This document shows positions 1 through 64,000 of a stretch of DNA of 64,000 nt, piece by piece. Source of the stretch: an uncultured Acidobacteriota bacterium (GTDB lineage: Bacteria > Acidobacteriota > Thermoanaerobaculia > Multivoradales > JAHEKO01). The notes beneath the pieces were generated by a model. It was not told where the DNA came from and did no database searches. It saw only the letters and a program-made list of their open reading frames with translations. The stretch spans positions 480,001 to 544,000 of the forward strand of contig CAVQNG010000025.1 of NCBI GenBank assembly GCA_963713825.1, in the 5' to 3' direction. A program made the translations under genes and the position numbers. Every line of letters begins with the position of its first letter. Positions within the stretch are counted from its first letter, which is position 1.

Positions 1-1184
1 TAAGGGGTGTCGATCTGGAAGATATCGCCTGTGAAGACGACCTTGGTTCCTTCGCCGGCTCGTGTGATGACGGTCTTGACTTCATGCGGCGTCAGATTCT
101 GCGCTTCGTCGACGATGAAGATGATGTGCGACAAGCTGCGACCGCGGATGTAGGCCAGCGGCAGCACATGCAGTTTGTCGTTCTCGATCATCTCCTGAAT
201 CTTCCGGTGCTCCTTCTGGGACGAGCTGAACAGATTCTTGATCAAACCCAGGTTGTCCCAAAGGGGCTGCATGTAGGGTCCGATCTTCGACTGGATGTCT
301 CCGGGAAGAAATCCAATGTCGCGATTCCCTAGCGGCACGATCGGGCGGGTCAGGTAGATCTGTCGGAAGTTCCGCCTCTGCTCCAGCGCTCCGGCCAGAG
401 CGAGGAGGGTCTTGCCGGTTCCCGCCGGGCCGGTCAGGGAAACCAACGAGATCTGGGGACTGAGGATGGCGTGCATCGCGAAGATCTGCTCGGCGTTGCG
501 GGGCGAGACTCCGTAGGCGGAGCTCTTGGTCACCGGTTCGATTCTTTTCTGCTGGGGATTGAAGTACGCCAGAGCCGACTGCGTTCCGCCTTTGAAGATG
601 AAGTACTGATTGGCGGGCGGTGCCTCCTCGAGCAGGTCCTCCCAGGCCAGGAAACCCTCCTCGAAGAGTCGATCGATGAGCGGATTGGCGATCTCGAGCT
701 CCCTGGTGCCTTTGTAGAGATGCTGAATGTCCCTGATGCGGACACTCTCGTAGTCCTCCGCGACGAGTCCCAGTCCCCGCGCCTTGACGCGTAGGTTGAT
801 GTCCTTGCTGACCAGGATCACCTTGCGCTCGGTCTCCTTCTCGGCGATCTGGAAGGCCGCATTGAGAATCCGATGATCGTTCTTTCGCGGGCTGAAGACC
901 TGGGTCACCTGTGGCTCGATCGGTTGGTCGGTCACGATGCGGAACCGACCCTTGGCGGGACCGTTGATCGGAGTCCAGGTCCGAACGTCGACCGACTCCG
1001 ACAGGTGGTCGAGCTCTCGCATAAAGCCGCGGGCTTGCAGATTGATGACGCCGTTGCCTTTCTTGAACTGGTCGAGCTCCTCTAGGACGGTGATCGGCAC
1101 CACCACATCGTGCTCATCGAAGTTGTTGATGGCGTTGGCGTCGTAGAGGATGACAGAGGTATCGAGAACGAAGATCTTGGTCAT
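1..1184 (-). CDS. PIN-domain PhoH-family ATPase (PhoH2/YlaK-like), runs off the window edge
   Basis: Manual translation from ATG at 1184: MTKIFVLDTSVILYDANAINNFDEHDVVVPITVLEELDQFKKG (PIN domain), later Walker A LTGPAGTGKT. Absent from the ORF track because it is truncated. Confidence 0.9.
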   Translation of the reverse strand, partial: MTKIFVLDTSVILYDANAINNFDEHDVVVPITVLEELDQFKKGNGVINLQARGFMRELDHLSESVDVRTWTPINGPAKGRFRIVTDQPIEPQVTQVFSPRKNDHRILNAAFQIAEKETERKVILVSKDINLRVKARGLGLVAEDYESVRIRDIQHLYKGTRELEIANPLIDRLFEEGFLAWEDLLEEAPPANQYFIFKGGTQSALAYFNPQQKRIEPVTKSSAYGVSPRNAEQIFAMHAILSPQISLVSLTGPAGTGKTLLALAGALEQRRNFRQIYLTRPIVPLGNRDIGFLPGDIQSKIGPYMQPLWDNLGLIKNLFSSSQKEHRKIQEMIENDKLHVLPLAYIRGRSLSHIIFIVDEAQNLTPHEVKTVITRAGEGTKVVFTGDIFQIDTP

Positions 1185-1191
1185 ATCGTTG

Positions 1192-2118
1192 TCAGTCGGC
1201 GGAGGCAGTTGCACGGCGCTCGGAGGGCTGGATGGAGACCATGGTAATCGCCATGACGAGAGTAGCAGCACCCATCCATTGCCAGGGGCGCAGTACCGAG
1301 CCGTTGATCAAATAGTCGAGCAGGATCGCGCTCAAGGGTAAGCACAGCTCACAGATGGCCGAGACGCTGGCACGCACACGCGTCAGGCCGAAGTAGTACA
1401 AGAAGATGGCGCCGCTGCCGGTGGTCAGGCCGATGGTGAGAATTAGCAGCCAGTTGAACCGGGTCACTTCGCCGAAGGGCAGCCCCTGACCCGAGAGGAG
1501 CAAGTAGATCAAAGTGAACAGGGCGGTCAGGCCGTAGCGACCGAAGGTCGCCTGCCGAAAGTCGAGCACCTTCAGAATTCTCTTGCCGAGAACGGTTGCC
1601 GTGCCGAATGCGGCCGCCGCAAGGGCTGCCCAGGCAGCGGCGATGGCCGTCGTCGTGCCACCACTCAAGTCCGGAATCTGGGCACCGAAGGTCAGCAGGT
1701 AGGCGCCGACCAGGGCGACAGCCGACCAGCCCACGAACCGGGTGGTCAGAGGCTCTTTGAGCACGATGGCGGCGAGAACGATGGCGAAGACGGGTTGCAA
1801 CTTCTGAAGTAGAACCACCACGCTGACCTGACTGAAGTTCACCATGAACAGGGCCTTGACGATGGCGAACGTTCCCAGGACCCCTCCGGTGAGAGCTACC
1901 AGGCCGAGGAAGATCCAGTCGATTGTCGACAAGGCCGCCAGGGCCCGATAGCTCCTGTGGAGCACGGGTTGCATCAACAGGAACGGCACCGCGTGGAGGA
2001 GGAACACCACGAAGGGTACGGACAAATTGAACAGGCGGGGGGTCAGAACGACGCCATCCAGGCCCCATAGGACGGCGGCAATACAGATTGCCAGTGCTCC
2101 TTGGTAGGCGGATCGCAT
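1192..2118 (-). CDS. EamA/DMT-family transporter
   Basis: About 10 TM helices, two EamA repeats (LWG, LQP-F, LKE motifs). Start re-placed at MRSAYQG; -10-like TAGCAT just upstream. Confidence 0.85.
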   Translation of the reverse strand: MRSAYQGALAICIAAVLWGLDGVVLTPRLFNLSVPFVVFLLHAVPFLLMQPVLHRSYRALAALSTIDWIFLGLVALTGGVLGTFAIVKALFMVNFSQVSVVVLLQKLQPVFAIVLAAIVLKEPLTTRFVGWSAVALVGAYLLTFGAQIPDLSGGTTTAIAAAWAALAAAAFGTATVLGKRILKVLDFRQATFGRYGLTALFTLIYLLLSGQGLPFGEVTRFNWLLILTIGLTTGSGAIFLYYFGLTRVRASVSAICELCLPLSAILLDYLINGSVLRPWQWMGAATLVMAITMVSIQPSERRATASAD

Positions 2119-2158
2119 GAGGCGGCGCGATGCTAGCACTCTTCGCCCTGTTGAGGAC

Positions 2159-2240
2159 AAGAAGAAACCCCCACCGGAGCTGGGGGGAGGCCAGTGTGAA
2201 GTCTCCGGCGGGGCTGGTAAACACCTGGGAGGTATTACCA
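2159..2240 (-). ncRNA. Candidate small RNA with two C-rich (CCUCCC) hairpins ending in an intrinsic terminator
   Basis: Minus strand: GGUAAUACCU-CCC-AGGUGUUUACC hairpin, then CCCCGCCGGAG...CUGG-CCUCCCC-CCAG-CUCCGGUGGGG followed by GUUUCUUCUU. Lies downstream of Pho boxes. Confidence 0.45.
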
Positions 2241-2272
2241 TGTGTAGTCTCTTCCGGTGACGGGGCGATGAG

Positions 2273-2301
2273 GTGAAGAGACAGTGACAGCAGAGTGACA
2301 A
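2273..2301 (-). promoter_or_regulatory. Pho box (three 11-bp-spaced half sites)
   Basis: Minus strand TTGTCACTCTG CTGTCACTGTC TCTTCAC matches the PhoB CTGTCAT/C direct-repeat consensus. Confidence 0.65.
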
Positions 2302-2349
2302 CAGCCTTCGGGGGTCGTCCGCCCCGCGCGAAAGGGATATAAAGGCACC

Positions 2350-3906
2350 ATGCAACGGCGTGGGATCGTTGATCTGGGGTCCAACACTGCCAGGCTCGTG
2401 GACTACCTGGTGGAGCCGGGCGAGTGGTACCGACTGGCCCATCAGATTCGCCAACCGGTGCGGCTCGGTCAGGGGCTTGGCGAAGATGGGCTGATTTCAG
2501 AGAAAGCGATGCGCAGGGCCGGCAAAGCGCTCGAACTCTTTGCCCAGTATGCGAAGGCCACCGGCCTCGGCAGTCTTGAGGTGCTTGGCACAAGTGCCCT
2601 CAGGGACGCTGCGAACCGCGATGTGTTTCTCGACGGCGTGGCCGACCTGGGGCTCGACATCGATGTGCTATCGGGTGAGGAGGAGGCCAAGCTCGGTGTG
2701 CTGGCAGTGGCCAACGGCTTCGATCTCGAGGATGCCGCCGTGATGGACCTCGGGGGCGGTAGTGCTCAGCTGTCGCTCATGCAGGGTCGACGGTTCGCCG
2801 GGGGTCGGGCCTATCCCCTGGGGGCAGTTCGACTCAGCGAGCGGTTCCTGCTCTCCGACCCCCCGAAGAAGCGCCAGATTGCGGCGCTCGAGGCGGCTGT
2901 CGAGGCCGAGCTCGGAGGAGTCGTGCGGGAGATGCAGGTGCACGACTTACCACTCGTGGCCATGGGTGGCACGATCCGCAACCTGGCTCGAGCAGTGCAG
3001 AAGGAACAAGAGTATCCGCTGATGGAGAGGGTCCATGGCTTTTTCCTGAAGCTCGAGGATCTGGAGGAACTCGTCTCACGCCTTCTTGAGCTCAAAGCCA
3101 AGAAACGGGCTCGGGTACCGGGAATCAAGTCGGATCGGGCCGACATCATTGTCGCCGGTGGCCTGGTGTATCGCTGGCTCCTGCGCCAGGCTCGTCTCGA
3201 CGGCGTCTGGATATCGGGCTCCGGCCTGCGTGAGGGGGCGCTCCTTCGGCACCTCCTGCCGCCTCCCCATCTGATCGAGAATCTGCGATCGTTCAGCGTC
3301 CAGAACCTTCTCCAGAAGTACTCGCAATCGAAAGAGCACATCGAGCTGATGAGAGTGCTCTCGGGCAAGCTATTCGACGGCCTGAAGGCACTCCACGGCT
3401 TCGGGGATCGCGAGATGGATCTTCTCGATGCCGCCACCGTGCTGCAAGACATCGGCTTGGCGGTCAATTACTTCCGTCACGACCGGCACGGTGCCTATCT
3501 GGTCTCGTCGGCACCCCTGATGGGCTTCACTCACCGTGAACAGGCGCTGCTCGCGCAGCTCGTTCGCTATCACCTGCGCGGCAGACCGCGGCTAGGAATC
3601 TATGAACCGATCTGCGAGCCGGACGACAAGCGCTTGCTTCTGACCCTTGCAGCCTGCTTACGGGTGGCGGACCATCTCGAGCGACCGCGCGGTAGGCGTG
3701 TCCAAGACCTGGAAGTGGAGATCGGTGATTCCGAGGTCCTAGTCCGTCCCGTGGCAGCCGAGGATCTGGCCCTCGAGCTCTGGCAGATCGACCAGCATGG
3801 AGAGCTCTTCGAGGCGGCATTCGGCCGCGCGCTGGTCGTGAAGCCCATCTATCGAGAGAGCAGGAGTACTGTTAGTCCGCCTCCCCAGACTGTCACAGAT
3901 CTGTAA
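2350..3906 (+). CDS. ppx: Ppx/GppA exopolyphosphatase
   Basis: IVDLGSNT, TSALRDA, SGEEEA, DLGGGSAQ, GLREG motifs plus C-terminal HD-like domain; pho context. Confidence 0.92.
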   Translation: MQRRGIVDLGSNTARLVDYLVEPGEWYRLAHQIRQPVRLGQGLGEDGLISEKAMRRAGKALELFAQYAKATGLGSLEVLGTSALRDAANRDVFLDGVADLGLDIDVLSGEEEAKLGVLAVANGFDLEDAAVMDLGGGSAQLSLMQGRRFAGGRAYPLGAVRLSERFLLSDPPKKRQIAALEAAVEAELGGVVREMQVHDLPLVAMGGTIRNLARAVQKEQEYPLMERVHGFFLKLEDLEELVSRLLELKAKKRARVPGIKSDRADIIVAGGLVYRWLLRQARLDGVWISGSGLREGALLRHLLPPPHLIENLRSFSVQNLLQKYSQSKEHIELMRVLSGKLFDGLKALHGFGDREMDLLDAATVLQDIGLAVNYFRHDRHGAYLVSSAPLMGFTHREQALLAQLVRYHLRGRPRLGIYEPICEPDDKRLLLTLAACLRVADHLERPRGRRVQDLEVEIGDSEVLVRPVAAEDLALELWQIDQHGELFEAAFGRALVVKPIYRESRSTVSPPPQTVTDL

Positions 3907-3911
3907 CACCA
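3890..3911 (+). promoter_or_regulatory. Pho box upstream of pstB copy 1
   Basis: CTGTCACAGAT CTGTAACACCA, near-perfect PhoB box; -10-like TAGACT at 3941-3946. Confidence 0.75.
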
Positions 3912-3955
3912 CTTTCGTCTAGTCCGCCGCTGGGCCAGCGTAGACTTTCTGGGCT

Positions 3956-4804
3956 ATGTTCGAGTTCGCCTCTGTTCAGCCCGCCAACGATCAACCCATT
4001 CAGGCAGCCGATCGCGAGGACCGAGGACCGGCGATCGTCGCGGACATCCCCGACCCTGTCGTCGAGATCGAGAACCTCTCGCTGTATTACGGCGACAAGC
4101 AGGCTCTCAATGACATCTCGATGAAGATCCCGCACAAGCAGATCACGGCCTACATCGGTCCGTCGGGGTGCGGAAAGTCGACCCTACTGCGTTGTTTGAA
4201 TCGTCTCAATGATCTGATCCCAGGCGTCAGGATCGACGGCACCATAGAGTTCGAAGGCCTCGACATCTACAGAAAGGGTGTCGACGTCAATCGTCTGCGC
4301 AAGCGAATCGGGATGGTCTTTCAGAAGCCCAATCCGTTCCCCAAGTCGATCTTCGACAACATCGCGTACGGGTGCCAGATCAAGGGCTTGACAGGTCGGG
4401 TCGAGCTGGAGGAGATCGTCGAGCACAGCCTGCGCCGGGCCGCCTTGTGGGACGAGGTCAAGGACCGCCTGGATGACGACGCCTATGGCCTCTCGGGTGG
4501 ACAGCAGCAGCGGCTGTGCATCGCCAGGGCCATCGCCACCGAGCCGGAGGTCATTCTGTTCGACGAGCCCTGCTCGGCGCTCGACCCGATCTCCACGGGA
4601 AAGATCGAAGACCTGATGCAGGAGCTCAAGCAGCACTACTCCCAGGTCATCGTCACCCATAACATGCAGCAGGCCTCGAGAATCTCCGACTACACGGCCT
4701 TCATGTATCTGGGGGATCTGGTCGAATACGGGTTGACCAAGAGCCTGTTCGTCAACCCGATCAAACAGCAGACCGAAGACTACATCACCGGTCGTTTCGG
4801 CTGA
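3956..4804 (+). CDS. pstB: Phosphate ABC transporter ATPase PstB (copy 1)
   Basis: [45 protein letters not shown]. Confidence 0.96.
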
Positions 4805-4814
4805 TCCAGCGCTG

Positions 4815-6122
4815 TCACCACTTGCGCTCGGTCTTGCGGCGGATGATGACCGCCGCCAGGTTCATCACGATCAGGAAAGCCAGCAGCACCATGATGGCTG
4901 CTGAGGTCTTCTCGACGAAGGCCCGTTCAGGGCTGTCCGCCCAGAGGTATACCTGTACGGGTAGAACCGTTGCGGGATCGAAGATGCTCGCTGGGATGTC
5001 CACGATGAAGGCCACCATACCGATCATCAACAGAGGGGCCGTCTCTCCCAGGGCCTGCGCCATGCCGATGATGGTTCCGGTGAGGATCCCCGGCAGGGAC
5101 AGAGGCAGGATGTGGTGGAACATCACCTGCATGGGTGAGGCTCCCAGGCCGTAGGCCGCTTCCTCGATCGAGGGTGGGATCGACTGCATCGCGGCTCGGG
5201 CCGGGATAATGATCCGGGGCAGCGTCATCAGGCTCAAGACGATGCCGCCCACCAAGGGAGCCGAGCGCGGCATATGGAAGAAGTTGAGGAACACCGCCAG
5301 CCCCAGCAAGCCATAGACGATGGAGGGTACGGCGGCGAGGTTGTTGATGTTGACCTCGATGAGATCGGTGATCCGGTTCTTGGGTGCGAACTCCTCCAGG
5401 TAGATCGCGGAGGCGATGCCGAGGGGAAACGACAGCGCCAGGCAGACCAGCATCGTGAAGGCCGAGCCGACAGCGGCTCCCCTGACACCCGCCAGTTCGG
5501 GTTCCCGAGAGTCTCCGGCCGTGAAGAATCTCTTGTTGAATCGGCTCTTCACCAGACCCTTGTCCTCCAGAGTGTCGATCCAGGTGATCTCGTGGTCCGA
5601 GACTCGACGCGACTCCTCGGCGACGTCTCGCGGGATCTTCCCCTTCAGCAGCATGTCGATGTCATCGGAAGCCGGCACCCAGATCATCTCGGTCGTTCCG
5701 ATCACGCCCGGATTGGCCTCGACCCGCTTCTGCAGCTCGTAGGGCGTCGAGTTTGAGACCAGGCCGGCCAGCTTGCGCGTCTCGGTTCTTCCGGTGACGT
5801 CGGGAAACTGACGCGTCAGGGAGTCACGCACGACAGCGTTGTAGTTCGCGGCGGCCAGATCCTCGGGGTCCCTTGAGCCGGAGGGGTCGATGACCTCGGG
5901 ATCGAAGTAGACCTCGAGGCCGACGAAGTGCTGGGTGAAGGCCGAGTAGCCCTTGGAGATGATGCTGGTGAACAAGACGGCCAGGAAGATACCCCCCACG
6001 ATCAGAGCCGAAGCACAGGCGAGCTTGAATCGACGCTCGGTCCGATAGCGGCGTCGCAATCGGCCTGCGACGGCGTCGCGGGTCAGCAGTGCAGAGGCGC
6101 TGGAGGAGACGCTGCTATTCAT
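4815..6122 (-). CDS. pstA: Phosphate ABC permease PstA (long N-terminal periplasmic insert)
   Basis: YLEEFAP, NINNLAAVPSIVYGLLGL, ALGETAPL motifs. Confidence 0.95.
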   Translation of the reverse strand: MNSSVSSSASALLTRDAVAGRLRRRYRTERRFKLACASALIVGGIFLAVLFTSIISKGYSAFTQHFVGLEVYFDPEVIDPSGSRDPEDLAAANYNAVVRDSLTRQFPDVTGRTETRKLAGLVSNSTPYELQKRVEANPGVIGTTEMIWVPASDDIDMLLKGKIPRDVAEESRRVSDHEITWIDTLEDKGLVKSRFNKRFFTAGDSREPELAGVRGAAVGSAFTMLVCLALSFPLGIASAIYLEEFAPKNRITDLIEVNINNLAAVPSIVYGLLGLAVFLNFFHMPRSAPLVGGIVLSLMTLPRIIIPARAAMQSIPPSIEEAAYGLGASPMQVMFHHILPLSLPGILTGTIIGMAQALGETAPLLMIGMVAFIVDIPASIFDPATVLPVQVYLWADSPERAFVEKTSAAIMVLLAFLIVMNLAAVIIRRKTERKW

Positions 6123-7494
6123 ACTGCTCCCGGTATTTTCGAACCACCTGAAGGGCGATCACGTTGAGGACCAGGGTGACGAGGAACAGGACCAGTCCCA
6201 GGGCGAAGGCGGCCAGCGTCTTGGCGCTGTCGAACTCCTGGTCACCGATGAGCAGCGTGACGATCTGCACCGTCACCGTGGTGACGGCCTGCAGCGGATT
6301 CGCCGTCAGATTGGCGGCCAGACCGGCGGCCATCACCACGATCATGGTCTCGCCGATGGCCCGGGAGACCGCCAAAAGGATGCCGCCGACGATGCCCGGC
6401 AGAGCGGCGGGGAAGATAACCCGTCGGATGGTCTCCGACTGGGTCGCGCCGAGGCCGAAGGAGGCCTCACGCAAGCCCTGGGGCACGGCGCTGATGACGT
6501 CGTCCGAGATTGAGGAGACGAAGGGGATGATCATGATCCCCATGACGCCACCCGCCGCCAGGGCGCTCTCCGAGGCGACATTCAAGCCCACGCCCTGCCC
6601 CCAAGCGCGGATCACGGGCGCGACGGTCAGGGCGGCGAAGAATCCATAGACGACGGTAGGAATCCCAGCGAGGATCTCGAGCATCGGCTTGGCGACCGTG
6701 CGCAGTCGCGGCGACGCGTACTCGGACATGTAGATCGCCGACAGCAGACCGATCGGCACCGCGACGACCATCGCGATGGCGCTGATCAACATCGTGCCGG
6801 TGAACAGGGGTACGGCGCCGAAGGAACCCGAACTGCCGACCTGATCGGCGCGCAGGGCCGTCTGAGGGCTCCACTCGAGCCCGAAGAGAAACTCGGTCAC
6901 CGGGACCATGCGGAAGAAGCGAATCGCCTCGAAGAGCAACGACAAGACGATGCCGACTGTCGTGAAGATGGCGATGGTGGAGCCGATCCCCAAGATGACC
7001 TTGGTGGTTGCCTCGACCCGGTGCATGGCACGCAGGCGATCGGAGATCAGAAAGTAGCCGAGAGCGACGCCGCCAATGCACAGGAGCAGCGCCAGCAGAG
7101 TGCGGGCGGTCGCGCTGGTCCTCTTCAAGCTCGTGATGTGATCGGCGGCCGATTCCAGCGTCGCATCGACCTCGCTGCTGACGATGTTGCCACTGGCCAG
7201 ATTCTTGGCGTCGTTGAGGAAGAGATTCAGCCGTTCCGGTGCCAGCTGGCGCACTTCGGTCGGCAGATCGGCGACGACCAGCTTGTCGATGATGGCCGAT
7301 TCACTCGCGGTCCAGAGCCCGAGGACGATGATGGCCGGCAAGAGAGCCCACATCAGGATCCAGGACCCGTAGTAGCCGGGCAGGGAATTGAGCTGTTTCG
7401 GATGATCGACCAGCGAGAGGGCACGCCGCCGGCCCATCTGATAGCCGATGGTGGAGAGCACCAGCAGGGTGACGATCAGAAGCCACGTATTCAT
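6115..7494 (-). CDS. pstC: Phosphate ABC permease PstC
   Basis: LEILAGIPTVVYGFF, SRAIGETM motifs; overlaps the pstA start. Confidence 0.95.
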   Translation of the reverse strand: MNTWLLIVTLLVLSTIGYQMGRRRALSLVDHPKQLNSLPGYYGSWILMWALLPAIIVLGLWTASESAIIDKLVVADLPTEVRQLAPERLNLFLNDAKNLASGNIVSSEVDATLESAADHITSLKRTSATARTLLALLLCIGGVALGYFLISDRLRAMHRVEATTKVILGIGSTIAIFTTVGIVLSLLFEAIRFFRMVPVTEFLFGLEWSPQTALRADQVGSSGSFGAVPLFTGTMLISAIAMVVAVPIGLLSAIYMSEYASPRLRTVAKPMLEILAGIPTVVYGFFAALTVAPVIRAWGQGVGLNVASESALAAGGVMGIMIIPFVSSISDDVISAVPQGLREASFGLGATQSETIRRVIFPAALPGIVGGILLAVSRAIGETMIVVMAAGLAANLTANPLQAVTTVTVQIVTLLIGDQEFDSAKTLAAFALGLVLFLVTLVLNVIALQVVRKYREQYE

Positions 7495-7533
7495 GCTTGG
7501 TGAGAATCCCTCCCCTGACCTTCAGACAAGTTG

Positions 7534-7579
7534 AAAAGAAGAGGTCCGGTGGTCCGAACGCGACTGGACCACCGGCCTC
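7534..7579 (-). terminator. Hairpin/terminator between pstS and pstC
   Basis: Minus strand GAGGCCGGTGGTCC-loop-GGACCACCGGACCTC followed by TTCTTTT. Confidence 0.7.
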
Positions 7580-7596
7580 GATTCTCAGAGTGCTTA

Positions 7597-8628
7597 CTAG
7601 ACGTTGTTCTTCAAGGCCCGGGCTTCGTCGCCCAAAGCCTTGCGCTCGTCGTCCGGCATCGGAATGAGGCCGGCATCCGAGAGATAGCCACCGTCGCCCC
7701 AGGCGCGATCGGAGGTGAACTCCTTGACGTACTCGGCGATACCCGGGATCACGCCGGCGTGGGCGTCCTTGACATAGAAGAACAAGGGTCGCGAGACCGG
7801 ATAGCTACCCTTGGCAATCGCCTCGAAGGTCGGGACCTCGCCGTCGATGCGGCTACCCTGCACCTTGTCCGAGTTTTGGTCCAGGAAGCTGAATCCGAAG
7901 ATCCCGAGAGCGTCTTCGTTGGCCTGGAGCTTCTGGACGATCAGGTTGTCGTTCTCGCCGGCTTCGACGTAGGCGCCGTCCTCACGGATCGTATGGCAGA
8001 TCTCCTTGTACTTGTTCTTGTCGGTATCCTTGAGCTTCTTGATCCAGTCGTACGTCTTGCAGCCGCCTTCCATCGCCAGCTCGACAAAGGCGTCGCGGGT
8101 ACCGGAGGTGGGCGGTGGACCGAGCACCTCGATCTTGGTGGCCGGCAGACTGGGATCGATGTCCTTCCAGGTCTTGTAGGGATTGGGCTTGAGCTCGCCG
8201 TCGGGGCCCGCTGGAGTCATCTTGGCCAGCGCCAAAAAGAGCCGCCGGCGGGTCAGGTCCATGCGCTCGGTTTCGATCGAGTTGGCGACGACAATGCCGT
8301 CATAGCCGATCTTGACCTCGGTGATTTCCTTGACACCGTTCTTGTGGCACATCTCGACTTCGGAGCTCTTGATGGCCCGGGAGGAGTTGGTGATATCTGG
8401 ATGCTCGACACCGACGCCGGCGCAGAACAGCTTCAGGCCGCCGCCCGAACCGGTGCTTTCGATCACGGGTGTCTTGAACTGGGTGCTGCGACCGAACTGC
8501 TCGGCCACTTTGGTGGCGAACGGATAGACGGTCGAGGACCCAACGATGCGGATCTGATCGCGCTGCGCGAAGGCGGTGACGCTCATGGCCAGCCCGATCA
8601 CCAGAAACATAACAACGGACTTCTTCAT
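7597..8628 (-). CDS. pstS: Phosphate-binding protein PstS
   Basis: Signal peptide MKKSVVMFLV..., IVGSSTVYPF, ESTGSGGG, GPPPTSGTRD, YPVSRPLF. Confidence 0.95.
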   Translation of the reverse strand: MKKSVVMFLVIGLAMSVTAFAQRDQIRIVGSSTVYPFATKVAEQFGRSTQFKTPVIESTGSGGGLKLFCAGVGVEHPDITNSSRAIKSSEVEMCHKNGVKEITEVKIGYDGIVVANSIETERMDLTRRRLFLALAKMTPAGPDGELKPNPYKTWKDIDPSLPATKIEVLGPPPTSGTRDAFVELAMEGGCKTYDWIKKLKDTDKNKYKEICHTIREDGAYVEAGENDNLIVQKLQANEDALGIFGFSFLDQNSDKVQGSRIDGEVPTFEAIAKGSYPVSRPLFFYVKDAHAGVIPGIAEYVKEFTSDRAWGDGGYLSDAGLIPMPDDERKALGDEARALKNNV

Positions 8629-8714
8629 TTTCGATGGTCTCCTCTCCTCAGTTGCTGGGAATGTCCCCAAAAGGCCGAAACAGCAGCGGCCTCTGCATGG
8701 AAAGGCTATGGAGC

Positions 8715-8758
8715 CGTTGCGACGGCGCGGCTACGGTGGAGTGACGTCTATGTGACGA
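8715..8758 (-). promoter_or_regulatory. Pho box array upstream of pstS
   Basis: Minus strand TCGTCACATAG ACGTCACTCCA CCGTAGCCGCG CCGTCGCAACG (11-bp period), then -10-like TAGCCT. Confidence 0.65.
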
Positions 8759-8769
8759 ACCCGCGGGGG

Positions 8770-9606
8770 CTAGCCGAACCGGCCAGTGATGTAGGCCTCG
8801 GTCTGTTCCTTCTGGGGCCGTACGAAAAGCTCGTCGGTCTTACCGTATTCGATCAAATTCCCGAGGTACATGAAGGCGGTGAGGTCGGAGATTCTCGAAG
8901 CCTGTTGCATGTTGTGGGTGACGATCACCTGGGTGTAGTCCTTCTTGAGCTCCAGCATGAGCTCTTCGATCTTGTTCGTGGAGATCGGATCCAGGGCCGA
9001 GCAGGGCTCGTCGTAGAGAATGACTTCGGGCTCGACCGCGATGGCCCGCGCGATGCACAGTCGTTGTTGCTGCCCTCCCGAGAGCCCCAGGGCCCTCTCC
9101 TGGAGACGATCCTTGACCTCGTCCCAGAGGGCAGCCCCCTTGAGGCTCTTCTCGACCACCTCGTCGAGCACCGACTTCTGACGGATGCCCTGCAAGCGCA
9201 GTCCATAGACCACGTTCTCGTAGATCGTCTTGGGGAACGGATTCGACTTCTGAAAGACCATCCCGACTCGCTTGCGCAGCAGATTGGTGTCGAAGGAGGG
9301 ATCGAGAATGCTCTCTCCCTCGAACCGGATATCGCCTTCGGTGCGGACGATGGGGATGAGATCGTTGAGTCTGTTGATGCACCGCAGGAGGGTCGACTTG
9401 CCGCAGCCCGAAGGCCCTATGTAGGCGGTGATCTGGTTCTTGGGGATCTTCATCGAGATGTTTCTCAACGCCTGCGCGTCGCCGTACCAGAGCGACAGAT
9501 CCTCGATCTCGAGAAGTGGATCCTCGATCGGGGGGTTCAGTGCTGGATCGAATGACTGGTCCAGCGGCTTGGCCTGTTGCGTCGACTCGGAGGAGACAGC
9601 GCTCAT
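8770..9606 (-). CDS. pstB: Phosphate ABC transporter ATPase PstB (copy 2)
   Basis: Same PstB motifs; ends AYITGRFG. Confidence 0.96.
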
Positions 9607-9613
9607 TCCGACC

Positions 9614-10306
9614 TCACGATCCTTCTGTGTCGGCGGCTGTCACTTCGCTGCCGGATTGCAGATGGCGGATGTCCTTGCCCTCGACGAAGAAGATGACGTC
9701 CTCGGCGATATTGGTGGCGTGATCGGCAACCCTCTCCAGATCGCGGCAGATGAACAGCAGCTGCAAACCCCGAGTGACGTTCGTCGGGTCTTCGATCATG
9801 TAGGTCAGTAGCTCGCGAAGGAGCTGTTCGTACATGGCGTCGACGTGATCATCGTTCTGGCACACCCGAATGGCCAGCTCGGTATCCCTGTCGATCAGGG
9901 AATCCAGACTCTCGCGGACCATCTCGCGCACAAACTGAGTCAGCCTGGGAAGATCGACGTACGGCTTCAGCGGGGGTTGCTCGTTGAGCAGGGCTACCGA
10001 CTTGCAGATGTTGACGGCGAGGTCGCCGATCCTCTCCAGATCGGTGTTGATCTTCATCACCGCCACCAGGAATCGCATATCGACGGCGGTTGGTTGCTGC
10101 GTCGCCATGATGGTTTCGCACGATCGGTCGATATCGATCTGCAGCTGATCGATTTTGGAATCCTGCTCGAGGATGGCTTGGCTGCGCTCGGTGTCGCGAT
10201 CGATAAGCGCCTGAACGGCCCCGGCCACCATCTCCTCGACCAGGGCACCCATCCGCAGCAGGATCTGACGGACCTCGGTGAGGGCTTGATCCATATGTCG
10301 TTCCAT
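9614..10306 (-). CDS. phoU: Phosphate signalling regulator PhoU
   Basis: [35 protein letters not shown]; start placed at MERHMDQ. Confidence 0.95.
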
Positions 10307-10466
10307 GAGACGAATCGTCCTTTCGTTGCCCCATTCTAGGGTGTCGTTCAGGGGCTCGCCAGCGGAGGAGAGGACCTGGTACCACCTGCCATCGGCAGGG
10401 GGGGGCCTTTCGCCCGAGGATGGTGAGCCTCGTCCGAACAGGATCCAGCATGCTCGGCTCGATAGC

Positions 10467-10540
10467 GTGAAGGCACCGTTACAGTCCTGTGACACTCGAG
10501 AGTGGTATTCCGCCGGCTCTGTCGCAGAAATGCCACAGCC
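10467..10540. promoter_or_regulatory. Divergent Pho boxes for phoU (minus) and the porin (plus)
   Basis: Minus strand GTGTCACAGGA CTGTAACGGTG CCTTCAC (10495-10467); plus strand CTGTCGCAGAA ATGCCACAGCC (10519-10540). Confidence 0.65.
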
Positions 10541-10681
10541 TCGACGCACTGCTGATGCATCGGGTTCCTACACTGCCTCCCGCGGCCGTTCTGGCTGGAT
10601 GGTAGGACGGCCCGAATTTCGAGCCAGATTGATTTCGACGATCACGCAAGAGTCATGAACACTCAAGGAGGAGAACGACCC

Positions 10682-11899
10682 ATGTACAGACGTTTTCTAT
10701 TTGTCCTCTTGGTGTCCTGCGCTACGGTGGGGGGCCTGACCCCTGCGGCCGATGCCGGCATCGTGGTCTACGAGGACGGAGACAAGTTCATCGAGATTGG
10801 CGCCCGAATTCAGTTGCAGTATCTGTATTTCAGCGAAGATCCGAGATTGGGTGAAGGGGACTCACAGGACACGATCTTCTTCCGACGTTTGCGGCCTTAC
10901 ATCGCGGGCTCGGTCACGAAGAACTGGTTGGGCAAGCTCCAGTTCGACATGGGCAAGTCTCTCGATCAGGACGAGCTGGCGGTCAAGGATGCGTACATGC
11001 AGTACACGGGCTGGAAGAATCACAAAATCTTCATCGGTAACTCGAAGGCCGTGTTCTCTCGGGAGTTCCTGACGTCCTCGAAGCGCCAGCAGACCGTCGA
11101 GCGGTGGTTTGTCGGTCAGCACAATTTCGGCAGCCCCGATCGGATGCTCGGCTTTCGGCTCGATGGCAACACCGACAACAAGAGATTCGAGTACAAGCTC
11201 AACATCGGCGGACAGAGCTTCGATCCCGATAACAAGCGAATGGATTTCGATACCCCCGTCAACGACGCGGGTGACTTCACTCTGGGGTGGGTCGGTGCGG
11301 GGCGAGTGACCTACTATCCGAAGGAGCCGATCAAGCGAGACCAGGGTGACTTCCAGCGAGGGTCGTTCAACTACGCTGTCGAGGCGGCGGCGTTCTACTG
11401 GACGAGCAACGACAACGATTTGAAGTACATCGACGAGGCAGACGGCACCACGGTCTGCACCAACGAGAAGAAGTGCGATCTGGACACCGCCACGGGCTGG
11501 GAGCTCAGCGGCGGCCTTCGCGGTCACGGATTGTCCGTGGATCTGGAGTACAACCAGGTGGCCGGCGAGATGCTGGCCAAACACTTCGTTGACGACGATG
11601 GAAGCCTGATACCCCTCGACAGTGGCATGTACGTCAACGGCGAGACCACGATCACGAAGTGGCAGCTCGAGGGTGGCTATATGCTGGCCAATATTCCCCT
11701 CGAGTTCGTCTACAAGCGCGACAGTATGGATGCGGACGGCTACGAGAAGGAGTGGTATGCGAATGATCTCGGTGTCAACTACTTCTTCAATCAGCACAAG
11801 GCCAAGGTTCAGCTCCTCTATCGTATGGAGTCGAATGTGAACGGCGCCGATGGCGACGACCGCAACCAGCTCGTCATGCAGTGGCAGTTCGTCTTCTAG
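10682..11899 (+). CDS. Phosphate-selective porin (OprO/OprP family)
   Basis: Signal peptide, ARIQLQY, FFRRLR, VKDAY motifs, C-terminal QFVF beta-barrel signal; pho context. Confidence 0.85.
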   Translation: MYRRFLFVLLVSCATVGGLTPAADAGIVVYEDGDKFIEIGARIQLQYLYFSEDPRLGEGDSQDTIFFRRLRPYIAGSVTKNWLGKLQFDMGKSLDQDELAVKDAYMQYTGWKNHKIFIGNSKAVFSREFLTSSKRQQTVERWFVGQHNFGSPDRMLGFRLDGNTDNKRFEYKLNIGGQSFDPDNKRMDFDTPVNDAGDFTLGWVGAGRVTYYPKEPIKRDQGDFQRGSFNYAVEAAAFYWTSNDNDLKYIDEADGTTVCTNEKKCDLDTATGWELSGGLRGHGLSVDLEYNQVAGEMLAKHFVDDDGSLIPLDSGMYVNGETTITKWQLEGGYMLANIPLEFVYKRDSMDADGYEKEWYANDLGVNYFFNQHKAKVQLLYRMESNVNGADGDDRNQLVMQWQFVF

Positions 11900-11933
11900 G
11901 CTCCGATCGAGCCGCTTCGGAATCCGTTTTCCC

Positions 11934-11962
11934 GAGGCCGGCGACAAACCGTCGCCGGCCTC
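11934..11962 (+). terminator. GC hairpin after the porin
   Basis: GAGGCCGGCGAC-AAACC-GTCGCCGGCCTC perfect 12-bp stem. Confidence 0.6.
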
Positions 11963-12140
11963 ACTGTTCATTCGAGACAGTCCTCCAAGCGCGGCGGGTT
12001 CGGTCCGATCCGGTGGCGGATGCCGGATTGTCTCGAGCCATCCGGAAGGGGTGCTTGGGGAATCCTTGGATCTGATAATTTGGCGGAACTCGGATTCACG
12101 ATTCCAATGGAGTTGCCTACGAACAGAAAGAGTGTCGACT

Positions 12141-13136
12141 ATGACTGAGAGAACCATGCCCAAAACGGTTGCGGTCTGGCTCCTATTGGGGTTTCTGGTG
12201 GGGGTCTCGGGCTTCGCCGCGGATGCGGCAGACCAGGGACTGGATCCCCTTGTGGCAGAGGTTGTCGAGATGCTCGATGCAGGGGTCTCGGACGGCTTGA
12301 TCCTGCAATGGCTGGAATCGACTGGCCGTCGGCCCGTGGATATCGGCAGTGAGGGGCTCATCGCGCTGACCGAGGCTCAGGCCTCCGAGTCGTTGATGTC
12401 CCGGTTGTTGGAGCTCGTGGGGGAGGAGCGCCCTGGGGCCACGATGGCGCCGCCAGCTGCCACCCAGACGGGACCTACGCTCCGGGAGGTGTCCTCTGCG
12501 GAGGCAGCCGATGGTTCGCTGGAAGTTATCATCCGGCTCAGTGGAAAGAGGATGTGGGTCGAAGAGGACGAGCCCGACTCGCCCCGCGACGAGAGATGGA
12601 ATGTCTTCCTCTACCTGGATGGAGATCTCGTGGCGTGGACGAGACCCGACCAGCAGGGTGAGGCGGTCGAGGCGCGCCGGGTGATCCGGGCGGGGAGTCG
12701 GGAGATGCGGGTCATTCTGCAGCGCTACGAGAAGGTGCGGGGTGGCTGGACCTACGAGTCTTTGGCGGTCCCGACTCTGGTCGCTTTCGATGCCCAGGTC
12801 GGAGACCCGCTCGAGATCGAGGTGGACTTGAAGCGGAGCTGGGGCCTGTGGCGGGACCGTAACGACGGCGGTCCGCTTTCCTATGTCATTCGACAAGGTG
12901 TGAGGGTCCTCGGCGAGAGCGACGGGGCGGGTGGAAATCCCGTTGGTTGGCAGCCGGTTTGCGAGGACGTCGAGGCGAACTTCCCCGAGTCCCAGGGAGT
13001 TCCGAGGGCCTACCGCAGCTCCATGAGTCGCTGCGTGCGCTGGGCGGATCTGTGGAACGGCCCGGGCCAGAACACGTCACGCACGGAGATCCTAGAGGAC
13101 CTCGCGGAGTACGACTTCGAGCCGCCGGTTCGATAG
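12141..13136 (+). CDS. Hypothetical secreted protein
   Basis: Signal peptide (MPKTVAVWLLLG...AADA); open frame filling the gap between genes. Confidence 0.75.
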   Translation: MTERTMPKTVAVWLLLGFLVGVSGFAADAADQGLDPLVAEVVEMLDAGVSDGLILQWLESTGRRPVDIGSEGLIALTEAQASESLMSRLLELVGEERPGATMAPPAATQTGPTLREVSSAEAADGSLEVIIRLSGKRMWVEEDEPDSPRDERWNVFLYLDGDLVAWTRPDQQGEAVEARRVIRAGSREMRVILQRYEKVRGGWTYESLAVPTLVAFDAQVGDPLEIEVDLKRSWGLWRDRNDGGPLSYVIRQGVRVLGESDGAGGNPVGWQPVCEDVEANFPESQGVPRAYRSSMSRCVRWADLWNGPGQNTSRTEILEDLAEYDFEPPVR

Positions 13137-13159
13137 CCCGAGCCGACCAGTTGACGGCT

Positions 13160-14920
13160 CTAGGAATGGCGCACCGGTAGGAAGATCCGAAACGTCGATC
13201 CCTCGCCGAGGCGACTCTCCACTTCGACTCTGCCGCCGTGAATCTGAGCCACGTGTTTGACGATGGCCAGACCGAGGCCGGTTCCACCCTCGTCCCGACT
13301 GCGACCTTTGTCGACTCGGTAGAAACGCTCGAAGACACGATCGATGGAGGCGGCGGGGATGCCGATCCCGGTGTCGTGCACCTGGATGACGACCCGGTCG
13401 GGCTCGGGCTTCAGTTGCACGGTGACCTGGCCTCCTTTGCGGTTGTATTTGATGGCGTTGTCCAGGAGGTTGATGAACAGTCGCTGCAGGGCTTCGGCGT
13501 CGCCAGACAGTGTTGGAATCGGCGACTCTTCGACCTCCAGATGGATTTGCTTCTCGGCGATCTGAGGGGCCAGGGTTTCGAGACAGTCATCGAGAATGCG
13601 CTCGAGGTCGACGGTCCGTCTCTCGAGATGACCTTCGAGATTCTCCAATCTGGACAGCGTCAGCAGGTCTTCGAGTAGCGTCTGGAGTCTGGAGCACTGT
13701 TGCAGGATCCGGCCCAGGAATCGGGACGAGGCCTCGGGCTCCTGCATCGCGCCATCCCGCAGTGTCTCCGTATACCCGCGGATTGCGGACAGGGGTGTCT
13801 TGAGCTCGTGGGAGATATTGGCGATGAAGTCCCGGCGGACCTGGGTGAGCCGAATCACATCGGTGATGTCGCGGGCCACGACGACAGCACCCAGGCCTTC
13901 ACCGAGCGGCGTGCTGGCCAGCGCCACGTGCCGACTCGGCTGAGCCTGAACCTCGATCTCCGCAGTGCTGCCCAGGCCGCTGACCAGTGTTGAAACGATG
14001 AGGTCTTCGAGCTCGGTCTGACGGGTCAGCTCCAGCGGAGAGCGACCGGCTGTCTCCCCGCGGACCTCGAAGATGCGCTCGAAAGCCCGGTTGGCGAGCC
14101 AGACGAATCCTTCCGAGTCGGTCACCAGCACCCCCTCGCCCATGCTGGCGACGACGGCCCTGAGGTGGGCACGCTCGGTTGCGAGATCATCGATTCGAGT
14201 CTCGGCCTCCTCGGCGACACGATTGAGGAACTTGCCGATGCGAGCCAGCTCCGGATCGGACGGCAGCGCGACGCGGTGACCGAAGTCCCCTCGTTCCATC
14301 CTCTCGGCACCGGCGACCAGATCGGGCAGGGCTTTCGAGATGCGCCACTCCAGCCACCAGAGGAGCCCGCTCATTGCCAGAAGGGCGGCGAGGGACGCCG
14401 CGACGAGGACCCAGCCCAGGCTTCGACGGAGCATCTGCAGGCCGGCCAACGGCTGGGCCAATCGCAGCACGAACCTCCCCTCCGCCGAGGCTACGACCCG
14501 AGCGGCATAGACGTATTGCAGGCCTGTCGTGGCACTGCGCCGAACCGACGAGCCCTGACCGCTACCGAGAGCGGCGCTGATCTCGGGTCGCCCGGCGTGG
14601 TTGTCCATGCGTTCGACCTGCTCCCACGAGCGTGAGCTGTCCGCGACGACGAGCCCGTCGGACCGGATTACGGTCATGCGCACCTCGGCGCCGCGGGTGA
14701 GCTCGTGAACCAGGTCCTGGAGCTCTCTCGGCCGCATGGACAGGCGGCCGGTGAGCGAGTCGGCGACGATGGGGAGGGTATTGAGCAGCTGGCGTGCGGC
14801 GCTTTGCCGCTGGAGATTGCTCAGTAGAATCCAGAGGATCCCCGTTGATACCAGCAAGGCCGCGAAGGCCGGCAGGGCGAGGGCGAGGCGCAGCCGGTTG
14901 GAGAAGAAGGAGCGACGCAT
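13160..14920 (-). CDS. phoR: Phosphate regulon sensor kinase PhoR
   Basis: TM-sensor-TM-HAMP-PAS; DFIANISHELKTPL, NAIKYN, FERFYRVDKGRSR, GTGLGLAIVKH. Confidence 0.93.
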   Translation of the reverse strand: MRRSFFSNRLRLALALPAFAALLVSTGILWILLSNLQRQSAARQLLNTLPIVADSLTGRLSMRPRELQDLVHELTRGAEVRMTVIRSDGLVVADSSRSWEQVERMDNHAGRPEISAALGSGQGSSVRRSATTGLQYVYAARVVASAEGRFVLRLAQPLAGLQMLRRSLGWVLVAASLAALLAMSGLLWWLEWRISKALPDLVAGAERMERGDFGHRVALPSDPELARIGKFLNRVAEEAETRIDDLATERAHLRAVVASMGEGVLVTDSEGFVWLANRAFERIFEVRGETAGRSPLELTRQTELEDLIVSTLVSGLGSTAEIEVQAQPSRHVALASTPLGEGLGAVVVARDITDVIRLTQVRRDFIANISHELKTPLSAIRGYTETLRDGAMQEPEASSRFLGRILQQCSRLQTLLEDLLTLSRLENLEGHLERRTVDLERILDDCLETLAPQIAEKQIHLEVEESPIPTLSGDAEALQRLFINLLDNAIKYNRKGGQVTVQLKPEPDRVVIQVHDTGIGIPAASIDRVFERFYRVDKGRSRDEGGTGLGLAIVKHVAQIHGGRVEVESRLGEGSTFRIFLPVRHS

Positions 14921-14926
14921 CGAGAG

Positions 14927-15610
14927 TCACTCGCGCAGGCGGTAACCCACGCCGACCACTGTCTCGATTCGGTCGGCCTCTGAACCCAGCTTCCGCCGGA
15001 GACGTCGGATGTGGGTGTCTACCGTACGGCTATCGACGTCTTCGGAGTATCGCCAGACGTCGGTGAGGAGGCTTTCACGGGTCTGCACGCGATTGCGTCG
15101 CTCCAGGAGGATGGTGAGCAGCCGGAACTCGGTGGCGGTCAGTGGAATCTCCTCTCCGTCCAGGAACAATCGGTGACCTGCCACGTCGAGTCGAATCGCG
15201 CCTACCTCCAGCAGCTCTGCCGATTCTTCGACACCCTTGCCGCGCCGCAGGACCGCTTTGACCCTCAGCACGACCTCGCGAGGGCTGAAGGGCTTGGTGA
15301 TGTAATCGTCGGCGCCGAGCTCCAGGCCGACAATGCGGTCGACCTCTTCGCCCTTGGCGGTGAGCATGAGCAGCGGAATCTGATCGGTTCTGGCATCTCG
15401 CCTCAGAATACGGGTCAGCTCCAGGCCATCCAGACCGGGCAGCATCAGATCCAGGATCACGAGATCGGGTGGCTTCTTCCGGATGGCCTCCAGTGCCGTG
15501 TCGCCACGAGACTCGATGTCGACGATATAGCCCTCCTTGACGAGGTTGTATTCCAGAACTTCCGCAATGGCGGGCTCGTCCTCGACGATGAGAATTCGAT
15601 TCTCGGCCAT
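14927..15610 (-). CDS. phoB: OmpR-family response regulator PhoB
   Basis: Receiver (EDE, LDLMLPG, KPF) plus winged helix (RTVDTHIRRLRRKL, GVGY); adjacent to phoR. Confidence 0.92.
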   Translation of the reverse strand: MAENRILIVEDEPAIAEVLEYNLVKEGYIVDIESRGDTALEAIRKKPPDLVILDLMLPGLDGLELTRILRRDARTDQIPLLMLTAKGEEVDRIVGLELGADDYITKPFSPREVVLRVKAVLRRGKGVEESAELLEVGAIRLDVAGHRLFLDGEEIPLTATEFRLLTILLERRNRVQTRESLLTDVWRYSEDVDSRTVDTHIRRLRRKLGSEADRIETVVGVGYRLRE

Positions 15611-15633
15611 GGGTCAGAAGATTAGCACGCGAT

Positions 15634-15885
15634 TTCTCCACAAGGTGCGTGGAAAAGTCTGTGGAAGACGCGGTGGAAAACCGGCTGAAGACTGAGATTG
15701 CGGCCGCCCCGTTGCTGATTGAACAGAGAATTGTGCAGTTCTTGTAAGTTCCTTTAAAGCAATGGTTTAGAAGGTTTCGCTCAAATCACGACCGGGGTGT
15801 CGATCAGCGCTGTGACCCTTTTCCACAGCAGCTCTTGTGGAAACCTGACTTGAAGCTCTTAAGTCGTTGCCTGTCAAATAGTTAC
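15634..15885. promoter_or_regulatory. DnaA-box cluster with IHF-like sites (module 1)
   Basis: TTCTCCACA 15634; reverse boxes at 15648, 15660, 15672; TTTTCCACA 15819; TGTGGAAAC 15836; AT-rich TAAGTTCCTTT and TAAGTCGTTG segments. Confidence 0.6.
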
Positions 15886-15920
15886 CGACGATCAGCAAGA
15901 GCCGTAGCGAGTCGCTTCTC

Positions 15921-15942
15921 TTGTCACCAAACCGTCACATCG
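15921..15942 (+). promoter_or_regulatory. Pho-box-like repeat upstream of gcvT
   Basis: TTGTCACCAAA CCGTCACATCG; TATAGT -10-like element near 15980. Confidence 0.5.
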
Positions 15943-16037
15943 GGGTGAGCGGACGGTGCCGACCTGTGAATCCTGCTGGTATAGTTCCGGTGGCTGTCAA
16001 CCGACCTCTCCAACTCCTTCTCAGCGAGCCTGAAACC

Positions 16038-17141
16038 ATGTCAGAGAACCCTCCCGTTCGTCGCACTCCGCTCTATGAAGCTCACTTGGCGGCCGGTAGC
16101 AAGTTGGTCGAGTTTGCCGGTTGGGAAATGCCCGTTCAATACTCTGGAGTCCTACAAGAACACCGCGCTGTACGCACGGCAGCGGGGATTTTCGATGTCT
16201 CGCACATGGGTGAGTTCCGGGTCGCTGGCGAGGGTGCAGAGGCTTTCCTGCAGAGAATGACTCCCAATGATGTCGCCAAATTGCAGCCGGGCCGCATCCA
16301 TTACAGTGGCCTGCTGACAGAGGAGGGCACCTACGTCGACGATCTGCTGATCTACCGCCTGGCGCCCGACGAGTTTCTTCTCGTGGTTAACGCTGCAAAT
16401 GCAGACAAGGACCTGGCCTGGCTTCAGAAGCACATCGACACCGGAGTCATTCTGAAAGATGTCTCGTCGGACTATGGTCTGATCGCTCTGCAAGGACCGA
16501 AGGCCGAATCGATACTCTCGGGGCTCACGGACACGGAGTTGTCGGGCATTCGGTACTACGCTTTCGAGCCGGGTGAGGTCGCCGGTCAATCAGCGATCAT
16601 TTCGCGCACCGGCTACACCGGCGAGGACGGGTTCGAGCTCTATCTGGCGCCCGAAGACACGCCGCCTGTCTGGGATCGCCTGCTGGAAGTGGGGCGGCCG
16701 GAAGGCCTGGTACCAACTGGCCTGGGAGCTCGCGACACCTTGCGGATGGAGGCGGCGATGGCGCTGTACGGCCACGAGATCGACGACACCATCACGCCCC
16801 TCGAAGCGGGTCTGCAGTGGGTTGTCAAGCTCGAAGCGGCCGACTTCATCGGTCGCCAGGTTCTGGTCGCGATGAAGGAGGCGGGTCTCGCTCGGAAGCT
16901 GGTCGGCTTCAATGTCGAGGGGCGTGGAATCGCTCGCCAGGGACACAAGGTCGTGGCCGATGGCGAGGAGGTCGGCTTCGTGACGAGCGGTACCTTCAGT
17001 CCGACTCTCGAGAAGGCTCTCGGGATGGCTTACGTACCAGTCTCGATGGCTACCGCAGGGACACCCTTGAGCTTGAATGTTCGAGGCAAGTTGATTCCCG
17101 CCGTGGTCGTCGATCTGCCCTTCTACAAGCGGGCGAAGTGA
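16038..17141 (+). CDS. gcvT: Glycine cleavage aminomethyltransferase GcvT
   Basis: [43 protein letters not shown]. Confidence 0.96.
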
Positions 17142-17279
17142 GGGAGCTCCGGCGCCGATCCATGCTGCGGAAGACCTGCGAATTGGCGAACCAGAAGAGA
17201 TAAGCTATCGATCGAGAACGACACTTTGCCCGACGGCCACGGGTAGGCGCCGAGGGCGGATGAGATAGGGAGGAAGCAG

Positions 17280-17663
17280 ATGTATCCGGAAAGTCTTCGT
17301 TACTCGAAGGACCATGAGTGGGTGAGCGTCGAGGGCGATATCTGCATCGTCGGCATCACCCACTACGCGCAGGACGAGTTGGGCGAGGTGGTTTTCGTGG
17401 AAGTGCCGGAGCCGGGCCAGGAGTTCGATGCCCACGACGAGATCGGCACCATCGAGTCGGTGAAGGCCGTGGCCGAGGTCTTCACGCCGGTCACTGGAGA
17501 GATCGTGGAGGCCAACGAAGCTCTGGCAGAAACGCCGGAGCTCATCAACAAGGACCCACATGGAGAGGGTTGGTTGGTGAAGATTCGTTTCAGCTCACAG
17601 GGCGACCTGGAAGAGTTGATGGACTCGGCGGCCTACGAGAAGTTCCTGGAAGACGGTGAGTAG
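17280..17663 (+). CDS. gcvH: Glycine cleavage H protein
   Basis: YSKDHEWV and IESVKA lipoyl-lysine motif; GGAGG RBS. Confidence 0.96.
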   Translation: MYPESLRYSKDHEWVSVEGDICIVGITHYAQDELGEVVFVEVPEPGQEFDAHDEIGTIESVKAVAEVFTPVTGEIVEANEALAETPELINKDPHGEGWLVKIRFSSQGDLEELMDSAAYEKFLEDGE

Positions 17664-17669
17664 AGCGGT

Positions 17670-18050
17670 TTGGAGCTTGTCCTCCTCGCATTCTTCTTCC
17701 TCTGCTGGCTAGCGGCACTGGCCTCGTTTGTCGGACTGCTGCCGATTGCCGGCCTGCTCGACCTGGGGCTGTACCAGTACTACGGGTTGGCCGCCTTTCT
17801 TGGCTGGCTAGCTGGCAATGTCTACCTCAAACGCGCGCAGCGAGTTCCGAAGCCTCTCAGGCTGCGTTTGATGCTGGTGTACCTATTGGGAACTCCGGGC
17901 CTGCTCTATCTGACTAGAGCCCTGGCCTCGCTACCTTCCCAATCGTTTGCACCCCTGGCGCCTCTCTACGCCAGCGGAGTCTTCGCCATCTTCTTTCTGG
18001 TACCCGTGACTCTCAAGGGCAGCTTCGGGCAGCGTGATTCGAGGTCCTAG
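17670..18050 (+). CDS. Hypothetical membrane protein (about 4 TM)
   Basis: Hydrophobic 126-aa ORF directly after gcvH. Confidence 0.7.
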   Translation: MELVLLAFFFLCWLAALASFVGLLPIAGLLDLGLYQYYGLAAFLGWLAGNVYLKRAQRVPKPLRLRLMLVYLLGTPGLLYLTRALASLPSQSFAPLAPLYASGVFAIFFLVPVTLKGSFGQRDSRS

Positions 18051-18062
18051 GGCTGGGTTGCC

Positions 18063-19091
18063 CTATCCTGGCGGCTCGACCAGCATCGCATCCCCATACG
18101 AGAAGAACCGGTAGCGACGCTCGATCGCCTCCTGGTAAGCCTCGAGAACGCTCTCTTTGCCGGCGAAGGCAGCGACCAGCATCAGCAGGGTGGAGCGCGG
18201 CAAGTGAAAGTTGGTCAGGAGAAGGTCGACAGCCTGGAATGGAAAGCCTGGCGTGATGAACAGATCGGTGCTGCCCTCACTTTCCACGATCGAGCCCTCG
18301 AATTGTCGCGCCACCGTCTCCAGAGTGCGAACCGAGGTGGTGCCGACGGCGATGATGCGCCCGCCCTGCCGCTTGGCTTCGCTGATGGCGGCCGCCGTTT
18401 CGGCTGGGACTCGGTAGGTCTCGGATTCCATCTTGTGCTCGTGCACGAGATCGGCAGTGACTGGCTTGAAAGTCCCGATCCCGACGTGCAGCGTCAGCTC
18501 GGCAAGCCCAATGCCAGCCTCGCGGAGGCTGGTCAGGAGCTCCTCGTTGAAATGAAGGCCGGCAGTCGGAGCAGCGATGGCGCCGAGAAACCTGGCGAAG
18601 ACAGTCTGGTACCTGGTCCGATCCTCGGGCTGGTCGTCGCGCTTGATGTAGGGGGGCAGCGGGACATGCCCGAGACGCTCCAGGTGAGGTTCAATCGGCT
18701 CGGAGAACTGGACCCGATAGCGTCCGTCGTCCGACTTTTCTCGAATCTCGACACCCAGGCCATCGGCAAGAAGCAGACGCGTGCCTCGGCGGACTCGACG
18801 GCCAGGTTTCAGCAGCGCGGTCCAGTGAGTCTCGGTCAGCCGTTCGACGAGCAGCAGCTCGACCTGACCTCCGGTAGCCTCGCGCCAGGCATGGAGACGG
18901 GCTGGCATTACCTTGGTGTTGTTGACCACGAGCAGATCGCCGGCGGTCAGCAGTCGAGGTAGGTCCGTGACCTGAAGGTGTTGGCGGGTGCCGTCGCGAG
19001 CGAGGTACAGGAGACGACTCTCACCACGCGGGGCGGCTTGCTGAGCAATGAGCTCGGTTGGTAGACGATAGTCGAATTCCGAGGTCAGCAT
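18063..19091 (-). CDS. queA: SAM:tRNA ribosyltransferase-isomerase QueA
   Basis: FDYRLP-ELIAQ, PLPPYIKR, YQTVFA, AAPTAGLHF, TNFHLPRSTL, FFSYGDAM. Confidence 0.96.
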   Translation of the reverse strand: MLTSEFDYRLPTELIAQQAAPRGESRLLYLARDGTRQHLQVTDLPRLLTAGDLLVVNNTKVMPARLHAWREATGGQVELLLVERLTETHWTALLKPGRRVRRGTRLLLADGLGVEIREKSDDGRYRVQFSEPIEPHLERLGHVPLPPYIKRDDQPEDRTRYQTVFARFLGAIAAPTAGLHFNEELLTSLREAGIGLAELTLHVGIGTFKPVTADLVHEHKMESETYRVPAETAAAISEAKRQGGRIIAVGTTSVRTLETVARQFEGSIVESEGSTDLFITPGFPFQAVDLLLTNFHLPRSTLLMLVAAFAGKESVLEAYQEAIERRYRFFSYGDAMLVEPPG

Positions 19092-20101
19092 GGCAACCCC
19101 TCTTCGGTATGGGGATCGAGGCTGTCCCGGAGTCCATCTCCGAGTAGGTTGAAGGCCACCACGGCCAGGCAGATGGCGATCCCCGGAAAAGCGGCGACCC
19201 ACCAGGCGGTGGTCAGTGCCGAGGCCCCATCGGCCACCATGTTGCCCCAACTGGGAATCGGCGGTTGCACTCCGAAGCCCAGGAAGGAAAGGGCCGCTTC
19301 GATGAGGATCAGGTCGCCGATTCGCAGCGTCGTGTCGATGAGCACGGGTGGCAGAGCGTTGGGCAACAGGTGCCGCCAGAAGATGCGGATTGGATGCAGA
19401 CCGACCCCCCTGGCTGCAACCACGAAGTCGCGCTCGCGAAGGCTCAGGATCTCGGCCCGGACCAGTCGACTGGCGGCCATCCAGCTGGTGCTTCCCAGCA
19501 CGAGAATCACCGCCAGCAGGTCGATCTCGAACATCGCCGTGATGGCCAGTACCAGAAAGAGGCGAGGGAACATCAAGAGTCCATCGACGAAGCGCATGAG
19601 GAGCCCGTCGATCCATCCACCGGCAAGTGCTGCCGCGCCTCCCACGGCGATGCCCAGAGTCAGGGAGAGCCCCGCGGCGAGCAGGCCGATCAGGAGCGAG
19701 ACGCGGGCTCCGTAGAGAATTCTCGACCAGATGTCGCGGCCGTACTTATCAGTACCGAGTAAGAAGATCCGGCGGCGCGAGACGTTGTCCTCCGACACAC
19801 TGGCGAATCGATCCAGTGGCAGCGTCTCGCTCTGTCCGAGTCGCCGCACGACCACTCCGGTTTCTGTGACCTCGGCGCTTTCCGCCAGGAGCCACCCACC
19901 GTCCTGAAGAGGAAGGGCCACACGGCTGCTGAACGGAGGCAGGAATCTGCCTGCGACCGGATCCATCTGCTCGTAGGGGGCCTGCGGTGCGAAGATCGGA
20001 GCACCGATGGCGAGAGCACTCAATGCTGCGGCGATCAACAGGCCTAGCCGACTCAAAGGCGATCGAGGTAGGCGGATCCTGTGGGTGCGGTCGGCGATCA
20101 T
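19085..20101 (-). CDS. Peptide ABC transporter permease (OppC/DppC-like)
   Basis: LGTDKYGRD, HLLPN, EAALSFLGFG, LLGDGLRD. Confidence 0.92.
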   Translation of the reverse strand: MIADRTHRIRLPRSPLSRLGLLIAAALSALAIGAPIFAPQAPYEQMDPVAGRFLPPFSSRVALPLQDGGWLLAESAEVTETGVVVRRLGQSETLPLDRFASVSEDNVSRRRIFLLGTDKYGRDIWSRILYGARVSLLIGLLAAGLSLTLGIAVGGAAALAGGWIDGLLMRFVDGLLMFPRLFLVLAITAMFEIDLLAVILVLGSTSWMAASRLVRAEILSLRERDFVVAARGVGLHPIRIFWRHLLPNALPPVLIDTTLRIGDLILIEAALSFLGFGVQPPIPSWGNMVADGASALTTAWWVAAFPGIAICLAVVAFNLLGDGLRDSLDPHTEEGLPC

Positions 20102-21075
20102 TGCCGCGCCCTCGGATCAGCGACGCCATGGAGTAGATCCGCCACCAGATTCCCGAGCACGACCAAGATGCCGGTCAATGCGGTCGTTGCGAGAACGACC
20201 GGATAGTCACGGCTCAGGATCGAGTCGAAGGTGAGTCGTCCCAGGCCGGGCCAGGAGAACACGACCTCGACCACCAGGGCGCCGCTCAGAAGCAGAGGCA
20301 AGGTAAGGCCGAACAGCTGCAGGATGGGCGCTGCCGCGTTTCGCAGGGCGTGAACCCAGACAATCCGCCTCTCGGTCAATCCCTTGGCACGAGCGGTGCG
20401 GATATAGTCCTGGCCCAATTCCTCCAACAGGCTGTTGCGGGTGAATCGGGCCGTTCCACCGGCCGCTGCCAGTCCGAGGACCAGGGCTGGAAGCGCGAGA
20501 TGGTGGAGGATGTCGACCTTTCGGGCCAACGGTGAGAGGGAGGCTGCGTCGATTGACTGCAGGTGGCCCGGCGGGAAGAGAGGCCAGTCGTAGCTCAAAA
20601 GCAGCAGTGCCATGAGCCCGGTCCAGAAGATCGGCAAGGAGTAGGCGACCATGGATGCAAGACGGATCAGGTGGTCTGTGGGGGATCCGGCATGCCGTGC
20701 GGCGGTGACCCCGGCGCCGAGTCCGACTCCAAACTGAATGAGGAGACCGGCAGTCGTCAGTAGTAGGGTCGGCCACGCATACTCTGCGATGACCTCGGTT
20801 ACGGGTCGGGAGTGTACGAAGGAGATACCCCAGTCACCCTCGAGAACAACGGCCTTGAGCCAACTCAGGTATTGGGCCGCCAAAGGGCGATCGAGCCCAT
20901 AGGCGCTGCGCATGGCGTCTCGTTGCTCGCCGGTGAGGCGCGGGTCCTGGAGGACCAGAGTGGGGTCTCCGGGAGCCAGATGAATAAAGAAGAAGGTGAA
21001 GCTCAGGACGATGAGAACCAGCAGTACCGCCGCGGCGGAGCGGCGAATCAGGAAGCCCAGCATCGTGGAGCTCAT
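20098..21075 (-). CDS. Peptide ABC transporter permease (OppB/DppB-like)
   Basis: APGDP, YGLDRP, YIRTARAKGL, HALRNA, FSWPGLG, DPR. Confidence 0.92.
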   Translation of the reverse strand: MSSTMLGFLIRRSAAAVLLVLIVLSFTFFFIHLAPGDPTLVLQDPRLTGEQRDAMRSAYGLDRPLAAQYLSWLKAVVLEGDWGISFVHSRPVTEVIAEYAWPTLLLTTAGLLIQFGVGLGAGVTAARHAGSPTDHLIRLASMVAYSLPIFWTGLMALLLLSYDWPLFPPGHLQSIDAASLSPLARKVDILHHLALPALVLGLAAAGGTARFTRNSLLEELGQDYIRTARAKGLTERRIVWVHALRNAAAPILQLFGLTLPLLLSGALVVEVVFSWPGLGRLTFDSILSRDYPVVLATTALTGILVVLGNLVADLLHGVADPRARQ

Positions 21076-21093
21076 CGCGGCCTCGGCTCGAGA

Positions 21094-22746
21094 TCAGTTC
21101 GCCTCGCCAAGCCACCATTCCCGGAGTCGGAAGTAGGGGCTGACGGGGCTCGGAGCGGCGTCTTGCAGGCGCTCGGAAGCTGCGGAGAGTCGCTGCGGCT
21201 CCCAGAGGAAAGTATAGGGCTGAGAACGATGCAGGATAGCTTCGGCCTGTCGCAGCAACTTCAAGCGCTCGACAGGTTCGGTCTCCAAATTGGCGGCATC
21301 GATGAGCCGGTCCAGGTCGGGGTCGGAATACTGGCCGAAGTTGTAGCCATCTTCGATCGATCGACTGTGAAAGGCATAGGCTAAGTCCATGGAGGTGTCG
21401 ATATCCCAGCCGCCGAGCATGGCGTCGAAGTCGTGCTCCAGGGCGCGGCTGACGACGGTATTGAACTCGAGTTGTCGGACACGAGCCTCGATACCCGCTC
21501 GGCGTAGATGCTCTTGAACCATGACCGCGGCATCGATCCTCACCTGACTACCGGTGTTGGTGATCAGCTCGAAGGAGAACGGCTCACCCCCTTTGTCCAG
21601 GATTCCGTCCCCATCCGAGTCACTCCAACCCTTGGATTGCAAGATCTGACGAGAAGCCTCGAGATCGAATGGCACCGGCTGGAGGTCGGGGTCATGGGCC
21701 CAGGTGCTGGTCAGAATGGGCGAGACGGCGATTCTGGCGAAGCCGTACCAGAGCGTGTCGATGATCTCCTGCCGGTCGATGGCCAGGGTCAGGGCGCGAC
21801 GCACCTCTGGATCGGCGAATAGCGGGCGCTGGGTGTTCCAACAGATGTAGTTGAACTGGCGGGCCCAGAAGCGGAGGATCTGGATCCCCTGCTCCTCGAG
21901 GGGCAGTACCTCGGAGGGAGGAACCTGCTCGACGAAGTCGACCTCGCCCGCCCGCAGCTCGCCAATTTGATTCTGTTTTTGGGGTACCACCCGAAGGATC
22001 ACTCGATCGAGCCGGGGTAGGTCGGGCTCGTGGTAGGACTCGTTACGAAGCAGGACGATCTGCTCCTGTCGGGTCCAGCTCTCCAGGGTGAAGGGGCCAT
22101 TGACGACGAGATGATTCTCGAACCACCGCTCATTGGCTCGCCATGCAGCGAATGGCAGCTCACTCCATACATGTTTCGGCAGGATCACCCCTTCATTGAG
22201 CTCGGCCAGCTGACTGGGGGAGCGTTGCCGAAAGTGGACTCTTACCTTGAGCCGGTCGATGACTTCGATCTCTCGGATGTTGTCCTTCGACTGAGCGTAG
22301 CCCCAGGCGAGCTCGGGGTCGGTCTGAGCCTGCCAGGTCCATCGCACGTCCTCGGCGGTCACCGGCACGCCATCAGACCAGGAAACGCCCGAGCGCAATA
22401 CGAGATCGAGTGAGGCGTGATCTGGGGACCATTCGAAGCTCTCGACAAGACGTGGCTCGAACGTTGGAGGGTGTTCGGTGAAGTCGGATTGCTCTTCGAA
22501 CAGGTGCAGAAACAGGCGATCGAGGACCGCCGTCGTCTGGGTGTCGGCACCCGAGACGAGTGGGTTGATGCCGTGGATATCATTGCTGATTGCCAACACC
22601 AGAGTGCCGCCTCGGCGTGGGGTGTCTTCGGTGGTCGGGGTCCTCTCGCCCACTTCCCGCTGCTGGCAGCCCGACCATAGAAGGACAGCGGTGACGAGAG
22701 TCGCCAGCAGGACTGAGGTGGCGCGCCGATCGGGTTCAGGGCTCAT
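21094..22746 (-). CDS. Peptide ABC transporter substrate-binding lipoprotein (SBP family 5)
   Basis: Lipobox LWSGC; WSDG-PVTAEDV, GPF, VRRAL-LAIDR. Confidence 0.92.
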   Translation of the reverse strand: MSPEPDRRATSVLLATLVTAVLLWSGCQQREVGERTPTTEDTPRRGGTLVLAISNDIHGINPLVSGADTQTTAVLDRLFLHLFEEQSDFTEHPPTFEPRLVESFEWSPDHASLDLVLRSGVSWSDGVPVTAEDVRWTWQAQTDPELAWGYAQSKDNIREIEVIDRLKVRVHFRQRSPSQLAELNEGVILPKHVWSELPFAAWRANERWFENHLVVNGPFTLESWTRQEQIVLLRNESYHEPDLPRLDRVILRVVPQKQNQIGELRAGEVDFVEQVPPSEVLPLEEQGIQILRFWARQFNYICWNTQRPLFADPEVRRALTLAIDRQEIIDTLWYGFARIAVSPILTSTWAHDPDLQPVPFDLEASRQILQSKGWSDSDGDGILDKGGEPFSFELITNTGSQVRIDAAVMVQEHLRRAGIEARVRQLEFNTVVSRALEHDFDAMLGGWDIDTSMDLAYAFHSRSIEDGYNFGQYSDPDLDRLIDAANLETEPVERLKLLRQAEAILHRSQPYTFLWEPQRLSAASERLQDAAPSPVSPYFRLREWWLGEAN

Positions 22747-22859
22747 GCAGTGAATCCGGGAGATTGTCGCGTGATGTCGATGGGTGCATGCTAACCAACC
22801 GCTCTTTCAAGGGTCAATGAAGTCCGTGATAGGGCGAACCGAAGGCTTGCTATCCTTGG

Positions 22860-24323
22860 GTGATGTCTTCGCAAGCACCGTCGGCCTCCTCCCGAAGGCT
22901 GTTTGTCGTGGCCCTCTTGCTGGGTCTTTTCATTTTCTTGGACATCGGGCTCTTCGGCTGGCTTCTCTTCCGCTCGCTCTCGAAGCGTGAGATTGAACGG
23001 GTGCTGTTGGAGACGCGCGAGGAGGCAGAGGGCCTGGCCGAAAAGCTGGCGGGTACCGCGGCAGAGGCTGGCGGCGATCTGTACACGGTGACGGCCATGG
23101 AGAGGGAGGTCCAGACCTACATCGATTCCATCCTGAAACAGCGCAAGTTCGTGCGCACCGTCGAAGTCGTCGACGGTGAGGGTCGATTGGTCTTCCGCGG
23201 TGCCGGAGAGACGGTCCTGGAAGTGGCGCCGTCTGACGGGCTGGTGGTGCAGGAAAGGGAGGTACCTTCCGTTGTCGAGGAGAGGCCGATCGAGAGGGAG
23301 GCCACGTTTCCTCTCGAAGTTCCCATCGACGAGCTCTACGATTTGAACCTTCCCATCGGCGAGCTCGGCTTCCTGCGTGTCGGGATCAGCCAGGGAGAGC
23401 TGCAGCGCAGCATTGAGACCTTGCGCTCGGAGTTGGTGCAGAAGACTGCGGTCGTCGCCGCGCTGAGTCTCGTCGTTCTGCTACTGGCCTTTGCCATCAT
23501 CTGGCGGTTGTGGAAACGGGGGCAAATGCTCCAAGAGCAAGCGCGCGAAGCGGAGCGCATGGCCTACATCGGCACGTTGGCGTCCGGTCTGGCGCATGAG
23601 ATTCGCAATCCCTTGAACTCCCTGAACCTGAATATGCAGCTCCTGGAAGAGGAGCTGTCGGGCCGGGTCGATACCCCGCCCGAGGTGCAGTCCAGTGGCA
23701 GACTCATGTCGATCACCCGGGACGAGATCCATCGGCTGGAGCGGCTGGTGACGGATTTTCTCCAGTATGCACGTCCGCGGCCCTTGGAGCTGGAGGAGAT
23801 TCCCGCAATCGAGCTCCTGGAGCGGTGCCGGGAGATACTGAAGGGTGAGATCCAGGCCAGAGGTGCGCGTTTGAGGGTCGAGGATGGGAGCGGGGGTGCG
23901 AAAGTCCGCGTCGATCCCGGGCAGATGAACCAGCTACTGCTGAATCTGGTGCAAAACGCTCTCGCCGCGAGTGAAGACCAGGAGGGCGGCGGTGTCGAGG
24001 AAGTTCGATTGGCAGTGAGCCGAGACCAGGGCCGAGTGGTCTTCGAGGTGGAGGATCATGGCAGCGGCATGCCTCAGGAAGTCCAGTCGCAGATGTTCGA
24101 TCTCTTCTATTCGACCCGCAAAGGAGGCACCGGCCTGGGTTTGCCGGTCGTGAGGAGGATCGCCGAGACTCACCACGCGGACCTGACAGTCGTCAGTCGG
24201 CCTGGTGAGGGAACTTTGATTCGTCTGGCGCTACCCGAGGAGCTTCCATCAGGCACGCCCGAAGAGGCGTCGGTCCCTCAGGCTTCGATGAGTGCGTCGA
24301 AATCTTCCTGGGTCAAGAATTGA
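22860..24323 (+). CDS. Membrane sensor histidine kinase (NtrB-like), no adjacent response regulator
   Basis: Two TM helices; LAHEIRNPLNS, NLVQNA, DHGSG, GTGLGL. Confidence 0.9.
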   Translation: MMSSQAPSASSRRLFVVALLLGLFIFLDIGLFGWLLFRSLSKREIERVLLETREEAEGLAEKLAGTAAEAGGDLYTVTAMEREVQTYIDSILKQRKFVRTVEVVDGEGRLVFRGAGETVLEVAPSDGLVVQEREVPSVVEERPIEREATFPLEVPIDELYDLNLPIGELGFLRVGISQGELQRSIETLRSELVQKTAVVAALSLVVLLLAFAIIWRLWKRGQMLQEQAREAERMAYIGTLASGLAHEIRNPLNSLNLNMQLLEEELSGRVDTPPEVQSSGRLMSITRDEIHRLERLVTDFLQYARPRPLELEEIPAIELLERCREILKGEIQARGARLRVEDGSGGAKVRVDPGQMNQLLLNLVQNALAASEDQEGGGVEEVRLAVSRDQGRVVFEVEDHGSGMPQEVQSQMFDLFYSTRKGGTGLGLPVVRRIAETHHADLTVVSRPGEGTLIRLALPEELPSGTPEEASVPQASMSASKSSWVKN

Positions 24324-24442
24324 TCGGTCTCTTCGCTGGTGCAGAGCTCGCAGTAGGCTTCGGTCACTTCGTCGTTCTCCCACTCGAAGACGTAGCACGC
24401 TGCCTCGCAGTTGAGACAAATCAGGTAGTCTGGTCTGGCCAC
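24278..24442 (-). CDS. Small acidic CxxC...CxxC protein (54 aa), below the ORF-track size cut-off
   Basis: RBS AAAGGAG plus GTG start: MARPDYLICLNCEAACYVFEWENDEVTEAYCELCTSEETDQFLTQEDFDALIEA*. Confidence 0.7.
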   Translation of the reverse strand: MARPDYLICLNCEAACYVFEWENDEVTEAYCELCTSEETDQFLTQEDFDALIEA

Positions 24443-24610
24443 GGGTCTCTCCTTTGGATGAAGAACAGCATAGCAAAGACCTCCGGGCCTGGCTGTGAGG
24501 TTCGAAATGGGGACTCCAGGTCGTGCTGCTATCGGTGTTGACCCTGTTTAACCCTTCATGCTACCCTCGCGCGTCTGCGCCCTGAGTGGCGACACGGGAG
24601 GGTCATATCC

Positions 24611-24976
24611 ATGTATGCAGTCATCGAAACCGGAGGCAAACAGTACCGGGTGCAGCCCGGCGACGTCATCGACGTCGAGAAGACGCCGGTTTCCGGGAAG
24701 AAGATCAAGAAGGTGAAGTTCGACCGCATCCTGCTGGTCGGTGATGACAAAGGCACCAAGGTGGGGGCACCCACCGTCGAAGGCGCTGTCGTGACCGCCA
24801 CCCTGATGGACGAGGTGCGAGGACCCAAGATCAAGGTCTTCAAGATGAAGCGCCGCAAGGGCTACCGTCGGCTCACCGGTCATCGGCAGGACCTCCTGCG
24901 AGTGCGGATCGACAAGATCGAGGCCTCTACGGCGAGCAAGGCCAAGGCAGAGACGGCCGACAAGAAGGAAGGTTGA
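24611..24976 (+). CDS. rplU: 50S ribosomal protein L21
   Basis: [14 protein letters not shown]...[12 protein letters not shown]. Confidence 0.97.
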
Positions 24977-24982
24977 TGGCTT

Positions 24983-25240
24983 ATGGCACATAAAAAGGGA
25001 CAGGGCTCTAGCCGCAACGGGCGGGATTCCAATGCGCAGCACCTGGGCGTCAAACGATTCGGTGGCCAGACGGTGACCGGTGGAACGATCATCGTTCGCC
25101 AGCGGGGGACGAAGTTCTTCCCGGGTCTGAACGTCGGCCGGGGCAAAGACGACACGCTCTTCGCCAAGGCAGATGGTGTGGTGCAGTTTCAGAACAGGGG
25201 CCGACGAGGTAAGTTCGTCAACATCCTGCCGGCCGAGTAG
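24983..25240 (+). CDS. rpmA: 50S ribosomal protein L27
   Basis: [16 protein letters not shown]...RQRGTK. Confidence 0.98.
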
Positions 25241-25295
25241 GTTCCAGCTCGGCGGTTGAAGCCGGCCTCGGTCCCGAGCAGTTGGCTCACCAGAA

Positions 25296-26303
25296 TTGAT
25301 CTTCTTAGACGAAGCCGTAATTCATGTCCGCGCCGGACGTGGAGGTAACGGCTGCGTCGCCTTTCGCAGAGAGAAGTACGTGCCCAGAGGAGGTCCCTCC
25401 GGAGGTGATGGTGGCCATGGCGGCGCCGTCATCCTGGTTGGCGATGAAGGGCTCAACACCCTCTACCACCTCCGCTTTCGCTCGATCTACCCTGCGGAGC
25501 GGGGGCGCCATGGCGAGGGCTCCAACAAGACTGGGCGATCGGGCAGTAGCCTCGAAGTCAGGGTGCCGCCGGGCACCCAGGTCTACGACTCCGACGATTC
25601 GACCCCGGTGGGCGAGATCTTGGAGCACGGTGAGCGCCTGGTTGTTGCCGCCGGCGGTCGGGGCGGCCGGGGTAACGCTCGCTTCGCCACCTCCACCAAC
25701 AGAGCTCCCGATCGGGCAGACCCGGGAGAGGAGGGTGTCGAGCGCCGACTCCGGTTGGAGCTCAAGCTGCTCGCAGATGTCGGTGTGGTGGGTCTGCCCA
25801 ACGCCGGCAAGTCGACCCTGATCAGTGTCATCTCGGCAGCTCGACCGCGCATTGCGGACTATCCATTCACCACCCTGGTGCCCCAATTGGGTGTGGTGGC
25901 CGATGGGCCGACTGCCGAGCCCTTCGTGGTCGCTGATTTGCCGGGGCTGATCGAGGGCGCGTCTCAGGGTGCCGGACTCGGGCACCAGTTCCTGCGCCAC
26001 GTCGAACGGTGCAGGGTGCTACTTCATCTGGTGGACCTGGCAGCCCAGGATGGCAGCGCCGAAGACGACTTGAAGACTATCGAGCACGAGATGGAGGCCT
26101 TCGATCCTGGACTCATGGCCAGACCCCGCTGGATCGTGGGGACCAAGCTGGACTCCGCTCGGGAGGACCGGAGGGAGAACCTGAGAGAGGCGGCGCGTCA
26201 AAGGGGTCTGAGCTACACCGAGATAAGCTCGGTGAGTCAGACAGGCATCAAGGAGCTGGTCAACGGCTTGCGACAGCTGCTGGCAGAGGTCGCGGACTCA
26301 TGA
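25296..26303 (+). CDS. obgE: GTPase ObgE
   Basis: FRREKYVPRGGPSGGDGG, GLPNAGKST, DYPFTTL, DLPGLIEGA. Confidence 0.97.
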   Translation: MIFLDEAVIHVRAGRGGNGCVAFRREKYVPRGGPSGGDGGHGGAVILVGDEGLNTLYHLRFRSIYPAERGRHGEGSNKTGRSGSSLEVRVPPGTQVYDSDDSTPVGEILEHGERLVVAAGGRGGRGNARFATSTNRAPDRADPGEEGVERRLRLELKLLADVGVVGLPNAGKSTLISVISAARPRIADYPFTTLVPQLGVVADGPTAEPFVVADLPGLIEGASQGAGLGHQFLRHVERCRVLLHLVDLAAQDGSAEDDLKTIEHEMEAFDPGLMARPRWIVGTKLDSAREDRRENLREAARQRGLSYTEISSVSQTGIKELVNGLRQLLAEVADS

Positions 26304-26908
26304 AAATCGGTCTATTCGGTGGCACCTTCGATCCGATTCACTTCGGCCACATTCTGCCGGTGAAGGAGGCGCAGGCCCAACTCGGCCTTGACCAGGTCAT
26401 CTACCTGCCGACCGCCATGCCGCCCCACAAGCCGGGAGGGCAGGTTGCACCACCTCAAGCCCGATGGACGATGGTAGAGCTGGCGCTCTTGCGGGAACCG
26501 GGACTGGTCGCCGACCCCTTCGAGCTGGCACCGATGCGAGAGGCCTTCACGGTGGATTCTGTGGAGCATTTTCGCTCCACGATACCGGCAGCCGACCTGT
26601 ACCTTCTCATCGGCTGCGACAGCTTCGCTGAGCTTCATACCTGGAGTCGCTGGGAGGAGCTCGTTGCCATGGTCAAGCTCGCGGTTCTGGTCCGTCCAGA
26701 TTGGCGACCTGGTGCCCTGGAAGCGCAACTGACACCCGAAGTGTCCGCGCTGATAGGACAGGACAACGTCTCGTTCATCACCAATCAGCCGGTAGCAGTC
26801 TCGGCCACCCAGCTGCGTCGGATGCTGGCCGAGGGAGCCCAGCCGCCCGCAGGTTGGTTACCGGAATTGGTGCTAGAGTACATTCAGAAGTACGACCTCT
26901 ATCGATGA
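26300..26908 (+). CDS. nadD: Nicotinate-nucleotide adenylyltransferase
   Basis: GLFGGTFDPIHFGH, PPHK, VSAT; conserved obgE-nadD-rsfS order. Confidence 0.95.
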   Translation: MKIGLFGGTFDPIHFGHILPVKEAQAQLGLDQVIYLPTAMPPHKPGGQVAPPQARWTMVELALLREPGLVADPFELAPMREAFTVDSVEHFRSTIPAADLYLLIGCDSFAELHTWSRWEELVAMVKLAVLVRPDWRPGALEAQLTPEVSALIGQDNVSFITNQPVAVSATQLRRMLAEGAQPPAGWLPELVLEYIQKYDLYR

Positions 26909-27279
26909 CCGACCCGACCCTCAGCCCGCCGGATATCGCCGCTCGATGTCGGGAGGTGGTGGCTGCTGCGGAAGACCTCAAGGCCAACCGTCTCAGGGTC
27001 CTGGCGCTCTCCGAGATCAGCTCGCTGGCCGACTACTTCGTGGTTTGCAGTGGGAGCAGTGGGCGTCAGGTCCAAGCGATTTCGGACGCAGTCATCCAGA
27101 GATTGCGTGCTGAGAGCGTTCGGCCCCACCATGTCGAAGGCTATGAGGCGGCCCGTTGGGTGCTGCTGGACTTCGGCGACTTCGTCGTCCATGTCTTCGA
27201 CGAGGAGACCCGCTCCTTCTACGGCCTCGAAAAGCTGTGGGCCGACGCTCCCGATGTGACCCACGAGCTCACGCAGTGA
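26905..27279 (+). CDS. rsfS: Ribosome silencing factor RsfS
   Basis: DYFVVCSG, WVLLDFGD..VHVF, FYGLEKLW. Confidence 0.95.
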   Translation: MTDPTLSPPDIAARCREVVAAAEDLKANRLRVLALSEISSLADYFVVCSGSSGRQVQAISDAVIQRLRAESVRPHHVEGYEAARWVLLDFGDFVVHVFDEETRSFYGLEKLWADAPDVTHELTQ

Positions 27280-28187
27280 CCAGCGCTTCACCCGTTTCCG
27301 AGCTTCTTGCGCACTCCCCCTCCCTGGAGCAGCAGATCCGGGGCGCCGAGCGGGCGGCACGCACAGATGTCCCGGTGCTGATCCTCGGAGAGCCGGGTAC
27401 TGGGCGTTCGGCGATCGCCAGGGCGATTCATGCCACCAGTTTGCGGTCCGATGGCGCCCTCGTCGAAGTGGACATCAGCGCCATCCCCAGCTCACTGTTC
27501 GAGAGTGAGCTCTTCGGGTATCGCCCGGGAGCGTTCACCGGCGCCGAGTCACCACTGGCCGGCCGAGTAGCAACCGCGGACGGTGGGACTCTGTTGTTGG
27601 ATCACGTCGAGGACATCCCTATCGGAGCGCAGCCGAAGTTGTTGCGCTTGCTGGCAGAGAGCACCTATGCCCCTTTGGGTGGATCCGATCGACATGCCAA
27701 TGTTCGGTTCTTGGGGATAGGGTCCGATGATCTGCCCTCCAGAGTCGCCAGTGGCGCTTTTCGGTCGGATCTCTTCTATCGGATGGAGGTCGTTACTCTT
27801 CGTTTGCCGACTCTCAGGGAGCGTCGAGAGGACTTCGCGTCGCTCGTCGAGTTCTTCCTGCTGGATCTCGGAGAGCGTTTCGGAATCAGCGATGTGAAGC
27901 TCTCGACCAGTGCTCGAGAGTGGATGGTGGAGTACCCCTGGCCGGGCAACCTGCGAGAGCTGAGAAATGTTCTCGAGCGAGCCCTGATCCTGCAGGGGAC
28001 GGGCCCCCTGAATCCGCCGTGCCCTGATCGTCGTAGCGGCCCACCCGAGTCTCTTCAGGCGGTCGAGCGGCGCCAGATCCTGCGGGCGCTGGCCTACACC
28101 CGCGGCCACCAGGGGCGAGCCTCCGAGCTGCTCGGCATCAGTCGCAAGACCCTGTGGGAAAAGCGCCGCCGCTACGACATCCCCTGA
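27276..28187 (+). CDS. Sigma54-dependent activator-like protein (AAA+ and Fis HTH), no sensory domain, degenerate Walker motifs
   Basis: ESELFG..GAFTGA, FRSDLFYR, WPGNLREL, LLGISRKTLWEK; GTG start overlaps the rsfS stop. Confidence 0.88.
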   Translation: MTSASPVSELLAHSPSLEQQIRGAERAARTDVPVLILGEPGTGRSAIARAIHATSLRSDGALVEVDISAIPSSLFESELFGYRPGAFTGAESPLAGRVATADGGTLLLDHVEDIPIGAQPKLLRLLAESTYAPLGGSDRHANVRFLGIGSDDLPSRVASGAFRSDLFYRMEVVTLRLPTLRERREDFASLVEFFLLDLGERFGISDVKLSTSAREWMVEYPWPGNLRELRNVLERALILQGTGPLNPPCPDRRSGPPESLQAVERRQILRALAYTRGHQGRASELLGISRKTLWEKRRRYDIP

Positions 28188-28717
28188 GGGCTTGAGGTTG
28201 AGGCGACCGGGCGTTCCTTCCGGCCGACCTTTGAGGGCTTGGGGCGTTGGGGGCGAGGCCGATTGTCACTTTGGCCGCCAAGCTGTCCATTTTGGGTGCT
28301 AAGTGGTGCTTTTTGGAGGGTGGTCTGGCACTGCTGGCCTGGACTGCCCAACGCCGGGTGGGAGGTTTTGAAGCGGCCGTCGCCTCTGGCGGCCGTTGCT
28401 ACATCCCTGCAATACGTTGGTGATCTGGAGGCTCGTCCGGGTGGTCCGTAGGGGGACGGCGTCGGCTACTCAGACTGCAGCGGGCGGGCCGCCCCCTTGT
28501 CTCGTCATCGCGCGGGATCTCTTGTGCTCTGTGAAGGCCCTTGCGCTGCGCTCGACTCGGCACCCCCTGTCGAACCACCCGAACGAACCTCTGGCACCGT
28601 TAAAGGCAATAGGGGCTTAGGGCAGTAGGGGCGTAAGGGCCTAGGGGTTTCGAGGAATGGGAGGGGGGCCCACGGCCTCAAAGATCGTCGGGAGGTACGA
28701 CCGGACGCCTCAGCCCT

Positions 28718-29494
28718 CTAACGGCCTTTCCATTCGGCTGGACGCTTCTCCAGGAAAGCCGCCACGCCTTCCTGCTTGTCTGCGGTGGAAAAGCAGAGGC
28801 AGAAGAGATCGCGCTCGTACAGGACGCCTTCCTCGATGGCGAGGCGTTGGCTGGCGCGGACTGCCTGCTTGGCGACCTTCAGGGTCAACGGGCTCTTGGA
28901 CGCTATCTTTGCGGCCAGCTCCAGCGTCTGGTCACGAAGCTCGTCAGCCGGCGCCACCATCTCCACGAGACCGATCTCCTTGGCTTCCGCGGCGCCGATC
29001 ATGTCGCCTGTGAGGATCATGCGCATGGCGTGACCTGGTCCGACGAGACGGGGCAGGCGTTGGGTGCCACCGCCACCGGGGATCAGGCCCAGATTGATCT
29101 CGGGCTGGCCGAATCGAGCCTTATCAGAAGCGATGCGCAGATCACACGAGATGGCAAGCTCGCAACCGCCACCCAGGCAGAAGCCGTTGATCATGGCGAT
29201 GACCGGTTTGGGAAAGCTCGACATGACGTCGAAGATCCGAGGCGAGCGCATGGCATGCCGCTGGTCGAAGGGACTTCGACCTTCGAACTCACCGATATCC
29301 GCGCCGGCAATGAAGGCCTTCTCCCCGGCGCCTGTGAGCACGACCGCGCCGATACTGTCGTCAACGGCGATCTCATCGAGCAGCTCCAGCATCTCGTCAC
29401 GGACCTGCTGATTGAGAGCGTTCATCTTGTCGGGCCGGTTGATGGTGAGAATCACCACTCGACCAACCTGTTCTTTGAGAATGGTCTCGGGCAT
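28718..29494 (-). CDS. Enoyl-CoA hydratase (crotonase family)
   Basis: NRPDKMNAL, AFIAGADI, GGGCEL, GQPEINLG. Confidence 0.93.
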   Translation of the reverse strand: MPETILKEQVGRVVILTINRPDKMNALNQQVRDEMLELLDEIAVDDSIGAVVLTGAGEKAFIAGADIGEFEGRSPFDQRHAMRSPRIFDVMSSFPKPVIAMINGFCLGGGCELAISCDLRIASDKARFGQPEINLGLIPGGGGTQRLPRLVGPGHAMRMILTGDMIGAAEAKEIGLVEMVAPADELRDQTLELAAKIASKSPLTLKVAKQAVRASQRLAIEEGVLYERDLFCLCFSTADKQEGVAAFLEKRPAEWKGR

Positions 29495-29524
29495 GTCGAT
29501 CTTCCTCCAACAGGGCGCAATGAG

Positions 29525-30292
29525 TTATTTGTGCTGCCAGTCGGGTGTCCGCTTCTCGAGGAAGGCGGCCAGTCCCTCTTGCATGTCTTGCGTTTCGATC
29601 AGCTCTTCCAAATAGAGTCGCTCGCTCTCCGCCAGCGCTTCGTCGAATGACCGGTCGCGACCGGCCAGAATCGCTCGTTTCAGCAATCTGAGCACGGGCA
29701 GGCTCCTTCGAGCGATCTGATCCTTGAGTCGCTCGAGCTCGATGTCGAGCTCGTCAGCCGGCACCTGTCGGCTGACGAAACCCATCTGCTCGGCTTCATC
29801 GCAGTCGACATTGCGCCCAGTGATCAGCAGGTCGAAGGTCTTCGCCGGGCCAATGCGTTTCGGATAGAGGGCCGTCGCCAACGGCGGGATGCAGCCGAGC
29901 TCGATCTCGGGCTGCCCGAAGCGACTGTTATCGCTGGCCAGAACGATGTCGCAGCCCGCTGCCAGCTCCATGCCGCCACCCAGGCAATGGCCCTGAACTG
30001 CGGCAATGCTCACCGCCCTCATCTGCCGAAGGCAGCGAATCGCGCCGTGAAAGTCCTCCAGCATGGTCGGTACCAGCTCTCGCGTGTGGTCCTCTACCGC
30101 AACCCCAGCCGAGAAGGCCGTCTCGCCGGCGCCACGGAGGACCACCGCGGCCAACTCTTCATCCTGGTCGAGCCGTCGGAGCTGAAGTCGCAGCTCGGCC
30201 AGAATGTCGAGATCGAGGATGTTCAAAGGTGGGCGGTTCAGCGTGATCGTGACGATCCGCTTGTGTCGCTCAATGATCAGTTTCTGACTCAT
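29525..30292 (-). CDS. Enoyl-CoA hydratase/isomerase (possibly dienoyl-CoA hydratase-like)
   Basis: NRPPLNIL, FSAGV, GGGMEL, GQPEI. Confidence 0.9.
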   Translation of the reverse strand: MSQKLIIERHKRIVTITLNRPPLNILDLDILAELRLQLRRLDQDEELAAVVLRGAGETAFSAGVAVEDHTRELVPTMLEDFHGAIRCLRQMRAVSIAAVQGHCLGGGMELAAGCDIVLASDNSRFGQPEIELGCIPPLATALYPKRIGPAKTFDLLITGRNVDCDEAEQMGFVSRQVPADELDIELERLKDQIARRSLPVLRLLKRAILAGRDRSFDEALAESERLYLEELIETQDMQEGLAAFLEKRTPDWQHK

Positions 30293-30368
30293 GACGAGAA
30301 CCCCTCGGTGAGCACCGCCAGGCCCACTCCACCGGCCGACCCACCAGCGGCTATACGAATGTCGAAGC

Positions 30369-31187
30369 TCAGACGCCCTTGAATTCGGGCTTGCGCTTTT
30401 CGATGTAAGCGCTCAAGCCCTCCTGAGCATCTGCGCTCTGGAACAGCTGCTGCTGCAACTCTCGCTCGATGGCCAGGCCGCTCTCGAAAGGCACCTCGGC
30501 TCCCGACTGCACCGACCGCTTGATTCGGCCCACGGCTTTCGAAGCCATGTTGGGCGGGCAGAACTTCTTGGCGAAGTCGTGGATCTGACCCATGAAGTCG
30601 TCGCCGTCCAAGATGTCGTTCACCAGGCCCAATTCTTGACCCTCCTCGAAGGACAGAAGGCGGCCGGTCACCATTAGATCGATGGCCCGGCTCTTACCAA
30701 CGAGACGAGCCAACCGCTGGGTGCCGCCCGTGCCCGGCAGGACCCCGAGATTGATCTCTGGTAGTCCGAGCTTGCCACCATCCTTCTTGGCGAGGCGGAG
30801 GTCGGCGGCCATCGCGATCTCGAGGCCGCCCCCTACCGTATGACCGTTGAGGGCAGCTAGAACCAGCTTTGGCGTGTGCTCGAGCCGATTCAGGGTCTCG
30901 TTGGCGTGTAGGCAGAAGTTGTACTTGAAGTAGGGGTCGGACTTCTTCAACATGTTGATATTGGCACCGGCACAGAAGAACTTCTCGCCTAGGCCTGTAA
31001 GGACCAGGACATGGACTTCTTCGTCGAACCGGGCCTTGAGAATCGCTGTGTCCAAGTCACACATCATCTCGTGGGTGTAGGTGTTTGCCGGCGGGTCGGT
31101 GAGCGTCAAGTAGGCAACGCCATCTCGCACTTCGTAGTTGACGAGCGTCGGGTCGTTGGTGGTTCCTTCAGCGTCAGGCTGAGCCAT
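30369..31187 (-). CDS. Enoyl-CoA hydratase/isomerase
   Basis: PPANTY, FFCAGANI, GGGLEIA, LPEINLGVLPGTGGTQRL; GGAGG RBS before MAQPD. Confidence 0.92.
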   Translation of the reverse strand: MAQPDAEGTTNDPTLVNYEVRDGVAYLTLTDPPANTYTHEMMCDLDTAILKARFDEEVHVLVLTGLGEKFFCAGANINMLKKSDPYFKYNFCLHANETLNRLEHTPKLVLAALNGHTVGGGLEIAMAADLRLAKKDGGKLGLPEINLGVLPGTGGTQRLARLVGKSRAIDLMVTGRLLSFEEGQELGLVNDILDGDDFMGQIHDFAKKFCPPNMASKAVGRIKRSVQSGAEVPFESGLAIERELQQQLFQSADAQEGLSAYIEKRKPEFKGV

Positions 31188-31388
31188 AATCTTCCTCCAG
31201 TTGCAATTGGGGTGGCGGCGTGGCGCGGGCCGCCCCGCTTTGGGATCGCCTCGGTCGGCTATTGTTACACGTGCCTGGAAGGCTAGCAAATAGGGTCAGG
31301 GCCCTCGCAGCCACCCCGAGGTTGCCCTGAAGCCGTCGGAATCTTTAGAATTTCTCTTCTCGATCATGTCTCGCTCACGGCCACTCGG

Positions 31389-32126
31389 ATGATTACGGGC
31401 TACAACACCGACGTCCCCCACTCCGATGTGGTCTTTCATGTACAGACCGAGGACAAGGGTATTGCCAGCGCTTTCATCGAAAGCCTGGTCTACGTCGGTG
31501 GTCAGGTGCTGGCCAAGAAGAGGACGAGCTACAAAAGCGCCCTGGATGCAGGCGAGGGCAAGAAGCGCATCGTCGAGCTGATGGACCAACAGCACCGATT
31601 GACGATCGCCGAGATTCAAAGCGGCAAGTACGACAGCCAGGTTCCGGGAGGCAAGGCCGCCGAGTCATCGATGAGCGCTGAGGAGTTCCTGAAAGACCCG
31701 AAGGTGGCTCCCGAGGTGGAGGTGGAGCACCTGCCGACGCCGGAACCGACTCGTCAAGTCGCGACTTCGGAAGCGGAGAGCCCGACCCTCGACCAGATCA
31801 TCATGGACTACCTCAACTCGGAGTCCGAGCAGGAGGCCCTGATTCTGATGATGGACGCGGATCACGAATTCGCTCTCGGTGAGACCGTGGCTTTGCGTTT
31901 CCGCACCAAAGGCAGCCTGAGCGGACAGGCCGTGCCGGGGACTCGGATCTCGGTCAAGATGATCTCCACCGTCGTCGGTCCGGCCACCCTGGCGCAGGGT
32001 GAGACCAATGCCGGGGGCGAGCTCAAATTGTCGGTAACGATCCCTGCCCTGCAGCGCGGCAGCAGTGCCCTGATCGTGACTGCCAGCAGTGCGATTGGCA
32101 CAGCCGAGATCAAGCAACTACTGTAG
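31389..32126 (+). CDS. Conserved hypothetical protein
   Basis: N-terminal MITGYNTDV..FHVQTEDKG segment and a beta-rich C-terminus; its last ~100 nt lie inside the att repeat. Confidence 0.8.
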   Translation: MITGYNTDVPHSDVVFHVQTEDKGIASAFIESLVYVGGQVLAKKRTSYKSALDAGEGKKRIVELMDQQHRLTIAEIQSGKYDSQVPGGKAAESSMSAEEFLKDPKVAPEVEVEHLPTPEPTRQVATSEAESPTLDQIIMDYLNSESEQEALILMMDADHEFALGETVALRFRTKGSLSGQAVPGTRISVKMISTVVGPATLAQGETNAGGELKLSVTIPALQRGSSALIVTASSAIGTAEIKQLL

Positions 32127-32254
32127 GTAGAATAGCTTCGAATCTTCCCTCTCGCACTTGACGCGAGAGCGTGTATAATCCCCCGTTCGAGGGCCGCTAG
32201 CTCAACTGGCAGAGCAGCAGACTCTTAATCTGCGGGTTCGGGGTTCGAGTCCCT
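32027..32254 (+). repeat. attL: 228-bp direct repeat (copy 1)
   Basis: Matches 44260-44487 except two substitutions (CAGCGC/CAACGC and TTCGAATC/TTCGGATC). Confidence 0.95.
32191..32254 (+). pseudogene. 3'-truncated tRNA-Lys(CTT) fragment at attL
   Basis: First 64 nt of the tRNA, then diverges (TTCTCC...); lacks the 3' acceptor strand and CCA. Confidence 0.92.
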
Positions 32255-32337
32255 TTCTCCTTACTCAACACCTGCCGCTTTCTTCCTCCTCATGGGCCAC
32301 CCATGGGCCAGTTGGTATTCAAAAAACCACCGAGAAT

Positions 32338-32601
32338 CTAGCCTAGAGCCTTCGGCGGCAGCGTCCGTGCTTTCTTAGTTTCTTCGATCAGTTCCTGCAC
32401 TTTCTCCCGCACCATCTCGCTGACACTGCGCTCGGTGTAGGCGGAGATGAGCCGCAGCGCCTTCCTTTCCTCAGGAGCGAGGTAGATGACTACCCGCATG
32501 AGGCCGCCAGATGTGACGGTGGTCTCGCCACCTTTCGGGCCCTTTGGGACCTTGCCCTTGGCGGCCTTCTTGATACCTTTACCGCTGCTCGTTGGAGTCA
32601 T
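32338..32601 (-). CDS. Ribbon-helix-helix (CopG/ParG-like) DNA-binding protein with a Lys-rich N-terminal tail
   Basis: MRVVIYLAPEERKALRLISAYTERSVSEMVREKV has the beta-alpha-alpha RHH pattern. Confidence 0.75.
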   Translation of the reverse strand: MTPTSSGKGIKKAAKGKVPKGPKGGETTVTSGGLMRVVIYLAPEERKALRLISAYTERSVSEMVREKVQELIEETKKARTLPPKALG

Positions 32602-33044
32602 CGCTGTTTCCCTGCCAGATGTTCCTCTTGGCGTTGGGCGTTGATGTGCCGCCCCTGCGGCTGCGTCATGCGGATGATAACATATCGGCAACATGGGTGC
32701 ATAGGCATATGTGATTATGGGCCCGTAGAGACACGAACCCTGATCCCCAGCCACTCTTACCCTCAAAGATGATCAAAGTGGCCTCAGGGCGATTCTGAGG
32801 CGATTGTGGGCTTGGTGAGGGCCTGCTCAGAGCGCGCACTCAGCAAGGGCGATTTAGTGGACTGAGGTCAACCTCGTTGAACCACCTGGGTTCAGTCCCG
32901 ATGTCTCGCCTTCTGAATGAAGTGCATCAGTGGCTTGAAGGAGATTTCGGAGAACCATCGGCCAGACGCTCCAAGGTAGGATGGGTTTAGGAATGGCGAT
33001 GTGCCTAGTCGAAGGGCACCAGTTCGTTTTGAAGGAGGTGGGAA

Positions 33045-33362
33045 TTGCAGCTAGGCGCAGATGACACCGCCTTCGTGGTGATTACTGCTACGGTAGTTGT
33101 GGCGTTGTTGGTTTGTTGGTCTTCGCAGCGTTTCTTTAGGTACTTGAAACTTCATCATCGAGAGTTGTGGGATGAATTGGGAAGACCACATGCCTTTCTG
33201 AATCAATCGACCGATGCCACCAACTTTCTGCTACGAGGTCAGTATAGGCACCTCAAAGACCCTCGACTGAATCGTCATGGAAGCATTTGGAAGGTGACGA
33301 TGATGGGCTTTGTGGCAGCACTCTGGCTAGCACTCATATCCCTGGTGGTGAGTCAGTTGTGA
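33045..33362 (+). CDS. Small 2-TM protein (UspB-like architecture), paralogue A
   Basis: GGAGG RBS; TM, LKLHHRELWDELGRP...FLLRGQYRHLKDP, TM. Confidence 0.75.
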   Translation: MQLGADDTAFVVITATVVVALLVCWSSQRFFRYLKLHHRELWDELGRPHAFLNQSTDATNFLLRGQYRHLKDPRLNRHGSIWKVTMMGFVAALWLALISLVVSQL

Positions 33363-33416
33363 CTCGAATCCAACTGGTGTGCCAGAGGTCATGAATGAAA
33401 TGAGAACCTGACAGCG

Positions 33417-33740
33417 ATGTGGAACGCACTTCTCACCACCACTTGGTCAGCGCTCGTGGTGCTTGTCGTGACTCTCCTCATTGTCTGGTATTTGCTCCTG
33501 CGACGCCTGCGGCACCACCATGAAGAACTCTGGCACTCCTTCGGAGAGCCGAGATTTTTCAGAACAACGATTCAGAAGCAGAATGATGTTCGGAAGTTCC
33601 TACGTTCGGGGGAGTACAGGAAACTCGGTGATCCTCAAATGGACCTGCTTGTACTTCTGGCAAAGATCCTAAACCCTCTTGCATCGTTGCTGTTTGTGGT
33701 CTGGGTCGTTGGAGAGTTGTTGATGTGCTGGGTCCCGTGA
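33417..33740 (+). CDS. Small 2-TM protein, paralogue B
   Basis: TM, LRHHHEELWHSFGEP...FLRSGEYRKLGDP, TM; clearly homologous to 33045-33362. Confidence 0.78.
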   Translation: MWNALLTTTWSALVVLVVTLLIVWYLLLRRLRHHHEELWHSFGEPRFFRTTIQKQNDVRKFLRSGEYRKLGDPQMDLLVLLAKILNPLASLLFVVWVVGELLMCWVP

Positions 33741-34387
33741 TTCAGTCCGAAAGAGAGGATTGCTTGAGAGTTGGAGCCCTCTTCGCGCTTGGTGATGCTC
33801 GCCTGCTTCTGGTGGCGCTGACGATGTTCTTCGGTTGTGGCCTGATGAGTGCCGCAAAAGAGGACACTCCAACCTACAGAATCAGCAGTCTTCCAGAAGA
33901 TGCGGTCCTTGAGTATGGGTTTCACGGAGGATACGGCTTAACGTCGCCTCGGTATCACCTGTACGGTGATGGGCTCCTAGTTCGGGAGGTGATCGACAAA
34001 ATGACTAACCGAGCAGTAACCACCAAAGAGCTTCAACTCTCGCTGCAGGATGTCGATGCCCTAATGCAAATGGTGGTTGAGTCTGGAGTGCCGGAATTGA
34101 CACAGCACAAGATTCGCGCTGTGGTTGGGCCGGGGTCGTTGGTCCAAGACGCATGGATGGTGGTCTTGCAGCTACGGTTCGAGAGCTATCAAAGAGAAGG
34201 GAAAGCGGAGATAGCCCCATTTGAGCCGAAGATTACAATGGAAACACCGTCACTGGTGGCCGAGGCGTTTCCTGATTTCCGAGAAGCACATGCTCTGGTA
34301 GCGCTCAACGAAGCGCTAGAAGAGTACTTCGAACAGTCTGGAACTGAGGCGGTGATGGAAGCCTCCCAGGGCCCACCCGGCAACTGA
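33725..34387 (+). CDS. Hypothetical putative lipoprotein, paralogue A (start uncertain)
   Basis: Hydrophobic stretch ending FFGC; AVLE...GG...YHLYGDGLL. Confidence 0.72.
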   Translation: MLGPVIQSEREDCLRVGALFALGDARLLLVALTMFFGCGLMSAAKEDTPTYRISSLPEDAVLEYGFHGGYGLTSPRYHLYGDGLLVREVIDKMTNRAVTTKELQLSLQDVDALMQMVVESGVPELTQHKIRAVVGPGSLVQDAWMVVLQLRFESYQREGKAEIAPFEPKITMETPSLVAEAFPDFREAHALVALNEALEEYFEQSGTEAVMEASQGPPGN

Positions 34388-34401
34388 CAGATGAAGGTGC
34401 T

Positions 34402-35028
34402 ATGAGGGGCTCGATGGTCATTCAGAAGTACGTCACCTGCCTAGGTCTAGTAGCCCTGCTTTTTGCGGGTTGTTCGCGAAGCGGGGCAGAAGAGTTCACG
34501 CCGAACGAGATGTCTACGGGTGTACAGGACGTTGACGCGATGAACTTGGAAAGGACATTCACATTCTCCGCAGATCCCGCAGTTGCGGTCCTTCAACTTC
34601 ACTGGAGCGGCGGCTTGCGAATGGATACCGTTGAGTACTCTCTTCTAGGTGATGGGCGTCTTCGCAAGGTGCGCAGGTCTAGGAGCGCTCTTCACGAGAG
34701 CGAAGAAGTGGAGTTGTCGTATGGCGAAGCCGAGGCTCTCCTACGGCTGGCCGTCGACGGCGGGCTGATGGAATGGGACTGGGACCGTCTTCGGGCGCAA
34801 TTTGTCGCTGCAGCGGGGCATGAACCCGCAGGTACGGACTCGAGGATCCTCCAATTTCGAATTGTCCTTGAGACCTATTCGGGGATTATGGAATCGCACG
34901 AGGGTTCAATAGCAAAGACGTTCTCGACCTCATCTCCCGCTCTCCTCAGACGAGAAGCACCTGAGATCAGAGAAATCGCAGCGCTTGATGAGTTGAGTCA
35001 GCAATTGGCGCGCTATTTCGGGCGGTAA
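34402..35028 (+). CDS. Hypothetical lipoprotein, paralogue B
   Basis: Lipobox LFAGC; AVLQ...GG...YSLLGDGRL; homologous to the preceding ORF. Confidence 0.78.
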   Translation: MRGSMVIQKYVTCLGLVALLFAGCSRSGAEEFTPNEMSTGVQDVDAMNLERTFTFSADPAVAVLQLHWSGGLRMDTVEYSLLGDGRLRKVRRSRSALHESEEVELSYGEAEALLRLAVDGGLMEWDWDRLRAQFVAAAGHEPAGTDSRILQFRIVLETYSGIMESHEGSIAKTFSTSSPALLRREAPEIREIAALDELSQQLARYFGR

Positions 35029-35055
35029 ACGCGGCGGGGATAGCTCCCGACCTTG

Positions 35056-35143
35056 GCCGGTGGAGTTCCGGCGCGTGTGGCGCGCATACATTTCTCCTTA
35101 CCCCTGTTAGGGCTGGTGAAGGTGGGTGTAGGGTAGGGGGCTC
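35056..35143 (+). repeat. 88-bp island repeat, copy R1
   Basis: Aligns without gaps to 39151-39238 and 40970-41057. Confidence 0.88.
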
Positions 35144-35268
35144 AGAAGAGCGTTCCCTCAGTTGGGCTGCGCTGCAGCGTTTGGACGAATCCACTCACGA
35201 ACCTGCTTCTCACAGTCTCCACGTTTCTGCAGTACAAATGTGCCGACCAATCGCGGATCGAAAGCCAA

Positions 35269-35673
35269 TCAAGGTCCCGGTCTGTTCTGAAGGACTCGCC
35301 TTCTTCGGGGCCAAGGCAAGGGGACGTTTAGAAGACTCCAAGTCTTAACAGTCTTCCAGGTGGCACCGTCGGGTTTTTGCATTCTTGCCTTCGTCGCTGT
35401 CTTGCCTCTGTAGAACTCGACGATTCGGTAATCCCCTGACAGCAGCCCGGCGACCTCTTGGCGGCACAGTCGCCTAACGCTCTCTTCACCACATGGGAAC
35501 CATGAACCGCGAAAGGCGCCGGCTTCGAGAAACACCTCGTCAATTTGCAAGTTCAGGTTGACATCAAATAGCAGACCTCTCTGGCGGGGGATGTCCAGGT
35601 TCAGATCGAGACCACTTTCGGCAGGCTGCCTCAGCAGTCGGGCCGCTTCCTTCCGTGCAGTGTGGTCGATCAT
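35269..35673 (-). CDS. Hypothetical protein, possibly chimeric or degenerate
   Basis: 134-aa ORF containing LDIPRQRGLLFDVNLNLQ and SWFPC segments. Confidence 0.55.
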   Translation of the reverse strand: MIDHTARKEAARLLRQPAESGLDLNLDIPRQRGLLFDVNLNLQIDEVFLEAGAFRGSWFPCGEESVRRLCRQEVAGLLSGDYRIVEFYRGKTATKARMQKPDGATWKTVKTWSLLNVPLPWPRRRRVLQNRPGP

Positions 35674-35702
35674 TGGTGCGATTCTCGGCTCATCGCTTCA
35701 GT

Positions 35703-36635
35703 TCACTCGCCTGGCCGTGAGGCTCGTAACGCCCGAATCGTAGCCTCATACTGGTTGTCACCGAGAGCGACGACTGTCAAGAATCCCACCAGCTTCTGCC
35801 CATCGGGCGATTCCTGCTGGAATATCTGCATGTCGCTGACAGTCCCGCTCGACTCCGCGTCAGGAAGCCATCCCTGTTCCACCATCTGACCTCCGAAGTG
35901 CCTCGCCACTGCGACTCGAGACATGTCCACCTTGAACAGGTTGCTCCTGCTGCGGGAGTCTCCAAGACCCTGGCTGCCTGAGTTCCCCCCACCCCCGCCG
36001 CCAATCCAAACGGAGTCCTCGGGGAGATGTAGGGTGGGAAGGAAGCGTTCGAACTGGTCATAGTGGCGGTCCCCCACTAGTCGCCATCGGTCCGAACTGC
36101 CAGGCCAGCAGTCATCATCATCGAGAATGTCTAGTACTGCGAGAGTCTGATCCTGAAGCGGATGAACAACCACCGACAGCAATCTGTGGTCAGGGCCGCA
36201 AAGGGACACTTCTTCCGAGTCTGAATAGACGAACCCACCAGGCTGGGCAGGTCCCTTTTCAGCGGCTCGCCATTCCCCGCTCAACAGCGCCGCGCGGATG
36301 AGATCTCTCGCCTGGTCGGGTTTGCTGGGAACGCGTACCGCAACTCGCGCCCACGTCTCTGAGCTGGCACTTGCGACTACAGTGGCTCCGCTGGGAAGGG
36401 GGACCAGCTCTTGCAGCCCCGCCGGCATGCCTCCAGGCGTGACCGCCGGTACGCCACGAAACTTGGACGACAGCATTGCTGAAACCTCTTCTGCGGACAC
36501 GCAGTTCGACACTGTCTGCGAGAAGACCGGCATCACGAAGCAGCCCAGCATGAGACCGAGAAGGAGACCAACTCGTCCTTCGCTTCGGAAAAGAGCCACG
36601 GCACACCTCCGATCTTGGAGCGGTTGAAACCTCAT
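35703..36635 (-). CDS. Hypothetical secreted protein
   Basis: Signal-like LLLGLMLGCFVMPVFS; Gly-rich linker; start placed at MRFQ after GAGGGGG. Confidence 0.7.
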   Translation of the reverse strand: MRFQPLQDRRCAVALFRSEGRVGLLLGLMLGCFVMPVFSQTVSNCVSAEEVSAMLSSKFRGVPAVTPGGMPAGLQELVPLPSGATVVASASSETWARVAVRVPSKPDQARDLIRAALLSGEWRAAEKGPAQPGGFVYSDSEEVSLCGPDHRLLSVVVHPLQDQTLAVLDILDDDDCWPGSSDRWRLVGDRHYDQFERFLPTLHLPEDSVWIGGGGGGNSGSQGLGDSRSRSNLFKVDMSRVAVARHFGGQMVEQGWLPDAESSGTVSDMQIFQQESPDGQKLVGFLTVVALGDNQYEATIRALRASRPGE

Positions 36636-36720
36636 TCTACTGATCCCCCTCTGGAACATGTCCGACTTGTTCCCGTAGGTGACCTCAGAGACTGATATCA
36701 ACCCCGTTGAAGACCCGTCT

Positions 36721-36909
36721 TCAGTCCCGATCCCTTGAGTTTTCGCCCAAGGCGGCGAACCTGCCAACGAAGCCGAATATACCGACAAACGTCACCAGTC
36801 CCATCCAAAACCCCTTGTAGATAGCTACGTAGATTCCGGCGGCAAGACCCGCGATGAACGCGAACACGATCAACGCGAGAGGCAGAGTTCCCTCATCCCA
36901 ACGAGACAT
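36721..36909 (-). CDS. Small 2-TM protein (62 aa)
   Basis: Two hydrophobic helices; AAGG RBS. Confidence 0.55.
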   Translation of the reverse strand: MSRWDEGTLPLALIVFAFIAGLAAGIYVAIYKGFWMGLVTFVGIFGFVGRFAALGENSRDRD

Positions 36910-37032
36910 GACGTACCTTAAAGGACTGTAGCACTAGAACCACTGCGACCCGACTTCGACGGGAGTCCCTCTACCTTCCCGGGAGGGTGGTGCATCGTTT
37001 ATGTAGTGCCTGCTAGGGTGCCTCCAGCAGAG

Positions 37033-37605
37033 ATGAAGCTAACAGGTAGATCGACTCTGTTGGTAGCTGTGGCCCAGGTCCTCCTGGCGGCCAGCTTTTC
37101 CTCCCCTCAGGGGAGATACCTCTCGGACGACGAGAGTGGCGTCAGGCAGATCAGAGAGACAGGAGATCAACGCATTTGCAGAGTTGTCAGCACGGTTGAG
37201 CACCCACACCATTCGGAGGAGGAACGCAGAGAGTTCGAGTCGTTCACCAAGCTGTTCCATCTCAGTCTTCTAGAGGCGGAAGGAATACAGGTCGGGAATG
37301 GAGACCCCTGTGAAGGCGGTACCCTCGAATTGGCGATGAGGACCGCCAAAGACGAAGAGCGCGAGTACTTCTTCACAACCGTGGTTGTTCAGTACTTCGC
37401 CCACGAACCGACCAGAGAGAACCTCGGTGAAGCTGAGCCGGCGTGGGTGAAAGCCGGAGCCATAGACCCGATTCGTTACAAATCGAAGGATGCAGACAGA
37501 GATGACTGGGTCTACTTCCTGACCGGCAAGACGCTCGAGCTACACCTGAAGCTCTTCCACGAATTCGTGTCAGATTGGAAGGAGGCTCACGGGACCCCCT
37601 CGTGA
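37033..37605 (+). CDS. Hypothetical secreted protein
   Basis: Signal peptide MKLTGRSTLLVAVAQVLLAAS. Confidence 0.7.
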   Translation: MKLTGRSTLLVAVAQVLLAASFSSPQGRYLSDDESGVRQIRETGDQRICRVVSTVEHPHHSEEERREFESFTKLFHLSLLEAEGIQVGNGDPCEGGTLELAMRTAKDEEREYFFTTVVVQYFAHEPTRENLGEAEPAWVKAGAIDPIRYKSKDADRDDWVYFLTGKTLELHLKLFHEFVSDWKEAHGTPS

Positions 37606-37613
37606 GAGCTGGT

Positions 37614-37934
37614 ATGGACTCGCTGGGGTTGGCGGGTGATCCTGCCGCAAAGACCGGTATCGCAGCCTTGTCCGAGGAATACTTTGGATTGCCGCCAGAG
37701 GCCCTGGTGGTCGTAATCGTGGCCTCTGCAATTGGGTTCGGAGCGTCACTTCTGTTTACCCGCTCCTACCTCCGACGAGTAGGGAAACCTTGGACCTCGG
37801 CGTTGCATCCTCGGTTTATGCTTGATGCGGATTTCAACAAGAGAGAGCTGCTGATCTTGGGCGCCACGTTTGCCCTAGTATTTCTCTGGCTGTTGCTCTC
37901 CTCTTTCGTGAGGGGTTGGTTGAAGTACAGATAG
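37614..37934 (+). CDS. Small 2-TM protein
   Basis: TM, RRVGKPW...DFNKRE, TM. Confidence 0.65.
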   Translation: MDSLGLAGDPAAKTGIAALSEEYFGLPPEALVVVIVASAIGFGASLLFTRSYLRRVGKPWTSALHPRFMLDADFNKRELLILGATFALVFLWLLLSSFVRGWLKYR

Positions 37935-38140
37935 CTCCTGCACCATCCTTGTCTTTTTCGTTCTGGGGTGTGTTCCATGAGCGCTCCCTCCAGTCCAAAT
38001 ACCTTGGTAGTTAGGCCCGCCACTCAGACCGGGCATGACGGTTGAGTGGGGGTGCGGCATCGTGGTCCACTGGAGGGGTTCCCCAGGGAGGTCAGGGCGT
38101 CGGTTACACTTCTCTTGGTCAAATTGTGCGGAGGGGGCTA

Positions 38141-38674
38141 ATGCTCAAGCTGATCGGTTATCCCGCGATCGTAGTCTCGAGCCTGAGTCTGGTGGCTAGT
38201 CTGGCGATTATCCTAGCTGCGCCCACCGGATGGATAGACTCCGAAGATGTGGTCCTCCTAGCCATGATCTTGAGCATCGTTGTTCCTGGAGGAGCCGCGA
38301 TTCTGATCGTCAATACGGAGTTCGAGAATCTGTCTCAGCGCCAAGTGATGAAGCTGAGCTGGGAGTTGTGTCCTCGCTGGATGCGGCTTCTGGGGAGGAT
38401 CCTGATTGCCATGGGTTTTCTAGCCTTCCTTGGAGAGGTTGCGGTAGGAGCCATTGGAACCTCCTCTGAAACCGAAGGTTCCACAGCTCTCTCCACGGGC
38501 GGTTTTGGACTCGTGATTCATGCGTGGGCAATCGTCTTGATCTATGGAGCAATGCAGTTGCAGGAGAATCTAGCCCGGTCTCGGTGCAAGTTCGGTCACG
38601 AGGTCCCGTTGGGTGCGAAGTTCTGTCCCGAGTGTGGTGAAAGAGCTAACCCAGAAGGCGCTCGACTCGAGTGA
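38141..38674 (+). CDS. 4-TM protein with C-terminal zinc ribbon
   Basis: GGAGG RBS; CKFGHEVPLGAKFCPECG. Confidence 0.75.
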   Translation: MLKLIGYPAIVVSSLSLVASLAIILAAPTGWIDSEDVVLLAMILSIVVPGGAAILIVNTEFENLSQRQVMKLSWELCPRWMRLLGRILIAMGFLAFLGEVAVGAIGTSSETEGSTALSTGGFGLVIHAWAIVLIYGAMQLQENLARSRCKFGHEVPLGAKFCPECGERANPEGARLE

Positions 38675-38749
38675 GTACTCAGGTCGAGTCAAGTCAATCG
38701 CACTACCCGAAGACGTGGCGACTGCTGAGCAGCGTCCCGTTAGGCTGTT

Positions 38750-39214
38750 GTGGAAATGGTCTCAGCTGAAGGTAGTCTCCAGCTTGACGCCACCACCCGG
38801 ATGGCGATTGGCTGCATTGTCGCGGCACTGGCATTCGAGTTGTTTGCGGTGGGCGCGATGGTCTGGCAAGAGTCCCAAGCCGTCGGCCTCCCAGTCTTGT
38901 TAGGCTGCGTTGGGGTACTCGGGATGGGAGTTCTCTTGGCCTCCGTTTGCAGCTTCTTGATCTGGTTTCATCGAGCTTACAGGCGCTTGGAAGTCCTCGA
39001 GGTGGGGAATCGTAGGTACTCCGCCACTTGGGCTGTTCTGGGGTGGTTCATTCCGTTTCTAAACTTGGTTCGTCCGTACCGCGTGGCCATCGAAATCTGG
39101 GAAAGGACGGACTCCTACTGCTGCCTGCAAGCGGGCGGGCCGGCAGCTCCGCCGGAAAGTACCCGGCGTGTGTGGAGCGCATTCATCCGCTCTGAACCCG
39201 GTCGGGGCTGGTGA
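38750..39214 (+). pseudogene. DUF4328-like membrane protein, apparently C-terminally truncated at repeat R2
   Basis: FLIWFHRAY..L, WAVLGWFIPFLNLVRPY..EIW signature; the frame then runs into R2 and stops. Confidence 0.6.
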
Positions 39215-39238
39215 AGGTGGGTGTGGGGTATGGGGCTC
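39151..39238 (+). repeat. 88-bp island repeat, copy R2
   Basis: Aligns without gaps to R1 and R3. Confidence 0.88.
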
Positions 39239-39584
39239 GGACCACCAGGCGCTCTGCTGTGCAACTAGGCAGCTGCTCTAGCGGGAATCCGAGAAGCGGC
39301 GAAAGAGAACGTGAGCCACCTCGGCGGCGGAGGGATTCGCATTCAGGGCCGCGACAAACGCTGGTGAGCCTCTGATACGGTGCCTGCCGGCAACGATCAT
39401 TTCCCGCCACGAGACAAGAAGCACTAGCCTGGCAGATCTTCTCGGGCAAGAGGGATGGTTGTTGGCTCTGTCGGGAGTCGTGGTTGTGGTCTAGCGAACC
39501 AGAAGTGGATCATGACGAGCACCCACCCAGTTGGGTAGTGCGTCGTAGTTGCTGATCTGGTAGTTATCAGTAGGAGCGAACTCG

Positions 39585-40970
39585 GTGAGCGTATCTTCTT
39601 TCTGCCAGCGGGTAACTAGTGGAGCAGTGAGAAATTATGCCCTCATCCTGCTGTCGTTTCTAATAGGGGCGCTGCTTCATGCTCAGGAGTCCATTCGTCT
39701 AGGCGACGAGTTCCAGGTCAACTCCTACACCCCGGGAAACCAATGGCGTTCCGATGTAGCAGTGGACGCCCAGAGCAACTTCGTGGTCGTCTGGCAAAGC
39801 CGAACGTCGCCCGGCACAGACGCGAGCTGCTACAGCATCCAGGCGCAGCGCTACGACTGCGATGGGACACCTGTCGGAGGACAGTTTCAGGTCAACTCCT
39901 ATACGACGAGCTGCCAGGAGATCCCCAGGGTGGCAACCGATCCACAGGGCAACTTCGTGGTTGTCTGGGAGAGCTATGGGTCGTACGGCTCGGACGCGAG
40001 CTACCACAGCATTCAGGCGCAAAAGTATGATGCCAACGGAACTCCTCTTGGGGGCCAGTTCCAGGTCAACTCCTACACCACCGGAAACCAATGGTGGTCC
40101 GATGTTGCAATGGACGCCCAGGGCAACTTCGTGGTGGTCTGGACAAGCTGGGGTTCCTTCGGCACAGACTCAAGCCCCGAGAGCATTCAAGCGCAGTACT
40201 ACGACTCCAGTGGCACGCCCGTGAGAGGAGAGTTTCAGGTCAATAGCTATACAACGTACAGCCAAATCCGACCCGCAGTGGCTGTCGACGCCCAGGGCAA
40301 CTTCGTGGTGGTCTGGGGCAGCTGGGGATCGTACGGCACAGACACAAACTTCTGGAACGTGCAGGGTCAGCGATTCACCGGCAAGGGCTTGGCTTTGGGT
40401 AGAGAGTTCCAGGTCAACAGCCTCAGTGAAGACATCCAAAACTCGCCCAGAGTGGCGGCGGGTGCGAACGGCAGCTTCGTTGTCGTCTGGAGAACAGACG
40501 GCGAGTCCCCCGGCACCGATTCCAGTGTCAGCAGTGTCCAGGGGCGGCGCTTCGACGCCAGTGGAAGAGCATTGGGTAGCCAGTTTCAGATTAACTCCTA
40601 CACCATTAACCGCCAGGAAGAAGCCGCAGTAGCCTTGGACACAGAGGGCAACTATGTGGTCGCCTGGGCGAGCTTGGGTTCGGATGGCACGGACACCAGT
40701 TCCTGGAGTGTCCAAGGTCAACGCTTCACCAGCAATGGCTCACCTCTGGGAGACGAGTTCCAGGTCAACAGCTACACCTCGATTCATCAGCGCCGCCCAG
40801 CTCTGGCTGTTGGACCAAACGGTACATTCGTGGTCGTATGGGAGAGCTATGGTTCGTACGGCACGGATACGAGCCAGGCCAGTATCCAGGCTCAGCTCTA
40901 CGCCACATCGATCTTCGCGGACGGCTTTGAGTCAGGGGATACGTCTGCATGGGACGACACCGTGCCCTAG
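39585..40970 (+). CDS. Secreted protein with seven ~58-aa repeats (probable beta-propeller) and C-terminal IFADGFESGD motif
   Basis: Signal peptide; 7 copies of [EQ]FQVNSYT..Q...VA.D..GNFVVVW; ends IFADGFESGDTSAWDDTVP. Start may be the GTG at 39628. Confidence 0.88.
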   Translation: MSVSSFCQRVTSGAVRNYALILLSFLIGALLHAQESIRLGDEFQVNSYTPGNQWRSDVAVDAQSNFVVVWQSRTSPGTDASCYSIQAQRYDCDGTPVGGQFQVNSYTTSCQEIPRVATDPQGNFVVVWESYGSYGSDASYHSIQAQKYDANGTPLGGQFQVNSYTTGNQWWSDVAMDAQGNFVVVWTSWGSFGTDSSPESIQAQYYDSSGTPVRGEFQVNSYTTYSQIRPAVAVDAQGNFVVVWGSWGSYGTDTNFWNVQGQRFTGKGLALGREFQVNSLSEDIQNSPRVAAGANGSFVVVWRTDGESPGTDSSVSSVQGRRFDASGRALGSQFQINSYTINRQEEAAVALDTEGNYVVAWASLGSDGTDTSSWSVQGQRFTSNGSPLGDEFQVNSYTSIHQRRPALAVGPNGTFVVVWESYGSYGTDTSQASIQAQLYATSIFADGFESGDTSAWDDTVP

Positions 40971-41057
40971 CCGGCGAATACCCGGCGCGTGTGGAGCCCA
41001 CTCATTCACAACTACCCCTGTGGGGGCTGGCCAAGGTGGGTGTGGGGTGGAGGGCAC
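40970..41057 (+). repeat. 88-bp island repeat, copy R3
   Basis: Begins at the last base of the upstream TAG stop codon. Confidence 0.88.
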
Positions 41058-41059
41058 GC

Positions 41060-41690
41060 GTGAATCGCCAGAGGTTGGCCAGCGAGACCCTGCCTTGCTA
41101 GCTATACATTGCGAATATGTCGCAGATCTCTGCAAGGTGCTGTCTCACAGTAACTTACGTGCGTTACCGCTGTCTCAGATACTGCAAAGTACCCTGGTTT
41201 AGCCTACTCCCAGGAGTCCTCCAGAGCGGGCAGGAGGCAGAGAGAGGGAGAGGAAATCCCAATAGGCAAGGCTGGTGGCAGGCGGGGCGAGTGTTGACTG
41301 TTTGTAGTCCCAGCACTCCGAACGGCATCACGAAGCAGCGCACTCCGAGACACGCCTTGGGGGCGTGCTCGGTATTCTGCTGGCTAGCGGGATGCTCCCG
41401 AAGAGCGTTCTCAGTCAGCCGATAACTAGCCCAATTTGAATTGGGCTGAATCGGCTGCTAGCCAGATCCTCTAGTGGAAGGATTCGTAAGAGGTCCTAGA
41501 AAGTATCCTAGGCATATGAGCCCTGACTGCGCCCCAGCTCTGGGGGGTTGAATCCCCCAAGTCTGGGGCGCAGGAGGTGAGTGAGAGGGTAGAGCTGAAG
41601 GGTATAGATTGCTACTCTTCTAACCTCCTTCTAAGCCCTCTATACCTCCCCAGTTCCCCCCTCTTAGCACGAAGTGCCCCACCCCTCCAT
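41060..41690. other. Putative replication origin of the element (non-coding, hairpin-rich, downstream of rep)
   Basis: Hairpins CAGCCGAT..AGCCCAATT-TG-AATTGGGCT..ATCGGCTG and CTGCGCCCCAG..GGGGG-TTGAAT-CCCCC..CTGGGGCGCAG; purine and pyrimidine tracts. Confidence 0.5.
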
Positions 41691-43172
41691 TTACTGATTT
41701 TCTGTTCTTATCCCTAGGCTCTCCAAGTCTCTTCGAACGGTTCTCGGGTGGCTGCCGATCGCCGCTGCCAGCTGTCTCAGCGAGAAGGGCAGGGGGTCAC
41801 CGTGAGTCTCGGCGAGATGTTCAAGTGCCTCGTGTCGCCGCCGCTGCTCCAGCTTCCTTTTGCCCTTCTCAGGCCTATACTCAAAGTCGGGCCGAATGCT
41901 GAGCAGTTCAAGATTGTCGGCTTCCTCAACAGTGACCCCCAGGAGCCTGGCGACGGTCTTGTTCCTAGGCGGGTTCAGGTTTGAGAGTCCGCTTTTCATC
42001 TGAGTTCGCGCTTCATGCGGTGCCATCTCAGGATGGCAATGCTCTGCGATTTTCAGTACCTCTCTCTCGATCGCTTCGTCGGGGTACCCGATACCGCGCA
42101 GTATCGTGGCTGCTAGGTAACACGCATGCCGACGAGTACCCTGAGAGAACCCGCCTCTCGCGTAGCGGATGATCTGAAACTCTACCCACAGGCGTTCATA
42201 CCTGGCCTTTTGCGCCTTGCGCTTGGGTGCGAGCTGGGCGATCTCCTGGTCCGTTTTTTTCGGCCTTGGCCGTGGCGGCTTCTTTCTGACTTCTGGCTCT
42301 TTCTCAAGACCCAGGTACTCCCGTAATTCCTCCAATGTGTAGCTGGCGGGGAATCCGCTGTCCTCGAGGTAGACGAAGTACTCAACAGGCAACCCGACCT
42401 TGGAGTTGATACTCCCGGCAACTCGCTGATGAGTCGTCACCTTGACAGGATCCTCGTCGGGTTCAAGCTCAGGGCGAGTGGCATTCAACCTTGCGACTAG
42501 AGCCAGATTGATTCGTTCCTGAAGTCTCCTATTGCGATACCAAGCCTTTGGCGGCGATGTACCCAGCTGTCCCTGAATCAGCCTCGCTAGTTCGAGCGCA
42601 GGTGGATCACTCTCATCGACAAGAAACCAGTAGGGGCGGACTCCACGCCCAGTGCGCTCGATGGCCGAGATCGGAGGCACCAGTCTTTCGGATTCCAGTC
42701 CCTTTAAATACCCCATGGCTGTCGTGAAATCCAGCTGTTCGCAATCGCAATCTACCCAAACCGCTGTCAGACGGTGATAGCTTTTCTCCGTGGGCCATGG
42801 CCTCGGACCGTAGACAGTGTTGATGGATACGTAGGCGTCAGTCTTCAGCTGATTGATCACGGGCTGCCATGTGATCACGTACTCCAGGCGCTCAAGTGGC
42901 ACCGAGCCTCTGAACCGACCTGCGTACAGAAACCGTGGTTGGTCGTCAGTCTTTCTCCAGAAGTGAACATAGCGACCACCAAAGTCCAGATTCCAGCGGT
43001 TGCTGTGGAAGTACTTGAGGTGCCCAACACTTAGCCCTTCAGCGCCAAAATGCAGCTCCTTCTTCAATAGTTGCCTCCCCCATGTGGGCCAGAAACAGTC
43101 TCTAGACAGCCCTGTAATCGCCCGTATTTGGCCTCTGTCGGACGTTCCCTCTAAACCCGAACATCCGCTCAT
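41691..43172 (-). CDS. Replication initiator: AEP primase-like domain, PriCT-1-like domain and C-terminal HTH (start uncertain)
   Basis: AYVSIN, AVWVDCD (hhhDhD), TGRGVRPYW, QRVAGSINSK; GTRRHACYLAA..G...PEMAPHE (PriCT-like); SLRQLAAAIGSHPRTVRRDL (HTH). Confidence 0.78.
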   Translation of the reverse strand: MSGCSGLEGTSDRGQIRAITGLSRDCFWPTWGRQLLKKELHFGAEGLSVGHLKYFHSNRWNLDFGGRYVHFWRKTDDQPRFLYAGRFRGSVPLERLEYVITWQPVINQLKTDAYVSINTVYGPRPWPTEKSYHRLTAVWVDCDCEQLDFTTAMGYLKGLESERLVPPISAIERTGRGVRPYWFLVDESDPPALELARLIQGQLGTSPPKAWYRNRRLQERINLALVARLNATRPELEPDEDPVKVTTHQRVAGSINSKVGLPVEYFVYLEDSGFPASYTLEELREYLGLEKEPEVRKKPPRPRPKKTDQEIAQLAPKRKAQKARYERLWVEFQIIRYARGGFSQGTRRHACYLAATILRGIGYPDEAIEREVLKIAEHCHPEMAPHEARTQMKSGLSNLNPPRNKTVARLLGVTVEEADNLELLSIRPDFEYRPEKGKRKLEQRRRHEALEHLAETHGDPLPFSLRQLAAAIGSHPRTVRRDLESLGIRTENQ

Positions 43173-44208
43173 TCATGCGGCTCACTACCTTGGTCGTGTG
43201 CTGATCGGACAGGTGACTGTACCTCTTAACTACTGCCAGGGTCTTGTGTCCGAGAACCTCGGCGATCTCGGCGAGGGTGGCACCGCTCATGGCGAGATAT
43301 GAGGCAGCCGTGTGGCGGAGATCGTGAAAGCGGAAGTCGTCGATTCGAGCCTTTCTGAGAGCGCGCTCCCATGCCTTTCTCGGGAAAGTCGCTTTTCCGC
43401 CTGGAGCAGGGAAAACGAGGTCGGTGTCCATCCGTCTGACCTTTCTCATCTCGCGAAGCAGCTCCGCCGCGTAGCCGGTCACGGGAACCGCCCTCCGTTC
43501 ACCGTTCTTGGTGTGATGGATGATAGCCAGGCCACGGCTGCTGTCTATGTCATTCCAACAGAGCCCGAGAAGCTCACTCTGACGGGCACCCGTGGAGAGA
43601 GCCAAGACCACTAGAGGATAGAGTCTCCGCTCACTGCTGCTTCGACAAGATGCGAGTAGTTGGTCTCTCTCGTAGTCGGACAGAAACCGTACTCGCCCGC
43701 GAGGCTCGCGCTCTCTGGACACGGATCTGACAGGGTTGGTCCCTGTCCAGCCCACTTCTCTGATTGCGAAGGTGAAGGCGTGAGAGAGCGCTGCAAGGTA
43801 TCGATTCACCGTGCCAGCTGCCCTTCGTGTTCCCTTCGGAGTCAGACCTCTGGAGAGTACCTTCTTTCGGCTCGCTACCAGCTCGGGTGTTACATGCGCC
43901 AAGCAGTAACCTCCGAGCTGGGCCTTCCACCAGAGCAGCTGAGCCCTTTGAACCCGAATGCTTGCCGGTTTGCCCGGCATGGCTTCGACAAGGTAAAGGT
44001 CTACCAGCTCGCCAAGCGTACGGCGCTGAGCTTGGCTAGTCCTGAGGTACCGCCCTTCCCGAATCCCGGTCTCTGTCTGCTCTGCCCACTGCTTGGCGAG
44101 ACTCTTCTTTTGAAAGGTCGCTGTCTGAGGGGGAAACCCCTTAATACGAACTCGAGCCCGGTAGCTGATGGTCCCTGTTTTCGATATCCTGCGTTGAATG
44201 GTGGCCAC
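43102..44208 (-). CDS. Tyrosine recombinase / site-specific integrase
   Basis: GAGGAGG RBS plus GTG; N-terminal arm-binding-like YRARVR; catalytic R (TGARQSE), K (TKNG), HDLRH, LGH, RY. Confidence 0.95.
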   Translation of the reverse strand: MATIQRRISKTGTISYRARVRIKGFPPQTATFQKKSLAKQWAEQTETGIREGRYLRTSQAQRRTLGELVDLYLVEAMPGKPASIRVQRAQLLWWKAQLGGYCLAHVTPELVASRKKVLSRGLTPKGTRRAAGTVNRYLAALSHAFTFAIREVGWTGTNPVRSVSREREPRGRVRFLSDYERDQLLASCRSSSERRLYPLVVLALSTGARQSELLGLCWNDIDSSRGLAIIHHTKNGERRAVPVTGYAAELLREMRKVRRMDTDLVFPAPGGKATFPRKAWERALRKARIDDFRFHDLRHTAASYLAMSGATLAEIAEVLGHKTLAVVKRYSHLSDQHTTKVVSRMNERMFGFRGNVRQRPNTGDYRAV

Positions 44209-44259
44209 GGAGACCTCCTCTTGGGTCTGTGGTCCACGGGTTGTCCAACGAGGAGGAAG

Positions 44260-44487
44260 ATTGTCGGTAACGATCCCTGCCCTGCAACGCGGCAGCAGTG
44301 CCCTGATCGTGACTGCCAGCAGTGCGATTGGCACAGCCGAGATCAAGCAACTACTGTAGGTAGAATAGCTTCGGATCTTCCCTCTCGCACTTGACGCGAG
44401 AGCGTGTATAATCCCCCGTTCGAGGGCCGCTAGCTCAACTGGCAGAGCAGCAGACTCTTAATCTGCGGGTTCGGGGTTCGAGTCCCT
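44260..44487 (+). repeat. attR: 228-bp direct repeat (copy 2)
   Basis: Copy of 32027-32254: 3' end of the upstream host gene, CTCTCGC/GCGAGAG hairpin, TATAAT and the 5' 64 nt of tRNA-Lys. Confidence 0.95.
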
Positions 44488-44499
44488 GGCGGCTCACCA
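44424..44499 (+). tRNA. tRNA-Lys(CTT)
   Basis: GGGCCGC/GCGGCTC acceptor stem, GCAGA-CTCTTAA-TCTGC anticodon arm, GTTCGAG T-loop, CCA end. Confidence 0.97.
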
Positions 44500-44553
44500 G
44501 CCTTTTCAATCTCTCCCCGGTGCATCAGCATCGCCTAGCCGGAAGAGTTCGGT

Positions 44554-44639
44554 GCGAAAGTGGCGGAATTGGTAGACGCGCTAGACTTAGGATCTAGTCC
44601 CGTAAAGGGGTGGGGGTTCGAGTCCCCCCTTTCGCACCA
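44554..44639 (+). tRNA. tRNA-Leu(TAG)
   Basis: GCGAAAG/CTTTCGC acceptor stem, CTAGA-CTTAGGA-TCTAG anticodon arm, long variable arm, CCA end. Confidence 0.97.
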
Positions 44640-44694
44640 TATCGTCATTCCACGAACCCACTCATAGTATGGCCAGAAAGGACCTTCTGCTCCC

Positions 44695-46002
44695 GTGAGC
44701 GTAGTGCTATCCATCGAAGACGTCGGGCCCTGTCGTAAGCAGCTCAAGGTCGAGGTACCCGCACCGGCGGTAGAGGCCGAGTCGAAGCGTGTTGTCGAGG
44801 AGTATCGAAAGCACGCCAAGTTGCCAGGCTTCCGCCAAGGCAAGGTGCCGACAGAGTTGGTGAAACAGAAGTTCCACAAAGAAATCGAGCAGGATGTTGT
44901 CGAGCGACTCCTGCCCCGGTACTGGAAACAGGCCGAGGCCGAGAGCGAGCTGGATCCCCTGTTGCCTCCGAGCGTCGACGAGGTCGACTACCAACCCGGT
45001 GCCCCCCTGACCTTCGTAGCATCGGTCGAGACTCGACCCGAGATCGAGCTGGGGAGCCTCGAGGACTTCGAGCTACCGGATTTCGAGACCGAGCCCACCG
45101 AGGAGGAGATCGGGCAAGCGCTCGAGGACATGCGACGAGCCGTCGCCGAGTGGGTGGCAGCAGACAGGCCGGCCGCGACCGGTGATCTGGTTGCAGGCCA
45201 GCTGGCCCAGCTCGACCCGGAGAGCGGCGAGCCTGGAGCCGAGAAGCCCTTCAGCTTCGAGGTGGGCGATCCTCAGGTATGGGAAGAGCTCACTTTGGAA
45301 GTCACAGGCAAGCAGGCCGGCCAACAGGCCGATTTCTTCCGCCAGGAGGGCGAAGGGGACGATGCGGTCTCACGCCGCTTCCGGGTCAAGGTCGAGGCGG
45401 TTCGCGAGCGGGATCTCCCCGCATTGGATGATTCGTTGGCGGCCCAGTTCGGCGACTATGCAGACGTGGACGCGCTGCGACAGGGAGTGCGAGGGGAGCT
45501 CAGGCGCGGCAAAGCGTCGGAGCGCAGTCAGCAGCGTGAACGGGCGATGCTGGACCAGCTGCTCGAGCGTCACCCCTTCGAACTGCCACAGGGAGTCGTG
45601 GACAACGAGATCGAGGGTATGCTCAAGGAGTACGCCCAGAGTCTGGCCGGGCAAGGGGTCGATTTGGAGAACGCCGATCTCGATTGGCCTACCATGGCCG
45701 AACAGATCCGGCCGCAGGCCGAGCGCCGGGTCCACGCTCGACTGCTGCTCGATGCCATCACTTCCCATCAGAAGATCGAAGTCGGTGAAGAGGACTTCGA
45801 GGCCGCGTTGGCCGCCATCGGCAGGGCTCAGGGGCGAAGCGCAGTCAGTGTTCGGCAGGCTCTGGACAAGTCTGGCAACCTGATCGGCTTCAGGGCTCAA
45901 TTGGCCAGGGAGAAGGCCATCAAGAGTCTCCTCGGCGAAGAATCGGTCGAGCCGACACCCGAGAGTGGGGAGCCCGAGACCGAATCCGAGAACGAAGGTT
46001 GA
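44695..46002 (+). CDS. tig: Trigger factor
   Basis: [10 protein letters not shown] ribosome-binding signature; tRNA-Leu-tig-clpP-clpX-lon synteny. Confidence 0.94.
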
Positions 46003-46022
46003 CTGGTACGGAGTCGAAAACG

Positions 46023-46613
46023 ATGCTGATTCCCATGGTCGTAGAACAGACGAATCGGGGCGAGCGAGCCTACGACATCTACTCGCGTCTGCTGAAAGAC
46101 AACATTATCTTTCTAGGTCGTCCTATCGATGACGATGTCTCCAATCTGGTCATCGCCCAGATGCTCTTTCTCGAGGCAGAGAACCCGGAGAAGGACATCG
46201 CTCTCTATGTCAACTCGCCTGGGGGTTCAATTACCGCCGGGCTGGCAATCTACGACACGATGCAATACATCAAGCCCGACGTCTCCACGCTTTGCGTCGG
46301 GCAGGCGGCATCGATGGCAGCAGTTCTCCTGGCGGCAGGTACCAAGGGTAAGAGGTCGGTCCTGCCCAACAGCCGAGTTCTGATTCATCAGCCGCTCCTG
46401 TACGGGTTGCAGGGCCAGCAGACGGACATCGACATTCACGCCAAAGACCTCTTGCGCATGCGCGAGAAGATCGAGGAGATTCTGGCTCAGCACACCGGCA
46501 AAACGATCGAAGAGATTCACCACGACACCGAGCGAGACAAGATTCTGGCGGCACCTGATGCCGTGGAGTACGGCCTCGCCGATCAGGTCATGGATCGTCG
46601 GCCAGCCTTCTGA
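46023..46613 (+). CDS. clpP: ATP-dependent Clp protease proteolytic subunit
   Basis: [38 protein letters not shown]. Alternative TTG start at 45999. Confidence 0.97.
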
Positions 46614-46852
46614 TTTATAGCGAAATACGTTCTGATGCATAAGGAGATTTCGCTTCGATCTGCTATCATTCTCTCAGAAGAAGCACGGCGGCAAGCCCAT
46701 CTGCCGCGGCGCTCTGCGATCGTTTGTGCAGACGTTGGTGGCATGGAATAGGGAGTTGAGATCGGATTGTTGTGGAGAGTAACTACTGATGCGAGCTAGA
46801 GCCCATCGTGGCTCGGGTCATCGGAGCCAGCAAGCCGTTTCTTGGAGGATTG

Positions 46853-48088
46853 ATGCCTAAGAAGGACAACAGCGAAGACACACTGCGGTGCTCGTTCTGT
46901 AACAAGAGCCAGCGCGAAGTGAAGAAACTGATCGCAGGGCCGACGGTCTTCATCTGCGACGAGTGTGTTGATATCTGCCTGGACATCATCGCCGAGGATC
47001 GACTTCTCGAACAGCAACAGGAAACCGCACTGCCGAAGCCGCGGGAGATCGATGACTTCCTCGATGAGTATGTGGTCGATCAGCACATAGCCAAGAAGAA
47101 GCTCTCCGTGGCCGTCTACAACCACTACAAGCGAATCGATTTCGTCGAGAAGGCGCGCAGTGAGGTCGAGCTTCAGAAGTCCAACATCTTGCTGATTGGG
47201 CCGACCGGGACCGGTAAGACCCTGCTGGCGCAGACACTCGCGAAGCTGCTGTCCGTGCCGTTCACCATTGCGGACGCCACCACGCTGACCGAGGCGGGCT
47301 ATGTCGGAGAGGATGTCGAGAACATCATTCTCAAGCTCTACCAGGCTTCGGGCAATGACAAGGAAAAGACGCAGCGCGGCATCGTCTATATCGATGAGAT
47401 CGACAAAATCGCCCGCAAGAGCGACAACCCATCGATCACCCGGGACGTCTCCGGTGAGGGCGTGCAACAGGCGCTGCTGAAGATTCTCGAGGGCACTTTG
47501 TGCAACGTGCCGCCCCAGGGGGGACGCAAACACCCGCACCAGGAGTTTCTGCAGATCGACACCACGAACATTCTGTTCATTTGTGGTGGTGCATTCGTCG
47601 GCCTGGAAGAGATGATCGAGCACCGACTGAATGAAAAGACCCTGGGCTTCGGTGCCGAGATCAAGAATCACAAAGAGCGCCGGTCGAGCGAGCTGTTGCA
47701 GCACGTCACGCCTGAGGATCTGATCAAGTACGGGTTGATTCCCGAGTTCGTAGGTCGGTTGCCGGTCATCGCGACCCTCGGAGACCTGGACGAGGACGCG
47801 TTGGTTCGAATCCTCAAGGAGCCCAAGAACAGCCTGGTGCGTCAGTACCAGACCATGTTCGAGCTGGAAGATGTGGGTCTCGAGTTTACCGATGGTGCGC
47901 TGAGGCAGGTCGCAGCCGAAGCGGCGAAGCGCAATGTCGGGGCCCGGGGTCTGAGGATCATCCTCGAGGAATTGATGCTCGATCTGATGTACAACATCCC
48001 CTCGCAGCGGGATGTCAAAGACTGCGTAATCGACGAGGAGACCGTGTTGAATCGGAAACAACCGGCTCCTCTCAAGAAAGCCGTTTAA
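46853..48088 (+). CDS. clpX: ClpX ATPase
   Basis: CSFCNK..ICDEC zinc finger, [19 protein letters not shown] loop. Confidence 0.97.
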
Positions 48089-48177
48089 GAAAGCCGTCGA
48101 GCCTGATAGGCTCTGGGTCGGCAAACCTCCGACTCGATCGGCTCCCCATAAATCGACGCAGACGGTAGTAGGCGAGC

Positions 48178-50604
<2,427 letters not shown>

Positions 50605-50747
50605 GCCGGTCCTCGAAATCGCTGCAGGCTCCACAGGTCTCGTGAGGGAGTCGCGTCGCAACCAGGAAGCCATTTCGACCGCCGACGAACGAGTTCGGTG
50701 GTCTTCCTCAGATTCAAGGGCGATGCAGAGAGGCAACGAGGGGGGGA

Positions 50748-51350
50748 GTGAGAAACCAGCAGGCTCTTTTCATCCGATCGGCTCCGACGCGAAAGGAATT
50801 TCTGGATGACGGTCGGGCAGAAGTGGCGTTCGTCGGCCGCTCCAACGTCGGCAAGTCGACCCTGCTGAATCGGCTTCTCGGCCGTAAGAACCTGGCCAGA
50901 ATCAGCTCGAGTCCAGGCAAGACGCGTGTCATCAACTACTTCTTGATCGAGTCGCGCTTCTACTTCGTCGATTTGCCGGGTTATGGCTATGCCAAGGTCG
51001 CCAGAAGCGAACGCCAGAGTTGGGCAAAACTGATGGAGCAGTATTTTCAGCAGGTGCAGCATCGAGTTCATGTCATTCAGCTGGTGGACGGCAAGGTAGG
51101 TGCCACCGAGCTGGATGTTCAAGCCAACGAATATCTGTCGAGCTTGGGTTGTGGGCGGACGGTGGTTGCCACCAAGATGGACCGCATTCGCGCCAACCAA
51201 CGAGCTCGTCAATTGGCGGGAATCCGCGACCAACTGACACTGCAAGATGAGTCACTGATCGCCTTCTCCGCCCAAACCGGTGAAGGCGTCAAAGAGCTCT
51301 GGAGGCAGATCAACCTTTTTCTCCAGCAGTTTGAGGGCGAGGCGAACTGA
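50748..51350 (+). CDS. engB: YihA/EngB ribosome biogenesis GTPase
   Basis: GRSNVGKSTL, PGKT, DLPGYGYA, TKMD. Confidence 0.94.
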   Translation: MRNQQALFIRSAPTRKEFLDDGRAEVAFVGRSNVGKSTLLNRLLGRKNLARISSSPGKTRVINYFLIESRFYFVDLPGYGYAKVARSERQSWAKLMEQYFQQVQHRVHVIQLVDGKVGATELDVQANEYLSSLGCGRTVVATKMDRIRANQRARQLAGIRDQLTLQDESLIAFSAQTGEGVKELWRQINLFLQQFEGEAN

Positions 51351-51362
51351 GTGAGGATGAAC

Positions 51363-52952
51363 ATGGCCAAGTCAAACGAAGATCCAGCAACCCCCGAGAA
51401 TCAGCCCGAAGAGCCCAAGGCGGTGGAGCAGGCTGCAGAGCCGCACGAAGAGCCCAAGGCAGTGGAGCAGGCTGCAGAGCCGCAATCGGCAGATCAGCCC
51501 GAGGAGCCGAAGGCTACCGAGCCGACAGAAGAGGTGAAGGCTGCAGAACCGTCTCAGGATTCAAAGACGGCGGAGCCATCGGAGAGCGGGCCGAAAGACG
51601 GTGGACGGGGCCCCAGGGACAAGTCGGCGAAACAGGGCAAGCACTCCGATCGGCAGAGATCGAGGAATCGGCCGAATCGGGACAAGCGCACGGAAAAGAA
51701 GGACACCTTGGACATCAGGATTCTCAAGGAGATGACCATTTCCGACATGGTCCAGGTGGCCAAGGACCTGGGTGTCGAAGGTGCATCGACGCTGCGCAAG
51801 CAGGAGCTCATCTTCAAGATCCTCCAGGTGCAGACCGAGAAGAGCGGTCTCATCTTCGCCGAGGGAGTGTTGGAATGCCTGCCGGATGGCTTCGGGTTCT
51901 TGCGGGCGCCGGAGTACAACTATCTGCCGGGCCCGGATGACATCTACGTCTCACCGAGCCAAATTCGAAGGTTCGATTTGCGCACCGGTGACACAGTTTC
52001 CGGCCAGGTGCGTCAGCCCAAGGAGGGCGAGCGCTACTTCGCCTTGATCAAAGTCGAGGCGGTCAACTTCGAGCACCCTGAGGTGGCACGGAACAAGATC
52101 TTCTTCGACAACTTGACGCCGTTGTACCCGCTGGAACGGATCCAGCTCGAAAACACGGGGGAAATGTCCTCCAGAGTCTTGGACCTGGTAACGCCCATGG
52201 GCAAGGGGCAGAGGGCTCTGATTGTGGCGCCTCCCCGAACCGGTAAGACAATGCTGCTGCAGGCGTTGGCTCACTCGGTGGCTCAGAACCACCCGGACGT
52301 CGTCCTTATCGTTCTGCTCATCGACGAGCGGCCGGAAGAGGTCACGGACATGGAGCGCTCCGTGCAGGGTGAGGTCGTTTCCTCCACCTTCGACGAACCG
52401 GCGACTCGCCACGTGCAGGTTGCGGAGATGGTCATCGAAAAGGCCAAGCGGCTCGTCGAGCACAAGAAGGACGTCGTGATTCTGCTGGACTCGATCACCC
52501 GACTCGCACGCGCCTACAACACGGTTCAACCGCCGTCGGGCAAAGTGCTCTCCGGTGGTATCGATGCCAACGCCCTGCATCGTCCGAAGCGCTTCTTCGG
52601 CGCCGCCAGAAACGTCGAAGAGGGTGGCTCGTTGACCATCATCGCCACCGCCCTGGTCGACACCGGTAGTCGCATGGACGACGTCATCTTCGAGGAGTTC
52701 AAGGGTACCGGCAACAGCGAGATCCACCTCGACCGCAAACTGGTGGACAAGCGCGTCTTCCCGGCCATCGATATCAACAAGTCGGGTACTCGCAAGGAAG
52801 AGCTGCTCCTGAGCGAGGACGAGCTGCGCCGTGTCTGGGTGCTGAGAAAGGTCTTGAATCCCCTTTCGACCGTGGAGAGTATGGAGCTCCTTCTCGACAA
52901 GCTGAAGAAGACCAAGACCAATCAGGACTTCCTCAACGCGATGTCGAAGTAA
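51363..52952 (+). CDS. rho: Transcription termination factor Rho with a long disordered N-terminal extension
   Basis: [41 protein letters not shown]. Confidence 0.97.
51407..51484 (+). repeat. 39-bp tandem duplication in the rho 5' extension
   Basis: Two copies of CGAAGAGCCCAAGGCRGTGGAGCAGGCTGCAGAGCCGCA encoding [12 protein letters not shown]. Confidence 0.85.
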
Positions 52953-52961
52953 ACCAAGGGC

Positions 52962-53783
52962 GTGCCTGTGCGCGTCGGCATCGTCGACTACCTCAACAGC
53001 AGGCCTCTGGCATGGGCCTTTCGCAAAGGCGCCGAGGCAGGTGCCTTCGTGCCCTTCCACCTGCCTCCTGCGGCAGTGGCTGCAAAGCTGGCAGATGGAA
53101 CTCTGGACATCGGACTGATCCCCTCGATCGAGGTGCAGCGTATCCCCGGTCTGCGCCTGCTGCCGGGTTTGTGCATTGCGGCGACGCACGAAGTGCGCAG
53201 CGTCCTCCTGGTCAGCAAGGTGTCGCCCCGCCACATCCGCCGTCTAGCTCTCGATGAGAACAGCAGGACTTCCGTGGCGCTGGCCAAGATCGTCCTGCAA
53301 CGGGCCTATGGCGTCAGCCCAGAGTGTGTCTCGCGACCACCCGAGATCGAAGCGATGATGGACGAGGCCGATGCAGCATTGGTCATCGGCGATCCGGCCC
53401 TGCAGGTGTCGGCGGCGAGCTACTGCATCCTCGACCTGGCAGCCGAATGGCGGCGGCTCACCGGTCTGCCCTTCGTTTTTGCTGTTTGGGCGGTGCGATC
53501 CAATGTAGAGGTGGACGGCCTCACATCCGTCTTTACCCGCAGCCTCGAGCAGGGGATGAAGAATCTGGACAGTCTGATCTCGGAGGCGGCAGAGGACATT
53601 GGGTTGAGCTCGGATGAGCTGAGAGAGTATCTGACGGTCAATCTGTCGTTCGAGCTGGGTCACGACGAGTTGGCCGGTCTGAGAGAGTTCTACGCTCTGG
53701 CCGCCGAAATGAATCTCATTCCCGAAGCGCGGCCGATACAGTTCCTCGACGCTTGCCCATCCCAGACCGATTCCGTAGAGTAG
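52962..53783 (+). CDS. mqnA: Chorismate dehydratase MqnA (futalosine pathway)
   Basis: YLNSRPL, VRSVLL, SRTSV, LVIGDPAL, DLAAEW..TGLPFVFAVW. Confidence 0.9.
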   Translation: MPVRVGIVDYLNSRPLAWAFRKGAEAGAFVPFHLPPAAVAAKLADGTLDIGLIPSIEVQRIPGLRLLPGLCIAATHEVRSVLLVSKVSPRHIRRLALDENSRTSVALAKIVLQRAYGVSPECVSRPPEIEAMMDEADAALVIGDPALQVSAASYCILDLAAEWRRLTGLPFVFAVWAVRSNVEVDGLTSVFTRSLEQGMKNLDSLISEAAEDIGLSSDELREYLTVNLSFELGHDELAGLREFYALAAEMNLIPEARPIQFLDACPSQTDSVE

Positions 53784-53791
53784 CGCTCACT

Positions 53792-54973
53792 ATGCACTTG
53801 GAGCCATCTGGCCGCCCTGTGGCGGAGATCCTGGGTGATGTGCAGCTGGGCGAGAGGATCTCTGCTGGAGATGCTCACACCCTGCTCGTGGACGGAGATC
53901 TTCTGGAATTGGGATTGGCCGCTCATGCTGTGCGAGCTCGGTGCAACGAGCCGGCGGTAGCAACCTACAACATCGATCGCAACATCAACTACACGAACGT
54001 CTGCGTGTACAAGTGCCGATTCTGTGCCTTCTACCGAGAGCCGGGTGACCCCCAGGGATATGTGCTGCCCTTCGATGAGATCGGCCGCAAGATCGAGGAG
54101 ACCTTGGCGCTCAACGGTACCGGAATCCTCCTCCAGGGCGGAGTGCATCCTGATCTACCCCTGAGCTTCTATGAAGATCTGTTGAGCTACATTCGAGAGA
54201 ACTATACGGCCATCCACTTGCACGCCTTCTCGCCACCCGAAGTCAGATTCATAGCCAAGAAGGAGCGTCTGAGCTTCTTCGAGGTCATCGCCCGACTCAA
54301 GAAGGCCGGTCTGATGTCGATACCCGGCGGGGGTGCGGAGCTCCTCTCGGACGCGGTGCGGAAGGAGGTCCTCGCCTACACGAAGGTCTCTGCAGACGAG
54401 TGGATCGAGGTCATGCGGCAGGCGCATGCAAACGATCTGCGCACTTCGGCAACCATGATGTACGGCATGGGCGAGCCGTTGGAGGCCCGGATCGAGCACT
54501 TGCAGCGGGTCCGGGACCTGCAGGACGAGACGGGTGGCTTCACGGCCTTCATCTCCTGGACCTTCCAGCACGAGCACACCGACATGCAAGACGTGCCGGA
54601 GACCTTCGCTCATGAGTACCTCAAGACGCTGGCGGTGTCGCGGCTGTTTCTCGACAACATCCAGCACCTCCAGTCCAGTTGGGTGACGCAGGGCAAGAAG
54701 ATCGGACAGTTGGGCCTGATGTTCGGTGCCGATGACATGGGCTCGATCATGATCGAGGAGAATGTCGTGTCGGCGGCCGGTACCTCCTACCGAATGAGTC
54801 AGGACGAAATGGAGCACTTGATTGCCTCGGCCGGATTCTCGCCGCGCCAGCGCACCAACCTCTACGAGCGTTTGGTCACCCGCGAGGAAACGGTCGAGTT
54901 GGCTCAGCGCTACCGTCACGCACTGACACCTCAGAACCGGGACCTGGCGTCTCCACTTCCCATCGTCGGTTGA
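53792..54973 (+). CDS. mqnC: Cyclic dehypoxanthinyl futalosine synthase MqnC (radical SAM)
   Basis: IDRNINYTNVCVYKCRFCAFYR, LQGGVHP, QSSWVTQG, MIEENVV. Confidence 0.9.
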   Translation: MHLEPSGRPVAEILGDVQLGERISAGDAHTLLVDGDLLELGLAAHAVRARCNEPAVATYNIDRNINYTNVCVYKCRFCAFYREPGDPQGYVLPFDEIGRKIEETLALNGTGILLQGGVHPDLPLSFYEDLLSYIRENYTAIHLHAFSPPEVRFIAKKERLSFFEVIARLKKAGLMSIPGGGAELLSDAVRKEVLAYTKVSADEWIEVMRQAHANDLRTSATMMYGMGEPLEARIEHLQRVRDLQDETGGFTAFISWTFQHEHTDMQDVPETFAHEYLKTLAVSRLFLDNIQHLQSSWVTQGKKIGQLGLMFGADDMGSIMIEENVVSAAGTSYRMSQDEMEHLIASAGFSPRQRTNLYERLVTREETVELAQRYRHALTPQNRDLASPLPIVG

Positions 54974-55009
54974 TGGCCGACAGCGCGCCGGGCGTGCCGG
55001 GTAGTCGAT

Positions 55010-55471
55010 ATGCGTCCGAACAGCCGACCCGCTGATTCCGCAGGGCACAAGTTCGAAGGGCTATTGGCCGCCCTGCTGTCAGGGGCGTCGCTGCTGATCC
55101 TGATGGGATTCCTCTGGCCGGGATTGTTCAGCTGGGTGCTGCAGGCCCTGCTGGTCACGGCCATGCCGGTCCTCTTGATCCTGCTCTCGCGCTCGCGCTC
55201 GCTCTCCCGCACGCTTCTGATTGCCATGGCAGCTCTCTGGTCGCTGCTCGGTGGCAGCTGGGTGGTATTGATCTGGCTCGATGGAGGAGGAGTCCTCCGT
55301 TTCGGCGGGATTCCGCTGGCCCTCTGGATTCTGGTCTGTGGCCTGGTTCTCTTGCCACTCGCTTTGGTGTCCTGGGCCTATGCCGCCACATTCAGACCGC
55401 CTGCTCGGCCCTCCGACGGGGCTCGCCGTGAGGCCCTGTCGGCGAGATCCTCCGAGCGTGGGAGCTCGTGA
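55010..55471 (+). CDS. Hypothetical membrane protein translationally coupled to the symporter
   Basis: About 4 TM; stop codon overlaps the symporter start. Confidence 0.65.
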   Translation: MRPNSRPADSAGHKFEGLLAALLSGASLLILMGFLWPGLFSWVLQALLVTAMPVLLILLSRSRSLSRTLLIAMAALWSLLGGSWVVLIWLDGGGVLRFGGIPLALWILVCGLVLLPLALVSWAYAATFRPPARPSDGARREALSARSSERGSS

Positions 55472-56994
55472 TGGTGCCGCTCCTGGAGCAGCCCTGGCTG
55501 ACGGCGGCTACCGTGCTGTCGCTCGCCACCGTTCTGGTGATCGGAATATGGAGCGGCGCGCGCACCCGGACTGCGAGAGACTTCTTCGTTGCGGGTCGCC
55601 GAGTGGGGCTTTGGGTGATCGCCCTGGCGACAATGACTTCGGCTTTCAGTGGATTCGTCTTTCTTGGCGGGCCAGGCTTGACGTACAGCATCGGAGTCGC
55701 CTCTCTCTTCATTGTCGTGCCGGTGGGCTTCACGTCCGGTCTCCTCTGCTGGGTGCTGGCGAGGCGACTCGTCTTGCTCGCGGATCTGGACGAGGTCTTT
55801 ACGATCCCCGACGCTCTGAGCTTGCGCTTCAGGAGCAAGACGACGACTGCTCTCGGAAGCGTCGCCATCCTGGTCGGCACTGTTGGCTATCTCGCCGCCC
55901 AGCTGCTGGCTCTCGGAATTCTCATTGAGACAATTCTCGGGACTCGCCATTTCTTCGGTGAGCGGAGCCTCCTGGTAGCCATGTCCATCGGCCTCGGCAT
56001 CCTGGTCTTCTACAGCGTCCTTGGCGGCATGTTGGCCGGGGTCTATACCGACCTGGTGCAGGGTGCGGTGATGCTGGTCGGTTCCCTTCTGGTCTTCGGC
56101 CAGACCCTGAAAGCGGGTGGCGGCATCAGCGGGATGGCGAGCTCGATTCTGGCCAGCAAAGGGATGGAGGGTTTCTTCGAGCCCTTTGCCCGTGTCCCCT
56201 TTTCGGTCGCGCTCGGGTTCTTTTTCGTCTTCGGCGTCGGTGTGCTGGGTCAACCGCAGATGGTCCACAAGTTCCTCATGCTGGAGAGGGTCGAGCAGCT
56301 TCGGTGGATGCCGCTCGTTCTGGGCGGATCCCAGGTTGTCTGCCTCCTCATCTGGGTCGGCATCGGGCTCGTCGTGCCGGCCCTGGTGGCCGACGGTCGG
56401 CTAGCGCCCCTTGGCAACCCCGATGCTGCCACGCTCCAGTTCCTCTTGGAGTTTGTTCCGGATGCACTCGCGGGCGTGGTGATTGCCGCAGCGCTGGCGG
56501 CGATCATGTCGACGGCCGACTCGTTTCTGAACATCGGAGCGGCCGTGCTGGTTCGAGATCTACCGCGTCTTCTGGGTCGGCCAGTGCGCGCCCAACTGGC
56601 AGCGGGCCGGGTGGCGACGTTGATCCTGGCCCTGGTCGCGGGTGGGCTCGCCCTGACGTACGGTGATCTGATTGCATTGTTGGGGACCTTTGCCTTCGGC
56701 ACCTTGGCGGCTGCTCTGGCTCCGACACTGGCCGTCGGGATGAGCTGGTCCCGGGTCACTCCAGCAGCGGCGTCAGCCTCGATCGCGACGGGGCTGATCG
56801 TCAACCTCGGGCTGGAGATTCTGAGCCGGGTCCAGACGCTACCCGCCGGGGTGGCAGAGGCTCTCAGCGGATTCGCCATCCCATCTGCCGTGGCTCTTGC
56901 GGCTTCTTTCAGCGTTCTGAGCCTGGTGACCTGGCTGGGCGGGGCCTCAGAGACGGATGTTCCTGAAGCGGTCCTCGAGATCGTCGAGTCCTGA
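55468..56994 (+). CDS. Sodium:solute symporter (PutP/PanF-like)
   Basis: DFFVAGR, SGFVFLGGPG, YTDLVQG, AAIMSTADS. Confidence 0.92.
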   Translation: MMVPLLEQPWLTAATVLSLATVLVIGIWSGARTRTARDFFVAGRRVGLWVIALATMTSAFSGFVFLGGPGLTYSIGVASLFIVVPVGFTSGLLCWVLARRLVLLADLDEVFTIPDALSLRFRSKTTTALGSVAILVGTVGYLAAQLLALGILIETILGTRHFFGERSLLVAMSIGLGILVFYSVLGGMLAGVYTDLVQGAVMLVGSLLVFGQTLKAGGGISGMASSILASKGMEGFFEPFARVPFSVALGFFFVFGVGVLGQPQMVHKFLMLERVEQLRWMPLVLGGSQVVCLLIWVGIGLVVPALVADGRLAPLGNPDAATLQFLLEFVPDALAGVVIAAALAAIMSTADSFLNIGAAVLVRDLPRLLGRPVRAQLAAGRVATLILALVAGGLALTYGDLIALLGTFAFGTLAAALAPTLAVGMSWSRVTPAAASASIATGLIVNLGLEILSRVQTLPAGVAEALSGFAIPSAVALAASFSVLSLVTWLGGASETDVPEAVLEIVES

Positions 56995-57081
56995 TCGTGG
57001 CCGCTGTGGACGACAGGTTCCCTGTTCTGTAGAGTTCTGTTCTGTAGAGTTCCATGTGAACAGAGATTCAGATTCGCTTCG

Positions 57082-57963
57082 ATGATGATTCGCTTTCTCG
57101 TCAATCCATCGTCTGGCGGTGGCAAGGGCGCCAAGTCACTGCCGCAGATCCGTGAGCTGGCGGCTGCTGCCGGCAGCGAAGTCTGGCTGAGCAGGGATGC
57201 GGCAGACCTGACGCGCCTGGCGAAAAGAGCAGTCGATGAGGGTGTCGAGCGACTCGTTGTCGCCGGTGGGGACGGAACCTTCCATCAAGTCGAGCAGGGC
57301 TTGGCCGGTACGGAGTGCGCGATGGGACTCGTCCCGCTTGGCCGCGGCAACGATCTTGCTCGGACTCTCCAGGTACCCGAGGTCGTGGAAGAGGCTGTTC
57401 AGTTCGCTCTGCAGGAGTCGATCGCCAGTATCGACCTGGGTCGCGTCGGTTCCTATTGCTTTGCTGGGTACTGTGGAGTTGGCTTCGACAGCGAGGTTGC
57501 CGGATACGTTCATGCTGGCAGTGGACTCGTCAAGGGTCCTCTAGCTTATCCAGTTGGTGTCCTGCGCAATGTCTTGTTCTACCGCAGTCCGACAGTCCGC
57601 GTCGAACACGACGGCGGCGTCATCGAGGGCCCCAGGCTCTTCGTTTCGATCGTCAACTGCCGACGCTTTGGTGGGGGCATGATCATCGCCCCGGATGCCA
57701 GCCTGACCGACGGCCTGCTGGATCTCGTGGCCGTGGATGATATTTCACGGTTGGAGCTACTGCAGCTCTTTCCCAAGGTCTACAAGGGAGCCCATGTGGG
57801 ACACCGAGCCGTCGAGATCGTCCGCACCAGGAAAGTGCGTATTGCAGTCGATCGGCCGATGAATATGTTCAGCGACGGTGAACCCATGCTGGAAGTCGAC
57901 CAGCATGGGGTCACCGTCGAGATCTGGCCCGCTGCCCTGCGCGTTGTCGGGCGTCCGTGCTAG
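57082..57963 (+). CDS. Diacylglycerol kinase family lipid kinase (YegS-like)
   Basis: NPSSG, GGDGT, PLGRGNDLAR, GVGFDS, FGGGM, DGE. Confidence 0.92.
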   Translation: MMIRFLVNPSSGGGKGAKSLPQIRELAAAAGSEVWLSRDAADLTRLAKRAVDEGVERLVVAGGDGTFHQVEQGLAGTECAMGLVPLGRGNDLARTLQVPEVVEEAVQFALQESIASIDLGRVGSYCFAGYCGVGFDSEVAGYVHAGSGLVKGPLAYPVGVLRNVLFYRSPTVRVEHDGGVIEGPRLFVSIVNCRRFGGGMIIAPDASLTDGLLDLVAVDDISRLELLQLFPKVYKGAHVGHRAVEIVRTRKVRIAVDRPMNMFSDGEPMLEVDQHGVTVEIWPAALRVVGRPC

Positions 57964-57975
57964 CTAGCCGGGAAC

Positions 57976-59520
57976 CTACCCGACGTCGAACTCTACGCCC
58001 TGAGCCAGCGGCAGCTGCCGACCGTAGTTGATCGTGCAGGTCTGGCGTCGCATGTAGGCCTTCCAGGAATCGGATCCGGCTTCGCGTCCGCCGCCGGTCT
58101 CCTTCTCCCCACCGAAAGCGCCGCCGATCTCCGCGCCCGAGGTGCCGATGTTGACGTTGGCGATACCGCAATCACTGCCGGCCGGCGACAGGAACTGCTC
58201 GGCCGAGAGCAAGTTGGTGGTGAAGACGGCGGATGAGAGTCCCTGCGGAACGCTGTTGTGGGTGGCGATGGCTTCGTCCAGATTGTCGAACTCGAAGAGG
58301 TAGAGGATCGGCGCAAAGGTCTCTTCGCAGGTGATCGGCATGTCGCCCGATGCTTCGACGAGGGTCGGCTCGACGAAGAACCCGGGTCCTTCCAGAACAC
58401 CGCCGCCGTAGAGAACCTTGGCGCCTTGCTGCTGCGCGGTCTCGAGAGCAGCAACCATGTCATCGACAGCCTTCTTGTCGACCAGGGGGCCCATCAGGGT
58501 TGCTGGGTCCATCGGATCGCCGATCGTGATCGACTTGTAGGCCTGTACCAGGCGCTGTTTCATCTCAGTGGCGATTCCCTTCTGCAGGAAAAGCCGCCGA
58601 TTGGTGGTGCAGCGCTGGCCCGCGGTACCGACCGCCGCGAAGAGCACGGCCCGCAGCGCCATGTCCAAGTCTGCATCGTCCGTCACGATGATCCCGTTGT
58701 TGCCCCCCAATTCCAGCAGGCTGCGACCCAGGCGTTGGGCCACGACCTGACCCACGCCTCGACCCATGGAAACAGAGCCGGTAGCGGAAATCAAAGGTAC
58801 TCGGGAGTCGGCGACCAGGTGTTGACCAACCTCCTTGCGGTCGCCGATCACCAGATTGAAGATCGGCGGGGCGTCATTTGCCTCCAGGACCTCTTGCGCG
58901 ATCTTGCTGATCGCCAGCCCACACAGAGGCGTTTTCGAGGAGGGCTTCCAGATCATGGAGTCTCCGCAGACCGCTGCCACAGTCGCGTTCCACGCCCAGA
59001 CGGCAACCGGGAAATTGAAAGCCGTGACGATTCCGACCGGACCGAGGGGATGCCACTGCTCGTACATCCGATGCTCGTCGCGCTCGGAGTGCATCGACAG
59101 GCCATAGAGCTGACGCGACATGCCCACCGCCAGATCGACCATGTCGATCATCTCCTGAACCTCTCCGAGCCCTTCACTGAGGATCTTTCCCATCTCCAGA
59201 GTGACGAGGCGTCCTAGGGCATCCTTCTTCTGGCGCAAAGCGTCGCCGAGCTGGCGAACCACCTCTCCCCGCTTGGGGGCGGGCCAGGTTCGCCACTCGG
59301 CAAACGCCTCGGCGGTGGCGGCGGCAACCGTCTCATAGTCGTCGGCGGTGGCCGCTCGGACGGTCGCCAGGACCTCGCCGGTGGTCGGATTGATGGACTC
59401 CACCTTCGTGCCCTGGGTGTCCAACCACCGACCACAAAAGGCTCCCGAGTTGTCGTCGTCGATACCCAGGCTGGTCAGGAGCTCTGAGACGGAAGAATCG
59501 GTCGCTGTTGTCATGGTCAT
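57976..59520 (-). CDS. Aldehyde dehydrogenase (ALDH7 / piperideine-6-carboxylate dehydrogenase-like)
   Basis: AFNFPVAVWAWN, LELGGNN, GTAGQRCTT, EETFAPIL, GGEKETGGGRE. Confidence 0.93.
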   Translation of the reverse strand: MTMTTATDSSVSELLTSLGIDDDNSGAFCGRWLDTQGTKVESINPTTGEVLATVRAATADDYETVAAATAEAFAEWRTWPAPKRGEVVRQLGDALRQKKDALGRLVTLEMGKILSEGLGEVQEMIDMVDLAVGMSRQLYGLSMHSERDEHRMYEQWHPLGPVGIVTAFNFPVAVWAWNATVAAVCGDSMIWKPSSKTPLCGLAISKIAQEVLEANDAPPIFNLVIGDRKEVGQHLVADSRVPLISATGSVSMGRGVGQVVAQRLGRSLLELGGNNGIIVTDDADLDMALRAVLFAAVGTAGQRCTTNRRLFLQKGIATEMKQRLVQAYKSITIGDPMDPATLMGPLVDKKAVDDMVAALETAQQQGAKVLYGGGVLEGPGFFVEPTLVEASGDMPITCEETFAPILYLFEFDNLDEAIATHNSVPQGLSSAVFTTNLLSAEQFLSPAGSDCGIANVNIGTSGAEIGGAFGGEKETGGGREAGSDSWKAYMRRQTCTINYGRQLPLAQGVEFDVG

Positions 59521-59543
59521 TCTCCTGGGCTCGAGGGCATGAA

Positions 59544-59746
59544 TTCTCCACAGGAGCTGTGGATATTTCTGCGGAAAAGAACCCCTGCCCGAGCCTTAGG
59601 TTGTGTAGGTACAACACTTTGAACCGTTTTGCACAGTTCCTTGTGCAATTTGGATAAACCCTTTGTTATCTGATGTTTACGAATCATGGCGAATTGTTCG
59701 CGAGGCGCTGGGTGAGCCGTATCTCATTGATTTTCCGCAGCTTACG
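59544..59746. promoter_or_regulatory. DnaA-box cluster with IHF-like sites (module 2)
   Basis: TTCTCCACA 59544, TGTGGATAT 59558, TGCGGAAAA 59570, TTTTGCACA 59627; TATCTCATTGATT near 59720. Confidence 0.6.
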
Positions 59747-59932
59747 AGCTTTGCCCTGTTTTCGCTGCAGCCTCAACGTCAGAAGTCGGAGTTTCTCGGC
59801 CGGGGCCAAACCAAAGATCGAACCTTGTACTTCGAGCTTTGACCGGAACGGTCGGGCGACGATGGAGCGGCAGCTACGCAGGTCCTCCAATACCCCTCGG
59901 CAGGAGAATGTAGCACCCGTCTGTCGCGGGGG

Positions 59933-61075
59933 TCAATCGAAACGACTGGGGTTCTGCGGGCCGCGCTGTACGAGCTCGGCAGAAACCGCGGTTCGGTTTC
60001 GGCCGGTTTCCTTGGCAACGTACATCGCGGCGTCGGAAAGACGCAACAGCGTACTTTTGCAGCGGTCGGTCGATTGCTCGGCGCTGGCATGCCGATTCAA
60101 CGACGCGATGCCAATGGAGCAGGTCTGCCCGGTCAGCCGCAGGACGTCTGGCTGGACTTCACCGGGCTTGTCGCAGAACGTCATGCTGACGATTGCCTGG
60201 CGCATCTCCTCGGCCAGATCGATCGCTTGCTCGAGATCCAGGGAGGGCGCCGCAATGACGAACTCGTCGCCACCATAGCGTGCTGCGAGCGCCCCGACCT
60301 TATGGCTCATTCCCTGCAGCAGCTGGCCCACCTCGCGCAGGACCTGACTGCCAGCCAGATGACCATGACTGTCGTTGACGCGTTTGAAGAAATCGAGATC
60401 GAGGAAGAGGAGCGACAGATCGACTTCCCGTTGTCGACAGTCTTCAATGGCCCGGCTGAGTGCGATGTGGAGATAACGGTCGTTGTAGAGACCTGTGAGA
60501 TTGTCCCGTTTGGCGATCTCCTGTGCCAGCCGGCCGTCGAGGACGTTCTGAATGGAAACCGAGATGTAGCCGGCGAAGATCTCCAACAGATTGACATCCT
60601 GCTGACTGTAGTCGCCGGCACCGCGGCGGTTGATCAGCTCCAGAACTCCGCAAACCTCCTGTTCTATGCGAATGGGGATGGCCACCAGGGAGTCGGGACG
60701 ATAGTCGTGTGCGTCGGCGAAGTCCCGGTTGAAGAACTGATCCTCTTGTAGATCGACGGTGCGATACGACTGGCCGGTGATGTAGACGTGTCCGCCGACT
60801 CCCTGGTCTGCGGAGACGGTCTGACCGACCAGGCGATCAGCCTTCTCACCAAATGTGGCGATGAAGGTGAGGCTGTTCCGATGCCGGTCTGGCAGCTTCT
60901 TCTTCGGGTTGTCGAGCAGGATGGACCCGGCCTCCGACGGGACGAACTCGTTCGCCTTCCGCAGGATCGCCACCAGAACCTCGGAGAGGTTCATCTCGAG
61001 GAAAATAGGGCTGGCCCGACGGCGCTCGAGGAAGCGCTCCAATCTGGGTAGCTCGAGACAGTGGAATTCCGTCAT
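59933..61075 (-). CDS. GAF-GGDEF diguanylate cyclase
   Basis: GAF domain (GVLELINR), DNLTGLYN, DLDFFKRVND..GH, ARYGGDEF. Confidence 0.93.
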   Translation of the reverse strand: MTEFHCLELPRLERFLERRRASPIFLEMNLSEVLVAILRKANEFVPSEAGSILLDNPKKKLPDRHRNSLTFIATFGEKADRLVGQTVSADQGVGGHVYITGQSYRTVDLQEDQFFNRDFADAHDYRPDSLVAIPIRIEQEVCGVLELINRRGAGDYSQQDVNLLEIFAGYISVSIQNVLDGRLAQEIAKRDNLTGLYNDRYLHIALSRAIEDCRQREVDLSLLFLDLDFFKRVNDSHGHLAGSQVLREVGQLLQGMSHKVGALAARYGGDEFVIAAPSLDLEQAIDLAEEMRQAIVSMTFCDKPGEVQPDVLRLTGQTCSIGIASLNRHASAEQSTDRCKSTLLRLSDAAMYVAKETGRNRTAVSAELVQRGPQNPSRFD

Positions 61076-61262
61076 TCACCTGTCCTCACGGCCGGGACCT
61101 TGAAACCATAGCAGAAGCTTTAGAACCCGAGAATCGAGAACTCCACAGTGTCCGATAGACCGTCGGGCACCGGCATGAGGTCTGTTGTTCATTCCAACCC
61201 GGGCGCCCGGTCCTATGGCAAGATGGAGAGCCCTGCTGCCTGGCTGTCAGAAAGCGATTTCA

Positions 61263-62069
61263 ATGCCGCAACCCCAGCTCAAGAAACGACTCGGTCAGCA
61301 TCATCTCCGGCAGGGCTCCATCTGTCTGCCACTCATCGACTTCCTCGACCCGGCGGGGTCGAAAGTCGTGGAGATCGGGCCCGGTGGAGGAGTCTTGACC
61401 GCCGAGCTGCTGACGGCGGGCGCAACCGTCTTGGCCTGGGAGCTCGACCACGAGTGGGCCTTTGCCCTTCGCCGCCGGCCTCGGCTGCGGCAGGCAGCCG
61501 TCGTGGTTGGTGACGCATTGGACATGCCCTGGGCACTTCTGCCGGCTGGGACCCTGGTGGCCGGTAACCTGCCGTACCAGGTCAGTACCGTGTTGATCGG
61601 CCAACTGCTACCTCACTGGCAAGTCATTCCAAAGGCCTGCTTTCTGGTCCAGTGGGAGGTTGCCGAGCGCCTGCGGGCAACTCCGGGCGATCGGGCCTAT
61701 GGGGCGTTGAGCGTTCTGACCTCGGCGCGGGCCAGGGTCACGGTCTTATCGCGAGTAGCCCGCGAAGCGTTTTACCCGCCGCCCAAAGTCGACGGCGCAT
61801 TCGTCGGCTTGACCCTGGGCAAGCCACCCCTTCCCGAAGCCGAGATGGGAGCTTTCGCAGATACTGTGCGCGTGGCCTTCGCCCAACGGCGGAAAATGCT
61901 CCGCAATAGTCTCGCTGGCAGATGGGGGAGAGCGGCGGCGGTGGAAGCCATCTCGATCGTGGGTCTGGACCCCAAGTCCCGAGCCGAAGAGCTCTCTTTG
62001 AACGATTTCCTGGCCTTGCACGAGGCCCTCTGGAGTAGCTCCGGGGATCTCGTCTCCGGTGGAGCCTAA
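61263..62069 (+). CDS. rsmA: 16S rRNA dimethyladenosine transferase RsmA/KsgA
   Basis: KKRLGQHHL, EIGPGGG, GNLPY, F.PPPKVD, QRRKMLRN. Confidence 0.93.
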   Translation: MPQPQLKKRLGQHHLRQGSICLPLIDFLDPAGSKVVEIGPGGGVLTAELLTAGATVLAWELDHEWAFALRRRPRLRQAAVVVGDALDMPWALLPAGTLVAGNLPYQVSTVLIGQLLPHWQVIPKACFLVQWEVAERLRATPGDRAYGALSVLTSARARVTVLSRVAREAFYPPPKVDGAFVGLTLGKPPLPEAEMGAFADTVRVAFAQRRKMLRNSLAGRWGRAAAVEAISIVGLDPKSRAEELSLNDFLALHEALWSSSGDLVSGGA

Positions 62070-62137
62070 AGATCTCTCAGTGCTAGACTTGCAGCCCTCT
62101 GGAGGGCAGCCGGCTGACCAAGCGCAAGAAGAAGAAA

Positions 62138-64000
62138 GTGGATTCAGGCGGGCGATTGACGCCTGAGAAGAGGTCCGAGCTGTTCGGGATCTCGTGGATT
62201 GTGGTGGCCGTTCTCCTCGGCGTCAGCCTCGGAACCTATCAGCCGACAGATCCCAGCTTCTTTCATCAGACTCCTCAGCCGGGGCCGGTGCAGAACCTGG
62301 CCGGCCGCTTCGGTGCCGAAGTGGCGGCCTTTGTCTTCGAGATCTTCGGCTTCACGGCCCTGCTCCTGCCGGTTCTGCTTCTGCTGACCGGGTGGAGAAA
62401 GTTCTGGAATCGAGAAGGGCAAACGGTTGTCGGCCGAGGAGTGGGAGCGGTCGTCGTGATGGTGACGCTGCCAGCCCTCCTGCAGTCCCTCCTGGGGGTC
62501 GTCACCTGGCGTGGCGTGGAGATGTCCGCAGGAGGTTTGGTCGGGAGCCTGGTTGGCGATTCCTTGGAACGCCTTCTCAACCCCGCCGGCACTCTGGTCG
62601 TGCTGGGTGGTGGGGTTCTGATCGGCTTCACGATGCTCATCCAATCGACGCTGGGCGACTTTCTGATCGCCTGGCGCCAGCGCCTGCTGTCGTGGTGGGA
62701 CCGGCTCTCCTTCGGGTGGGCGCGGCATCGAGAGAGACGCACAAAGGAACAATCCAGGCGCCGGGTGATGACGAAACATCTGGAGAGGGCCGCCGAGAAA
62801 AAGAGTCAGCAGGCGATGGCCACCAAGGTGACGAAACTGCCCTCGACGAGCGACTCCAAGGTCGATCTGCCGCTGCGAGTCGAGGAGAAGGAAGGCCAGG
62901 GTAGCTTTTCCGTCCGCAAGGTGAAGGTCGAGAAACCCAAGAAGGAGAGGCGCGAGGCGCCGAAAACGAAGCAGAAACGGATCGCCTTCGAGGACAAGGT
63001 GCCACCCATCGCCGAGGCCCTGCCGCCCCTGAACCTGCTGCAGCTGGATGCCATCGAGACCAGCGTCGACGAAAACGAGTTGGTGAGGTTGGGAGAGCTG
63101 ATCCGAGCTCGTTGCGCAGAATTCGGGGTCGAGGGCACGGTCGTGGCGATCAGTCCCGGTCCAGTGGTGACCATTTTCGAGTTTCAACCGGCGCCTGGCG
63201 TCAAGGTGAGTCAGATCGTCAGTCTGCAGGACGATCTCGCCCTGGCCTTGAAGGCCGAAGCGATCCGTATCGAGCGACTGCCCGGGCGATCGACGCTGGG
63301 CATCGAAGTTCCCAACAAGAAGAAGGCGATCATTCACCTCGGCCACCTGCTCTCGCAGGGTGAGTTCCGAAAGTCCCCATCGCCCCTGACGGTGGCACTC
63401 GGCACCACTCTGCACGGAGAGCCCTATTTCTCGGATCTGGCGGGGATGCCGCATCTGTTGGTCGCTGGAGCGACGGGCTCGGGCAAGAGCGTCGGTCTTC
63501 AGAGCATGATTACCTCGATCCTCTACAAAGCGACACGGGATGAGGTGCAGTTCATCTTCATCGATCCCAAACGGATCGAGCTCGGGGTCTACGCCAACAT
63601 CCCGCATCTCAAGGCCGAGGTCGTCGTGGAGCCGAAAAAGGCCGCCAATGCCCTGCGCTGGGCGGTCAGTGAGATGGAGCGTCGCTATCGGCTCCTGGCC
63701 GAGGCCCACGTTCGGTCCCTGGACTACTACAACCGGGCCATCCGCAACCCGGAGGTGCGCAAGCGACTGGCCTTGTCCGAAGGCGATGTCGAGGTCCAGG
63801 ACGCCGATCTCAAGCCGTTGCCCTACTACGTCATCGTTATCGACGAGTTGGCCGATCTCATGATGGTGGCGGCGAACGAGGTCGAGGCTTCGATCGCTCG
63901 TCTGGCGCAGATGGCTCGCGCCGTCGGCATCCATCTCATCGTCGCTACCCAAAGACCCTCGGTGGACGTCCTGACCGGGACCATCAAAGCCAACTTTCCA
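62138..64000 (+). CDS. ftsK: DNA translocase FtsK, runs off the window edge; start may be CTG at 62114
   Basis: Manual translation: N-terminal TMs, PGPVVT.FE, GIEVPN, MPHLLVAGATGSGKSV, IDPKRIEL, IDELADLMM, ATQRPSVDV. Confidence 0.95.
   Translation, partial: MDSGGRLTPEKRSELFGISWIVVAVLLGVSLGTYQPTDPSFFHQTPQPGPVQNLAGRFGAEVAAFVFEIFGFTALLLPVLLLLTGWRKFWNREGQTVVGRGVGAVVVMVTLPALLQSLLGVVTWRGVEMSAGGLVGSLVGDSLERLLNPAGTLVVLGGGVLIGFTMLIQSTLGDFLIAWRQRLLSWWDRLSFGWARHRERRTKEQSRRRVMTKHLERAAEKKSQQAMATKVTKLPSTSDSKVDLPLRVEEKEGQGSFSVRKVKVEKPKKERREAPKTKQKRIAFEDKVPPIAEALPPLNLLQLDAIETSVDENELVRLGELIRARCAEFGVEGTVVAISPGPVVTIFEFQPAPGVKVSQIVSLQDDLALALKAEAIRIERLPGRSTLGIEVPNKKKAIIHLGHLLSQGEFRKSPSPLTVALGTTLHGEPYFSDLAGMPHLLVAGATGSGKSVGLQSMITSILYKATRDEVQFIFIDPKRIELGVYANIPHLKAEVVVEPKKAANALRWAVSEMERRYRLLAEAHVRSLDYYNRAIRNPEVRKRLALSEGDVEVQDADLKPLPYYVIVIDELADLMMVAANEVEASIARLAQMARAVGIHLIVATQRPSVDVLTGTIKANFP

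Follow-up and report, generated by a model that had tools for sequence, protein, structure and literature searches.

A 12,233-bp island at the single tRNA-Lys(CTT) gene of an uncultured acidobacterium is probably a cryptic integrative plasmid-like element

What kind of element occupies the tRNA-Lys locus of this uncultured Acidobacteriota bacterium, and does it belong to a class that is already described? The window analysed here, the whole stretch of 64,000 nucleotides, contains in this sediment bacterium a 12,233-bp insertion with 228-nt direct repeats at both ends. A repeat search located the left copy (attL side) at 32027-32254 and the right copy (attR side) at 44260-44487, both on the plus strand, with 2 mismatches and a spacing of 12,233 nt. 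Flank alignments revealed that the island is missing, precisely at the repeat edges, in all five same-genus genomes: the left flank aligns as far as 32254 and the right flank from approximately 44260, within 1-2 nt (44259-44262). In four of these genomes, both flank alignments are on one contig and overlap by the length of the repeat, indicating that the sites are empty; in the fifth (G005), the locus is split across two contigs. The repeats and these sites bear out the 12,233-bp element proposed by the initial annotation. GC3 was 0.54-0.73 in the island ORFs versus 0.72-0.79 in five flanking genes.

The left repeat contains the last 100 nt of a host gene (31389-32126), then an intergenic region in which a TATAAT box is conserved, and then positions 1-64 of tRNA-Lys. 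In the intact tRNA-Lys(CTT) gene (44424-44499, plus strand), the 5' 64 nt belong to the repeat and the final 12 nt to the host. Since this gene is present as a single copy in the assembly, it must be restored on integration. Rfam and alignment identified a displaced 5' fragment of the tRNA (32191-32263, plus strand), in which element sequence replaces the 3' strand of the acceptor and a T-rich tail follows the T-arm hairpin. This pseudo-tRNA is not called by ARAGORN and has an Rfam score of 35.4 bits, versus 62.2 bits for the intact copy. A terminator-like site is present at 32234-32252, although such sites are overall no commoner than chance.

The island encodes a tyrosine integrase of 368 aa (43102-44208, minus strand; PF00589, 5.8e-30; phrog_1, 1.9e-70) starting at a GTG codon at 44208, 52 nt from the repeat. 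The catalytic motifs ARxxE, HxxR, LGH, and RY are visible in its translation. [quoted passage not shown] The element at our locus is unusual in restoring the 5' part of the tRNA. We propose that the integrase put the island into the tRNA-Lys(CTT) gene by a crossover within the tRNA portion of the 228 nt of identity, in the anticodon arm or the T-arm. The attP site would bring the 5' side: tRNA positions 1-64, the sequence preceding the tRNA, including the TATAAT box, and the final 100 nt of the host gene before it. Most of the functional tRNA reconstituted beside int would therefore come from the element, as would most of the right repeat copy provided that the crossover falls within the tRNA, and integration would leave the truncated 5' fragment at the end of the island far from int. 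As described in the relevant parts of Hudson et al. (2015, PMC4383910), Islander-type islands likewise may combine a full tDNA, a co-oriented 5' fragment upstream, and an integrase gene in between, this 5'-fragment type accounting for 159 of 3,919 islands versus 3,760 with a 3' fragment. The tRNA 5' end is also supplied by pelagiphages, according to the portion of bioRxiv 10.1101/410191 that concerns them. In contrast to both, as far as these accounts describe them, the island has a long identity block (228 nt) and restores the region upstream from the tRNA together with 100 nt of a protein gene.

The second backbone gene encodes Rep (41691-43067, minus strand), a protein of 458 aa from the called TTG start, in an ORF extending to 43172. 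Rep itself has no Pfam, PHROG, or NCBIfam match. Its structure model (pLDDT 91.7) best matched the PrimPol of cyanophage S-2L (6zp9; Z 15.9, rmsd 2.7 over 174 residues; Foldseek E 1.9e-5), followed by RSF1010 RepB' (3h25, Z 13.3, and 3h20). Among 50 homologues, D106/D108 and R215 are invariant, D204 is conserved in 49, and N221 in 30; these residues fit motifs I, III, and IV (Rh, then Asn six residues on) as described in the corresponding part of PMC5862659. The His position of motif II is occupied by Arg in the island Rep, and by Trp in 42, Arg in 4, and His in 4 of the 50 relatives, whereas His/Tyr/Gln or His is described in that part for PrimHYQ and RepE/RepS-type proteins. The modeled fold and the motifs show an AEP domain, and Rep is a predicted primase despite the Arg at this position. 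The two other domains were assigned at the family level. PriCT_1 matched 6 of the 50 homologues (best score 28 bits for a cut-off of 21.1), the match falling on the central RGGF..G.RN...CxPPL block of a helical domain, and the C-terminal winged HTH is supported by structural matches (Z 6-7) and ArgR/RpoN-type profiles. The AEP-PriCT-HTH architecture had thus been read correctly.

Comparison of profiles by hhalign gave a probability of 98.9% over 297 columns with an Acinetobacter plasmid 'DNA-primase RepB domain-containing protein' of the same layout. Such proteins (e.g. pALWED2.2, NZ_CP032117.2) have an HTH end like that of Rep, but they and RSF1010 RepB' are only 24-25% identical to it, and the PF16793 model did not match Rep. 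RSF1010 RepB' works with a separate RepA helicase and a RepC initiator. The closest Rep homologue (87% identity) is located on a 12.9-kb contig. In L044, the one relative with visible context, a RepA_C gene lies beside the Rep homologue; since RepA_C is an initiator, the AEP protein may be only a primase there. A cluster of 15 homologues was found on contigs of 0.7-6.2 kb. The settings of the Rep relatives in L044 and in this cluster are plasmid-like.

The third backbone gene encodes an RHH (Arc/CopG-like) DNA-binding protein of approximately 87 aa (32338-32601, minus strand), assuming a start at Met56 of a 142-aa ORF (32338-32766). Support for the RHH assignment is weak (Antitox_RHH at E 0.0017, a match that misses the cut-off; PHROG Arc-like repressor, 5.8e-5), and the protein is probably a regulator. 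Family scans (Pfam for all 15 ORFs; PHROGs and NCBIfam for 10 of the 15) gave no match to relaxase, conjugation, capsid, terminase, helicase, or ParA families and did not recognize an excisionase. The canonical Walker A motif [GA]xxxxGK[ST] is absent from the six frames of 32255-44259. Partition, mobilisation, and packaging functions were found nowhere in the island. Thus, the scans and the Walker A search agree with a backbone of Int, Rep, and RHH devoid of transfer, packaging, or helicase genes, as the initial annotation had it. Neither an origin nor iterons were identified in the island. The non-coding stretch of approximately 630 nt downstream of rep (41059-41690) is a candidate origin; it contains a 47-nt near-perfect palindrome (41527-41573), which was not flagged as an intrinsic terminator, and smaller palindromes. 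The origin of ColE2 is located just downstream of rep.

We consider, with a probability of about 0.65, that this 12,233-bp island is an integrated episome, a cryptic integrative plasmid-like element matching class (iii) as defined by Kazlauskas et al. (2018, PMC5862659). In the parts of that study devoted to cryptic integrated MGEs, these elements mostly occupy tRNA genes, between direct repeats generated by the integrase, and AEP families with a uniform AEP-PriCT-1-HTH layout have a helicase in neither the protein nor the element. The claim of an undescribed class is not supported, since helicase-less primases of this layout in tRNA-integrated cryptic elements are already described there. The closest counterparts are PrimHYQ or RepE/RepS-type elements of the PrimPol-PV1 supergroup, reported in the same source from 12 bacterial phyla. 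Like the island, they are tRNA-integrated, with a tyrosine integrase, direct repeats, a helicase-less AEP-PriCT-1-HTH protein, and the same motif IV (Arg-hydrophobic, Asn six residues on), and some lack conjugation or phage genes; this likeness is one of layout and motifs. The Rep proteins of ColE2-P9 and IncP-6, as presented in bioRxiv 10.1101/2024.09.03.610885 and PMC5862659, similarly combine AEP, PriCT, and DNA-binding domains in one protein. ColE2 differs from the island in being a free plasmid without an integrase, and the 10 families listed at E <= 0.01 for the Rep homologues (50 sequences) do not include its own, PF03090 (Replicase).

Integrative relatives of the pRN1 family additionally carry a tyrosine integrase and reside at a tRNA gene, and ORF904 of that family carries its own helicase domain. 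The pRN1-family minimal replicon of Sulfolobales, as outlined in part of PMC4234260, consists of an RHH-type repressor gene, a PrimPol-type rep, and flanking non-coding DNA, a layout shared with the island. The family is archaeal, and no sequence relation to the island is detectable beyond the superfamily.

The cargo (approximately 8.5 kb) consists mostly of ORFan envelope proteins. The envelope bias noted earlier was confirmed, 11 of the cargo ORFs containing one or more hydrophobic segments of TM-like or signal-like character, but the total is 12 ORFs rather than about 11. The two paralogue pairs, confirmed at E 3e-5 and 8e-14, are both in block A (33045-35028, plus strand), which encodes a pair of two-TM proteins (33045-33362 and 33417-33740) and a pair of probable lipoproteins or secreted proteins (33725-34387 and 34402-35028), all without family matches in Pfam, PHROG, NCBIfam, and PADLOC scans. 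Block B (35269-36909, minus strand) comprises genes for a membrane protein of 62 aa (36721-36909), a secreted ORFan called as 298 aa (35703-36599), and a 134-aa soluble ORFan (35269-35673); a search of 5.8 billion clusters returned a single homologue (55% identity) for this block. Block C (37006-39214, plus strand) encodes a secreted ORFan (199 aa), a two-TM protein (119 aa), a multi-TM protein (210 aa) whose C-terminus carries a zinc ribbon, and a DUF4328 membrane protein (154 aa) matching profile positions 16-92 of 166 only. The largest cargo gene (39585-40970, plus strand) specifies an exported protein of 461 aa with approximately seven repeats of 58 aa (174 nt). Its family is present in multiple copies in the host genome, with paralogues (44-54% identity) on contigs C15, C13, C3, and C1. 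This family membership and the lack of PADLOC matches for 10 of the 12 ORFs do not favor the view of the element as a collector of modules for the cell surface, immunity, or exclusion, for which nothing was found beyond the hydrophobic segments.

Words of the island were present in 20 metagenome runs of 11 studies. In four runs, the island pieces listed had 0-4 differences each, versus 1-6% in the flank pieces, a contrast observed in assembled contigs, which drop minor variants; island depth was below flank depth in three of the four. The near-identical island, diverged flanks, and lower depth suggest recent spread or a presence/absence polymorphism. These data bear on the possibility of a fixed genomic island, which arrived once and is now immobile, with Int and Rep intact but unused and the cargo domesticated by the host. 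Metagenome contigs break at the 228-nt repeat, and neither an attP circle junction nor an empty-attB junction of the same population was observed among them; this lack of junction evidence for excision would suit such an island, as would the absence of a recognizable excisionase and the cargo gene that is a member of a host family; the difference of only 2 in 228 positions between the repeat copies says nothing on present activity. The metagenomic contrast, the absence from all five congeners, and the full length of Int and Rep, with their catalytic residues apparently kept, argue against immobility, and we regard this explanation as unlikely.

The cargo is divided by a thrice-repeated element, reported initially as 88 bp: the three copies were recovered, but their length is 89 nt (35056-35144, 39151-39239, and 40970-41058, all on the plus strand; 74-76% identity), the second overlapping the 3' end of the DUF4328 ORF. 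In its own genome, the repeat has matches only inside the island (E 1.9e-13 and 4.2e-12); it is absent from 100 relatives, the only other match being 27 nt long (E 3e-4). Each copy marks the 3' end of a block of plus-strand genes. Together with the prevalence of hydrophobic segments, these features could indicate a minimal integrative replicon of a new class, gathering and exchanging envelope cassettes, the repeats acting as cassette boundaries or recombination sites. In run X15, one contig joins 35084, inside copy 1, to 41332 and skips 6.2 kb of cargo, but this joint has a side of 39 nt, may hide unknown letters, and lies outside any repeat copy at 41332. The repeats have no significant fold (z -0.2, -1.0, and +1.0), and the backbone architecture already appears in the cited part of PMC5862659. 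A full-length Rep homologue was found neither in 60 relatives nor in 400 sampled genomes of the phylum; integrase homologues without Rep occur in 13 of the 60, and none of the 12 loci of the closest integrase homologues has a Rep homologue within approximately 17 kb. The co-occurrence of Int and Rep elsewhere, proposed as a check, thus leans against a class, no second pairing having been found in these sets and no second such element in the genome and IMG/VR searches. This makes cassette exchange by a new class very improbable.

PICIs, P4-like satellites, and tycheposons are small tRNA-integrated islands combining an integrase, a primase-type replication gene, and cargo. Their helicase is either part of a primase-helicase or separately encoded, and they also have genes for packaging or for interaction with phages; family scans and the Walker A search revealed no such genes in the island. 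We give very little credence to a helper-dependent satellite or small membrane-containing virus-like element, with Int and Rep serving an induced lytic-type cycle and envelope ORFans that are structural or redirect a helper: the small size, the location at a tRNA gene of int and a primase-type rep, a combination also seen in PICI and P4 satellites, the many small membrane proteins, as in membrane-containing phages, and the mostly ORFan cargo are reminiscent of one, but the 7 scanned of the 12 cargo ORFs gave no PHROG match save one sub-significant repeat match, no Rep relative was present in 50,697 phage records or three IMG/VR scans, and no frame contains a canonical Walker A, hence no packaging ATPase, terminase, or Zot-like protein.

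For a cryptic integrative plasmid-like element, we infer excision, autonomous replication, and some route of transfer from cell to cell. In the excised circle, RHH, attP, int, and rep would be co-directional on one strand. Rep would act as a helicase-less initiator-primase, its winged HTH, with PriCT-1, binding and opening an origin probably located in the 630-nt stretch downstream of rep, and the RHH protein may be a repressor or copy-number regulator. ColE2-type Rep, the model for helicase-less primases in the parts of PMC5862659 and bioRxiv 10.1101/2024.09.03.610885 that treat it, binds the origin, opens it without the help of an NTPase, and synthesizes the primer; similarly, priming would fall to the AEP domain of the island Rep and the remaining steps of replication to host enzymes. 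The island is real, and it was probably mobile recently.

The insertion at the tRNA-Lys gene is real and foreign. The 12,233-bp island is bounded by two direct repeats of 228 nt (32027-32254 and 44260-44487; 2 mismatches) spaced 12,233 nt apart. Each copy takes in the final 100 nt of a host gene (31389-32126), the 64 nt that separate this gene from the tRNA, and positions 1-64 of tRNA-Lys(CTT). The right copy extends into a complete plus-strand tRNA-Lys gene (44424-44499; called by ARAGORN, Rfam score of 62.2 bits). The left copy runs into unrelated sequence, leaving on the same strand a crippled tRNA whose fragment (32191-32254) scored 35.4 bits with Rfam and was not called by ARAGORN. A full tDNA and a co-oriented fragment thus bracket the island, as in islands formed by tDNA-targeting tyrosine integrases. 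In all five same-genus genomes, the left flank was alignable up to position 32254 and the right flank from about position 44260, within 1-2 nt (44259-44262). Both alignments were located on one contig and overlapped by the repeat length in four of these genomes, indicating that the corresponding sites are empty; in the fifth, G005, the locus is divided between two contigs. GC3 ranged from 0.54 to 0.73 in the island ORFs versus 0.72 to 0.79 in five flanking genes.

There is one copy of tRNA-Lys(CTT) among 49 tRNAs, so restoration of the gene is needed upon integration. What the element supplies is the 5' side of the gene, along with a conserved TATAAT box located 11 nt upstream of the tRNA; the repeat consists of the tRNA 5' part and its upstream region, and the tRNA is on the strand opposite to int. 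At all 12 loci examined for related integrases, the tRNA gene immediately precedes int, shares its strand, and points its 3' end toward it, and the repeats findable at three of these loci begin at tRNA position 30 (anticodon type). The 5'-side geometry is rare but known since Islander contains 159 islands with a 5' fragment versus 3,760 with a 3' fragment (PMC4383910) and some pelagiphages likewise supply the tRNA 5' end (bioRxiv 10.1101/410191). A TTGACG-17-TATAAT promoter considered in the repeat was rejected because the spacer is 10 nt and only the TATAAT box is conserved.

Two features mark the ends of the island. At the left junction (32234-32263), the element-derived sequence CTTTCTCCTT comes after the T-arm hairpin of the tRNA fragment, and the two form a terminator-like site that could stop transcripts from the duplicated tRNA-upstream region before their antisense entry into the gene of the RHH protein. 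Across the region, such sites are no more frequent than chance predicts (12 versus 9.7 expected). At the right end, a 53-aa ORF (44198-44359) derives from the duplicated 3' end of the host gene; its last 38 residues are identical to those of the 245-aa host protein, and a protein is probably not made from this ORF.

The integrase gene (43102-44208, minus strand) matched PF00589 (5.8e-30) and phrog_1 (1.9e-70), and the R..HxxR..H..Y residues are visible in its translation. The protein scored far under the cut-offs of the Xer and integron-integrase models (44 and 25 bits versus 265 and 435 for the latter). It belongs to a very large family, with 7,273 clusters at E ≤ 1e-60 among 8,000 candidates scored, and named members from Gammaproteobacteria, Magnetococcales, and Nitrosospira. 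A second integrase gene of the same genome (448 aa, 30% identity to the island enzyme) is found at positions 202-1548 of C35, a 21.9-kb contig that starts with this gene. ORFs with signal-like N-termini follow it on C35, and the C-terminal 19 residues of one of them are 95% identical to the island repeat protein.

The Rep ORF lies on the minus strand (41691-43172), and with its start called at residue 36 the protein has 458 aa. It had no match in Pfam, PHROG, or NCBIfam, and the Rep family is without a model in these databases. An AlphaFold (AF2) model was built on 50 relatives (pLDDT of 91.7). In this model, residues 9-253 are predicted to adopt the catalytic fold of the AEP superfamily, with structural matches to the S-2L PrimPol (6zp9; Z 15.9, rmsd 2.7, 174 residues aligned; Foldseek E of 1.9e-5), RepB' (3h25; Z 13.3), and PolDom, PriS, and LigD (Z 8.5-10.9). 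The DxD of AEP motif I (D106 and D108) is present in Rep and in 50 of 50 homologues, as is the Asp of motif III (D204) in Rep and in 49 of them. AEPs usually carry a nucleotide-binding His in motif II. In the sGxGxH motif of this family, G140 and G142 are conserved and the position of the diagnostic His is occupied by Arg in Rep, and by Trp, Arg, and His in 42, 4, and 4 of the 50 homologues, respectively. Since this His is family-specific according to a survey of these enzymes (PMC5862659), its absence in Rep does not exclude membership of the AEP superfamily. In the same survey, motif IV of the PrimPol-PV1 supergroup lies downstream of motif III and consists of a conserved Arg, a hydrophobic residue directly after it, and a linked Asn or His six residues further on (PMC5862659). 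R215 is invariant in the 50 homologues; 48 of them have V, I, or L at position 216, whereas position 221 is occupied by Asn in 30 and by His in 14. As judged by alignment, R215 and N221 of Rep match the geometry of PrimPol-PV1 motif IV.

Residues 404-458 of Rep form a winged helix (structural Z of 6-7; matches to ArgR- and RpoN-type profiles). The PriCT_1 profile matched the central block RGGF..G.RN...C.PPL in 6 of the 50 homologues (best score of 28 bits versus a cut-off of 21.1, for residues 298-353 of the homologue P0066), and on this profile evidence the conserved central block of Rep is assigned to PriCT-1. Residues 255-400, searched within the whole-protein model rather than folded alone, retrieved no PriCT-containing structure, a result that is uninformative. 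PrimHYQ and RepE-RepS have the same AEP-PriCT-1-HTH organisation, and a helicase is likewise missing both from these proteins and from their elements. However, the Trp-dominated motif II of the Rep family fits neither description, as His, Tyr, or Gln is reported at this position for PrimHYQ and His for RepE/RepS in the survey (PMC5862659); the comparison covered the published motif descriptions. A likeness was also found to an Acinetobacter plasmid 'DNA-primase RepB domain-containing protein', which ends in an HTH as does Rep (profile comparison, 98.9% probability over 297 columns). To explain replication without a helicase, the survey points to ColE2 Rep, whose PriCT-1 and HTH domains unwind the origin (PMC5862659). 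Rep differs from the ColE2 Rep family, since it has no Pfam match and the list of 10 families matched by the 50 homologues at E ≤ 0.01 does not include PF03090.

No match to a relaxase, T4SS, capsid, terminase, helicase, or ParA protein was detected among the 15 ORFs of the island (Pfam for 15 of 15; PHROGs and NCBIfam for 10 of 15), and no canonical Walker A motif was present in the six frames of 32255-44259. The absence of transfer, packaging, helicase, and ParA genes reported by the initial annotation therefore stands. Among known kinds of elements, an ICE or an IME would carry a relaxase, in some cases accompanied by a coupling protein and T4SS; Pfam detected none of these in the 15 ORFs, a result that concerns genes, and the island may still hold an oriT. 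PICIs and P4-like satellites depend on a helper and carry a primase-helicase or pri-rep together with genes for phage interference or packaging (terS, capsid-size proteins). They are poorly compatible with the island, which encodes no helicase or P-loop protein and no PHROG structural or packaging match in the 7 of 12 cargo ORFs scanned. An integron, which would have an IntI-type integrase and folded attC sites at the ends of its cassettes, is disfavoured by the integrase scores and by the 89-nt repeats, which fold no better than shuffled sequences. Readings as an inovirus, a corticovirus-like element, or a two-MCP virus were set aside because there was no P-loop ATPase and no PHROG structural match in the ORFs scanned, the weak Spike_JR2 match (E of 0.0027 over 20 residues) being taken as chance.

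The layout of the island has a precedent in print. According to Kazlauskas et al. (2018), chromosomal PrimPol-PV1 primases are located in integrated mobile elements, mostly at tRNA genes and bounded by repeats made by the integrase, and one class of these elements is cryptic, without conjugation or phage genes (PMC5862659). Thus, the layout that had been taken for an undescribed class is described. A recent plasmid survey likewise lists AEP-superfamily initiators with a PriCT domain (bioRxiv 10.1101/2024.09.03.610885). Together, these results indicate that the island is a real, well-bounded cryptic integrative plasmid-like element of a described kind.

Rep is encoded by a single copy in its own genome and has 599 relatives at E ≤ 0.001 (303 at E ≤ 1e-10) among 1.84 billion representative proteins, mostly of 420-520 aa. 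No relative was found in 50,697 phage records, and 72,556 plasmids gave only 7 weak matches, all in Acinetobacter. Full-length homologues were found neither in 60 related genomes, which gave one HTH match of 56 residues, nor in 400 sampled genomes of the phylum; 63 other matching genomes had single-domain matches in all cases. Integrase homologues (45-62% identity) were present in 13 of the same 60 genomes. At the 12 loci of the closest integrase homologues, none had a Rep homologue within about 17 kb on the element side. Co-location of Int and Rep, the check proposed by the initial annotation, was not observed in these genomes and loci, where integrase homologues occur without Rep; this leans against a class. 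Genome contigs and viral contigs yielded no Rep-like locus (query consisting of the single protein or a 5-sequence alignment), and metagenome contigs searched with Rep gave one true short contig, L044. Another candidate, L045, was rejected because it encodes a methyltransferase containing WVDCDCE by chance. A Rep homologue of 87% identity (P0151) is encoded by a contig of 12,919 nt; the closest integrase clusters (86%, 76%, and 78% identity) are on contigs of other sizes, and co-location is neither shown nor excluded by this comparison. Since these searches revealed no second Int-Rep pairing, two modules that are each widespread on their own are so far known to be combined, as a mosaic, in this island alone.

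The only Rep relative with a visible context is that of L044, a metagenome contig of 2,086 nt. Positions 98-2055 encode an RHH/ParB-like ORF and RepA_C (PF04796, 8.2e-32), followed by the Rep homologue (best segment at 34% identity). The RepA_C and RHH/ParB-like neighbours indicate a plasmid-type replication setting, where the AEP protein may act as an accessory primase. The P0007 cluster comprises 15 near-identical Rep homologues from several sources, on contigs of 0.7-6.2 kb (3.5-6.2 kb for eleven of them); these sizes hint at small cryptic plasmids.

The putative RHH protein of the island (32338-32601, minus strand) matched Antitox_RHH (E of 0.0017; 18.9 bits versus a cut-off of 27.2) and a PHROG Arc-like repressor (E of 5.8e-5), an assignment that is weak but consistent across the two models. 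It has no detectable relation to the RHH/ParB-like ORF of L044 (E of 0.06 over 7 residues). Elsewhere in the genome, contig C1 encodes a lone homologue of the RHH protein (110647-110829; 44% over 61 aa) and a lone homologue of the island lipoprotein pair (2730-3335; 28% over about 175-200 aa); tblastn found no match to the island integrase near either of them.

The cargo consists of 12 ORFs in four blocks, 11 of which encode one or more hydrophobic segments resembling a TM or signal sequence. The count of about 11 genes in the initial annotation was thus too low, whereas the envelope bias and both paralogue pairs were confirmed. Family matches were limited to DUF4328 (profile positions 16-92 of 166) and a zinc ribbon, and PADLOC gave no match to a defence function for 10 of the 12 ORFs. 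For the 298/361-aa secreted protein, a search of 5.8 billion clusters gave a single homologue, at 55% identity. The 461-aa exported protein made of 58-aa repeats (39585-40970) has at least six more copies in the same genome (44-54% identity). Paralogues are located at C15:11062-12411, C13:10247-11593, C3:340661-343406, C3:499833-501197, and C1:344256-345092, and weaker ones on contigs C3, C5, C21, and C22. This protein has no good family model (weak matches to DUF7055 and to a PDIAV lipoprotein model) and looks host-derived.

Three co-oriented copies of an 89-nt repeat, starting at 35056, 39151, and 40970, are each located at the 3' end of a plus-strand block. The repeat had no match outside the island in the genome, was not found in 100 relatives, and showed no significant fold (z of -0.2, -1.0, and +1.0 versus shuffles). 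The 3' end of the DUF4328 ORF (38750-39214) enters the second copy (39151-39239), and the gene may be truncated there. In one metagenome run (X15), a single contig with a depth of 12.6 joins position 35084, in the first copy, to position 41332, skipping 6,247 nt of cargo. One side of the joint is only 39 nt and the intervening letters were unread; the joint may be an artefact of assembly or may come from an element variant whose cargo differs or is missing.

Sediment samples of salt-marsh, marine, estuarine, and freshwater origin (20 runs, 11 studies) contained sampled 31-mers of the island. For four of these runs, each belonging to a different study, assembled contigs were compared against the window. 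Among the pieces listed, those of the island showed 0-4 differences, most of them 0, versus 0.9-6.3% for the flanks, where many positions had another letter in every contig. In three of these four runs, the island was covered less deeply than its flanks. This pattern fits recent spread or a presence/absence polymorphism, with the caveat that minor variants are lost in contigs, and the island was probably recently mobile. Among the contig joints listed, none skipped 12,233 nt and there was no back-joint. Because contigs break at the 228-nt repeat, junctions of a circle or of an empty site are not visible and provide no evidence either way on excision.

The unusual features of the island are minor: a family with Trp or Arg in motif II, restoration of the tRNA from the 5' side with a 228-nt block, ORFan envelope cargo, and a private 89-nt repeat. 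In the most far-reaching account, the island would be an active, self-replicating, non-conjugative integrative plasmid relying on an undescribed Trp/Arg branch of AEP-PriCT-wHTH initiators (about 600 metagenomic representatives). It would spread among sediment Acidobacteriota strains, for example by vesicles, transformation, or a helper, and swap blocks of ORFan envelope genes at the 89-nt repeats, its attP rebuilding the 5' half and upstream region of an essential single-copy tRNA. We consider this account as a whole improbable, at roughly one chance in ten.

The mobile elements of Acidobacteriota are little known and, to our knowledge, these bacteria lack genetic tools. The island leaves the present picture of mobile elements unchanged. 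The Rep family, with Trp at the position of the usual His, offers a cheap test case for motif II variability, and restoration of the tRNA 5' side and upstream region clearly illustrates an integration geometry that is rarely seen. As a compact, well-bounded Acidobacteriota example that combines an intact integrase with a helicase-less primase-type initiator, the island could seed a replicon or an integration tool for this phylum.

Follow-up and report, generated by a model that had tools for sequence, protein, structure and literature searches.

Composite islands can arise by tandem site-specific integration, as in the tandem islands at tRNA genes and the SCC composites, the internal repeats being copies of the att site. 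Among replication systems, the closest described cases are those of primases that start at defined single-stranded signals. In the IncQ plasmids, as set out in an excerpt of the published account, the RepB′ primase depends on ssi sites of 40 nt in which nucleotides 7–27 form a hairpin, and priming begins in a GTG at nucleotides 31–33 (PMC8567376). The pRN1 primase is likewise described, in an extract from the corresponding paper, as starting at a GTG, with the pRN1 origin 3′ of the rep gene (PMC4234260).

The locus considered here lies in a stretch of 64,000 nucleotides (the window) from an uncultured Acidobacteriota bacterium, in which an 88-nt sequence recurs within an island carrying integrase and rep genes. 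The copies of this repeat are real and under selection, and they are probably leftover edges of the replication region of the element, not a proven gene-capture site.

The island and its replication module

The island (32255–44259, 12 kb) is inserted at tRNA-Lys and carries genes for a tyrosine integrase and for a primase-like Rep of the RepB type. It is bounded by a 228-nt direct repeat on the plus strand: the attL copy (32027–32254) comprises the last part of a host gene, the promoter of the tRNA and nucleotides 1–64 of tRNA-Lys, while the attR copy (44260–44487) continues into the intact tRNA-Lys (44424–44499). The integrase (43102–44346, minus strand), the listed start of which is probably over-extended into the att repeat, matches PF00589 (E 6e-30), phrog_1 and NCBIfam. 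It is the sole recombinase of the island, of phage type and using the 228-nt tRNA-Lys repeat; scored with the integron-integrase model, it obtains 44 bits, where the cut-off is 265.

Rep (41691–43172, minus strand) is of the RepB type (archaeo-eukaryotic primase-like) with a C-terminal HTH. It aligns with an Acinetobacter plasmid protein annotated as ‘DNA-primase RepB domain-containing’ (hhalign 97.2%, E 3e-11), and its DxD-like, GRGV.YW and R.aGS.N.K motifs are invariant across five relatives; its alignment to P0007 covers P0007 residues 275–672, outside the Prim-Pol domain of P0007. A sister element is represented by the 12.9-kb contig encoding P0002, its Rep being 86% identical. A Pfam search with Rep gave no family at E≤0.01, with weak HTH-type matches at E≤5 and none to RepB_primase or Prim-Pol, and no helicase domain was found in the protein. 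On the 3′ side of the rep gene, two self-complementary palindromes (41416–41457 and 41527–41573, spanning 41416–41573) form a candidate origin, judging from their sequence; beyond the third copy of the repeat come first these palindromes and next the rep gene, entered from its 3′ end.

The 88-nt repeat

The three copies, R1 (35056–35143), R2 (39151–39238) and R3 (40970–41057), are ungapped direct copies of 88 nt each, all on the plus strand and in identical orientation relative to Rep and the integrase. R3 marks the boundary between cargo and origin, and all copies stand at joints of gene blocks, as a previous sequence-only reading had described. Its hand count of 57 invariant columns out of 88 was reproduced on recounting, with 31 columns variable. 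Pairwise identities are 66/88, 65/88 and 67/88, far above what chance would give (nhmmer over the entire 5.4-Mb genome, E 5e-22 to 1e-21; BLAST E 2e-13 for R1 versus R2 and 2e-9 for R1 versus R3), whereas the similarity of the flanks is at background level. The variable columns are clustered in two patches, with runs of 8 and 7 (P = 1.5e-4), so that constraint on the repeat is uneven. The copies are about equidistant from one another (65–67/88), which is the expectation for copies from separate lineages, not for recent duplication in place.

The 5.4-Mb genome contains three full copies and one decayed half copy, all within two mobile elements. The half copy (contig C35, 3698–3742) lies in the second of these; the earlier remark that no copy was seen beyond the island is therefore correct for the window, but does not extend to the rest of the genome. 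Searches of 40 relatives, of 150 other genomes of the order (best foreign match, 25.6 bits versus 110–112 bits for the true copies), and of species-representative genomes, IMG/VR, plasmids and phages yielded no copy, and none was found on the opposite strand. The repeat is thus not a genome-wide REP or MITE, and it has no match in Rfam, even at E≤5.

The left edge of the repeat is sharp in four unrelated contexts. The distance from the stop codon is 0 nt for R3, 27 nt for R1 and 37 nt for the C35 half copy. The 27-nt spacer of R1 (35029–35055), directly past the stop codon, aligns with that of the half copy, which also begins right past its stop; it is part of the unit as well, bringing the length to approximately 115 nt. 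R2 shows a weaker left extension, from about 39125. R1 follows a predicted lipoprotein gene of 208 aa (34402–35028, plus strand; no match in Pfam, PHROG or NCBIfam), and the first base of R3 is the last base of the stop codon of a gene for a secreted repeat protein with 58-aa units (39585–40970, plus strand), two placements already reported in the sequence-only reading. The latter gene, which likely starts at a GTG at 39627 preceded by GGAG, is uncut, its C-terminus ...GFESGDTSAWDDTVP being the natural end in the host paralogue family. R2, which had been said to cut off a gene, indeed abuts a truncated DUF4328 gene: the open reading frame (38750–39214, plus strand) reads 64 nt into the repeat, and its PF14219 match (E 6e-19; profile positions 16–92/93 of 166) stops at 39139, 12 nt ahead of R2, which stands in place of the second half of the gene; this half was not found elsewhere in the genome. 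The modules contain 1–7 ORFs each, on both strands.

By comparison, the right side is soft, fading to a weak colinear similarity toward the origin. The non-coding stretch after R2 (39239–39620, plus strand) is weakly colinear with 41058–41435 after R3 over approximately 380 nt, a similarity reached by 1 of 86 real-sequence controls in each direction (P about 0.01). After R1, the score against the origin side was reached by 100 of 300 shuffles, and real-sequence controls were equally high. The ‘echo’ of the origin region previously proposed after both copies is accordingly lost for R1 and reduced to weak colinearity for R2.

With respect to folding, the 5-bp stem GCCGG/CCGGC is invariant in the three copies and all seven loop columns vary, in agreement with the first description. 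This hairpin occupies repeat positions 1–17, followed at positions 20–25 by an invariant GTGTGG, and is present in the minimum-energy single-stranded DNA fold of all three full copies. Nevertheless, the term ‘structured’ that had been applied to the repeat is not borne out: its folding energy is unremarkable, with RNA z-scores of −1.7 to +0.35 for the six strands, DNA hairpin z-scores of −1.0 to −2.5, i.e. ordinary stability, and compensatory changes in none of 24 pairs in RNAalifold. Four runs of at least three G are kept in all three copies, with the substitutions of the tract falling between the runs; the tract could form a quadruplex (G4Hunter 1.77–1.93, values to be seen in the light of 187 genomic regions scoring at least 1.75).

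Proposed history and function

We tentatively favour, as one possibility, that the origin-side backbone ends in the repeat as its outermost conserved cis element, which remained behind wherever the cargo of related elements was fused. It would be a non-coding, strand-specific element at the cargo-facing outer edge of this backbone. The integrative elements concerned would form a rare family, with the layout cargo, repeat, origin, Rep primase, integrase and att. R3 would then be the resident copy, and R1 and R2 would have been brought in with cargo blocks of related, already diverged elements, for example by tandem integration at the same tRNA followed by loss of the redundant origin–Rep–integrase part. 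Breakpoints would accumulate at the left edge, past a stop codon or in a gene, because the repeat would be the last piece kept by selection, the right side decaying gradually. Both this history of tandem fusion and the strand on which the repeat would act are what we infer. Three results weigh against such an edge: the cargo yielded no trace of a backbone that had been lost (tblastn of Rep and integrase, nothing below E 0.37), the stretch after R1 is at control level, and the repeat could not be recognised in a related island of another genome, which is at a tRNA-Arg and has its genes in the same order (Rep E 2.5e-51).

As to function, a strand-specific signal for priming, combining hairpin and GTG, appears the likeliest by analogy, and among the alternatives raised beforehand a Rep priming signal is the best anatomical fit. 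On single-stranded DNA, the 5-bp hairpin and, 2–4 nt on, the GTGTGG would constitute an initiation signal for the RepB-type primase, modelled on ssiA/ssiB of IncQ plasmids, with the conserved G-run tract as an accessory part, potentially a quadruplex. Several observations speak against priming: a 40-nt ssi-type signal could do without about 58 of the repeat's 88 conserved bases; four times the repeat lies close to where a co-oriented gene ends, a placement that a replication signal does not need; all copies are on one strand, unlike the IncQ ssi pair on opposite strands; and, beside the ordinary hairpin stability without a covarying pair, Rep lacks the Pfam matches named above and aligns to P0007 outside its Prim-Pol domain.

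The same position just past genes would suit a 3′ untranslated RNA element of the upstream gene, which ends or protects the transcript or yields a small RNA, and which travels with gene ends as cargo moves between elements; we consider both parts of this reading unlikely. All four copies are co-oriented with the upstream ORF, R3, R1 and the half copy being 0–37 nt past stops, and both R1 and R3 are flanked by convergent genes, the expected places for terminators. The similarity between C35 and the R3 region begins 60 coding bases ahead of the stop codon and continues through it into the repeat, indicating that gene end and repeat moved together. The repeat also contains two small hairpins whose stems are invariant and whose loops vary. 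However, no copy has a U/T tract, none of the 12 terminator-like sites in the island is at a copy, and, as stated, fold energies are ordinary, no pair covaries and Rfam gives no match. In addition, the 57/88 bases kept across unrelated genes exceed the conservation of ordinary terminators, the gene ahead of R2 is broken, and, as a weak argument, none of the RNA contig pieces listed from one metatranscriptome lies over a copy. The idea originally put forward, of a site-specific recombination or capture site at which a recombinase inserts modules in an integron-like accretion without attC, is not supported and is quite unlikely. It could account for the array of cargo block and repeat, three times in one orientation with the backbone at the end, for repeats that begin at or just past stop codons as attC sites do, and for the DUF4328 gene cut at the repeat edge, a cut which also speaks for illegitimate rather than precise joining. 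Among the contig pieces listed for sequencing run X3, two end at 35051 and one at 41062, in both places no more than 5 nt from the edge of a repeat. A branched population could produce such ends, a hint that is weak because the depth is only 5–9. On the other hand, the only recombinase is the phage-type integrase, far below the integron-integrase cut-off; the repeat bears no similarity to the 228-nt att repeat and folding revealed no attC-like end-to-end palindrome; the modules are multi-gene and two-stranded; and a 25% divergence among copies is excessive for homologous exchange. None of the 15 joints listed from four sequencing runs, in which 29 further joints occur outside this list, links two copies of the repeat; all 15 fall within tandem repeats of 174 nt that belong to a single gene.

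It is very unlikely that the repeat is a relic or a live coding segment, read in the plus frame ..G.CGAH..(5)..PVGAGEGGCGV.G. The frame noticed earlier is free of stops in all copies, which among the six frames holds otherwise only for its antisense; it has 17 synonymous versus 30 non-synonymous codon differences, compared with 4–10 synonymous in the other five, and in the half copy four of nine differing codons are synonymous by manual count. Nevertheless, the copies share no start codon, and no protein family emerged: a three-peptide profile matched, at E≤0.001, two of 1.84 billion representatives, both long proteins matched over 9–12 short stretches, i.e. low-complexity sequence, and no relative was found for the antisense ORF of 75 aa. 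Furthermore, the codon phases of the 16 isolated variable columns (7/6/3, manual count) are not significant, the third codon position has the lowest GC (0.55), which is not the pattern of genuine genes here, and the variable patches of 7 and 8 nt are no multiples of three. Most improbable is a low-copy selfish intergenic repeat of the MITE/REP kind, inserting past stop codons and surviving only on mobile DNA. The repeat is indeed short, non-coding and sharp-edged, just past stops in two mobile elements of one genome, but it amounts to 3.5 copies in 5.4 Mb, with none on the chromosome proper and none in 190 related genomes. Moreover, neither terminal inverted repeats nor a shared target duplication at the edges are reported, and at 25% divergence no copy is recent.

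Comparison with known systems

The repeat resembles integron attC sites in that it follows or overlaps the stop codons of cargo genes, in one orientation and with mutual similarity, with a tyrosine-recombinase backbone at the end of the array. Unlike in integrons, no integron integrase, site-spanning imperfect palindrome, attI or cassette promoter was identified in the island, and, unlike cassettes, its modules are two-stranded and hold several genes, and a gene flanking a repeat is cut. Composites formed by tandem integration are similar in having internal direct repeats at the joints of separately arrived blocks and one functional backbone left; they differ in that their internal repeats are att copies, whereas the 88-nt repeat has no relation to the 228-nt att repeat, and neither a remnant of att in its interior nor a third att or tRNA fragment was found in the island. 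REP/BIME, ERIC and MITE sequences are also short non-coding repeats with small hairpins just 3′ of genes, but they number tens to hundreds of chromosomal copies, whereas the 3.5 copies found here are all on mobile elements and devoid of terminal inverted repeats. With pRN1-type origins the island shares palindromes 3′ of a primase-like Rep and GTG, the start motif of the pRN1 primase in the extract cited (PMC4234260), although pRN1 has a single stem-loop of approximately 100 nt and an SF3 helicase domain, whereas no helicase domain was found in the island Rep and the repeat forms no long stem-loop. The IncQ sites differ in being 40 nt long, present once per strand and inside oriV, whereas the repeat (88–115 nt) occurs three times on one strand over 6 kb, and its 3′ 58 nt have no ssi counterpart, the ssi sites being compared by description. 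Nonetheless, ssiA/ssiB of RSF1010, as portrayed in the excerpt (PMC8567376), and the repeat are both strand-specific non-coding elements in which a hairpin is followed, a few bases on, by a GTG where priming starts or would start, and the island encodes a RepB-type primase-like Rep, with R3 adjoining the candidate origin.

Sequence and predicted structure of the repeat

The 88-nt repeat is a real, constrained and orphan sequence, which is confined to mobile elements of one lineage. Its three direct, ungapped copies on the + strand, at 35056-35143 (R1), 39151-39238 (R2) and 40970-41057 (R3), were recovered with MAFFT and a repeat finder where the sequence-only reading had placed them, and the 57 invariant columns it had counted among the 88 were found again, leaving 31 variable ones; the distances it gave from the copies back to the upstream stop codons were also correct. 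The pairwise identities of R1-R3 are 66, 65 and 67 of 88, and a three-copy profile searched against the whole 5.42-Mb assembly (38 contigs) returned R1-R3 with E values from 5e-22 to 1e-21. The variable columns are clustered in one run of 7 nt, corresponding to the hairpin loop, and one of 8 nt (P=1.5e-4, permutation), so that constraint is uneven along the repeat, a pattern more in keeping with a functional element than with neutral debris.

The same reading had called the repeat structured, and neither folding energy nor covariation backs the term. The z-scores range from -1.7 to +0.35 for the RNA folds and from -1.0 to -2.5 for the ssDNA hairpins, and no compensatory change is present among the predicted pairs of the three-copy alignment; since the stems are invariant in all copies, covariation is uninformative and speaks neither for nor against structure. 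Single-sequence and consensus folds yielded only local hairpins of 5 bp and 3-4 bp, with the ends of the repeat unpaired. The hairpin at positions 1-17 and the GTGTGG at positions 20-25 are invariant in the three full copies, and the minimum-energy ssDNA fold includes the hairpin in all three of them and not in the half copy found on C35, a second mobile-element contig of the same genome. The G-rich half of each full copy contains the four runs of at least three G, separated by short loops, of a G-quadruplex motif, the folding of which is predicted. The substitutions in this half sit between the G runs, and the G4Hunter values (1.77-1.93) fall within the range of the 187 regions of the genome that score at least 1.75.

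Other readings of the sequence were discarded. A pseudoknot formed by pairing of both variable patches works, by eye, in R1 only; the key bases of Chi-like and promoter-like readings vary between copies, again by eye; a tRNA-like reading (5-bp stem, 7-nt loop) obtained nothing from ARAGORN or Rfam. In the Rfam scan of the window only tRNAs passed the gathering threshold, and no copy of the repeat was matched even at E<=5.

Distribution of the repeat

The host genome (5.42 Mb) contains three full copies and one half copy, all within two mobile elements. The earlier statement that no copy lies outside the island thus stands for the full copies and has to be amended for one significant partial match, at C35 3698-3742, which spans positions 3-47 of the repeat. 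C35 is a mobile element encoding an integrase, a RepA_C protein and a DnaB-like helicase. Its half copy starts 37 nt past the stop of an ORF ending in ...GFESGDTSAWDDTVP, a tail common to this ORF and to the 461-aa gene that precedes R3, and the DNA similarity between C35 and the R3 region takes in the final 60 bases of coding sequence, continues over the stop codon and runs into the repeat. The 35-nt stop-to-repeat stretch of C35 aligns with the 27-nt spacer before R1, and more loosely with the bases preceding R2. The shared spacer indicates that, in R1 and C35, the unit is approximately 115 nt long and starts directly after the stop codon; R3 is the copy that has lost the spacer.

Beyond the host genome, BLAST searches of 40 relatives gave only chance matches of 15-27 nt. 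With the covariance model, 50 of 150 other genomes of the order had some match at E<=0.1, all at or below 25.6 bits; the five best were partial or gapped and were rejected, the highest score of 25.6 bits being set against 110-112 bits for the true copies. The negative results for the relatives, the order and the class take in the unpublished genome G006. The exact 22-base core pattern had no occurrence in the species-representative genomes or in IMG/VR, its single metagenome match (the 1565-bp contig L010) being nearly identical to the window around R1 and therefore not independent, and blastn against plasmids and phages returned no match. The repeat is neither scattered over the genome as a REP/MITE nor a match to any Rfam family, the two outcomes that would have counted against the sequence-only reading.

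One further candidate, on a contig of another genome (L026, G144:C569, 1-2100), matches the first half of the repeat only (31 of 45 bases by hand count), beside a triplicated gene end, and is probably due to chance. At this locus two copies of the last 153 nt of a gene (90% identical) and three of its last 37 nt are present; between these repeated ends lies an opposite-strand ATPase gene, and five 43-nt tandem repeats come after them. The arrangement looks like repeated insertion at the 3' end of a gene.

The island, its integration site and its integrase

The 12-kb island that carries R1-R3 is bracketed by a 228-nt direct repeat (32027-32254 and 44260-44487, 99% identical), the right copy of which continues into an intact tRNA-Lys, while the left one ends as a tRNA-like remnant (35 bits). 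The uninterrupted site, with the host gene end, promoter, tRNA-Lys, tRNA-Leu and trigger-factor gene, was found in all five same-genus genomes searched, which sets the limits of the island at 32255-44259. The duplication (window 32027-32263 and 44260-44499) comprises the 5' 64 nt of the tRNA-Lys and the 164 nt upstream of it (host gene end and promoter), so that the tRNA part copied is the 5' one, unlike the usual 3' part. Since it is the 5' half that is copied, the intact tRNA at the right end uses the 5' half and promoter copy abutting the integrase end of the island.

On the integron-integrase model TIGR02249 the tyrosine integrase (Int) at the right end (PF00589, E 6e-30) reaches 44.2 bits against a cut-off of 265, and on NF011946 it reaches 25.2 bits against 435. 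The 88-nt repeat and the 228-nt att repeat are dissimilar, and no copies of the 88-nt motif, as would be expected of integrase arm sites, are found near the att sites.

Genes and flanks beside the copies

The positions of the copies bear out the proposal that the repeat marks the joints between modules. R2 does cut off a gene: the DUF4328 match before it covers profile positions 16-93 of 166 and ends 12 nt before R2, and the missing half was not found anywhere in the genome. The 461-aa gene before R3 is intact: at least eight of its paralogues in the same genome end in ...GFESGD.SAW...V[PQ] followed by the stop, and this shared ending places the start of R3 at a natural gene end. Taken together, the starts at stop codons and the cut DUF4328 gene show that the left edge of the unit is sharp in each of four unrelated settings. 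The boundary on the right is soft, since approximately 380 nt after R2 and R3 are colinear, scoring above 85 of the 86 controls drawn from real sequence in both directions. As to the echo of the origin region described after R1 and R2, the R1 part does not rise above controls, and what R2 shows is this colinearity with the stretch that follows R3. No remnants of Rep (the primase-like replication protein of the island), Int or att were found in the cargo.

The 461-aa secreted protein (window 39695-40905) is built of about seven tandem units of 174 nt (58 aa). Its gene has 25 matching places in the host genome, the best of which are 46-63% identical and many of which have the ...GFESGD.SAW...VP tail; these matches and the shared tail place the origin of this island cargo gene in a family that is native to the host lineage. 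The first cargo block (33045-35028) consists of two side-by-side paralogous gene pairs, one for small membrane proteins (105 and 107 aa) and the other for predicted lipoprotein-like proteins (220 and 208 aa), and none of the four has a family match. Elsewhere in the window, three colinear inverted-repeat pairs (4062-4802 / 8772-9512; 91-398 nt, 76-84% complementary, approximately 4-5 kb apart) are probably diverged paralogous genes in opposite orientation, and a 39-nt tandem repeat at 51404-51535, with two 95% identical copies and one at 69%, lies in an apparent coding region.

Rep, the candidate origin and related islands

Rep (493 aa), the gene of which adjoins that of Int, belongs to no Pfam, PHROG or NCBIfam family. 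Five of its eight relatives (E<=0.001 in a collection of 5.8 billion protein clusters) share invariant motifs of the archaeo-eukaryotic primase kind, and its profile aligns with an Acinetobacter plasmid protein annotated 'DNA-primase RepB domain-containing' (hhalign 97.2%, E 3e-11). The latter itself scores 21.9 bits on PF16793, below the cut-off of 24.3, and Rep has no match to PF16793. From the shared primase motifs and the hhalign match, Rep is called here, at the level of sequence, RepB-type primase-like, short of a family assignment. A distant relative of 703 aa (P0007) contains a Pfam Prim-Pol domain at residues 14-166 and a separate Rep-like region at 275-672, and would then contain two primase-like modules.

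Two palindromes (41416-41457 and 41527-41573) lie between R3 and the Rep 3' end and form a plausible origin by analogy with pRN1, in which the origin stem-loop sits 3' of the primase gene (PMC4234260).

Rep alignment identified no sister loci in genome contigs or viral contigs. The class-level scan of 400 other genomes gave a Rep match in two, the better one being G218, where the order cargo, Rep relative (E 2.5e-51) and integrase is the same as here. That island (L041, G218:C65, 8920-19245; 10.3 kb) is located at a tRNA-Arg between 45-nt direct repeats and has no recognisable copy of the 88-nt repeat. Two other repeats do occur in it: a perfect one of 24 nt, at 12562-12585 and 16054-16077, the latter copy of which overlaps the stop codon of Rep, and one of 29 nt, with two copies in the stretch 3' of Rep.

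The element family is rare, as judged by the eight Rep relatives in 5.8 billion protein clusters, yet environmentally widespread. DNA of window 34450-44400, from cargo to integrase, is present in 20 sequencing runs, which come from 11 studies on sediments of marine, estuarine and salt-marsh origin, so that the element can be followed in metagenomes.

Possible functions of the repeat

Our tentative preference, held at less than an even chance, is for the repeat as both the edge of the element backbone and a priming signal. Within this element family it would be the conserved cis element that lies furthest out on the origin-side backbone; R1 and R2 would have arrived with cargo of related elements, whose own backbones would have been lost, and selection on the repeat in each ancestral lineage would have led to block-wise conservation and to breakpoints stopping at the left edge. 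This picture is drawn from the sharp left edge, the soft right edge and the fixed orientation relative to Rep and Int, along with the location of R3 beside the candidate origin and the equal and deep divergence of the three copies. As to molecular function, we favour, by analogy, a strand-specific single-strand initiation signal: RSF1010 RepB' requires sites of 40 nt in which nt 7-27 form a hairpin, and its primer begins in the GTG at nt 31-33 (PMC8567376); the pRN1 primase likewise starts at GTG (PMC4234260). Set beside these are the invariant hairpin and GTGTGG of the repeat and the four G runs kept in all full copies. However, the model assigns no role to about 58 of the conserved bases, Rep is tied only loosely to RepB', the G218 tRNA-Arg island has no recognisable copy of the repeat in spite of its related Rep, and every copy is on one strand, no opposite-strand copy being returned by the nhmmer or covariance-model searches, which covered both strands. 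Furthermore, the tight link to co-oriented gene ends is better explained by an RNA-level 3' element, a reading that we consider unlikely; no RNA contigs on the copies were among those listed, which is not counted as evidence. For a relic of coding sequence, a minor rival with a slim chance, it may be said that only two of the six frames are open in every copy, one + frame and its antisense, and that this + frame is the richest in synonymous codon differences (17 of 47, versus 4-10 of 41-47 in the other five frames). However, the copies have no start codon in common, GC is lowest at the third codon position and the variable patches measure 7 and 8 nt. No known protein family emerged: a three-peptide profile found none among 1.84 billion representative proteins, its two matches both being multi-stretch ones in long proteins, and the antisense ORF has no relative. 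A selfish repeat is likewise improbable; at the copies no terminal inverted-repeat pair was reported, and the aligned flanks share no target duplication.

The capture site that the sequence-only reading had proposed was unsupported in every test run, and two of its props, the R1 echo and the cut gene before R3, fail. A recombination site in general is rated improbable, as Int scores far below the integron-integrase cut-offs, the repeat is unlike the att repeat and has no end-to-end palindrome, and the blocks between copies are multi-gene and two-stranded. In the contigs of four runs on 31000-45500, the 15 joints listed, out of 44, are all located within the 461-aa gene, in its 174-nt tandem repeats, and no repeat-to-repeat joint is among them, a weak result from short contigs that does not amount to evidence of absence. 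In run X3, 35051 is the meeting point of two of the Logan contig pieces listed and 41062 the end of another (depth 5-9), within 5 nt of the R1 and R3 edges, respectively; these breaks may be due to chance or to a coverage effect of the G-rich tract, or could stem from graph branching caused by population variants. In runs X6 and X10 the depth is low across 38744-39227, which is not counted as evidence. A specific form of capture, to which we give still less weight than to recombination in general, is a non-integron system in which a primase-encoding integrative element adds cargo blocks one by one: these would be added at the post-stop element of approximately 90-115 nt, and the substrate would be the hairpin and G-quadruplex on ssDNA exposed by the element's own replication.

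Comparison with known systems

REP and MITE families consist of many copies scattered over the chromosome, whereas the repeat is found as three full copies and one half copy in mobile elements only. The attC sites of integrons fold end to end as an imperfect palindrome, with inverse core and core sites, while the ends of the repeat stay unpaired. Integron arrays adjoin an IntI integrase, and the island Int is not of the integron type by model scores; their cassettes mostly contain one promoterless ORF in a single orientation, whereas the blocks here have approximately 5, 7 and 1 ORFs on both strands. Were the repeat nevertheless a capture site, it would define a cassette system outside the integron model. 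As a backbone-edge signal, it would instead provide a simple marker of cargo swapping and stacking in small integrative replicons, and complex, sequence-specific priming sites of RepB-type primases would then have a second natural example. The IncQ ssi sites are two, on opposite strands within the origin, whereas all copies of the repeat are on the + strand; in these sites, on a single-stranded template, the hairpin is followed within a few nucleotides by GTG, and the likeness of the repeat to them is one of architecture only.
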